Assembly: GCF_000002075.1 (NCBI RefSeq)
Contig: NW_004797555.1
Coordinates: 327,439 to 391,438, forward strand
Direction of reading: 5' to 3'
Source: Aplysia californica
Taxonomy: Eukaryota
Length of the DNA: 64,000 nucleotides
Both the position numbers and the translations under genes were made by a program. Positions 1 through 64,000 of this stretch are shown in pieces (the stretch's first letter is position 1; each line of letters begins with the position of its first letter). The notes under the pieces are model-generated. The model ran no database searches. It was not told the DNA's origin and saw only the letters and a program-made list of their open reading frames with translations.

Positions 1-442
1 CCCGGAGAGAAGCAATGCTAATTAATAATTCTATGTGATGATAGCACAGGGTCACACGGCTGTGGGCGTACTGCGTACGTACGTACATATTATTATATGT
101 GTATGTACAGCAGCATGTGTAACAGATTGCAGTGACTGAGCTATGGTTTAACACGCACCATATGTGTGTGTGTGGGGGGGGGGGGGTGACAGACTTGTGC
201 AGTCTATTGATTTCACGCAGTCTGCGCCACCCCCTTTTAATTGATAGCTTTTCCATTTGGATAGTTACAGATGCTACGTTGGGCTTACACTTTGTTTTGT
301 TTGTTTAATTGTTTTTTGTTGGGGTTTTTTTGTTTTTGGTTTCTTTTTGTTTTTAGCGGATTGACTAGTTAGGTAAAAGGATGCCATGGACAGTTTGATT
401 TAGGTTTGGTTTTTCGTGTTCTGCTTCTTTTAAGTGTGTTTT

Positions 443-444
<2 letters not shown>

Positions 445-489
<45 letters not shown>

Positions 490-522
490 CAGACAGAGAG
501 AGTGAGAAACAGAGAGAGAGAG
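445..522. repeat. (TG)n(AG)n compound microsatellite
   Basis: direct reading. Confidence 0.9.
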
Positions 523-952
523 ATGTTGCCTCTTTACAATGTACAGAGTGACTTATGTAATAAGAATCTCGTCATCCACTCTAAGGCGTGTAAACAATTG
601 AGCTTGAGGTGTATTATCAAGTCATTTTGATACAGTCTGGGTTGATGCTGTCTTCAAAACTTCTCAAATAAATACAGTTATCCTGTCTGCTTTGGGATTT
701 TTTTTCCTTTTTCTTTTATGCTGCTCTGTTTAGAATATACATTTTTTGTCTTACATTATAACAAATATTTTTATATAATTACTTAGACATAAGAAAATTC
801 TCCCCCTACCACCATTTATATTGAATGGTTAAATTGATGTTTGTCAATGGTCAATGTGTTTTTGCTTTCATTACTTTCCTGTATATTTAGCATTTTTCAC
901 TACACTGACAAAATCTATTTTAGTTTATCTATCTAGCCAATAAACACATTAA

Positions 953-2200
953 GTGGGTGATTGGCGGGTGCTCTGGTGTGGTTTGCTTCTTCTTTCTTAT
1001 GAAACATCTATCATCCCTATCTCTCCTTCTTCTTTTTTATGTTTGTTACTCTCTTGTAACACCTCTAATCTTCTGGCGCTCATATGACCTTATGCAGTTT
1101 GGAGCGCTGTAAAACCTCTTCTAGGACTAAAAAAACATTTTTCATGGGGGTTGGGGGTAATAATAGTGTGATAAGTGGACTGCACACATCAACAGACAGT
1201 ACCTTGTCATTAATATTTGGTGTGTTCCCATGATGGTCAATTCTCAGATTTAAATATGATCGCTGTGTCCCAATACAACATGTGGTATTTCCTTTAGTTT
1301 GTTCTCTTTGCACTCTTTCGCTCTTTCTTTTATGGGCACAGGTGGTTGGACAGTGCCACTGGTAGGTCCTACTTCTTTATTTTCTCTCTGTTGTTTCTGC
1401 CTGTCTGTCTTACTTTTCCTCAATACTAAATGAATGACCATTATTGTGTCGATGCGCTTCTCTTTTTTCAAACAAATAAACATCTATAGGTGGTTGGTGG
1501 GTGCTCTGGTGTTGTTTGCTCTTTCTTTCTTTTCAAACATCTATCATCATTGTCTCTCCTCTTTAACTTCTTTGTATGTTACTCTCTAGTAAAACTACTG
1601 ATGTCCGGCATTTATGTGACCTATTTGTGTTGCAAGTGCTGTAAAACTCTTACTAAAACTAAACAAAAACTGTCTTCATTCTTCTTTACTCTTACTTCTA
1701 GGCTTAAACTTCAACCATTGAAATAACCTGCTTTTGTCCACGAGAGCATTTTCCACTCGTACAATAACAAACAGCAAGTGTTTTGGGCTAATGAGTTCTC
1801 TGGTGTGTGCAGTGCAGATTACTTATCCTCTCTTTCACCATGGCTGGTATCTTTGTCAGCCTGCAGCCAGCATATCTGACCTGTCAGTATCCTTGATGGG
1901 TCAGGTCTGAAACACACAGGGTGGTTGGCGGGTGCTCTGGTGTGGTTTGCTCCTCTCAAGCGTCTATCGTCCTTACCTCTCCTCCTTCTTTTTTGTGTTT
2001 GTTACTCTCAAACACCTCTATTCTTCGGTACATACATGACCTAATTATGTTGCACATGCAGTATAACTCTGACTAAAACTAACTGGAACACTCTACATGA
2101 TTTCGTGGGTGGTTGGCGGGTGCTTTGGTGTGGTTTGCTTCTTCTTTCCTTTCAAACATCTATTGCAAGTGCCGTAAAACTCTTACGAAAAAAACAAAAA
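953..2200 (+). mobile_element. Cluster of four ~180-bp headless retroposon copies (953-1135, 1489-1669, 1919-2082, 2105-2200)
   Basis: consensus GTGGGTGGTTGGCGGGTGCTCTGGTGTGGTTTGC...ATGACCTT...CGTAAAAC-ACTAAAACTAAAA. Confidence 0.9.
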
Positions 2201-2730
2201 CATCTGTCATCCTAATCTGTCCTCCTTCTGTTATGTTTGTACCTTTGGGGAGGACATTTTACATAATTGAAGACCTGAGAACAATACTTTGCCCAAGTCC
2301 AAAATGGCAAAAATTGAGTTAGTGGTGTCTATAAATAAAGAAGACTTTCCCGCATCTATTGATAGTGCATATGACACTCTACTGTTAATGATGAAAGGAG
2401 AAGAAGAGAAAAACTGCAGTGTATCACAAAGCAAAAATAGACCAATGTGTTTTTGTTTTGCCATTTTTTTCCGTTGAGTAAATTCCGACTACGGCACAGT
2501 CTTGTTCTCAGGTCTTCAGTGTGTTCCTCACTCTCCCATGATGNNNNNNNNNNNNNNNNNNNNNNNNNNNNNNNNNNNNNNNNNNNNNNNNNNNNNNNNN
2601 NNNNNNNNNNNNNNNNNNNNNNNNNNNNNNNNNNNNNNNNNNNNNNNNNNNNNNNNNNNNNNNNNNNNNNNNNNNNNNNNNNNNNNNNNNNNNNNNNNNN
2701 NNNNNNNNNNNNNNNNNNNNNNNNNNNNNN

Positions 2731-2930
2731 GCAACCGTGGGGGCACCACTGCATCTGAAATCCAGCTCTCGCCATTTCTTTTTGTCCTTTTTTCCTCAGA
2801 TTGTCGCCCATCGTCTTCCCTGTCCACTCTGTGATGTTGTCCTCTCATCTCCTTCTGTGCCTTCCTCTGTTTCTCTTTCCTTGTACGGTTCCTTGTAGGA
2901 TTGTTTTGGTAAGTAGTGTCAGCGTCTGCT
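2731..2930 (-). mobile_element. RTE-clade LINE 3' fragment
   Basis: minus frame KTILQGTVQGKRNRGRHRRR*EDNITEWTG is the typical RTE C-terminal motif. Confidence 0.75.
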
Positions 2931-3210
2931 GGGGTGTAAACCTGCTGTGAACTGGCGTCTGCTTCAAGAGGGGATCTTGCATCATCTGCTGCTTTTTATT
3001 TTTCTTAACAGAAACCGGGGATAAATGCAGTCTCTCTTCTATAAGCCTTGCTGGCTCTGGAAGGACTTAACTACCATTATATTACTTTTTCTCTCTTTTT
3101 ACTTGAACAAAGACGTGAAGCAACCAACACTATTCAAAACAGTATAGTGAAAAGGGTTAGAATTAAAATATTCATATTTTCATTCATTGTCATGTTATGT
3201 CTTGTTTCAG

Positions 3211-3282
3211 TGGTTGGAGGACAGCAAAGCAGAAAAGAAGCGGGCCAGAGCCAAGCCAGCCGGGGGTGTGCAGCTCCCTTCT
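3211..3282 (+). CDS. SMAP1: SMAP1/2 ArfGAP gene, first coding exon in window (WLEDSKAEKKRARAKPAGGVQLPS)
   Basis: ttcag acceptor, gtgagt donor, 72 nt, phase 0-0, in frame with next exon; Lys/Glu-rich segment as expected after the ArfGAP domain, which lies upstream of the window. Confidence 0.8.
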
Positions 3283-3341
3283 GTGAGTGCAAGATTGTTT
3301 ATAGTGGCTCTTTTTGTTTTACCTGTCACAAACTGTTAAGT

Positions 3342-3527
3342 GTGGGTGGTTGGCGGGTGCTCTGGTGTGGTTTGCTCCTTCTTTCCTATCAAACATATAT
3401 GGTCCTGATCTCTCCTCCTTCTTTTTTATGTTTGTTACTCTCTTGTAACACCTGTAATCTTCTGGCGCTCATATGACCTTACGACGCAGTTGCGAGCACG
3501 GTAAAACCTCTACTAAAGAAAAAAAAG
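3342..3527 (+). mobile_element. ~180-bp headless retroposon
   Basis: family consensus match. Confidence 0.9.
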
Positions 3528-3969
3528 ATGATAACAACGGGGTTGATGACAAGGATAGGAAAAGATTGCATATTGTTGTTATAAATAAAACATACCTCAA
3601 CATTTTATGAATGAGCTTTCAGAAGATCTTTGTCAGTTATGCAATTTCTTTCCTGGTAGTTTCTTGTACGCCCTATGAACAAGGTTTTTCTGAAAAATAT
3701 ACCTTTATAGTGTATCTTAGTGCAGGTTTCTTTTTAAATCACTCAAACGGTCACTCAACATAATGATCATAATATGAATAGTGGGTGTATATATTCATAT
3801 TATATAGTTTTTTGCCTACTAGGTTAGTTTTCTTTGATTGTGAAGAGACATTGCTTAGAAAAACCATGTTGTGATTTATTGCTCTCATGAATGTTCTGAA
3901 GAAAAAGGCATGATATTAGTGAATCATCGACTGATCGCCATTTTTCCATCATGGTTTTCCAACCTCTAG

Positions 3970-4108
3970 ATACCAAAGGCAACTGAGAAAGCTGCCAATA
4001 GCACCGTTGATGCACCCAGACAGAACACTGCTACAAAGGCTGAAGTGAAAGTCCCTGCCCAACCAGAAGTGAAACAAGCTTCTGCTTCAAACGACCTTCT
4101 AGGTTTAG
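3970..4108 (+). CDS. SMAP1: SMAP exon ending in the clathrin box (IPKATEK...SASNDLLGL/D)
   Basis: ctctag acceptor, gtaggt donor; DLLGLD is the SMAP-family clathrin-box motif. Confidence 0.9.
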
Positions 4109-5459
4109 GTAGGTCTCTCACTGCATTTCCGTTCCTTACTTTCTTTATGCAGTGACAGTGTTGTCTGTTCAGTTATTTTGGCCTATTTACCAGACAAGAG
4201 TCCTTGATGCTCCTTTTTCATCATCTCGTTCCATGCTGTTTGCTGTGGGTTTTTTGGTGATTTTTTTTAGAGAATAGAGATTCCATGAATGTGACTGTTT
4301 TAGTTTAATAAGGAAAACTTTTCTGTAGACGCTATCACTTGTTGTCTCAATTGCCTTTTAATTCTCCTATGAATGTAACTTTTTTGGTCCTACTCCATCA
4401 CTAAAATCAGTCACTTCATGATTTTGTCTTTTATAAGCAAGGCTTTTTAAAAAATCTCGTTGAGACCGCATTAGCTACATATGGTTGGCAGCTTCCATAA
4501 TAGCACACCCTGCTGCCGACCATATCTTTCTTTTAGCTTTTACGTTTTTTTCCGGGATGACTCTTCAGTGTGCTGTATTTTTTTAAACAGAGTGAGATTC
4601 ATGCTGTACCAATCTTATATCTCTCTTCTTTATTTTAGAAAATACAAGAAACACCCCAAAAGAATAAAGAATCATTCAGTATTGAAAGTTAACCTTTCTG
4701 CAAGTGTGCTTATGCTGTTGATTCCTTTTTCTTACACCTTGCGGCTTATAACTGCTGCAAATTATATTTGTAACATTTTACTGTTTGTAATCTCTAATCA
4801 TATAAAATAAAGCTGAATGAATCTTAAGTTAATGGTTGAAACATGGTTTTCAACATCAGAATCTGTACCTTGCTTTTGTAGGCATAGAGTTTGAGAAAGG
4901 TTTATAGTTTTAGTTATATATAGTACCTTAATCATTCACTTTTGATAGTGTTAGCAGGATTTCTTTAACATTAAATTCTTCTGTAATTTTAGGATCTTTA
5001 ACAAAGAGTGACTGTCAAGTCTGTCTTCATGTTTCAAAAAGATTTTCCTTTGTGTTTGTTAAAAAGCATCAGGTGGTCTGAAACTGTTGAATTATGTGGT
5101 GTTTGATGTTGTCTGTTGCACCTTTCCCCTGTTTTATGCACTTTCTATTTTGAAATATTACTGGAAAATGCTCTGTAGGCTACTACTACTATCTTTTGAA
5201 AAAAAAAATTATTATCTTTTCTTTGCGAACCCTAATGGTTTTTACTTATTAAAAAAGTTCTTCTGAAATCATCAACTCACACTATCATTAACATCCTTTG
5301 GGTTTTTGTTTTCTTTTTCAGTGTAGAGGTAATTTTTTTAATGAGTGAATATTAGTAAAGCTGATTTTGTGCTTTGGTTTTCGTGATGTCTATTGTGCGT
5401 ATTTTGTGTTTGAAATGTACTTTGTAACAGATGGTGTGGCCAAATCTTTCTGTCCATAG

Positions 5460-5492
5460 ATTTAGGTGCCCCACAGCAAACTAATGTTCAGC
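5460..5492 (+). CDS. SMAP1: SMAP 33-nt microexon (DLGAPQQTNVQ)
   Basis: ccatag acceptor, gtaagt donor, symmetric phase 1-1, completes LLGLD. Confidence 0.75.
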
Positions 5493-6313
5493 GTAAGTGA
5501 TACTACTTTAGCACCTTTTTTTGTTTACTTTCGGGGGCGGCTTTCTGAGACGTTTGTTCTAATTTTTTTTTTTTTTTTTTTGGGTGCTGTCTTGCTCAAA
5601 CCCCCCCTGCCTTATCATTTGGAAACAACGATTTTGTAAAATGATTTGTCCTCAGAGACATCATTTTTGCATGATTCAGTTCTGTCATAACCTGTTCTAT
5701 ACATTGAGAAGTGATGACGATTCAATTTGAATTTATCTTTAATTTTAATTTACAGAATAACACTTTGCACATTTATTCCATATTTGCCCATGTCGTTTTA
5801 GGTTTTGAGGGAAATAGCAAAAAGTTATTTTACCCTGTCCGTATATTGGTTCTTTTGTGCTTTTAAAAAAATAAAAAATTAAAGGTTGCCTCTCTGACAC
5901 AGTATGAAACTTTTGTACTTTTTTAGTATCCACATAAAGGTTTTAACTTGACAGTGAGAGAGCACAATGAACTTTTCAGTAATGATCATAAAAAGTTGGC
6001 CCGGGCATTTATGGAAAGAGTGTGGCTTACTTTTCTTTTCTAACACCTTAAGCATATTTGTTTTTCTCTTAAATATATTGTTCTGGGGCCTCTTGCGTGA
6101 GTCTTGTATCTGTACTTTCCAAAATCAAAGAGGCAGTAACTTACTTTGCAGTTGCACAGTACAAAATACCCAATCTAGTCACCCAGCCAGGAGAGTGACT
6201 GCCACGGACTTCTCGGGCCTGCGCCAGGTGACCGGAACAGATAATTTTTACCAGCGCGTTATTGCGCCAAGTGACCGCAAAGTGTTAAGACTGTACTTAA
6301 GGCAATAAATTAA

Positions 6314-6608
6314 CTCTTTAAACCCCATCAGACGGTGGGAGCGTCTATTGGTAATAACCCTGTTCCCTGTCAGATGCTGGGAGCATCCGATACTAGTGAC
6401 AACTGTTTCATTTCATTTAGTGCTAGTTTTTACTTTGTTTTTCGGAACTATTCCTGAACCAAGTTTTTTAATAATGACTAAGCCTTTGTTTCCGCCGTTT
6501 AGAAGTTGGAGGCAAGCTTTGGGGTTATAATGAGACATAGTGCACTAGGTTTAGGTGACTGTAGAAAAAACTCAGAGAAATGGTGTAAAAAACTCAGGGT
6601 TTAAAGAG
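6314..6608. mobile_element. piggyBac-type MITE
   Basis: TTAA TSD, TIR CTCTTTAAACCC/GGGTTTAAAGAG. Confidence 0.75.
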
Positions 6609-9231
6609 TTAAAACTGTACGTTGTACAACTGACAATAACTTAAGACTGTTTTTTACAGCAGTCTTGCCTCAGGAGACCAAAAAAGTGGGACTGTGGGTG
6701 AATTTTGTTGCCTCTGTGTTATGCAAAGCAGTATCAAGGAGAACCACAGAGTTCAAGTAGAGGTTGTTGCGCAATGATCCTTTTGTGAAATTTGCCTTAA
6801 CTTTTTTTTAAAGTTGTTTAGTTGGACGTCAAAGTGATTTTTCTCCGTTCAATATAGGGAGAATGGTAGGTTGATGCGAATTTGTAATACAGGAGTATTT
6901 TTGCTTGTGAATCGAGGGATCTGTGTCTGGAAGCCAGTTATCGTAGTGGGTTGTTTTCTTCTCTTTAACCTGTTGTCCTCACATTGTAGTAGGTCATCAG
7001 TAGATTACAGTTGCTGGTCTTTACAGTGCTTCTTCACCAAGTGGGTTAAGTTACTCTTGGGGATATGGGAAACTAAAGGAGTGCACTTTTCAGTAAAAGT
7101 TCGAAAGTTAGATAGTGGGGGAGGGGGATGGATATTGTTTCACCAAAGTCTCAACAGCGTATTGCATACATTGAAAATGTTGAGAAGCACTGGTGACGAA
7201 CTAACGCATCATGTCTTCTTTCTGTAACATTCCAGCCTACTTCAGTCAGACTCAATAAACTGAGCAAATTTTGCTTGGATTTACTTTTTAGATTTAGGCA
7301 TGGTCTGGAATGTGAAGTAAAGAGAGAGTGTTTGTATGTGTGCATATTTTGTTTTGTGGCATATGGCATGTCCTAAGAATGGAATTCAGACATTTTTGGT
7401 TATTAGTGTTGTTTTTGGAAACAACTGCTATTTGTGGATTTTTCTTTTTGTAGATTCAGATTTTTTGGGTTTCGTTGTCTAGTTTTCATACTTCCACAGT
7501 GGTATATTTTTAGGAAGGTTTGATATGTCACTATATATATATGTGACATGGTAAATTTATTTTATATTTTGAGCGGTTATTCACAAGACTCATGTGCAAG
7601 ATGGTATTTTATTACAGGGAGTAGATCTAGTCTTTTTTTTATGTTGTGTCTTTCAAAGTGTTTCACAATTTCTGGTGGTTGGTTTTTCTTATTCACAAAG
7701 ACAAATTGGAAACTTTGATAGCATCATTTGGGATTTTCTCTCAGGGTTTTTTTTTCTTCCCCAGCATCACACTGTTTCTGCATTTGCTTTGATTGTCATG
7801 TCTTTGTCTTGTCTTATTCTTACTCTTTATCTTTTGCTTACTCGCTGGCATTTGATTTGGCATAGGCTTTGGTATGATTTGCTTTCCCTACTCTTTTAAA
7901 TCACACTGGCTTTCTTCCTGGCTAGTGCTCTTTTTGGCTTCTTTTCCTGTCAGTTCATTATACATTGTTTTGGTGAGAGTAAACCTCTTTTTTATTCTGT
8001 CTTTTATTCATTTGATATAATTTCTTCTTCTTTCTCTTGGGTCGTTTTCTACAATTTTGAGACTCACAATGCAACTGATTGTTACGTATGTGGCCTATTT
8101 TGTATGAGAGCTTACTATTTCTGGCCTGTTGTGCAGCCTTATTTGATTTTCAAATGCTGTCCATTTCTACCTGTAATACTGAGTTTTTTCTGGTTGGAAC
8201 AAGATGATTAAAACATTTTGGACTGTACAGCAAGCCAGAGCAGGTCTGCTCTTCTTCGTCAGGTGACTACAAAAGAATCTTTTAGATCTTTATTGGGCAC
8301 AAAGGGCCTTTGGTTTCTTTTTAGTTGTGATCAGAGAAGACGAGTTTCTGCATTGTTCCTGCCCTAAGATCAATGGTGTGAAATCCAAATTACCCAATAA
8401 GCAATACCCGTATTTGCTCGGATTGGGAGCTGAACCAGATACTTTGATTTGAGAAACAAGTTGCTGGCCTCTTGGCTGTCCCTCTCCTACTGCCTGTGTC
8501 TGCTTTGAATATTTTGCCTTATCTGTCTGCATGTCAGTTTCTATCAATGAATTTATGGATTTTTTCATATAACAGAAGGATTCTTTTCTTTTTTAACCCC
8601 TCAGGGTAGTAAGTAGTTTCTTTACTTTCGCTGAATATATGTGATTAACAGCTTTTCTTTACCTCTACCTATTCCATGTTCTTTCACAGAATTCATTGTG
8701 TTAACCCAGTTGTTTGTAGTATGTGTGACATTAATTGATCGTCTTGTTGTACCAACCTTGTATGCCAAGAGATCTCCCAACAGCAAGCTGAAAGCCTGCG
8801 TGTGCTTCTTCCCAGTGGATGCCTCCTCGCTGCCACTCGCTGCTCACATTGCGTTAAGTTTAGCCTTTTCAGTGAAATAATGGCGTGCATTGTGTTTCAG
8901 CTTTGCATTTTTGCTACATGCTGCAGAGTTTCTAATTTTGTCTGTTATTTGAAAAAGAGTGAAAACATTTATGTGACAATTTGTAGTAAGTTGGGCTTTT
9001 TTTTCTTCTCTAGTATAAGGGTTGTAGAATTTCACAATCACTCTCCTAACTGGCTATGGCTTTCCTATCATTTTGTAATCTCTTTTTCTCCGGGGTCATT
9101 AACTATTATCAGTGGGGTATCAAACACACGCACACACACCTTTACTTTAAATATTCTGGTTGATAAAATGGTACTGACAGATTATTACTATAATGCATCA
9201 GTGCATCTGATGGTGGTGGTTAAACATTTAA

Positions 9232-9474
9232 CCCTATCCATACGCCATGGGGTCATTTTGTACTCCCGCATTGTATTCTTCACATTTTAGAATACTTCTA
9301 GTACGAAGATTTCTTTGAAACTTTCACTACTTTCAGTATTTCTCAAAAAAATCCTTTTGACAGACTGCTAAGCGTACGGATCGGATTAACGAGTAAATTT
9401 CCTCATTGGAAAGTGGTGGCACAGAGTTCCCCACGTCGTATGGATACAATAGTAAACACGACGTACGGATTGGG
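9232..9474. mobile_element. piggyBac-type MITE
   Basis: TTAA-CCC...GGG-TTAA; inverted second copy at 32097-32333. Confidence 0.8.
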
Positions 9475-10072
9475 TTAAAGTTGAGGAAGAACAAACCTGG
9501 TGTTTAGATTAATTGTAGAAAAAGTTTTGGCCATGGTGAGATCTTCTCAGTATTTTTCCAAATGTTTTTGGGGTTGTTGCTGACAAACTGTTCCGGTCAT
9601 ATAACTATCATCACCTTGCTCATGTTTAGTCAATATTTTCGGTGTAATTATTCATCATGCTATGTAGTGTATGCACTGCTTTGTGAATGAATGTATTTAT
9701 TTGTGCCCAACAAAGAAAGATCAGAAAGTGGAAAACGGAGTCAAAGTCTTGTACAATGTTCTTTCAGTTGCTACATCAGTGAATACTTCTCATAAAATAG
9801 CAGGTAGTTGTGGATCAGATGTGGTCTACTACTTTTTTATTGATTGATGGATTTATTTATTTATTTGTTTGTTTTATTTTTTTTTTATTGTTTTATTAAT
9901 ATTATTAGAATCTATGTTTGGGCGAATGTGGCCATCATGCTTACTCCCAGCATAGTACAACTCGGCTTTCGTTGTGAAGTAAGGAGAGCTTCCTTAATTT
10001 GGAGTGTAATAAATCTTTTTTTTTTTCCTCTTTTTTAAAAACATTTTTTTCCCTTGTTTTTCACATGTGCAG

Positions 10073-10191
10073 AGGCCACCCCAGCCCCTAGCTCCGGCGG
10101 GAACGAGCTGTTTGACTTCTTCATAGAGCCCAAGCCTGCAGAGACAGCGGCCAACCCGCCTGGACAGTCCTCAGCCGCCAGTGATCTCATG
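10073..10191 (+). CDS. SMAP1: SMAP exon (QATPAPSSGGNELFDFFIEPKPAETAANPPGQSSAASDLM)
   Basis: polypyrimidine tract plus tgcag, GC-rich island in an AT-rich intron, phase 1-0 fits both neighbours. Confidence 0.85.
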
Positions 10192-10860
10192 GTAGAAACT
10201 CTGGGGGGGAGGGGGGGGGGGGGTTGTTAGTAAAAGCAGGCTTTTTCCAACGGTCGCGAATTTCCTCGGACAGTGCTGAATCCGGCAATTGGAAATTTGA
10301 GAGCCTTATCACATACACTATAATAATAAGAAGAAGAAGAATGATAATAATTTTAAAAATACTAATAATGANNNNNNNNNNNNNNNNNNNNNNNNNNNNN
10401 NNNNNNNNNNNNNNNNNNNNNNNNNNNNNNNNNNNNNNNNNNNNNNNNNNNNNNNNNNNNNNNNNNNNNNNNNNNNNNNNNNNNNNNNNNNNNNNNNNNN
10501 NCATATTTACGCCCTGCAGCATACTCTATGCGCATTACAATCTATTACCTCAGCAGACCCAACGACACTCGGAAACATTCTCGGCATACAGTGCAAGCTG
10601 CAGATTTCAGGTGCTCAGGCACTTAACAAGTTGACAAGATCTTTCACTGTCCATAAACTGAATTTCTGTTGAGCATAGGGAATGACGTCCTCGTCAGGGT
10701 GCGAGATCAACTGTTCAAAATTGTTTGGATATTATATGAAAACGCTACACCAAAACCAGCCCCTCTTGATGGGATTCTGGTTGCTGTTACATAATCTGAT
10801 GTCATAATGTTGGGTATCTTTGCCCGGGGTTGGGTTTTTTTTTTTGGGGGGGGGGGGGGG

Positions 10861-11375
10861 TAAGTGTTTTACGGGGCTCGCAACAGCACAAGGTCATATG
10901 AGTGCGCATGACACACCATACGTTTTCAGTTGGTCGGAATTTGGAATTTCGCTGGAGTGGCAGCCGAAGCCTACTGTTGTTGATTTTGGACCACCAAGGG
11001 ATCTTGAATGTGCCCAAGTTGCACAGGGGACTTCCTCGATTTTTTGCCCTAGTCCGAGAAGGCTAGGTGTAGATCTTACCTACCATTAGATCAGGGGTGT
11101 GGCTGAAAGACAGCAGTAAGAAGGAGCCATGGAGAATCAGTAGAAAGACTGTAGAAAGAGTCAGGAGCCCAGAGGAGGGGGCAAAGGAGATGAAGGGATG
11201 GGGGCAGAAAGTGGAGACGAAAACAGACGACAGAACATTGTTAAAGAGCAGGAAAGGTTTTGAAAGGAGAAAATTATAGAGAAGAACATTTTCCGTCGCT
11301 ATCCGAATTCGAACCGGGGACGTTTTGAAAGAGAGGCGAACAACTTCACCTCTAGGCTAGGCCACGAGAGCCCCC
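10861..11375 (-). mobile_element. tRNA-headed SINE (~500 bp)
   Basis: GGGGGCTC head with A box and GGTTCGAAT B box, pyrimidine-rich body, tail ATGACCTT...GTTGCGAGC.CCGTAAAAC; second copy at 32584-33068. Confidence 0.85.
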
Positions 11376-11922
11376 GACTGGGTTTTTTGAAAGTTTGGCA
11401 AGCCTAGTAAAAGGCAGTTGAATCTATGAGAATTGTAATGTTTACTTGGTCCTCTGCAAAATTCATCCACAGACTTTTCTTTTCGCACAATGACCTTTAA
11501 TATACAATTGAGAAAAGCAAATACAGTTGCGCATTCGAAAGAAGTATATAAAGTTATAGGAAAAACAAAAAAGCAAATGCCCATGGACAGCAATACCCCA
11601 CTTAGATCTTACCACAAAACAGACAGATGTGATCCCCACCAAAATGAGGGATGTCCTCAGCGTTGCACACAAGAGAAATTGTATCAGTGTACAGTGTATG
11701 CATGCAATGAGAATATCTATTCAGAAGTTTGCAGTACTGATATTAATGAAATTATTTAATAGGAATTGTTTGCCCTGACATGTCATATGTGTATGAATTT
11801 TGTTATCGTATATACAGCGGGCTGTAACTTTTTGCAACTTCAACTGTTTTTTTGTTGTTGTTGTTTGTTTTGCTTTTTTGTTTATCAGCATGTTTACAAC
11901 TATTCTTAGTTGCTGCTTTTAA

Positions 11923-12102
11923 GTGGGTGGTTGGCAGGTGCTCTAGTGTGGTTAGCTTCTTCTTTCCTCTCAAACATCTATCGTCTTTATCTCCCATCCT
12001 TCTTTTATGTGTTTGTTACTCTCTTGTAACACCTCCAATCTTCGGCACTTATATGACCTCATTGTGTTGCAAGTGCCGTAAAACACTTACTAAAACTAAA
12101 AA
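11923..12102 (+). mobile_element. ~180-bp headless retroposon
   Basis: family consensus match; ends 23 nt before a SMAP exon. Confidence 0.9.
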
Positions 12103-12125
12103 GCTGTTTTTACTTTGCCTCCTAG

Positions 12126-12279
12126 AACGGTGCTTCTGAGAACAACCTGTTCGGCAATGACAATGCACAAGTGGCTGGCAGTGGGGAGGAGAAGAAATCT
12201 GCCAAGGATTCCATCATGGCGTTATACGGCGGAGGAGGGGGTGGAGGGGTGAGCCAGCCTCAGATGTACGGTGTCCCGG
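12126..12279 (+). CDS. SMAP1: SMAP exon with KDSIMALY motif
   Basis: cctag acceptor, gtaagt donor; KKSAKDSIMALYG matches the SMAP KDSILSLY signature; ends QMYGVP/G. Confidence 0.92.
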
Positions 12280-13147
12280 GTAAGTCGTTGAATCGTTTGT
12301 CTCTGCCAGTCATTGTTTGTGGCTTCCTATTTTTTTGTTATTGCATTTAGAGGCCTACAATAATGCTGGTTAAGCAGGTGGGGTGCTGTTTTTTTAAATA
12401 GTTGTATGTGTAGCAATGGAGTACTAAGCAAAAGTGTTTGAACTGTAGGGTTAATAAATCACGACAGCGGTGCCTACTTCTCTTTTTTTAGTACTCAAAC
12501 AGATTTGCTCTTGAGTTTTGCTCCAAATAGGTCACCACCCTGGAAATGCAATGTAAGATTTTTGTTTCAGTTCAACTTTAACGGTTTTATTGAAGGAAGT
12601 TGTAGACACAGTAATCAGGTGATTTTTCCAGTTGACTGCCTCTGTTTTATAACACTGTGCCAGTTTTTGCTCAGTGAGGGGCTAGTCAGTTTGTCCTTTT
12701 GAAGTTTGAACATAATATGTTGATAGACAGGTGTGTATGTATGTCTTGTTGCGAATGTTGGTTCATGTGTTTGTGTGTCTTTCTGTTTTGTCTTTCGTAT
12801 TCACCGCTTTTCTGACAGAACATCCTGTGCTGTGTGTTTTGGTGTAGTTTTTGCATGACATGTCTCTCAGCATTTCACAAGTCTTTCACTAACTCTTTTC
12901 CCCTTTCTTCATTGCTAGCACAAGAAAGAATTAGAAAAATAGGTGTAGGCCTAGTTGGGTTTTCAAAGGAGAAGCATGTTGTAGTTAGATAGATTCAAAT
13001 ACGTTTGACAAAATATTCTTAGTAGTTTGGATGTCTCCTCTTTGGTGTATTTTTAATTCTTTTCACTGCAGAATACTAAAGACAATAGTATTTCGTTGTA
13101 GAAAATAAAAGCCTTTGATGTTGCTGTAGGAGATAGAATCTTTGATT

Positions 13148-13322
13148 GTGGGTGGTTGGCAGGTGCTCTGGTGTGGTTTGCTTCTTCTTTCGTACCAAAC
13201 ATCTATCGTCCGTATCTCCCCTCCTTCTTTTTTGTGTTTGTTACTCTCTTGTAACACTTCTAATCTTCGCCACTTGTATGACCTTATTGTGTTGCAAATG
13301 CCGTAAAACACTAAAACTAAAA
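13148..13322 (+). mobile_element. ~180-bp headless retroposon with 37-bp flanking direct repeat
   Basis: family match; 13111-13147 repeated at 13335-13371. Confidence 0.9.
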
Positions 13323-16300
13323 GAGATTAAAAGGGCCTTTGATGTTGCTGTAGGCGATAGAACCTTTGATTTTAAATATTATGCTGTTCTAGTTTGTTTT
13401 CTTTCCTCTATCTCTTCTGTGTGTAAAGTTACGCCTTTTCTTGTCCTTCTCTCTCTGTTATGTTTTGTGGGATTTCTTTATTCTGAGTGGTTCTCACTTG
13501 ATCTTTGCACTACTTGCACTCTGCTGAAATGGTCATCTCTCTGCCTCCGGTTGCACTTGTAATGAATACCTGGATGAGAGTAAAGAACTTGGTTATTGAG
13601 CTTACCAACTTCTAAGATGTTATTATGTTTAAGCGTTGTAGATGAAACAGGTATAAACATGTGAACAGGTTTACTAACACAAAATGTGGCGGGGGGGGGG
13701 GGGGGGGGTTCATTGTGTACTTTAACCAGAACTGGAATAACCCTTATCTTTGAGTGGGTGATGGTTATCACTAAAATATTACTACTTTTGACAAAACAGA
13801 TCTTTTTGTGATTTTAGAGAGAATGAGAGTATGTGGTTTGTGGCACAATGTTGTACTCAGATTTACTTTGTACTTGACGTCTTAGAATATTTTTAGCCAC
13901 ACTGTCTCCAGCCGTTGAGAAAATCCAAATGGTCATATTGTGTCTCCAGGTGCATCCAGCCTCCTAATTTGATGTTTTTAGCATGATGTGTTTGAGCTGC
14001 TTTATTTTTTATCCCTTTTTGATGAGACAAAGAGCGTCTGGAGCAAGTATTGATTGTTTTCTTTGCTAAAAGAAATGGCCTGACATTGTTAGTGTGCATG
14101 CTAATTATGTTATGGCTGAAAATAATACATTTGACAGATGCCTCCATTTTGTGATTTGAATTTCGAGTCAGCACTAGTACGAATATACAGGTTGCTAAGG
14201 ATTGCCCCATTTTAGTCATGCTTCATGCAGCTAATATAAGAGTCCTTATAAACTCCTCCGTCAAAATTTGTGCCTGACCCTTCTTATATCAAGTTTGCAA
14301 CGCCTTTCAATCGAAAGCGTGGTCGTATCGTAACAGGTTTATGATTATGGCGTACTGTTTGAGCAAAGAAGAAAAATGTTCAAAACTGTCTGCGTTTGTT
14401 ATAGTAAAGGCTGATTCGAAACTACCCCCATCACCATCACCACCACCACCACTACCACAAACTCGGCTAGGTGGCAGAATCAAGCACAAAAGTTATATTC
14501 TTTGGAGACTACCTCTGTGGTTAGCTGCAGTCTTTCATCTCAATGCTGCCTATGATGCATTTCAGGTCCAGCTGACTTCTATTATTATAATTATCAGCCG
14601 ACTGGTAATTGTTGTTTTTTGTACTTCATTTGTTTTTTGTTGTTTTTTCTTGAAGCAATTTACACATATCTTTAATGCTTCTTTCACCAAATATTGCAGT
14701 TGTGACCCTTTCGCGTTTAGAATAGTTGATTGTTCTGTCTAGACGCATCGTTGCTGTTACTGTACCATAATCACTATGGAAAATTTAAGTCGATAATATT
14801 TATAGCACATGCATGACCCTCTTTCAAGGCACTAATATTTTACTCAAAGTGTTGAAAATATATTTTGGGCATAAAATTTTCCAGAATGGGACAGATGTAT
14901 ACTAAACTAGTGTTATTCAACGATGATTGGAAATTTGCTTTAAAAAAAACTCTGTGGAATGAAAATGCAAGTGAATTGTGTGTTTTAAGAGTGTGAGGAC
15001 TGATATTAACATTTTTGAACAAAAAAACATCTTTTCTGTCAAGTTCAGACAAATTGGGAAATCTCTTAAATAAAATGTGTAAAGGATGATACAATTTGTC
15101 TACTAAAGAAAGGATAATAGCTTTTTGCTATGTGTTTTTTTATATACTCTGGCGATGTTATTTTGTTTTTAAAGAGTCTGTCGTTGTTCTGTCCTGTACA
15201 GTTATTTTTGTTGTTATTATCTCTTGTTTCATTAACTAGCGCTGTTACATTTTGAAAACAAAACCAAATTTTTAAGGGGCTATTTTCTCGTTGGACGAGG
15301 AAGGAGCCAAGACGTGGCATCTCGTCTTTCCTTGTACTAAGATTAGAGGGATTCATTCTAGTTATGTTTAGACTTAACTTAGTGGACACATCGAAAACAG
15401 AGGACTCATATATTTTTGGTGCGGTTTTAAAGGTGTTTTATTTTATTTTTATTTTTCGTTTAGTTAATAATGACCTCGATGTGCTTTGAGATTGTTCATC
15501 TTGGAGTCTCCTCTATCTGTTGTTCCGTTTTAAATCAGGAAAGAATAGTTCAGAAAAACTTCTGTTTTATGATTGCACAACCATTTTCAGAATGAATTCG
15601 TCTAACGCTTTAAGTTAGCTTTTTTAATGAATTAATCTTGGGCCTTTCCCCTCATAAATTCTGGCCTGATTAATCATTTGCCTAAATTTAGTTTATTAAG
15701 GGTATGCAATTATTTGTTTTAAATGTATGGGTTTCTGCTTTGCTCTTTTCTGCAAAGACGCGCATATCCGCAGTTTTTTATCTGCTTTCTTTTCAGCCAA
15801 GCTTAGCATCAGCTCAAAGAAACATAGTTCTGTTACTACTGCTTATGGGAATTATTGTGGCTAGATGAGCCACCAGTCGCAAGAGTTAGAGGGACTCTTT
15901 GCCAGTATCTGGTTGAGAAGTTTTCTTTGTTTCCTAATTACGTTTTGTGTTATTTGCTTTAAATAACAGTCCAGAACAGGTGTTCTGTTGGCCCTCAATA
16001 ATGTACTCTCTGAGCTCAAGTTTGTTGTGTTTTCTCATTCTTCTATAAGCAATCGAGTCCTGTGATGGTTGTTTTAGGGACTGGAATATTCCTCTGTTCT
16101 TGGGAAAGGAGATGAATATTTTTTTAAGTGATGCTTGTATTTCTGTACTGGTCATTTGTTTCTGCCCTGTGCCTGTATTGAAAATGCTAAAGTGCCAGTT
16201 TTGAATCTAGAATATCTGTCCTGAGCAAAGTTTTCGTGGGTTCACATTTATAAACAAAATTTTACTTCTTCTTTTTCCTCTGTTTTCCTTTTTCTTTTCT

Positions 16301-17804
16301 TTAAACTTCTCATTTCCTGTGGAGTGCACATTTCAACATTTTGAGGATAGTTTATTCAAAGATTTATGGGGACACCACACTCCTTTTCTACCACGTTTTT
16401 ACAAATTGCCTTACAAAGTAAAATGCTGATATTTGTTAAAACTTTGATTTTGTGTATTTGACCAACACACTCAATATCAAGCTTGAAATCTTTTTGTTTT
16501 GTTTTTTGTTGTATTTTTAGAATGTATTGTGCACTTTTTTTGCCATTTGTACAAATTTTGATCNNNNNNNNNNNNNNNNNNNNNNNNNNNNNNNNNNNNN
16601 NNNNNNNNNNNNNNNNNNNNNNNNNNNNNNNNNNNNNNNNNNNNNNNNNNNNNNNNNNNNNNNNNNNNNNNNNNNNNNNNNNNNNNNNNNNNNNNNNNNN
16701 NNCTCTTTCTCACTTCCTCTTTTTCTCTCTTTCTCTCTCTCACTTCCTCTCTCTCACTTCCTCTCTCTCTTCTGCTGTGTGTGTGTGTGTGTGTGTCTCG
16801 GTCTCGATGAACAGATATATAATGTGTACATAATTTTTTTTATGTTTGTTTTTTTACTTTTTATTCTGTATATATAGCTGCACTCCATTTATGGACCGGG
16901 GAGGGGGGGGGTCCTTTTTATATTCCTTCCTTTGACTTGTTGACTTTTTGTTGCTCCAAAGGTGAACTTACTTGAAAAAAAATGTTTACAGTCCCTTCTT
17001 TCATTGTGTGTCAGTTTCTTTGATCATTTAAAAGCAAACCTCTAGCCCCAGCAGTTATCTTACATACAACGTTTTGCGCTGAAAGGATGTTCTGAAATCT
17101 GAAACCTTGTGAGGGAAACAGATTTTCTTACAAGTTTTTCAAAAATTGCGCAGAAATTATTCTGCTTATTATGTGTTTATGGTTTTCACATAAATTTAAG
17201 AAAACAACTATGTTATATGGGGTTTTTTTATGGAAGGTTTTGGTGGGGTGCTGTTTTTTTTATTTTTTTATTTGTATGCCTGCAGTAAAATCATTATTTT
17301 TGCATTCGGCAAATAACTGCCATTCTATGTGTAATGGTAATGTCATAAACTACCACAAGATGAATAGGGCATTAATGAAAATCATGCAAAAATGAAAGCA
17401 AGATGGATCAATGACTGGTACTCAGCTGCAAGTTCTTTTGGGGAAGACTCTCACAGGATAGGAAGCCCAAAATATGGGCTAAAAACTTGTGAAATTAGTT
17501 GAAAATTGGATTAAATATGTGCTAAAAATCAAAATGATTATTTCACCGCTTTCAATAAATTCTATGAATGAAAATTACATAAGTTTTTTGGGTTTTTTTT
17601 TTTTAATGTTCATATACCCATCCCATAACTTCTAAAACACCTTCATAATGACTGTTTTATTTGTAGTAAGTAGATGTTTCACTCACACAAAAGGATTTCT
17701 TCATCTGACTTGCCGGGGGGGGGGGGGGGGGGGGGTTATTTTTAAGGTACACTGCCTATTCTTTTTGGCCCCTGTTACCTGATGTGATGTGATCTTGACT
17801 ATTT

Positions 17805-17910
17805 CGAAGTGTATACAGAGACGGTAACCGGGAACAAAGTCACGAAGTATGCAGACCCGGTAAGGGAGATCTGTGATTTCAGAAAGTTTCAGCACCCAGA
17901 CCCGGTAGAC

Positions 17911-17941
<31 letters not shown>

Positions 17942-18483
17942 AAGAGAGAGAGGGGGGGGTGGAGGGGGTAGAGAACAGGGGAAAGTGCTAGCAAATATCA
18001 CATGCCCCAGTTGACAGGAGGGAACGAGGGAAAGATAAAGTGGGTAAGAAGGTGGGGGGGAAAAGAAAGACAAAGACAAACGAAGAGAAAGAGAAGACGA
18101 CAGAGGAGAGCGAGAAAGAGATGGGGGAGGGGGGGGGAGAGAGATGGAGAGAGACAGAGAAATAGAGAGGGTGACTGCTCGATTGAAATTATGACATTGT
18201 TCTTTTCTTTAAATTGTCTTATTGATCCTCAACTACAAAACGGAGGAAAAACGATCGCTCATCGAAAAGACATCCGCAACCTTCACTGAGATCTAGGTCT
18301 CGAAACTAGATAAATGATTTATGTCTGTCTGTCTAGATCTAGACCTAGGCCATAGATGTAGAAGAACCTAAGTCTACCCTGAACCAAGAGGGGGCTTAAA
18401 CTCCGAAATCACAAAAGATTTCCTCTACCGGGTCTGTATACTTCGTGACTTTGTTCCCCTTTACCGGGTCTGTGTGCACTCCC
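17805..18483. mobile_element. Unclassified TIR element with ~75-bp inverted ends and a GA-rich interior
   Basis: gtgtatacagagacggtaa..gaacaaagtcacgaagtatgcagacccggta is mirrored at about 18405-18483. Confidence 0.7.
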
Positions 18484-18521
18484 TTACCATTTTGCACCAC
18501 TTGACTGACATTTGTCCTCAG

Positions 18522-19019
18522 CAGCCATGGAAATGGCCGGGAATGTGGTACCGGTACCAGCAAATTCTGCAACACAACATTTTGTCAAGGGATCCGACGA
18601 TTTAATCAAAATGCATGATGCTGCTCCCGGTAGAAATCCTGGCCTTTTCCTCCCACCCGCATCAAGTTTTGCTCAAATGGGCTACATAGGCCAAGGCCAG
18701 CCGGTGGGCTCACTCGGTGGTTCCGTGGGTTACGCGGCCAACAACAACTTCCAGACTGCCTCCTACACCTCGCCCGTTCAGCAGCCACTGCCCACCTCAA
18801 GTTTTGGCAAGCAGCCCGTTCCGTTTGGAGCAAAAGCTTCAACAAACTCGCAAGCTGCCTCTGGAAACATAGGACAAATGCCGGGAGGAATCACTCCGCA
18901 GCAGCATCAGCATCAGCAGCAGACGTCTGCTGCAGGGTTTGGTGCTGCGTCTGTGGGAGCGGCCCAGTCGTGGAACAGCTACGGGGGCCAGGTGCGGCCT
19001 GGGTTTTATGGTGTGCCAG
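18522..19019 (+). CDS. SMAP1: Probable alternative 498-nt SMAP cassette exon (AAMEMAGNVVPVP...RPGFYGVP/G)
   Basis: ttgactgac branch point, NAGNAG acceptor (cagcag), gtaata donor, open 166-codon frame, phase 1-1, coding-like composition. Confidence 0.7.
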
Positions 19020-20064
19020 GTAATAACGACTTGTTGTTCATGGCTGCCAGCGTTTGGCCTTGGACTCTCCTGCTGCCCCCCTTTTTTCCACCGTCCCGCC
19101 TTCCTTCAAGGGCGGTGGTTTTTTGGTCTCTTGCCTTGCATGGTGGATGAGGGATTTGATGCTCTTTTCGTTATTTGCCTTCCTCTCTGTCACAAAAGGG
19201 ACCTTATGATTATGGAGGTTGAAGCAGTTCTTCTTTGCAATGTTTTTGAGGGTTTTTTTGTTGTTGTTGTTGTCGGTTTTATTATTTTTGCTGAGCATCT
19301 CAGCTTTTTTTTGCATTATTTTCTGATGTTTATCCCTGTCCAAATCTTACAGAGATGTTAAAGCACAAGTAAATATGGAGGTTTTTTCTCTGAGTTATAC
19401 GTGCTTAGTCTTTTAGTAGGAAAATCATTTGTGATTTTGTACATTTGAGAAGTAAATCTTCCTAGTGACAGTGACAGTTTTGAGAAATGAGCATTTTGTT
19501 TGAATGCAATGTTACCAGAAAATGTTAACTTTATTTTTTTTTCCATCTTAAAGTAGGCCTACCACAAAGATATCATGTGATCTTTGACAGCTTTTTGACC
19601 CGTGGTAGCAGGTTCTCATGTGTATTAAAAAAAACAGGGAAAACATATTTTTAGACGGACTTTCTCATACTGGAAGGCACTTTTTTCAGTCTTAGAATTT
19701 AATGCACCAATCACACCGTGCTATTTCCTGACTATGCAGCTCTGAAGGGGCTTTTTTTTTCCTTATGAATTTTTTGCATGGTTTGTAGCAATGATGCTAC
19801 TCTTCTTGTCTCCACACATTTCTGTAATTTGCAGGAGCATTCATCATTGTCAATACATGTCCCATATTTTTTTTGTCTGTGTGTTCATTTGTTTTTGTGG
19901 ATTTATTTATCTGCAAGAAAAGGCACAAGAAGATGTCATGTGAATGAAAAAACGTTACACTATTGAATCAGTGATTATTAAGGGATGGTGGGTGGTTAAT
20001 ATTTAATTTTGGCAATTTAGTGATAACCCCCTCGGCTTTCTTTGAATAAAGAATTGTACTACTG

Positions 20065-20388
20065 GCTGATGGTGGTTGAGTGGTTAGGCTACCGGACTTG
20101 CAATCGTGAGGTTGCGGGTTCAGGGGTTCGAGCCGCGGGCCCGGCGTTGTGTCCTTGGGAAAGACACTTTACTCACATTTTCCTCACTTCAGCGAAAGAT
20201 CTTGTCAGTGTGTTTGTGTTTTAGCGCCTATAAATGGCTGCTTGCACTGTATGCTTCCCAGGAAGTTGAGGTTGTTTCAGAATGCTCTCAGGTCTGCTGG
20301 GGTAATAGTATATTTTGTGAAGCGCATAGAGCTTGCTGTTGAACGAGGATGTGCGCAATACAAATGCAATCTTTTATTATTATAATAT
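20065..20388 (+). mobile_element. tRNA-headed CORE-type SINE
   Basis: A/B boxes, gttgtgtccttgggaaagacacttt CORE-like block, (TTA)n tail; tail fragment also at about 41020-41095. Confidence 0.75.
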
Positions 20389-21176
20389 AAAACTGTTGGT
20401 TCACTTGTAAGTTACGTCAGTATGGGTAGACCTGTTTGTTGAAAGCTGACTCAGCAGTCTGCCACACTTGACTTTGTCCAAAAAAAAAAGAAGGCCTTGT
20501 TTTCCTCAGACAAGGAATGTATTTTAGACTTCATTTGCGATTTGCCAATGAAATTAAAAAGTTTCTTCCTCTCTGAAATGGAAGCCTTTTGCCCAATATT
20601 TCTTGGTGGTCTCATGACCATTTTCCAGCGGTGACATTTTGCTCTGCTTTTTCTTTTTTTTTCAAGAATATATATTGTTTTAATTAGAGTTGTGTTGCCT
20701 TATTTTGGTCAGTTGTGGACCTTCTTGACCATATTCTCAAGGGTTTTCCTTTTCATCTCTCTGACAAGCTCAAACTGCAGAAATTTTAAGGAGTAAATAA
20801 ATTTAATTGAGGTCTCTTGTGATCAGCTGAAATTTAAGTGAAATATAGTTGTTTTTTTAATTTGAAAACTTTCCCAGTGATTGAAACAAAATAGTTTTTA
20901 GGTTGGTTTTTTTAAAATCCAAAGTCCCCCACACAAGAGTGGAGATTGAAAGTTTGAAGTACTAATTGCAATGTTAACATAGGTTTTGTTGGGTATAGAC
21001 CTAGATCTTGTGATTTTTTTATTTGGATTACTGTGCCTTAAGGTTAAGTGTAATTGAAGTTTTGAGCACTCAGTTAATTTCGACTGACGTATATTAAGTT
21101 AAAAAATATATTAGCAACACTGAAACTATCTGTGCACTGTAAAAACCATGCTGCCTGGTCGATGCTTTTCAGCATT

Positions 21177-21359
21177 TTGTCCCCTCGGTTTTATGCAAAA
21201 AAAATTCTGAAATTACGCAAACTGAGCCCAAAAATGTGAAATTATGCGATTCTGTTAATTTTTAAAAAAGAATGATTAAAGAAAATAATCAGAAATTGTT
21301 ATTTAAAAATGATCAAATTTTGCTAAATTATGCGGGGTGCATAAAACTCCAGGGACAGA
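21177..21359. mobile_element. ~180-bp MITE, second copy (inverted)
   Basis: reverse-complement match to 34931-35112. Confidence 0.75.
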
Positions 21360-22015
21360 GTAACCATGATGGATTAGAGCATTTTCCTCAAAAAGCAGTT
21401 TTCTAATTCATAAATAGCTTTTTCCCTTACTTATTTCTTTGTTTCACACTGTGCTTTCAGAACATAAAAGAGCCTATCTACTTATAAAGCTGTTCAACTG
21501 TTTCCTTTTCCCTTAATATAAGATAGGTTTTTAAGACTGCTCTTTTTCTAAGTCGTGTGAATTGCAAAAAGAATAATCAGTCAATGACTAAAGCTAAGTT
21601 AGCTACATAGATCTATATCCTACTTCTCGTAGTAGTCTAATGCTTTCTTTTCCATACTCTTTGCTTTACATAATTTTTTAAAAAGTTATATAGATGTCAG
21701 ATCAAGTTAAGAGGCAACAAATGAGAAGAAAAACTATCTTTTGCCTACATAGTATACTTTTAAAAAATCTCAGTTCAGCGAATAGGTATTTTAGTCAGCC
21801 ATCATGAAATATTATATAAGTACTCGTACTCTTAAATTATACAGGTTTTTTTATATTAGAGACTTATCAAAAACAAAACATCTTTAATTTGGAACTTTAA
21901 AGTAAGCCTGGCACAAAAATGCACTGTCTTTGAAATGATGTACACTGTTATAGAGATACATCAGTTTCATGATGGGTTGTGTTATTATTATAAAAGATGT
22001 TTTTTTCACCTTCAT

Positions 22016-22034
22016 TATATATATATATATATAT

Positions 22035-22076
<42 letters not shown>

Positions 22077-22080
22077 TATA
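22016..22080. repeat. (TA)n microsatellite
   Basis: direct reading. Confidence 0.9.
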
Positions 22081-22970
22081 AGTTTGTTTTGGCTCTTACG
22101 TCTGTTACAATCTGTGAAGCTACAGCTGTCTTCAGTACTCTGCATCGTGTCTGTAGAAGTAGATCAGTCTGGGGGGTATTGAAATATTCTTTCTTTGACA
22201 AACAATACAAACTCTGTTCTAGTTGTGTTTTAATAGTGTTTAGACCACTGTGGTATGGTATTTTAACATATATATATTAAAAAACCTGCAAACTTTACTT
22301 GAAGGTATTTTTTGTTTTTTTTTGGGTTGGGTTTTTTTTTTTTTTGTTTGGGGCTGGGGGGGGGGGGGGGGGGGTAAATTTTCATTGTGCCCAGTCTTCA
22401 TTGCCTTCTTCAGTGATTATATGCTTCATGCAAATATTGTGCACTTTCTTCTACATTATTGTATTATTATATTATTATTATTTCACTTTCACTGTGCATT
22501 CTATATTGGGACTCCTGTCTCCGTATGTGCATGCATATATTTTGTGTGTGTTTTGGTTTTCCTGATTAATCTAAGGGTCTGCCTTGGCATGAAACTCAAG
22601 CTGGATTGATGTACGCTATAACCACCTCTCTTGCTTCACTTGCTTGGCACATATTTGAATATTTTTTTTAATACCTTATTTTGTGCATAAATGCTACTGT
22701 GTGTTTTTGTGGGAGTAAACTCGTGTGACTTTTATTTGTATTGACTTTATTTAGTTTTGTCGAGATAGTGTATTGGTTTATTTAAATAACATTTTTTAAG
22801 CTATTGAGTATTAACATTTTGTGTGTGCATGTGTGTGTGTTTTATGTGTTTCTTAATCGAATACACGTATAAACAAATGAATGAATTCTGTATTAACATT
22901 GTCAGTTAGTTTATATTTGAATGGTATTATTGAGACCTTATTTGATTGGATGTGTCACTTGTGCTTACAG

Positions 22971-23260
22971 GTGGAGTCTACATGCCTCAGGGACAACAGA
23001 TGTACCAGCAAGGAATGATGGGACCACAGCAAGGCATGATGGGACCACAGCAAGGCATGATGGGACCTCAGCAAGGCATGATGGGATCTCAGCCAGGAAT
23101 GATGGGACAGCAGCAGGGCATGATGGGACAGCAACAGCAAGGCATGATGGGACAGCAGCAGGGCATGATGGGAAATCCACAAGGCATGATGAGACCACAG
23201 CAGGGCATGATGGGCCCGCAGCAAGGCATGATGGGACAGCAAATGATGAACGGGTCCCAG
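22971..23260 (+). CDS. SMAP1: SMAP Gln/Gly/Met-rich exon with 11 QQGMMG-type repeats
   Basis: ttacag acceptor, gtctgt donor, phase 1-0; a Met-rich C-terminus is typical of SMAPs. Confidence 0.88.
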
Positions 23261-23594
23261 GTCTGTTTATAAGTTCAGAAAGTTTTGGCACGTGTGTGTG
23301 TGTGTGTGAGCATTGACAGGGTGCATGCTTTTGTCTTCCACTTCCTGTGCTAGTCGTGAAAAAAAGTTAGGAGTAAGCAATGTTCTAGGGTATACCATCT
23401 TAGGTGGGTTATTGTGTCTTGTACTTCGAAACCTTGTCAAAAAAACTCATTTTATTTCTGGTCCTTCTCATATGCGGAGAACTTTTATTGAGTGTCTTGG
23501 TCTTTCTGCTGGGATGCTCTATCCCATTGACACTGACAGACAGGGTAGAAGCCTATCTCACTTGTGTCAGTGTGGAGCGTAAAAGACACCTAGA

Positions 23595-24451
23595 CAGTCG
23601 AACCTGTGTGAGACGGAATCGCAAGGGAGCCTGAAAAAAATTCCGTCTTAGACAGGGGAATTTAGGGGGAGATGGAAAGGGTGGGGGCAGGGGTTCAAAG
23701 GCCCAGCTGGTGGGATCAAAGATCGCTCGTCACCTCTCATGTGCTGTCCTCTCTAATAATGACATGCGTCAGTCTTATTTATCCAATTATCACCAGTGCT
23801 TGCCTTTCACAGGACCACTGTTAGACCTATTAAAAATAAAAACGTTTGAACATCTCCGTTGCTTCCGCCCTTGGCCCCACCCACAGGTGTAAAACGCACT
23901 GTCAACCAATGCCATCCCTCACTGTCATCATGTAACAATGATTTGAGGAACTCTTTTTTCGGCTGGCCATACGATCAGGGCAGCAGGCATTGGTCCGATC
24001 TAATTTTACACCTCTGGCTTCTGGCTACCCAGGAAAGTTTCCGTAGTGGCTCGCTACTCGAGCATTCTCATGGGCAGTTGTGAGATTTCACATCCACACT
24101 ACCCTGACCATCTACATTGCTCAGGGCTCACATGATGGGGTAACATCTACCCCCGAATTGCACCCCTACTCCCCTTCCTCGCCCAGTAGCATGGCCATGG
24201 CATTAAGTTTAGAGCCGGCGGAACCAAACTTGCAAGTTTTGTTTCAAATCAGGGCTGAGCGGGCAAAGCATTTTCCGTCTTAGACAGGTAAAACCCTCGG
24301 AAGGGAGCGGATTTTTCTTTCCGTTTCTGCGTTAGACAGGTTTCCGTTTTATACATATAATTAAAGAGGAATATATCAAGGGGGGAGCGGGGAGATTCCG
24401 TGGAGACACGTTTCCATTTTACACAGGTTTCTGTTAAGGCAGGTTCGATTG
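23595..24451. mobile_element. Tc1/pogo-type MITE
   Basis: CAGTCGAACCTG...CAGGTTCGATTG-TA ends. Confidence 0.65.
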
Positions 24452-24577
24452 TATCTTAAAAGTTCCCTACTTTGAATGAAAGCTATATGAAATGGTTTTA
24501 GTTTTATGTTTCCCACATGTTGTGGCAAAAATTACATTGATGTTCTCTTTTTTTTTCCCTCCACCCCCTTCCCACAG

Positions 24578-24667
24578 CCTAATGTGTACAACGGGCAGCA
24601 ACAGATGATGGGAGCAAACCCAGGGATGTACACACCCCAGCAGATGCAGCAGCTACAATTCCAGCAG
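24578..24667 (+). CDS. SMAP1: SMAP exon (PNVYNGQQQMMGANPGMYTPQQMQQLQFQQ)
   Basis: long pyrimidine tract plus cacag, gtgagc donor, 90 nt, phase 0-0. Confidence 0.9.
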
Positions 24668-24685
24668 GTGAGCAAACTTGTTGGA

Positions 24686-24900
24686 GTGGGCGGTTGGCGG
24701 GTGCTCTGGTGTGGTTTGCTTCTTCTTTTCTATCAAACATCTATCGTCCTTATCTTTCCTTCTTCTTTTTTATGTTTTTTACTCTCTTATAACACCTCTA
24801 ATCTTCTGGCGCTCATATGACCTTATGCAGTTGGAAGCACCCTGAAACCTCTACTAAAACTAAAATAAATGCCGTAAAGCACTTACCAAAACCAAAAAAA
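24686..24900 (+). mobile_element. ~180-bp headless retroposon with doubled tail
   Basis: family match; fills most of the last SMAP coding intron. Confidence 0.9.
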
Positions 24901-24956
24901 CGAGTCAGCATCTCTCAAAAACCCGTCCTCTGTCTGTCTCCCTGTCTCCCTCACAG

Positions 24957-25100
24957 ATGCAGCAGCAGATGACGTCGATGAAGCTGAACGGCTCACAGAT
25001 GGGCGGGGTTCCCCAACAAGCCGTGCCGGGGAGCGGTGCCGGCAGCTCCTGGGGCGCTCCCAACTCAGGACACACGCTCTCCACCAACCTTTGGCAATGA
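24957..25100 (+). CDS. SMAP1: SMAP terminal coding exon ending GHTLSTNLWQ*
   Basis: tcacag acceptor; C-terminus matches the SMAP G(Q/H)TLST(Q/N)LW(K/Q) signature; TGA at 25098-25100. Confidence 0.93.
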   Translation: MQQQMTSMKLNGSQMGGVPQQAVPGSGAGSSWGAPNSGHTLSTNLWQ

Positions 25101-38100: not shown

Positions 38101-39118
38101 CAGATGTTCTGTTAACATATTTGACAAGTTTATGAACTTTCTTGGTTCCCATGCTGTCATGTGTCCATTCAGTAGTCTTTTCACAGAAAAGGCATTAAAT
38201 GGGCAAGAGGCGTGTTGAAAACGATTGCTTTACCTTTTTCCTAGTGGAGCAAGACCCTTCTTGTGCTGATTTGTCAGACTCTCCTGATGAATGCCTTTTT
38301 CTTAGACTCCTCAAATTGATGAATGTATTGTAGCAGTAATCATGAAACCCATGTTGAGCAGTCAAACTCAGTCGGTATTCTTTCACAAACTGAGGATAGT
38401 CTATCACTGTCAGTTTCTGCAAGGCACCTTTGTGTTTTTGATTTTTGAATGGTGTCCCAGTGTCTCTCAGTGAGGGGTTTTATTTCATCATGGCCTTTGA
38501 AGTTATAGTTATGCACTGCACATGTCCTTTCTTCAATCTGTTCTTTCTATATCTGAGACAAAAGTACTCATGCCGCCTTTTTGACGTTTTTAAAATGACG
38601 CGCGGCAGTTTTGTATTTTTTCAATATAGCAATAGCAGGGGTCATAACTCCTTAACTCATATTTATTTTGCACACAATCCTTCTCATTTTGTGCCTCAAA
38701 CTTTGAGTCAAAGTGTGTACCTATCAGAAAACTATTGTATCAAGTTAAAGAAGATTTGAAGCAATGGAATTAATCATTTCTATAGATTTTGAGAAATTAG
38801 CCTTTGAATTTTCTTTTTTCCTCTTTGCACCTTGTAATTAATTAGAAAAATTTTTTTTTTACAACACTTACATCATCTTACAATATTTGAGTTTTACATC
38901 ATATGAAAGTACACATTTTTGGCTTCACAGAGAACCCCAAAATAAAAATCAAGTATTTTCTTAATTTCTGAACAATCAAGGGCCGTAACTCTGTAGATTG
39001 CCAACATTTTGGTGCAAACTTTTTTTTGGGAAGTCCCTAGGTCCTACCCTTTCAGAAAATCATGGTGGCGAAAAATCCCCAGGGGGAGGGAGGTTCACTC
39101 CCAGTAGCCCATAGCCTA
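35135..39118 (-). mobile_element. Decayed Academ (XPG-type) DNA transposon
   Basis: TAG...CTA termini, long imperfect TIRs (TAGRCTATGGGCTACTGG..., over 150 bp), 3-bp CTA TSD; broken ORFs with AQEAWYHEPC, HFCWDNFDLNEETLSGTGSTHSTHGIV, HEEADT and IRSPDTDVFLL (XPG/FEN1-like nuclease motifs). Confidence 0.85.
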
Positions 39119-39647
39119 CTATAGGAGAAGTTTGGTTTCATTGGTGGGTATATTTAATTTGTTTGGTTATAGACAAAACTCTCCTTGTATTTTGAAGAAA
39201 CTGAACAAGGGGCAAAAACTTTACCTTCGATTTTCTAAAAAAAACAGCATTTTTCGGGATAGCCTTGTTGTGCATAAAAGCGACCAATTATATTATAGAG
39301 GTCTACTTTTCCCAAGCCTAGTCAAACAATGTTTCAAATTGAGGAAAGTACCAAGAGATATTTCATAGCGTTGTATCCCATTGGACAGCTGGCCTTGAAA
39401 ACTTTAAAATACCCTTCATAACCATCTCTTTTGAACCACCGTAATCCCTCCAGATTAGCAATTTGCATCTAAAATAACATCATTTACTTTCTTTCCCTCT
39501 TTTTCTCAACTAGCTTTCAACTCCTTTGATCATTATCCATTCACTCAAAAACATCCACACTTCACACATACAGAATCTAAAGAAACATCATAAACATCAT
39601 TACATAATACATACTCCATACATGCACAGAAAACACTACATGCGATG

Positions 39648-39961
39648 CTATCTCCGTCTTTTCTGAGGGGGTTCTGTCGGTGTGGCAGGACTGCTGTTGG
39701 ATGAGGGCGTGTTGCGGGTCCGTTTGGTCCTTTTTGGCGACGGCCCTGGAGTGTTGGAACCCGAGGAATGATGGGAGGACTTACTGCTCGAACTGTGGCT
39801 GGATTTGTGCTCTCCCCTGCTCGATGATGAGCCGGACTTACTGTCGTGTTTACTGGATGAGGACGAAGACTTGCTGTCAGATTTGGAGTCAGACTTTGAA
39901 GAATGTGATGATGACTTTGAATCTTGTTTTCCAGATTTTGAGGAACTTTTTGTCTGCGAAG
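39648..39961 (-). CDS. MRGBP: MRGBP terminal coding exon, Ser/Lys-rich, ending PPQKRRR*
   Basis: tttcag acceptor, phase fits exon 3; basic NLS-like ending as in MRGBP; total CDS 654 nt. Confidence 0.9.
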
Positions 39962-41210
39962 CTGAAATCAGAAAACATTTCACTAACAAAATTAGGTCTG
40001 GAACATTAACACAAGAAATCATCATCATCAATGCCTCTCACCCCTGGCAGGGTACAGGCCACATACAAGTAACACAAGAAATATCTATGACATATTATCT
40101 CAAAATAAAAATATGCAATGCAAATGTCAAAGAAAAGACTTATAAATTCACATTTCAATGACAATTTTTTAAGGAGACAAACCAGCAATATAAACATTTG
40201 TGTTGAGACTTTTGTAAACTTTTATGTTAGAAGCATCAACTCTAGATCTAGCTGTAGGTGATGTGAAAAATTATCAAGAATATAATGGTCATATATGTTC
40301 AAAAGCACTATTATTCAGCAAACATAATTTTGCATTGCCAGTGAGCACTGGGCACGTGCAAGTGTGAGTCAGTGTGCTGAGACTGCAAAAGATTGTTTTC
40401 CTTCACCTCTTCCTGGCTTGTCAATCAAAGACAAGTACCGCACAAAACCTGTGCAAAGCAGGAAACTATATCTCTTCAAAGCAGATGCAGCATAATTCAC
40501 TCTCTCTTGAAAAGTCTGCTGGTCAATTTCATTTTCACTTTAATTCAAATTCAAAAGAATGAAAGCACCTCCAGTTTACCGATATAGAGTACTAAAACTT
40601 TGGCTCCTTTTCTATGAAAATAGTGCAGGAAGAGTTCAAATATACCCTTCCTGACTCAACATCTAGAAAATACTCAAAGGTGTGTACCTTATAGGCTGAT
40701 TCGCTACAAATCAAAAACTAATTTGATTCTGTCCATAACAAAACCTTAAAAACAAATGTTCTCATCTGAACTAGCCCTCCCTTTATCCAAAGAGTTTTTC
40801 TGGGGCCTGAACCACAGAAAGCTAAACTTGTGAAAGGAAGAATTTAATTCCTTCCCTTAAAATTCCTGCTCACACTAATTTTTAGCTGCATAAATACTTT
40901 ACTTTCTATTTCCACGTGAGCTGCAATCCAGTTCCACCTTCCCTAACAGACAACCACCTATAAGCTACATATGACCACTACATCCCTTGCCTTTTTTTCT
41001 GTAATGACATAGTATAGATTGTAAAGTGCATAAAGCTTGCTGTTGAGGAGGGATTTGTGCTACGCAAATGCTATCTATCTATTATTATTATTATATATGA
41101 TGTCCATCTGTTTAAAACAACCACTATTGTCCTCAACAATGGTGGCAATCTTGAAAAATTTTGACTAATCGACATGCAATGCAGACAAGTTTAACAGCTG
41201 AATGACTCAC

Positions 41211-41349
41211 TTTCAGTTTTAGCTGTTTCTGCAGGAGTATTTATGTACGAGGTCCTGGGAAAACTCTTCTCACACAGGTCCACCAGGTCACTTTCACGGA
41301 GTCCAAATTCACCATTCTTATTTGGAAACGGCACAATTTCAGACTCGTT
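41211..41349 (-). CDS. MRGBP: MRGBP exon 3 (NESEIVPFPNKNGEFGLRESDLVDLCEKSFPRTSYINTPAETAKTE)
   Basis: ttcag acceptor, gtgagt donor; matches MRGBP HESEILPFPN. Confidence 0.93.
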
Positions 41350-42147
41350 CTGAAAAGAGAAAAAAAAACCCATTTCAGTATCTCAATACATAAAAAAGAA
41401 TGGGTTTTTTTTTTCCAATCTCTGTCCACTAGGCTTTCATAGTGTAGACAAGAAAAGAAAACATCTTTATTCATAAAAATTCAGATATCAGCCACAAAGC
41501 AACAAATAAAAACTTGACAATATATATACTATTAACTATAAACTGACCATTCGAGTACTGAGAGGACTCCACTTTCTAAAATTCTGCTATGAAATAACGA
41601 AGGGATACAAACAGACACATATCCAGCAAGTAAAATTCCCCAAAGCTGACAAATATTTGAAAAATAGGTATATATCTCTTGTGCTGTTGGCAATCTGAAT
41701 TCATACCTCACTCACTTCTTACTTCAAAATTCTGCCTCTACATGGTCAACTAAAATTAAATAATTGGGATGACCATCTCAGGTCGTAACGTTAACTCTGG
41801 TCTTTGGTGGGCACCCAAACATAGTCTGCACCAACTGACACTACTTTCATCAGTGTTGCTAGGGCCACACCCTGATAAAATTAAAACATTCCTTGTTATG
41901 CTAACATGCAAACAAACTGAACTAAAAATACGGGAGTTATAATTACATAACTAACTCAGCAAAAGCTGAATGTGGAACACATGCAGTATCAAAGATTGAG
42001 GAAGTTGAGACTCAAGAATTGGAAGCATGAAAAAATTGGTGTGATCCCCAATACAAGAATCTGGCATTTTGATGAGAATCTTAAATGATGGTCTTTTTCC
42101 CATCCCCATTAAGTCTGGTAAATTCAAACATACTATCTTCGACTTAC

Positions 42148-42266
42148 CAAAGCTTGCAAGTCGTACAGTGTTGAGAGATGTGTCCACACATCCTTTGACG
42201 AGAGCTTTTTGTGGCTTGAAATGAGACGATCATGAACTGAAATCATCTGAAAGTGTCGGTTTACAC
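42148..42266 (-). CDS. MRGBP: MRGBP exon 2 (GVNRHFQMISVHDRLISSHKKLSSKDVWTHLSTLYDLQAL)
   Basis: ttgtag acceptor, gtaagt donor; matches MRGBP GVNRHFHM...WDHLSTMYDMQAL; frame differs from the ORF-track call. Confidence 0.95.
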
Positions 42267-42792
42267 CTACAAACAGAAGAAGAAAAGAATATATATTAGC
42301 ATTGAGGATACAGTAAAATTTGAAGACAGTGATGTCAAAGGACTTTTATTAAAAACTTTGTGGTTGACCATCAAGTGGACTGACACCAAAGAAATTTTCT
42401 TTCCCCCTCACTTCCTGTGTGCAGCAGGTGGTGAAGTGAGAGAGTGCCTTTCTTTTGCAGGACAGGATCTTAGTCTACAAAACACGTATTGTGTGACGAG
42501 TATTGACAAAACGGTGGACTACTCAGCTATGGTGTGTGTGTGTGGGGGGGGGGGGCAGAAAGAGAGAGAGTAAGCCGAGAGGTATGATGAAATGACGAAA
42601 TGACCAAAATTCTTCCCGTTGCTAAGCAAATCTGCTGGAATTATTTGTGTTAAGATAAGTTGCACAGAATAAACTGGGGATTTTAAATCCTTTCGTATTA
42701 ACAGGAAATTCAAGCTACAATTGTTCATGCCACACTAAACAGAATCTAACTTTTAAATTTAAGTTGTTAAGTCGTTAGTTGTTATAAGTAAT

Positions 42793-43272
42793 ACCTGTGT
42801 CTAAGAAAAAGAGGACTCATTTAAACACCAATATATATCTCAGTCATGTTTGGATAAATTTCAACAAAACTTTGTCCAAATAAGTCTTTAAAATGCTACC
42901 CAAAATAGAGTAAAACACAAAATAACTTCTAAAAAATCAACCTCCACCTTCTTTAAGTTTATTTGGCCATGTCGATTCAAAATAAATTAGTTCTTTAATT
43001 TTAATGCACAAATGCAATGAATACACACATTTTCATTTGGTTGATTTTTAAGAAATTGGCATTTTTAAACACAAATATTTAGCTGAGATTTTTTTAAGTT
43101 GAAATTTCTTGAACAGCCTGTCCAACAGCACTCTGTCAATTTTCTTCATTTGATAAATTTGACATCCTCTAAATAAACTTTATTTGATCAATGTTTTGTT
43201 GAAATTGGTGCAATGATGACCGAATCATTACCCTTTAGATGGGTCCTCTTTTTTCCTTTTAGACATACAACT
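42793..43272. mobile_element. Tc1-type MITE
   Basis: tgtctaagaaaaagaggactcatttaaa mirrored by tttagatgggtcctctttttccttttagaca. Confidence 0.55.
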
Positions 43273-44362
43273 ATAGCTTGTTCACTTTTGTCTCACTGCC
43301 CTTAAAATAAGGTTAAATGAAATTGAACTCTGTTTTATTATCTTCTCTGACCTTTCCATGGGTCTAAAAATTGGATGACCTAGAGAATTTAAAAGCCCAT
43401 TCATAAAGGTCATTGCAAGCTAGATTCTAGGTTCTGAGACGTTTTCTATTAACCTGAAGAGGGTAAAAAATAATAGGGGATTTACAGCATACACTTTTTG
43501 TTTTGTCGCAGGCCTGCAGAAGTACCATGCAAAGTTTCAAGGGCAATGATAAAGTTAATAAATTAACTAGAATTGTTTTTACGGAGACAGACGAAGTCAA
43601 AATTGAACAAGCTATGGTGTGTGAGGCCTTAATAAACTATATATGGGCCTAACTAGGAAATTTAATACCCTACAACAACTAAACATTATACTTTCACTAC
43701 CATCTCATTATCTCCTGCTCAGATATTGTATACATAGCCGTTATAGATTTTTAATAGCCCTTTTCTTGTTTCTTTTTATTCACTTTACTACATGAATATC
43801 GACTTTCGGCGTACTTCAAATTAACGATTTTTAAAAAATTAAAATATAGGCTCTATTTGAAATTTGATGCTCGTTTTTATTCGACAAACTACTAGATCTA
43901 TATCACACTGTCTGAGCCTAATTGCATAGCGGTCCATATATGTACGGGGACAGAATCAAAGAGAATTAAAGCAAAAATTTAACACCACTACTAACTACTA
44001 ACACTACTTTAACTTTTATTTAGTCTATACTATACTACTCTACTAGACCTACTTAACTAAGGGGGAGCACAAAGAGAATGCTTGCTCACGATAAAAGCGA
44101 CCACGATGGAAGCGCTTGAAAAGTTGTTTAAGATTTGCTTCTTGTTGCCCACAAAAAGCATGCTTGCTTTATCGTGCCAGAGATATCAGGCGACACTTGG
44201 AAAGTGTAAAGAATCTAAAGTTCATTCTTTCTCGTAAGTAAGCGTGTACTTGGTGCCGCCCCNNNNNNNNNNNNNNNNNNNNNNNNNNNNNNNNNNNNNN
44301 NNNNNNNNNNNNNNNNNNNNNNNNNNNNNNNNNNNNNNNNNNNNNNNNNNNNNNNNNNNNNN

Positions 44363-45161
44363 AATTGACCTACATTGCATATCACACATGCGGGTAACAC
44401 CGACTTGAAATACTAATACCGTACTTGGTGTGATAACCGTATCTAGGACACTACATCCCTCCTAGCCTTGGATGGTTACTTCGTTTTTCTCAACAGGGTG
44501 TCTGCTGAGGAAGTCAGCTGGATTATTCTCTCCTGGCTGGTAGCGTAGGGTGAAGTCGTAAGGTTGGAGTCTGAGATTCCATCGTTCAATTCTTGCTGAG
44601 GTTCTGGATGTTGTGCTGTTGAAGATTCCTTCAAGGGGTTTGTGGTCAGAGATTACTGTGAAGTGTTGACCAAGTAAGTACAGGTTGAAATGTTCACACG
44701 CCCAGACGACGGCAAGAGCTTCTCGCTCGGTTTGAGAGTATCGTGACTCGACATCAGTCAAAGCACGACTTGCGTATGCCACTATGTGAACGTTGTTGTT
44801 GTCACGCTGTGAGAGAATGCAGCCAAGTCCAAATGGACTTGCATCAACGGTGATCTCAGTGAGGAGATTGGGGTCAAAGTAGGTCATGACTTTGTCACAG
44901 GTGATCATGTCCTTGAGTGTGTTGAACGATTGCTGATGTTCCTCGGACCACGACCAGGGTGTATTTTTGCGTGTTAGGTCTCTGAGTGGTTTTGTGAGGT
45001 CAGCATAGTCCTTGATGAACCGAGAGACGTAGTTAGTCATGCCTAGGAAGCTGCGAACTTCCTTTTGATTCGTTGGTGCCGGCATTTCGTGGACTGCTTT
45101 GATTTTCTTGGGATCTGGAGAGACGCCGTCTCCTCCAAAGATAAATCCATAAAATTCAATG

Positions 45162-45209
<48 letters not shown>

Positions 45210-47264
45210 TGAACTCGCATTTTTGTTTGTTCAGTGTGAGGTTTTTCTCCTTCAGGCGCTCAAAGACTTTCTTCAAAGAGTTGTCGTGTTCTTGTTGCGT
45301 TTTACCGTAGACCAGGATGTCGTCACTGGTGTTGAGGCAGTTGTTGATGTCGGAGAAAACTTCTGAAATGTGGTTCTGAAATATTTCTGCAGCGCTTGTG
45401 ACACCGAAATTCAGTCGCTTGTATCGACGAAGGCCAATATGCGTTGAAAGTGTAGTTATGTTTATTGATTCTTGATCAAGCTCCAGTTGATGATAGCCTT
45501 GGTTGAGGTCAAGCTTGATGAACCATTTGGCTTGATTTAAACGCATCAGAATATCATCTAGTGTGGGCATGATATGGCGTGTTCTCTTGATTGCCTTGTT
45601 GGGAGCACGCATGTCCACACAGAGTCGAATTTCACCAGGTTTTTTGGGTTTGGGCACCACGACAATGGGAGAAATCCAAGGTGTCGGACCATCTACTTTC
45701 TCGATAATGTCGAGCTGCTCTAGGCGTTGGATCTCTTCCTCCACTCTCTTTCTGAGGTGAAAGGGTATTCGGCGATGTGGTTGGGCGACAGGTTGGACTG
45801 ACGGGTCCTGATGCAGTGTGACCTTGATGCCCTTTAATTTGCCGAGACCTTTAAATAGCTCAGGGGATTCACTGCAGAGACTGTTTGTTAAAGAATGAGT
45901 AGGTGTGGTTGTCGCACTGAATGCGAAATTTACAAGTTCCATATCTTCTGCTGTTTTTGCACTTAAAAGATTGCCACATTTCGCTGATTTTTGTGAACGA
46001 ACCACATGGAAGGTTGCTTGCACGGGGTGTTTCTTGTATTTTAAGGTGGACTCGAATTGTCCAATGACTTGCAGTGGTTTGTTACTGCCGTATGCAAAGA
46101 GACGTGTAGATGAGGGGGTCAGCTTGTGTGTATGGCTAAGGCTCTTGTAGGATTGCTCATTTAAAATGTTTACAGATGCTCCAGTGTCAATTAGAAAAGG
46201 GATGCTCTCTCCTGAGAGATATAAGTTCACTTGGGGAGTCTTCTGGTTGGTTTTGACACCGAAAACGTAGTCTTCCTCTGAGGTGTCACTGCTTTCATTT
46301 AGGTGTGCGTTTGTTGATAACGACGATGTGAGGGCTGAGATGGGGGGTACAGGCGATGTGTGGCGGATGGGAATCTTGAAGCTTTCCCTTTTTCTGCGTG
46401 CTGCTTGCTGATATTATAGACAGTGGCAGGCTTTCTATCCGCTTCAATTTCCTGTGCTTGTTCATCTGATATCTCGAGAGCCCTTGCTGCTTTGAGCAGG
46501 TTTTGTAAATCGAGGTCATCTCGCAGAGCACGTCTGCGCAGGCGTTGCGAACTTGCGATGTAAAATTTGAGATTTTAATTCTCTGTCTGAGTCTTGAAAA
46601 TCGCATGTGGCGGCTAGCTTTCTTTGTCTGGTGCAGAAAGAATCTATGTTCTCGCCAGCTTCTTGTCTCGCCTGTCGGAACTTGAAAGTTTCATAATCAA
46701 TATTTTTCTGAGGGGCAAAATGCGTTGTGAGGGACTGGCAGAGTATGTTGTATCCTGCTTCAGTGTCAGATCCTTTTTGTGCAACTGAGAATGTTTCGTA
46801 TATATCGAAAACGTCTTCACCAGCGTAATGCAGTAGTAAAGCTTTCTTTCTCGCGGCGTCGCTTACGCCAATTGCTGTCAGCAATAACTTGAACCGGGAG
46901 AGCCATTTCTGCCACCTCGTGCCTGTGGTACCTTCCCCACCGTGTACGACGAAACGATCGAAGGAAGGCAGGCTAATTGCCGCTGAGGTCATTTTGATAA
47001 TTGTCAATTATTGTCAATTATTGTCACTTACCTCCAAACAATTTTGCACTATTGTAAGGTGTAAGTTATGTTTGTTTTATCCTCGTCGCCATTTGTTATG
47101 TTGAAGGGGCTAGCACAATAAGAAAAACACATGCGAGATCCATGAACGGGTGTTCTGAGACTTCTTTGTTTAATTGACCTACATTGCATATCACACATGC
47201 GGGTAACACCGACTTGAAATACTAATACCGTACTTGGTGTGATAACCGTATCTAGGACACTACA
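44363..47264 (-). mobile_element. Ty3/gypsy (Mag-like) LTR retrotransposon, defective, lacking integrase
   Basis: 171-bp 5' LTR 47264-47094 (TG...CA); PBS TGGCGACGAGGAT complementary to the tRNA-Ser(GCU) 3' end; gag; protease LIDTGAS; RT (LCVDMR, KLDLNQGYHQ, SDDILV); RNase H (VDASPFGLG, YSQTEREALA, NPADFLSR); PPT AGGAGGGA; 3' LTR 44455-44363 runs into an N gap. Confidence 0.95.
44462..47007 (-). pseudogene. Frameshifted gag-pol (gag, PR, RT, RH) of the gypsy element
   Basis: ORF pieces 46516-47007, 45043-46230 and 44462-45085; frameshifts in gag and at the poly-A run in RT. Confidence 0.9.
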
Positions 47265-47585
47265 GCGTCGGTAATTAAAGAGGATAATGAATGGGAATGG
47301 ATGAGTGTCGGCCTGCTATCGAAAACATTAACGATACGTGAACTAATGTTAATCTACAAAATGTACAGAGACACTCTCTCCACAACTATCTGATTGTAAT
47401 CCCGGCGGCATTACTTGTGGATCCACGGAGGGCGACCTTTGATGGGAAAAAATTACGGGTTTTAAACATTTTTAATGTGGGTCGTTTGGAGTGGTTTTTC
47501 TTAATGATTAAGGACTTTCCACACGCCTACAAACACACGTACACACGCGCACGCTCGCGTGCGCACATGCACACACAGACAGACA

Positions 47586-47629
<44 letters not shown>
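47586..47629. repeat. (CA)n microsatellite abutting an assembly gap
   Basis: direct reading. Confidence 0.9.
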
Positions 47630-47730
47630 NNNNNNNNNNNNNNNNNNNNNNNNNNNNNNNNNNNNNNNNNNNNNNNNNNNNNNNNNNNNNNNNNNNNNNN
47701 NNNNNNNNNNNNNNNNNNNNNNNNNNNNNA

Positions 47731-47948
47731 GCAGCTGCATAACAAGAAAAGTGTTAGATTGGAACCCACAGGATAAAAGATCAAGTGGAAGACCTCGTGG
47801 AACCTGGAAAAGAGTCACGGAAATGAATGTACAGAAAAGTGGGAAGACGTGGAGTGAAATCAAGCGACTAGCCCAGGATAGGGAATGGTGGAGAGTGTTT
47901 GTTCGTGGCCTATATCCTAACCCAGAGTGAGAAAGGCAATGATGATTA
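47731..47948 (+). mobile_element. RTE-clade LINE 3' fragment
   Basis: ITRKVLDWNPQDKRSSGRPRGTWKR...AQDREWWR with (GAT)n tail. Confidence 0.85.
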
Positions 47949-48561
47949 TGCTAATTAAAAAAAAATGCTCCCTTACCATTAGACTATAATTGTCCAAAAA
48001 AAACACCCAAAACAAATCCAGTTTGGCGTTTTTTCTACATGTTATTTATTTGAAGGATTGAAACGACAAACTGGCAGACCAAAACACCTCACGCTTTAAA
48101 TTTGGTTTCAGGCAGGCCCGTCCTACTTTGTCTCCGTATAAAAATGTAGTGTTGTATTTTTGACGATCAGTGACTTAAGATACAGCATTCTAAATATTTA
48201 GTTTAGTGTCATAATTCAATGATATTGTCAAGTCAAGACATAACAATATTTACTAATGATATGCATATTCGAAAATAACATTGCTTTCCTCAAGCAGTAT
48301 ACCAATTTGGCGTGCAATAATTTATGGACTTTACGGAAAAATGAAAATTCTCATTAGCTTTAAGTATAGAAATAAGCAAATCTAAAAGCCTGATTTGTTA
48401 GTTTTATGCCTTTAAATGAAATGAAATTTGTGGCACAGTTCTGTAGGCTCTACTTATAGTTAATTATATATTGCTTCACTAACTTGACCTGAATTTTTAT
48501 GCCCAAGCGACAAGAAATCTGGAAACATCCGATCATCCGGCGCAACTCCAAAAACCTTGCG

Positions 48562-48574
48562 TTCTTCCTTTCTT
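48562..48574 (+). promoter_or_regulatory. Candidate TCT/5'TOP-type initiator of the KH gene
   Basis: ttcttcctttctt pyrimidine run about 75 nt upstream of the ATG, in CpG-containing sequence. Confidence 0.4.
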
Positions 48575-48645
48575 AGTGCGCCGTACTTTGTTCGCTGGTC
48601 TGGTCTTCGTTTGGTTCTCGCCGGACTTCATCTAACACAAACACA

Positions 48646-48736
48646 ATGTCTTTTGGTGGTGGATTTGGAGGTAGAGGTGGAGGTGGCAGCAGCGACATCA
48701 TGATGGTTGAATCTGCAAATGTGGGCAAAATCATCG
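48646..48736 (+). CDS. Two-KH/RGG RNA-binding protein, exon 1 (MSFGGGFGGRGGGGSSDIMMVESANVGKII/G)
   Basis: ATG in acaATG context, gtgagt donor, start of a type-I KH domain. Confidence 0.9.
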
Positions 48737-49744
48737 GTGAGTAAAATTTGCTCTTGAAATTACCAATTGATTCAATTCATAGAATCAAAAGTAAAATGGC
48801 TGCGGCCACGAGGGAAACGGTTGACAATTTTTTTTCACCGACTACCTGAATTGTTGAACCTGTAACTTGTTGAGGCTCAGAACGATACTTTACTTCTTAC
48901 CAAATGCTAAATATTTAATGTTGTGTCCAACTTGCACGGAAATGTTGACTTCTGTATGCTGAATACTCTCTTGTTCAAAAGCTTGTGTTTTAACTTAGCG
49001 AGTAGCCTATGGCATGGCATGGTGTGAATGAGATCAGAATGGCGCGATTGCGAGTCAGACATCTAATGGAATCTAGATTACTAATGCACATGGCTAGCAT
49101 TGCTTGATCTAGATTTGGATTAGTCCTATAAGATTAATCTAGATCTAGTCTAGTATGTTATTGCTTAGATTAGATTTTGGGGAGGACTTCCATAACTTAC
49201 GAGCGACCACTTTGAGTTAAAAGAGTAGAATAGAAGGCTAGGGGTAGGATTATTAGCCTCTTTCGGATTGGGGTTAGGGGTAGGGGCAGGTCTCTTTATT
49301 GTGTTTGTTGGGGCGGTCGCTCGTTACAGAAGTCTAGAATCATCTAGATCTAGATTCTAGATCTAGATTCTTCTAGAATCTAGATTGTCATATCATGTGA
49401 CAATGGTTAAGTCAAACTTTGGATTTGGAGGTTGGAAAATTATCCATTAAAATGTTCTGTATGAAATGTTACAGAAGCCGAAGCCGAAGCATTTCAATCA
49501 TGTATGAGGGGAGGAGTTCCGCAGAGGGCCAGCACTTAACATGACAAGGTCCACTGAGCAAATTATACAAGAGTTAGGGTTAGCCTAGGTGTTGTTGGCC
49601 GGCCGGCACTGTGCGGAACTCCTTCCTGAATGAGGAATGTTGGTTGATACAGAGCTAGTAGGCCTACATGTAATCTGCTTTAACATTGAATACTTTATTT
49701 TTATACTTTTCTTTTCAATTATTTAATGGCTGAACTACGCGGGT

Positions 49745-49775
49745 CGCCATTTTGTTTTGCCCGGAAATTCTCGCG
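49745..49775. promoter_or_regulatory. YY1-like (CGCCATTTT) and ETS-like (CCGGAAAT) motif cluster in the overlap of the two first introns
   Basis: consensus motif matches only; a second AAAATGGC lies near 48793. Confidence 0.3.
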
Positions 49776-50009
49776 CTACTCCTCTCTCTCTTTCTCTCTC
49801 TCTCCACTGCCCACAGACAAAATTGTACGCTTTTAGTAGGCTACAGTTGTAATGGAACGTTTGTTCACGGCACAGAATTCTATAATTTTTCTGTTATCAC
49901 AGGGTAGAATTCTGTGGTTTAGGGTGAACGCAAAATTTGGTGAACGCGCACCGGGTGAGAATAGCCACAAGACTCGCCTGCACTCCGGGTGAGAATAGAG
50001 GTGGCTTTT

Positions 50010-50353
50010 TAGATTAGACTAGATGTAGATCTAGACTCTATATCTAGATGTAGATCTAAATCTAGATCTAGATTTAGATCTAGAATCTAGATATCTAGAT
50101 CTAGATTTAGATCTAGATCTAGATCTACATCTCAACGACAAGCAAGCGCTTTCTTCACAAGCACTCGATGTATCGCTTTTGATGTATCGCGAGCAAGCGT
50201 TCTTTCTGTGCGTGTAGGGAGGCACTTCACTACACTACACCAACCACTAAAACAGACAAGATCTATTCTCTAATCTAGATTCTACACTAGACTACACTAG
50301 ATCTAGATCTAGATCTAGATTTAGATTCTAGATCTAGATCTAGAGATAGATCT
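50010..50353. repeat. (TAGATC)n self-complementary simple repeat tracts
   Basis: two dense tracts (50010-50130, 50260-50353); more at 49070-49390, 51384, 53610-53720 and 54020-54250. Confidence 0.9.
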
Positions 50354-50412
50354 ACAACTCCTACTTTACTTTATTTTAAATAGGCCTAATACTCGATCTA
50401 TAACAATAATAC

Positions 50413-50494
50413 CTGCTGGTTTGTGTCCACGCATAGCATGGAAGAGATTCACTTCCATATCAACATTCCATATCAATTCAGTAGAATCAGACAT
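50413..50494 (-). CDS. MRGBP: MRGBP coding exon 1 (MSDSTELIWNVDMEVNLFHAMRGHKPA/G)
   Basis: ATG at 50494, gtatta donor; W..EV.LFHAM.GHKP.G is the start of the Eaf7/CT20 domain; phase fits exon 2. Confidence 0.93.
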
Positions 50495-51550
50495 GATGTT
50501 GTCAAAAAGTAATTTGTTAGCCTAGTTTCGTTTTCCGTGACTTAGGCCAATAGCCAATAGTCAATAAGGCTAAAGGCTAATACAACAGCGCCGCAGAAAT
50601 CGGCGGAAGCAGCTTAGGCTTAAGTAGGTCGCATACTGCCAGGGACGCCGTAATAGGCCTTAGCATTTAAAATATTTTTAACTGGGAAGAATTTGATTTT
50701 TTTTAAAATTCGGAATAAACTGAGCTGTTGTCACAGAATTCTACACTTAGTGTAGAATTCTGTGGCTGTTGTTGACTTTCGAATGAGGGTGCAAACACAG
50801 ATAGCTTTTTTGCTAAGTCTCGTGATAAAGTTGCGCATTTTTTCGAACAAAAAGGCTTGCCATTGGGCCCTATCTGGTTTGGGGTTTGGGTGTTTTACCC
50901 AAAACGAACAGCAGTCTCGGGTTTGTTGACCCGGCCTAGACGACGCTTCGTCGCAGTCTCTGTAGGCCCTATAGGCCTAATTATGTAATTAGGCTATTGA
51001 CGCTTGGCCTATAATGTACTAGCCTGACGGCATCTCTTTCAAATTTTTTATGCCAAGATTGCTGGCATGCCGGGATTTTATTCGAATGATAATACATAGA
51101 TCTAGAAACCCGTTTCGCATCGATTTTGGTTTCTAAGTAATAGCTACGGCTGCAAACGCAAACAAACAATTCTTTCGGTGGACTACGTATGGGCTTGGCT
51201 ACACAAAAGTTACAAAAAAGCCAAACCAAGCGGTCGCGTGCTCCGCCTAGATCTAGTTCAAATAGCCTACTGAAGAAATCAGTTTTCCTTATTTTGACTG
51301 TCGCTTCAAAAGCCGGGCTGTACGTGCTCCTATGGGTTTCAAAATCAAGCACGGGGATCAGTCAAATTATTGAACCATCATAGATCTAGATCTATATTCC
51401 ATCTTTGTTTTTAAATCGTCTTACTTTAATGCGCTATCTACAATACCAAAATATAAGCTAAAAATACAACACAGTGTTTAACATTTTCGGTTTCTTATCA
51501 AAATCCTCGAAACTCAACTGTTTAAAAAAAATTAAAGCTGCAGCTGAATT

Positions 51551-51736
51551 AATCATCATCAATGTCTTTCAACCCTGGCAGGACGTAGGCCACATATGCT
51601 CCTTCCGTTTATCTCTGTCCTGGGCAAGGAGATTAAAAGTAAACTAGCTCGTTCCAAGTGAGCTTCATCTCTCCTCTCATGTCCCTTTCCTCACATCCCC
51701 TCCATGTTTCTCGTGGCCTACCCCTGCTTCGTGCCC
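51551..51736 (-). mobile_element. RTE-clade LINE 3' fragment
   Basis: GRPRETW...AQDR remnants and (GAT)n tail; a shorter tail-only piece lies at about 40018-40065. Confidence 0.7.
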
Positions 51737-52209
51737 AGCCGCTGAATTTATGTGGTATTCAAGGAAAGCATCAAAAACGAAAAACAAAAATCTTCTCCTG
51801 CTACACGGTTAGAAAATATGAGAAAACCGTAATGCACAACGTTGAAACTAGTAAGAAGAATTACCCATCTTAAAAAGCTCGAACGTTTCGAGTAAACCAC
51901 AATGTAATGGACAAACAATGCAATAAAAAATAAACTACAATACTACATCTTTCTTGAATTTAAGTAGGCTAGCATTATTAGGCCTAGTTATCTCTCGTGG
52001 GTAGGCACAGCTTTGAGCTAGCCTTCTGTTCTATCACTTCTTCCACCAGTGCATTTGGGGACCTATTTCACCCATTTGTTGGAAATACATGTGTCCTGCC
52101 CATTGAAGCCCAGTATCACAAGATGTGTACCTTTACACTAAACTACACCCTTTCATTCAGCTTGCTTTCAATTGGTGATCCTAAACATCCAAGATGACTA
52201 CAGCAAAAC

Positions 52210-53237
52210 CAGGGGTGAACAAAACAATTATGAACATTTCCTTTTTTTGTCCCCACATGCCCAGTCGGGCAACTAACACATATATCTGTACTTGCTCAGT
52301 AGAAAAGTCAATTTGCCCGTTTTCAAACATGAAAACCTTTAGACTGTCTCTATATCAAGAAAGAAAAAAAAAGTTGTAAACAGCACTGATGCGGGATATA
52401 AAATAATAAAATCATGTGTTGATATGCTAGTAGGCCTACATGTAATCTGCTTTAACATTGAATACTTTATTTTTATACTTTTCTTTTCAATTATTTAATG
52501 GCTGAATATGATGGCCAAACACAATTCCAAAAAAACTCCTTGTCTTTATGAAGTGTCTGTTCTACTCTCCTGGCTCTGTCACCACCTGGTCCTTTCTAAG
52601 ACAAGTGTCGCATTGTAGTCCATAACACTTGGCCCTTCAATGCAGATATAATGTAGTGGGTGGTTGGCGGGTGCTCTGGTACCGTGTGGTTTGCTTCTTC
52701 TTTCCTATCAAACGTCTATCGCCCTTATCTCCCCTCCTTCTTTTTTATGTTTGTTACTCTCTTGTAACACCTCTAATTCTAATCTTCTGGCGCTCATATG
52801 GCCTTATGCAGTTGCGAGCGCCGTAAAACCTCTAATAAAACAAAAGCAGACATGTTCAACATGGACAGGACATCCGTGTTGAGCTTTTCCCTCCAGTCAG
52901 ATTTGATCCGCTTCATGGCTGAAAAAAAACTTTCTACACTGGCTGTGGACAAAGGAAGTGTGAGCAGGAGCTCAACTAGAAGTACATATGTAGTATGCTT
53001 CTCTGAAGTCTTCCTGTCTTTCTGGGTCTACAAGAAGTAACTTACTACAGATCTAATGGCCTTCAGTTGTTCACTGGCATTCTCCTTATCAGTTGTTTGA
53101 GGGCAGGCCATTTCAATGTCATCGATGGATGCCACCTCTCTCAGCTTTGAGAGAATACATGTACTCAAAAACAATGACTGTCTTGTGGTAATAATGACTT
53201 GCCCCGTCGGGCAGGTTAACCCTATCCATTCGCCCTG
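52210..53237 (-). mobile_element. hAT transposon remnant with C-terminal dimerisation domain, interrupted by a retroposon
   Basis: minus frame VLLVELLLTLPLSTASVESFFSAMKRIKSDWREKLNTDVLSML, continuing YICIEGPSVMDY beyond the 52656-52845 insert; CAGGG-type ends; boundaries approximate and no TSD seen. Confidence 0.65.
52656..52845 (+). mobile_element. ~180-bp headless retroposon inserted in the hAT remnant
   Basis: family match; interrupts the hAT reading frame. Confidence 0.9.
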
Positions 53238-54928
53238 GGGTAAATAATAATTATGCACACGAACTAGCAAACACAGACGTGCCCCTCTCCCTCCACCCAC
53301 CCCCCTCTGTCTATCCCCNNNNNNNNNNNNNNNNNNNNNNNNNNNNNNNNNNNNNNNNNNNNNNNNNNNNNNNNNNNNNNNNNNNNNNNNNNNNNNNNNN
53401 NNNNNNNNNNNNNNNNNNTGGTCGGTCGTGGGGAATACATATTTTCCCCTGAAAATACACATTTTCATATTTCCCAATACTCATTTCGGTTTTCTATGGT
53501 TGGCATCTCTGTTGTCAGTTTATGAATTTATTTCAGCCAGACACTGCCTCATTACGTGTGCATTGGGCTTCGGCTTGACTTACACATGAGCGAGCCTACA
53601 AACTTCAATAGACTAGGCCTAGAGTCTAGATCTAGATATCTAGACTAGGATCTAGATCTAGTCAGGCTACAGAATTATTTTCTGTTAATTGTTACACATG
53701 TAGGTTCTAGATCTCTAGGCCCAATTGAATAGCCTATTGAATAAATTATCATGGCCATCACATTGTGAAAAAAAGATGGGTCCGGAAGGAAAACCACAAA
53801 GTAGATAGAAAAATATGAGCAAGTTGGGATTACCGGTTTTGGCCCCTATGATAACTATACTATGGAGTGTGGCGGGTTTTGGCTCCTCCGGCGATAACTT
53901 CAGGCTGGCAGACCTGGTTCTAAATGACGACGTGCCTGCTGTTTGCTGCTGGGCAAGCAAGGGATGTTAAAAACAAGTGAAATATTACTGCTCATTTTGT
54001 ACTGAAAATTAGAAAGGCATCTAGATCTAGATCTAGCTCTCTTTCGGACGAAAACATCGGTACTGAGTATTTAAAACAATATCAATATCCGGTAGCCCTA
54101 CTCTTGGGGCCAAAAGCAGAAGTTGTCGCAAATTCAGATGAAACAGATTTGGATCAAGATAAGACAACAGAAATTGGCAATCTCAAGTTTTGGCCCCAAG
54201 AGTCAAGAGTAATGAAATGTCAATAGATCTAGTCTCATAGATCTAGTGTCTAATAATAGTAACTTTATGTGTTACATATATGTTAAGGGTAGTAGGGGTA
54301 GGATTCTTGTGTAGTAATAGCAATAAGAGTAGGCTAAGCGTTGAGGCCAAAACCAGATCCCCAGAAATTAGCCTAATTTAAAAAAAAAAATTTTTGCATC
54401 AGAGGTGTGTATTGCCTTTCTGATCTCAATGCTACTGGAAAAGAGAAGCTTTCATTTAGACAAGAGTATCATATACTGTGATATAGGTTAAGTTTTGCTG
54501 AAATCATGAGTGATGCACAGGTGATACATAAGAGACCTTTGTCATTTGACTATGGGGGAGAAAATGTATGAAAAGCGAGTCAACAGATGGATTAATATAG
54601 GATAGGCAGACTGCACCTATTATAAAGAGACATGGATCTCTCCAACAGCTGTACCGTCAGGTTAACTGTGTTCCGATAAATAAATATGGAAGGGCCTTCT
54701 AGAGGGAAGAAGTAAGAGGAGATGCTGATGCCCCATGGTGATAGATTGGGAGATCCACTGTATTTCAGGTCGAAATTTTTTTTATTCAGAGCTTTTGTTT
54801 GCACCTGTTTTTAGTTTTACATCATTTATGACTGACAAATTGCCACAGATTGGTTGTTAAAAAGTAAGTACATTTTTTTGGGTCAAACTTTTCTTATGCT
54901 TGATTTTTTTTTTCTACCTTTCATTCAG

Positions 54929-54984
54929 GTCGTGGTGGCAGTAAAATCAGAGATCTGGAACAGGACAGTAATGCCAGAATTAAG
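54929..54984 (+). CDS. KH gene exon 2 (GRGGSKIRDLEQDSNARIK)
   Basis: ttcag/gtaatt; GXXG loop IIGRGGSKI resembles the DDX43/DDX53 KH domain. Confidence 0.92.
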
Positions 54985-55602
54985 GTAATTGCCGGAAACT
55001 GTTTAAATTATGTTTTAATCTGATTTTTCGGTTCCGGACTTGGTAGTAAGTTACATATCTCACGTTTTTTGCTTTCTGCACATGTTCAAGTTAAAGCATA
55101 ACACACATAAACCATCTACTGTCTTCTTCTTCATTCTTTTTTTGTATTTCCTTCATTGTGTCAGCTAGAATTTCTGGTAACCCGCCTCCCCGCTAAGGCC
55201 ACAAAATTATGTCTGGTCTCCACTGTAAAATAGTTTGTTCAGGCATTCCCCGGATAGGTAGTTGAACCCCTGAAATAGCCACCTATGTAATATAATCACT
55301 TTTACGTTCACTTCCCATTTCCCCATCTGCGTTTTAAAAAATATAGTGGCATTGTGTAAGACGTCCAACTGTCAAAGACAACTGCTTTTTTAGACAATTT
55401 TGACTGTACTTATATTCTGAGGAAAGATGCATACTTAAGTTTTCTTTACTTGCGTTCTTGCAAGGTAGCCTTATGTGCTCGACTTGTTGCAATGCTTTTT
55501 ATCAATTTTTTGTGCCCTTTGTTTTTGAGATGGTGGATTTATTTGCTTTTTGTTTGCGGTACATAGGTCGGTTTGAAAATCTTCATTTGTAATTTTTATC
55601 AG

Positions 55603-55708
55603 ATTTCTCGTGATGAGGATGAAAACGGCATGAAGTCAGTGGAAATCAGTGGCACAGATGAAGAAATTGATGCAGCCAAGAGAATGATAGAGCAGTGTCT
55701 ATCTCAAG
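55603..55708 (+). CDS. KH gene exon 3 (ISRDEDENGMKSVEISGTDEEIDAAKRMIEQCLSQ)
   Basis: atcag/gttagt; KH beta3-alpha3 pattern V.I.G....I..AK.MI. Confidence 0.92.
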
Positions 55709-57769
55709 GTTAGTATGTTCTTGTCTTTGCTGGTGCTCTTGGTCTTAAAGCAGGTGCTATTGGTAGGTCAAACCTTTGTTTCACCTTCTTTGGTAAGTCT
55801 GACCTTCTTTTACAATTGAAGGGAAAGCGCCTTGTTTATGGTGAAAATCTGTAATGCTGTCAGCATTTTTATCATGTTATGGAATATTTTTTAGAATGTG
55901 GGCGCCAGAGCTAAGGTTACTTACTACTGGCAGCAAAAATTAAAGTGTTTCGCATTACTAATGTGCTTATTAGGCTGTTTTGAGTATGTATGGACATGAC
56001 AATTTTGAGAACATGTCACATGGTTGCAGTTTTTTATATCAGGTTTTACAAGTTTCTACCATTTGTTTAGCTCTGCGTCTGAGTGAGTAGTGAGGATTGT
56101 TGCATAGGAATGAAAGTCCACATCATTTGGTTCTGTCGCTTTCATCACTGTTTTGCTGGAGGTTTCTGCAGTTGAATAGTCATACTACACGAAGTCGACT
56201 GTTGTGGCCTCAGGTTTTACCGACAGAATACTGAATATTTTATGATGGAACAGATAATAAATTGCTCACGGAGTTATTATAGTAATTGAAGTACAAAAGA
56301 TGTGCAGAGTATTCCGGAACTGGACGCTGTTTTACTATTGTTTTTTCTCAATTGTTTAGATTTGGATATTTCGATCGGAAATGGTCCAAAGATTCGTTCT
56401 CAATTTGGAGAAAATCTATTTTTGCAGTAAGAATTTTCATAAATGGACAGTGAGTTCGTGTTATATGAGTTGATAGTCCTCCGAAGGATCATTGCATTTG
56501 AGAAAGTATAATGTATTTATAATTAAACTTTAATACATTATAATTCTGGTGTTTAGAAATCATTTTGGAATTACAGAGAACTGTTCTGAATAATGGCTAA
56601 AAAATCTTGTCTGTCATTTAGAAAAAGGGTAAAGTGAAATGATTGTCTGCAAGTTCAGTTGTTGATTTCTTCTGATTTGGTAGTCAGGTTTTGCTAGATT
56701 TTGGAAAAGAAAACTGGAGCAGTTATTCTACTACCTGTTGTAGTGCAAAATTTTTTGACGAGTAACATTAAGTTAATGATTTTTATAAAACTACTGGTGC
56801 TCATAGTCTCAATAGCAATGTATTCTTCACTGTTTGTAGAAGCAGGACCTACTTTCGAAGTCTTTATTTTCCCAATTTGATTTTCCTTTATTGTTGCCAC
56901 AGCTGTATTGCATATAGGACAGAACTTTAAAATATAAAGAGATTCTGAAAAGTAAACACAAGGTTTTTTTTCTCAGAGTTTGTAAATCATGTAGCAAGTC
57001 ATGCTGTGCACTTTGGATCTTGTTGCTGTTTGATTCAGTTCTTTTGCTTTTTGCTATGGTCGAGTATTTCCTTGCATTAAGTTAATCCAACTTGTATGGC
57101 ATAAATTTTTTGTGTTGACTAAAGGAGACAGAACAGTGGGCTTTGATTTTTTATATATTTACTATTTTGAAGTACGAATAATTAATTACCTTGTGTGAGC
57201 TTTTGGTTCGTCAGAAAAACGTACTTTTAAATCTAACAAGTGTGAAATGGTTTCTTGTGTTTGAATCAAAGCCCATGTCAGATACACAGAGTTCTCAAAT
57301 TTGTTGTGAATTTTTGTAATTATTATAAGCCGCTGGTTCATGATGGCATGGAAAGTCATAAATACCTGTCTTGATTTTAAAATAAAGACTTTTACATGGC
57401 CCTTTTTTGTGAGTCGTGAATCTTTTTGTAGGTGAGGGGAAAGTAGGGTTGTGGTGAAATGAACATTTTGAGATTGAATGCAATATTGAGGATATCGGAA
57501 TCTTGCATTTTGAGCTGAAGGGAAGGTGCAGTCAGTTTCTAGGAGATCAAATGCACAGTGAAAAAAAAATCTGTGTGCATTGAGTGCACATAGCAAATTG
57601 ATTAATCACTTTGATGCAAAATGTCATCAGATAGGTCAACTAAAATTTTGTTCGAATGAAAGGATCAGTTCAAAGATTTATCCTGAAAAAATCTTTTCGT
57701 TATTGAAGTACAATTGTGTGTAGAAAGGGCAATGCAAATGTTCGTGTTGACTAAATTATCCTTTTGCAG

Positions 57770-57910
57770 GATCTGACTTTGGTGGAGGTCGTCGTGGGGG
57801 TTTTGGTGGCCGTGGACGTGGTGGTGGAGGAGGAGGATATGGACGAAGGGATGACGGATGGGGTCGCAGAGACGGAGGTGATGGATGGGGGCGTCGTGAT
57901 GATTATGGAG
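57770..57910 (+). CDS. KH gene exon 4, RGG/GWG low-complexity linker
   Basis: ttgcag/gtttgc, 141 nt, phase 1-1; GSDFGGGRRGGFGGRGRGGGGGGYGRRDDGWGRRDGGDGWGRRDDYG. Confidence 0.88.
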
Positions 57911-59556
57911 GTTTGCTCTGAGTTTTTGGTCCTTGCAATGGGTACTGGGGGTGTTGTATTTTGTTTCAAATTTTTTGTCCTCCGTGGTCCTTCAAATGAG
58001 GGGGGGAGGGGTTGATTTTGCGAAATTCCACTCAGTAATTCGATCAAGGATATTAAAAAAGGTTAAAACCATGTTGCTGCTTTTCTGTATTTTTTTCACC
58101 TGCTTCGCAAAGCATTTTTACTGAGGGGATTTGCTAGTTGTTTTTTTTGGGGGGGGGGGTGTTGTATCGGCAACTCACTTTATTGGCTTTCAGTGGTTTA
58201 TGTTCGTGGGTGTTGTGAATGAAACGAGCAGTTGAAATTGTTCGAGGCGGCCACTATTGTCAATGAGTAAAGTAATTTTTTTAAACAGGTGGCCTTTAGA
58301 GTAGGTTCGACTGTACTCTGATTTATCTGCCATTATAAGTAAATTAGCTTGTATGGGAAGGTGAGGCAAATAATGAACTTGGAGAACATTGCTAGATTGA
58401 CAGAATGTGGTTTTTTTTTTTTTAATGGACACCATCTGAAGCTCTCATCAGTTGTGATTAGATGCAGCAAATTTTATCAGGTGTTATCAGGGTGGGTGAT
58501 ATGGTTTGAGTCGCCATTTGAACGTATTCAGCTGTTCCATATGGGACTCTTGAGTCGGAAGCCTTGCCTCAATTACTCCCTTACTCTTTGTTGAGAGGGG
58601 CATTACGGCAAAAACTAGAATATTTGTGATAGTTGTTACATTTTTTTGGTGCATCAACTTAAAGTGGAAGTTTAAATTTTCAATATTAGCTTGTTTGATA
58701 TCCAGCACTCGGTATGTTTGTGAGAAGAGGTATTTCAAATGGCACACAGGATTGTTTTTAAAACTTAAAAAAAAATTTTAATTAAATTTTTATTATGAGC
58801 TTTATGTGATTCGCCATGATTTAGAATTTATGCTCAAAAGCTGAGACTACTGCAGTTTGCACTTTTTTCCTTATTTCTGATACACGTCTTGTGCGGCTCA
58901 ACTAGATTAAAAAAACCCCAGCTAGAACAGTGATGAATTTGTACCTCATACAGAACCATTGATGTGGACATGATTTTTATAGTGAAATTCTGCCAGTTCA
59001 GACACTGAAAGCTGAAAGTGGGCTGAAAACTTTGAGAATTATTCGCATTAATGTTGACAAGAAGCAAATATAGTTGCTCTTGGGGAGATGCAATTTCATC
59101 ATTTTGTTTTGCTAGTGTTATTACCATTTAGCATTGTGCATTAGTTAGGTGGAAATCAACATGAGCTGAACTGTAGCAGCTGAGTGAAATGTGCTGTCGT
59201 CGAGAAGAGAATTGCTTCAGGGTTGTGGCACGAGCTAATGCTGTCATAACTTGCAAATTGTTTTGGTTTTAGCGGACTCCACTGAAACTTGCAAGTTTTG
59301 TTGAATGTTATTTCATGAGACTGATAATCTGTACAAGATATTTATTATTCAAAGATGGGCATTCTTGTGTTTTCCTGTAAGTTAAAAATTTGCTAGACAT
59401 TAATTATTTAAAAAAAAATTTTTTTTTGTGGTTTGGATTTTGATTTGAAATGTCAGTATTTCAGAAAGTCGAATGCCCATCTCTGAATATATTCAGTTGA
59501 CAATGTTCCGAATCAGTATATTTTGTGGGCTTAAATAGAAAGTAATTTCTCCCCAG

Positions 59557-59640
59557 ATCGTGACAGTGGCCGGAGATTTGGAGGCGGTGGCGACTCAGAA
59601 ACCATCTTTGTGGAGTCATCAGAAGTTGGACGCATCATTG
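59557..59640 (+). CDS. KH gene exon 5 (DRDSGRRFGGGGDSETIFVESSEVGRII/G)
   Basis: ccccag/gtaagt; start of the second KH domain. Confidence 0.92.
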
Positions 59641-60814
59641 GTAAGTTCAGCTTAAAGATTGCACCATGCTAATGCTGTATCTGCTCTTTTAAGTTTTCCA
59701 TTATAAAAATTAAAAAGCTTTTTGGCTTTCTGATTGCCAGTCATTTTCCCCACTACTATTCCCCATGTACAAGCCGTTGCAATATTGAAACAACCTGTGG
59801 GCTGTTCTTATTGACATAGGGCAGAACATTTTATGAGGCTTCATAAATTAGAAATACTAAAGTCGAGAGAAAAACCTGCAAGCTGTGCATATCAAATGGA
59901 AATAATTCTTTTAGATGCTTCTCTTTGACCTTCTGTTGCCTTGGTCAGGCCACCGCCACAGGAGGGATAAACAGTAGATTTAAGCTCAATCTGTGGGCCA
60001 AAAAGTCGGATTCAGACGACGATGACTTTCTTTTTATAGTGAACAAACAGATATCTGCAGGAAATGTTGAATTAGATAAATGGACAGTAATGATTGGGAA
60101 ATTAATGGGTGATATTTTTCAATCAAGACGCAAAGAGGAGAGTGCGCAACAGACAGTTGACGATAAATCAACATCGATTGGAATAGGGTGATATTTTAAT
60201 CATGAAAATAAATTAAATGTGAAGGTTGTTCAGGTGGGTTGTTTTTATTGGGTTTTTAGGGGCCTCAAGTTTCATCTTTTTCTCCCAACCAGCTCATTAG
60301 TCATTTCCTATTTTTCGTAAGTGAGCCTTTAGAAAATGTCTTTATTCAACTTATGGTGGATCCTTGGTTGCAGCAATAGTTACAGCGTCCTAATAAAGCC
60401 ATTTGTAAACTTTTACCTCATAAAATTTTTTCATCTACTCGGGCATAAATGTTAATAGGTTATGACAAACAACACAAGCAAAATTTATTCTAGAATAGTT
60501 CTGCTTCACAGAAACACAGGGCCAGTTGTAATGAAATAATCCAGTGTCTGCAACAATTGCAACATATGTGTTAGCACAAGCAGTTTGTTAAGAGATATGT
60601 GCAAAATGCTAGTGTGTGTTGTATTTTAGTCTTGTTTTGTAGTCAACTGGATCAAAATGGTCTCAAGCTTAGAGGTAAAAGTGATTAAAAGCTATTTGCA
60701 TTTTATAAATTTATTATGGCAATGAAGAGCATCTTAGGTATTTGCAGCTACTTCATGTATGCTTGAATGCCAATTATTTTATGTTGCTAATATATTACGT
60801 AAACTTTTTAACAG

Positions 60815-60870
60815 GTCGCGGTGGTAGCCGGATACGAGACATGGAATCAGAGTCTGGCTGCAGAATAAAG
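60815..60870 (+). CDS. KH gene exon 6 (GRGGSRIRDMESESGCRIK)
   Basis: aacag/gtatgt; 56 nt, paralogous to exon 2. Confidence 0.92.
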
Positions 60871-61440
60871 GTATGTTGAATATTTTTGAAGAGTTTCGAG
60901 TTTCTATTATAATGCATATTGATACATTAGAAGAAAATTACTGGTAACGGCAGGTAATAAAGATTCAAATGCTCCATGTTAGTCCTTTGTTTAATTTTTG
61001 ATGTCTTTTTAAATAGAAGTAAAGGTATCCACAAATTATTTATCTTAACACACCACACCCTAAGATTCTGGACGGGAAGTGTATTCCTGAATCATATGCA
61101 AGGGTAGGTTTACAAGGATTTTGATTTTAAAAAATTTAAACTTAAAAATAAAATTCCAAAATTAGAATAGGTCATAGTGATTGTAGTTTATCAGAAAAAT
61201 ATAACTTTATAAGCAAGGGTTCTTGGAAATATTCTAGCTTTACTTCAGTCTGGGTGTTCAAAAAGTTGTTCACCCTGTCTCGAAGTCGGGCTCTCTATCT
61301 ACATCCGATTATTTGAATTGCCTCCCAACACTTGCTTTGTTTTCATCAATATCTAATTCGACTTATTCATCATTTGCTTGCTTGGTCTAGTTCATATCCA
61401 TCATTTTCTTGTTCTAGCTCAATTGTATCGCTTTTCAACT

Positions 61441-61620
61441 GCAGGTAGTTGGCGGGTGCTCTCGTGTGGTCTGCTCCTTCTTTCCTGTCAAACTTCTATC
61501 GTCCTGATCTCCCCTTCTTTTTTATGTTTGTTACTCCCTTGTAACACCTCTAATCTTCTGGCGCTCATATGACCTTATGCAGTTGCGAGCGCCGTAAAAC
61601 CTTTACCAAAACTAAAACTA
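61441..61620 (+). mobile_element. ~180-bp headless retroposon
   Basis: family match; 11-bp TSD gcttttcaact. Confidence 0.9.
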
Positions 61621-62155
61621 GCTTTTCAACTCCACTTAGATTGGCTTTAATACAAGAACTGCTTGCCCGAAAAATTTCATTTATGTATGAAATTGAAGAA
61701 GAAACATTTTGCAATAACTATCTAAAACAATATCTTGACTTCCATTCCAAAGACACCTGATCTGAGCGTGCGATTGCGGGCATGTTTGGGTGGCGCATGT
61801 AGAGAAATTTACGGACGATCATGGGCCAGTTTCTGTGTTATGTATATATGCGTAATTTTTTTGCACGCAGTGTCAAAATAGCATTAAGTTTTTATGAGTG
61901 CCACAGTCTTTCAAATGAGTCTGATGTTCTCATTGGTCATTTTCTAGCTAGTCTTTGGTAAGTTTCGTGTCAAATGTCCTTGGGATAAGGGACAAATGTA
62001 ATGTGGATCAAATTGTGAGTACAAGTGAAAGATTATTTATCGTCCTTGTTTGTATTTCTTTAGCTAATTGGGGTGTATGTACCTCCATGCAGGTTTATTT
62101 AGAATCGGTTTTTCTCCTCCCTTCCCTTTCCCTTCTGGGAATTGTCTTTAACTAG

Positions 62156-62290
62156 GTGTCCAGAGATGGAGACTCCCAGGGTCGTAGTTCAGTGGAATTG
62201 TCTGGTAACAGAAACCAAATTTCTGATGCCAAGAAGATGATTCAAGAAGCTGGTGTAGACATCATGAATGGAGATGGCCGTGGTTGGTGA
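62156..62290 (+). CDS. KH gene terminal exon (VSRDGDSQGRSSVELSGNRNQISDAKKMIQEAGVDIMNGDGRGW*)
   Basis: actag acceptor, completes KH2, TGA at 62288-62290; total CDS 669 nt (222 aa). Confidence 0.9.
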   Translation: MSRDGDSQGRSSVELSGNRNQISDAKKMIQEAGVDIMNGDGRGW

Positions 62291-62954
62291 AGTATTCTGC
62301 CGGTTTTCTTCGCGAGGACTTACGCAATTGAAAAAATAATTGTCTCCATGTCGTTTGTTGTGTTTTGGAACTAGTTTTTTTTTTTTTACTGATTGAAACT
62401 TGTGGATGAATAAGTTAAGATGCGTGAGTCGTCATTTTTTGAACAAGCCAGCTGTTTATTTTGTCCCTTAACCAGCTTTTTGAAAAGGGAAAAGTCGTAA
62501 ATCAAGTACATACTTGAAAGAGCTCACATACCAGTAACCCAGTGTCATGAGAATCATTGCTGTATATTGATTCACTGTATTTGATGTTTGCTGCAAAATT
62601 CAGCGCCCCAATATGAATTACAAATCACTGAATGTTGCATTTTGCAGAACTGAGAGGAGTGGAGAAAAGGACTCCAAGTATTAAAAATTCGCCCGTTTTG
62701 AAATCTTATGTGTATTTTTTTTATGCATTTATTTTCCCCCTCATTTTTAGAGATGCTCTTGTAATACTCACCAAATTGGTGGGTATCAAAGTCAATTCCA
62801 AAAGTATTGGTTGCTCTTGTGTTAGAACTGGGAATGCCATTCACACAAGACTTCATGCCTTTTCATTCATGTTTTTATTGACTTCTGAGTTTTTTAATCA
62901 AACATTGACATTCTTTTTTTTTTAATCATGTCTTTTTCATGCCAAGCATGTTTC

Positions 62955-62960
62955 AATAAA
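62955..62960 (+). terminator. Candidate polyadenylation signal of the KH gene
   Basis: AATAAA about 670 nt after the stop, with T-rich sequence downstream. Confidence 0.6.
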
Positions 62961-64000
62961 AGGTGACCATAGGTTGAATGTACCTCTTACTCAGTTTTTA
63001 TTTGTTACTTTAGCCATTCCCTATTTAAGAAGGGATGTACTATGTATGTTTCCATGTTGAAAAAGCCTCTCAAGCTATAAACCAGGCGATGTAGCGAGGC
63101 TTTGTTGTTGTTCCGTAATGACATCTACACTATCATTCAATTTTGGTATCCATCATATTTTTCTACCACGAGCGTTTGGGGGCATGAATAGCTTGAGAAC
63201 TGTACAGCCATGTAATGTACCAAAGAAAGCTGAAACAATACCCTGGGTTGCAGCTTGGCCGCTTCTGAACCTGTTTCGCAATACTAATATGGGCATTTTA
63301 TTTTTTTTCTCAAAGGTTACGGTCAGGATAATTGTCAGTCCATTAATGGATCCAGGAATTTTTCTAGCAATTCAGCAGGTAAATTTTCATGTTGTGTTTG
63401 TAGTTTTGTTTTTATTTACATATCAAGTGCTGAAGCCATAATCTGCAGTTATCTGAGTGGATCTATTCACATACGCCCAATTATTGTATATTTTGGATAC
63501 CATAAGTGAAAGATACGATTTGTGTCAATTATAATTATATCTTTCCATTCAACTATTAGCGGTGTTAGTCATATGAGGGTTGGCAACAAGTTTAAGTATT
63601 GTGATAGCTTGAGTTTTTCAAGTTCTATGTGATGATAAGCTGTGGCATGTTGCAAACAGGCCCCTTGCTCTCTTGTGTATTTATGTGGTCTTTAAAAGAA
63701 AAAAGTTTGGTAGGGCTGAACAAATTTTTTCTCTGCCGATGATTATTCAACACCTTTTGTGAACTTTATGTTCATCAGAAAAAAACCCAGGTTTTTAATT
63801 CACATACAGGGGTAAATTGGTTTTGACCAAGCTTTTCATTACGGGGCATGTTCCCATCAGGTCCATACCAGTACATTTAGAAGGGTTCTCTTGTTCTTTA
63901 TGTAATTGCTTGTAAAAGTAGAAATTAGCTCAGTTTTTTATGGATTGGTAGGTAATAACACATGACCCCAGTGTCAAGGTCCTACTCTGATCTAAGACAA

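Follow-up and report, generated by a model that had tools for sequence, protein, structure and literature searches.

A probable short, helicase-less product of the DDX43 locus in Aplysia californica

A 64,000-nucleotide stretch of Aplysia californica DNA (the window) carries an open reading frame for a 222-aa protein in which two KH domains are joined by a Gly/Arg-rich linker, and the locus raises the question of whether this protein represents an RNA-binding family of its own or belongs to a known one. A preliminary description of the window proposed a separate, lineage-restricted family, free of a helicase, with KH domains of the DDX43 type and not assignable to FUBP, whose members might act as adaptors or competitors of DDX43.

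The reading frame is spread over seven exons of the plus strand (Table 1), with GT..AG borders at every intron in a sequence check, and its product is identical to NCBI XP_005101543.1. The phase 1 intron behind exon 1 splits the first Gly of the KH1 GXXG loop, and exons 2 and 6 are equal in size (56 nt) and phases. In NCBI isoforms, exon 4 is either shortened via a donor at 57877 (211 aa) or skipped (175 aa). Both GXXG loops are intact, each reading IIGRGGS. Pfam recognizes two KH_1 stretches (E 1e-33), and all families over the cut-off are KH-type, MOEP19 among them with 33.5 versus 30 bits. AlphaFold models two type I KH folds with a pLDDT of about 90 and a disordered linker at residues 87-142. 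The FGG/RGG-KH-linker-KH architecture originally described is thus borne out by the exon check, Pfam and AlphaFold. Broader comparisons gave generic KH clusters in the ESM Atlas (best feature score 0.80, bar 0.9) and, in a search of representative proteins, mainly multi-KH proteins, a result raised by domain count.

Table 1. Features of the locus; positions are those of the window unless a contig (C285) or locus (L031) is named.
Feature	Position	Strand	Evidence or remark
Exon 1, coding: FGG/RGG leader, first part of KH1	48646..48736	+	joint 1-2 in RNA
Exon 2: KH1 GXXG loop and helix, 56 nt	54929..54984	+	ORF, RNA
Exon 3: KH1 second half	55603..55708	+	ORF, RNA
Exon 4: Gly/Arg/Asp low-complexity linker	57770..57910	+	ORF, NCBI isoforms; disordered in model
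Exon 5: linker end and KH2 start	59557..59640	+	ORF, RNA
Exon 6: KH2 GXXG loop and helix	60815..60870	+	ORF, RNA
Exon 7, terminal in short form: KH2 second half (coding part 62156-62290), stop 62288-62290, 688-nt 3' UTR	62156..62978	+	ORF, contigs of runs X7 and X16
Internal phase-1 donor after base 62282, overlapping last two codons and stop	62280..62290	+	score 5.0; predicted short/long switch
AATAAA and cleavage site	62955..62978	+	1,283 A-tailed reads; inside predicted intron 7 of long form
First part of predicted intron 7, long form	62283..64000	+	continues beyond window to predicted exon 8
Predicted exon 8: acidic linker and IDW motif	C285:393672-393806 (= L031:2234-2368)	+	fitted to Elysia protein
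16 predicted exons: intact DEAD-box core and RGG tail	C285:407231-428933	+	fitted to Elysia protein

The short mRNA exists in spliced form, with its polyadenylation site at 62978. Read evidence came from six of the 24 listed runs, whose tissues are not given. Among the 15 joints displayed for run X24 (306 further ones were not displayed), joints 1-2, 2-3 and 6-7 were seen in 11, 37 and 9 reads, respectively, and joints 3-4 and 4-5 were absent; joint 5-6 is present in an X7 contig. A transcript contig extends upstream of the coding part of exon 1, to 48603. Contigs from X7 and X16 are continuous from 62154 to 62978, straight through the internal donor at 62282, and the A tail begins behind 62978 in 1,283 reads. 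The AATAAA starts 23 nt ahead of the cleavage site but 665 nt past the stop codon, and not directly after KH2 as first reported. The stop at 62290, the poly(A) site and the Pfam result agree that the polypeptide contains no helicase core; it is one product of the locus, and not a helicase.

Compared with five DDX43 models from hygrophilan and sacoglossan snails, the two KH domains are 63-87% identical; with three insect FUBPs the figure is 28-41%. In a tree of 145 domains they sit among heterobranch DDX43 KH domains with support of 97/84 and 96/90, and in a tree of 26 proteins with 99/99; the FUBP KH domains form a branch of their own in the former. The larger tree rests on 66 columns, leaves 60 forks open and has a bootstrap that did not settle, and was used for local groups only. 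It covered 64 proteins hand-chosen from 364, the smaller tree took 26 of those 64, and both left out any protein named vertebrate or insect DDX43. Identity and trees thus uphold the DDX43 character of the domains, and place their nearest kin among heterobranch DDX43 proteins; the phylogeny does not, however, yield a single clade of KH-only proteins, which was rejected with a p-AU of 3e-32 (12 short versus 14 other rows).

That the protein instead represents an independent two-KH family, or a FUBP relative, lying upstream of DDX43 by chance is very improbable. FUBP1/2/3 (KSRP, PSI) do share with it type I KH domains, intact GXXG loops and Gly-rich flanks, and the database names are FUBP1-like and BTR1. 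Its best solved-structure matches are FUBP1, KSRP and PCBP2, but the PDB matches listed held no competing DDX43 chain. Pairing the Aplysia row with the FUBP outgroup was not rejected by an AU test (p 0.06), a value that concerns only the attachment of a very long outgroup branch. Set against these points are the tree positions and the rejected KH-only clade given above; furthermore, two KH stretches are present where FUBP, KSRP and PSI have four in tandem, and, of the 30 KH loci retrieved, the one that matches FUBP best lies on another contig, C56. Judged by these comparisons, the FUBP1-like name given by NCBI is wrong, the earlier exclusion of FUBP stands, and the independent-family reading is already largely refuted.

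Downstream of the window, 17 further exons on the same strand, the first of them 2.2 kb past the window end, encode an intact DEAD-box core. Motifs Q to VI are present and joinable in frame with no stop, and the predicted core is 74.8-81.5% identical to those of four heterobranch DDX43 proteins. The exon borders downstream of exon 7 are predictions, fitted by script to an Elysia protein. Joining donor 62282 to an acceptor at 66234 (window numbering continued) gives an open frame of 24 exons and 736 aa, KH-KH-DEAD, with all motifs. A genome search returned a single set of DDX43-grade helicase exons, on contig C285, where eight of nine matches are 67-89% identical and the ninth, across an intron, 48%; the 50 matches outside C285 reach at most 65%, with 35-54% for the four whose E-values are better. 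Close KH exons were found in the genome only in the window, and a search of the downstream DNA found no separate KH exons from the poly(A) site up to the helicase core. As read from the DNA, the KH exons of the window are the 5' part of the only DDX43 locus found in the genome. The label of a helicase-free protein consequently holds for the polypeptide and fails for the gene, and the notion of a separate lineage-restricted family is not sustained, as the exons belong to the DDX43 locus and a common clade of the KH-only proteins is rejected.

The helicase exons whose discovery beyond position 64000 had been named in advance as grounds for refutation are hence present in the DNA, but no RNA joining exon 7 to exon 8 was seen in the Aplysia runs examined. 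Likewise, none of the three transcript-like runs X15, X16 and X18 held an RNA contig on exon 8 (L031:2050-2600), which is no evidence of absence because contigs drop rare forms and the tissues are not given. Protein searches brought up no fused Aplysia KH-helicase protein, and in the NCBI annotation the short products have a gene name to themselves. Since the long-form splice was not seen in Aplysia RNA, a split gene keeps some probability, albeit a low one. Fission in the Aplysia line would have left the ancestral acceptor, 66199, out of frame, with the KH half as a gene of its own and the helicase initiated independently, at Met 66308 or from a different first exon, and perhaps aided by KH domains in trans. 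A splice from 62282 to the pyrimidine-rich 66199 falls one base short of the Elysia spacing by hand count and hits a stop after 18 codons, and six of the eight donor-acceptor pairs tried gave closed frames. An assembly error, with one missing base masking an in-frame splice to 66199, was ruled out by a DNA contig of run X1 that spans exon 8 with no indel, which likewise speaks for fission. Met 66308, which is in frame and has a purine at position -3, is a candidate start of a KH-less helicase, the KH part counts as a gene at NCBI, and Nucella and Artemia possess distinct KH-only genes alongside DDX43.

However, 66234 is a good in-frame acceptor, scoring 6.2 versus 5.3 for 66199. The stretch before Met 66308 has 50% GC versus 36% and 30% in its flanks and aligns with the Elysia linker (E 0.001 for the entire exon, in a small search space); the 24 open codons before this Met are within chance, being matched by 29% of intronic frames. 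Fission is also at odds with work on Bombyx DDX43, a factor of piRNA ping-pong: according to the available text of PMC8025031, its KH domain is required for ATP hydrolysis and RNA release but not for Ago3 binding, which the helicase core performs, and a KH-less mutant has little ATPase. The conserved Aplysia core therefore argues, as far as that text goes, for a core that still gets its KH domains. Modeling of the Biomphalaria KH pair together with the core of that protein scored 0.00 in two alignment-free runs and speaks neither for nor against such an association.

The reading that we favor, and hold to be probable, is that the 222-aa protein comes from exons 1 to 7 of the DDX43 locus through polyadenylation ahead of the helicase exons, and is likely a short isoform that would serve as an abundant, motor-less RNA binder. 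In this gene, the C-terminal Gly-Trp-stop of the short form is the predicted donor at 62282 read through, and three of the 22 other donors score lower. An RGW or SGW C-terminus is found in 37 of 86 near-length relatives; the contigs ending in this way have TGG TGA in 7/7 cases, and the last Gly is GGT, which keeps the GT, in five of six distinct contigs (background 40%, P 0.04, the lineages not being independent). DDX43 models from Lymnaea, Biomphalaria and Elysia exit the same KH pair at the same point as donor 62282. The pair recurs in six models in total (Lymnaea, two Biomphalaria, Plakobranchus and two Elysia), which after the shared RG continue with a G-[FY]-x-x-D motif in five cases and with DFDQD in the sixth. 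The KH-helicase joint therefore has the look of coding sequence that two distant snail groups have conserved, all fused heterobranch sequences at hand being genome-based models and none from a transcript assembly.

Composite terminal exons and intronic polyadenylation are familiar from the secreted IgM heavy chain, the textbook case. Here, as there, a weak donor set against a downstream poly(A) site would decide on a C-terminal module; unlike there, the module removed is a helicase motor, and the short form apparently predominates. In the literature searched, outside subscription papers and bioRxiv supplements, neither a KH-only DDX43 product nor DDX43 intronic polyadenylation was found; the supplement of PMC10799875 has no DDX43 entry, and PMC11699755 names DDX43 solely within a gene list.

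A transcript from the Lymnaea mantle matches the predicted short form in length, pI and domain list. The N-terminus of the Lymnaea DDX43 model comprises 242 aa up to the exit point, with a pI of 5.55, and Table S4 of PMC7299971 lists a complete 243-aa ORF with a pI of 5.55, KH domains only, an FPKM of 14,427 and 98% similarity to Biomphalaria DDX43. This ORF is among the 207 proteins found by LC-MS/MS, where peptides from the shared N-terminus cannot distinguish the short from the long form. Moreover, all 21 transcript contigs with at least 45% KH identity (out of 80 kept) end without a DEAD core. It is thus likely that this is a conserved, dominant helicase-less DDX43 isoform.

Dominance of the short form in transcript contigs would also be expected if its RNA were mainly an off switch, with intronic polyadenylation barring the helicase from somatic cells and the short protein having little role of its own; premature polyadenylation is an established way of silencing long genes. 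This account is nevertheless improbable. An alignment of 32 short proteins has 34 invariant columns, a pattern that selection on the long form could also explain; the linker varies in length, by splicing in Aplysia and among Physella models; expression in the Lymnaea mantle is at housekeeping level; and caenogastropods, Artemia and an annelid retain KH-only genes apart from the helicase. As the KH-only proteins of Artemia and an annelid group with their own lineage's DDX43, it appears that invertebrates have evolved such offshoots on several occasions.

For the short isoform that we prefer, the following mechanism may be proposed. Where donor 62282 is ignored, Gly-Trp-stop would be read and the RNA cleaved 0.7 kb further on; where it is used, probably in the gonad, the 17 helicase exons would give the 736-aa helicase. 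Each KH domain would independently hold a short single-stranded motif, with the RGG/GWG linker contributing multivalent binding of low specificity, so that the short protein would coat and package RNA, holding it without unwinding. Where both forms meet, the short protein and full-length DDX43 may be rivals for common sites. Binding to Ago3 would not be expected of the short form, since in Bombyx this falls to the helicase core (PMC8025031).

With DDX43 and DDX53 the protein shares GRGG-loop type I KH domains, the locus of an intact DDX43 core and a KH identity of up to 87% to snail models. It differs in that the main Aplysia product has no helicase core, and in its two KH domains and RGG linker as opposed to the one KH domain described in the available portions of PMC8025031 and PMC7949032. 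In human DDX43 the Ala three residues ahead of the GRGG loop (Ala81) matters for binding, as stated in the accessible part of PMC7949032, whereas Aplysia has Lys28 and Arg157 at this position. Lys or Arg is also found there in the fused snail DDX43 models, and human RNA preferences may therefore not carry over. In addition, the Lymnaea short form is high in somatic mantle, whereas descriptions of human DDX43 confine it to germline and cancer.

DPPA5 and DDX43 are presumably neighbors in the human genome. Both are placed on chromosome 6 in a table of PMC5068768. KHDC1, DPPA5, ECAT1 (FILIA) and OOEP resemble the Aplysia protein as KH-fold RNA binders that lack a catalytic domain, and the MOEP19 cross-match in Pfam is a further similarity; however, they are eutherian and, in the available text of PMC3261892, have one atypical KH domain with an N-terminal extension, in contrast to two canonical ones within a DDX43 locus. 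Tentatively, and with rather more doubt than belief, DDX43 might be a two-product gene across heterobranch snails, in which a conserved choice between donor and poly(A) site gives a housekeeping-level somatic KH-RGG-KH protein and a rare helicase, the same motor-less product having become a separate gene, each time independently, in caenogastropods, Artemia, an annelid and perhaps the mammalian DPPA5/OOEP cluster. The short form could then be a natural clamp that sets DDX43-type RNA release, including piRNA ping-pong turnover, in each cell.

DDX43 has been described as a germline factor and as the sole KH-bearing member of the DEAD-box helicases, and Aplysia makes its RNA-binding half alone, a product that is abundant and has apparently arisen repeatedly in invertebrate evolution. 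FUBP-like names in several genomes need correction, and 'DDX43' counts in snail transcriptomes may represent the helicase-less protein, as in the Lymnaea shell study. The piRNA pathway is active in the soma of such animals, by the available text of PMC6128900, and in them the short form would offer a simple way to probe the KH module apart from the motor.

The seven exons of the gene, whose borders could be read directly from the window with GT..AG introns, encode an open reading frame of 222 amino acids, and the identical Aplysia californica protein is on record as XP_005101543.1, with two splice variants in which the linker is shortened or dropped. In a poly(A) library of 14.8 million reads, three joints of the short mRNA were seen, depth was approximately 3,300 where the UTR ends, and an A tail followed position 62978 in 1,283 reads. 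The two-KH protein of the preliminary description is therefore real, and its mRNA is well expressed.

Only KH-type Pfam families exceeded the cut-off. In the AlphaFold model, two type I KH domains are well folded and the linker is disordered, while the mutual orientation of the domains is not fixed (pTM 0.36). The linker, whose length is varied by splicing, comprises 60 residues, 47% Gly and 22% Arg. A tandem exon duplication is the likely origin of the pair, because KH1 shares 51% identity with KH2 and each is interrupted by two introns at matching positions. One contig from an Aplysia sequencing run, X16, covers the downstream portion of intron 4 and runs on into exon 5 at a depth of 25, above the 3-14 of the other intronic pieces displayed; it may represent either a retained intron or an internal start that would give a KH2-only product.

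The best named matches among longer relatives are DDX43 helicases from other heterobranch snails; these too start with the same two KH domains. KH identity is 63-87% to DDX43 of Lymnaea, Biomphalaria, Plakobranchus and two Elysia, and 51-63% to that of Bradybaena. When Biomphalaria DDX43 was compared with the Aplysia genome, the closest helicase exons lay directly downstream on the same strand, the first beginning 2.2 kb beyond the window end (numbers above 64000 continue the window numbering; the position on its contig, G000:C285, is the number plus 327438), and a genome search found close KH exons only inside the window. Seventeen downstream exons, with borders fitted by script to a homologue rather than taken from RNA, form an open frame containing every DEAD-box motif looked for, and their core is 75-82% identical to four heterobranch cores. 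Together, these observations identify the locus as DDX43, of which the 222-aa frame is, by sequence comparison, the 5' part. An identity as FUBP, which the preliminary description had also set aside, was ruled out by the two KH domains, the 28-41% identity, and a best FUBP match on another contig, C56. Two further DEAD-box genes, on contigs C20 and C525, have their cores in single long frames (559 and 473 aa) and are 35-37% identical to DDX43.

A phase-1 donor located behind base 62282 overlaps the last codons of the short frame. Of the 22 other donors in the gene, 3 fall below its score of 5.0, a weakness expected for a donor competing with a poly(A) site. Joining it to the acceptor at 66234 (score 6.2; 12/22 lower) gives a predicted KH-KH-DEAD protein of 736 aa. 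Six DDX43 models from six species and four genera follow the short sequence up to one common RG, after which they share a motif, whereas the RefSeq Biomphalaria model includes the Trp before continuing, which a second donor four bases further on could explain; all fused heterobranch sequences compared are gene models. An RGW or SGW terminus is present in 37 of 86 near-length relatives, and the stop is TGA in all seven contigs showing it. The last Gly is GGT in five of six distinct contigs (leaving out L065, a near copy of L064) against a background of 40% (P 0.04); because these lineages are not independent, the support is weak.

At exon 8, whose sequence was confirmed by an independent DNA contig, the pyrimidine-rich acceptor 66199 lies, by manual count, one base short of the Elysia spacing and runs into a stop. 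Two readings are possible: a newer acceptor restores the frame, or in the Aplysia line the gene underwent fission, leaving the KH half and the helicase as separate genes. Such a fission would fit the displaced acceptor, the in-frame Met at 66308 after the acceptors, and the fact that none of the Aplysia RNA examined connects exon 7 with exon 8, but acceptor 66234 gives an open KH-KH-DEAD frame, and we regard fission as rather unlikely. It is probable instead that both the short and the long forms are made in Aplysia. The term helicase-free in the preliminary description thus suits the product, which ends without a core, but not the locus, as DDX43 helicase exons do follow beyond 64000, where it had suggested looking.

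A short product also appears in Lymnaea, where the mantle transcript Ls-SMP-175, listed as DDX43, has a complete frame spanning positions 189-920 of its contig of 1,343 bases, with KH domains only and a pI of 5.55 (PMC7299971). Its FPKM is 14,427 in Table S4 and above 20,000 in the text, and the protein was found in shell by LC-MS/MS and termed housekeeping; the available part of that paper carries no remark by the authors on the missing helicase (PMC7299971). Cut at the donor, the Lymnaea DDX43 model has 242 residues and a pI of 5.55, and the Ls-SMP-175 frame is one residue longer, so that for Lymnaea the fused model and the short product both appear to be on record. Among public metagenome-collection contigs (80 of 309 confirmed matches kept), all 21 with at least 45% KH identity stop without a core; three more distant ones do carry a core motif. 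The 222-aa protein likely represents a conserved, dominant DDX43 form that lacks the helicase.

In KH-domain trees built on 66 and 132 columns, the Aplysia protein falls with DDX43 of heterobranchs, and the KH-only proteins of Artemia (100/99), Paralvinella (96/96) and, less firmly, caenogastropods (82/76) group with DDX43 of their own lineages. A single clade of all KH-only proteins was rejected (p-AU 3e-32), which, with the KH exons adjoining the DDX43 core, speaks against the separate lineage-restricted family first envisaged. The KH-only and DDX43 genes are likely neighbors in Nucella, given consecutive locus numbers, and in Artemia, given close accession numbers (one chromosome, 80% identity); in Bradybaena they are on separate chromosomes. 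Gene conversion between neighbors could also cause the pairing in the trees. Most simply read, the data point to a DDX43 N-terminus made without its motor several times over, in some lineages as an isoform and in others through duplication. Scallop DDX53 carries KH-CCHC-CCHC-KH ahead of its core, and short Gly-rich proteins with one DDX43-type KH and CCHC zinc knuckles (P0076, P0078, P0081, L122:1-600, P0310) may therefore be further motor-less offshoots. The KH domains have diverged in four consecutive Bradybaena DDX43 models, BsWGS_02650-02653 (P0234, P0246, P0248, P0349), and five different Physella contigs carry KH-only models (P0006-P0008, P0057, P0351).

Elsewhere in the window, three LTR-retrotransposon-type frames (gag-like, aspartyl protease, RT E 9e-22, RNase H E 2e-34) extend to about 1.6 kb from the gene's start. 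A very high-copy, SINE-like short repeat with A-tailed reads has two copies, at 52650-52850 and 61460-61610. Three low-complexity frames look like exons of neighboring genes; the two scanned gave no Pfam family over the cut-off.

Coordinates of additional features in the window and of related genes elsewhere in the Aplysia genome
Feature	Position	Strand	Basis
Long low-complexity frame, Ala/Ser/Gln-rich	window 18509-19147	+	sequence
Long low-complexity frame, short tandem repeat	window 22921-23310	+	sequence
Long low-complexity frame, Ser-rich	window 39651-40037	-	sequence
LTR-retrotransposon-type frames	window 44465-47007	-	
Short repeat, first copy	window 52650-52850		
Short repeat, second copy	window 61460-61610		
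X16 intronic contig	window 58917-59584		
DEAD-box gene	G000:C20:902469-903659		
DEAD-box gene	C525:326445-327533		

The short form is thus the product of a known gene via a known kind of switch, and no description of a helicase-less DDX43 product was found in the literature searched. In mammals, the genes for the KH proteins DPPA5, KHDC1 and OOEP adjoin DDX43; their parallel with the short form, drawn from a Pfam cross-hit and the shared chromosome of DPPA5 and DDX43 (PMC5068768), is a lead only.

The human DDX43 KH domain alone binds single-stranded pyrimidine-rich DNA and RNA via its GRGG loop (PMC7949032), and in the Bombyx protein it is the core that binds Ago3 and hydrolyses ATP; this hydrolysis depends on the KH domain, and RNA release requires both (PMC8025031). 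From this division of labor, the KH-RGG-KH protein would be expected to bind RNA without releasing it and without docking to Ago3, and it might compete with the long form where both are present. Since PIWI proteins, piRNAs and ping-pong amplification occur in the soma of molluscs (PMC6128900), an effect on the somatic piRNA pathway is possible, this being the least supported step. Given the Gly/Arg linker, its splice-tuned length and the housekeeping expression, the likeliest somatic role would be general RNA coating or packaging.
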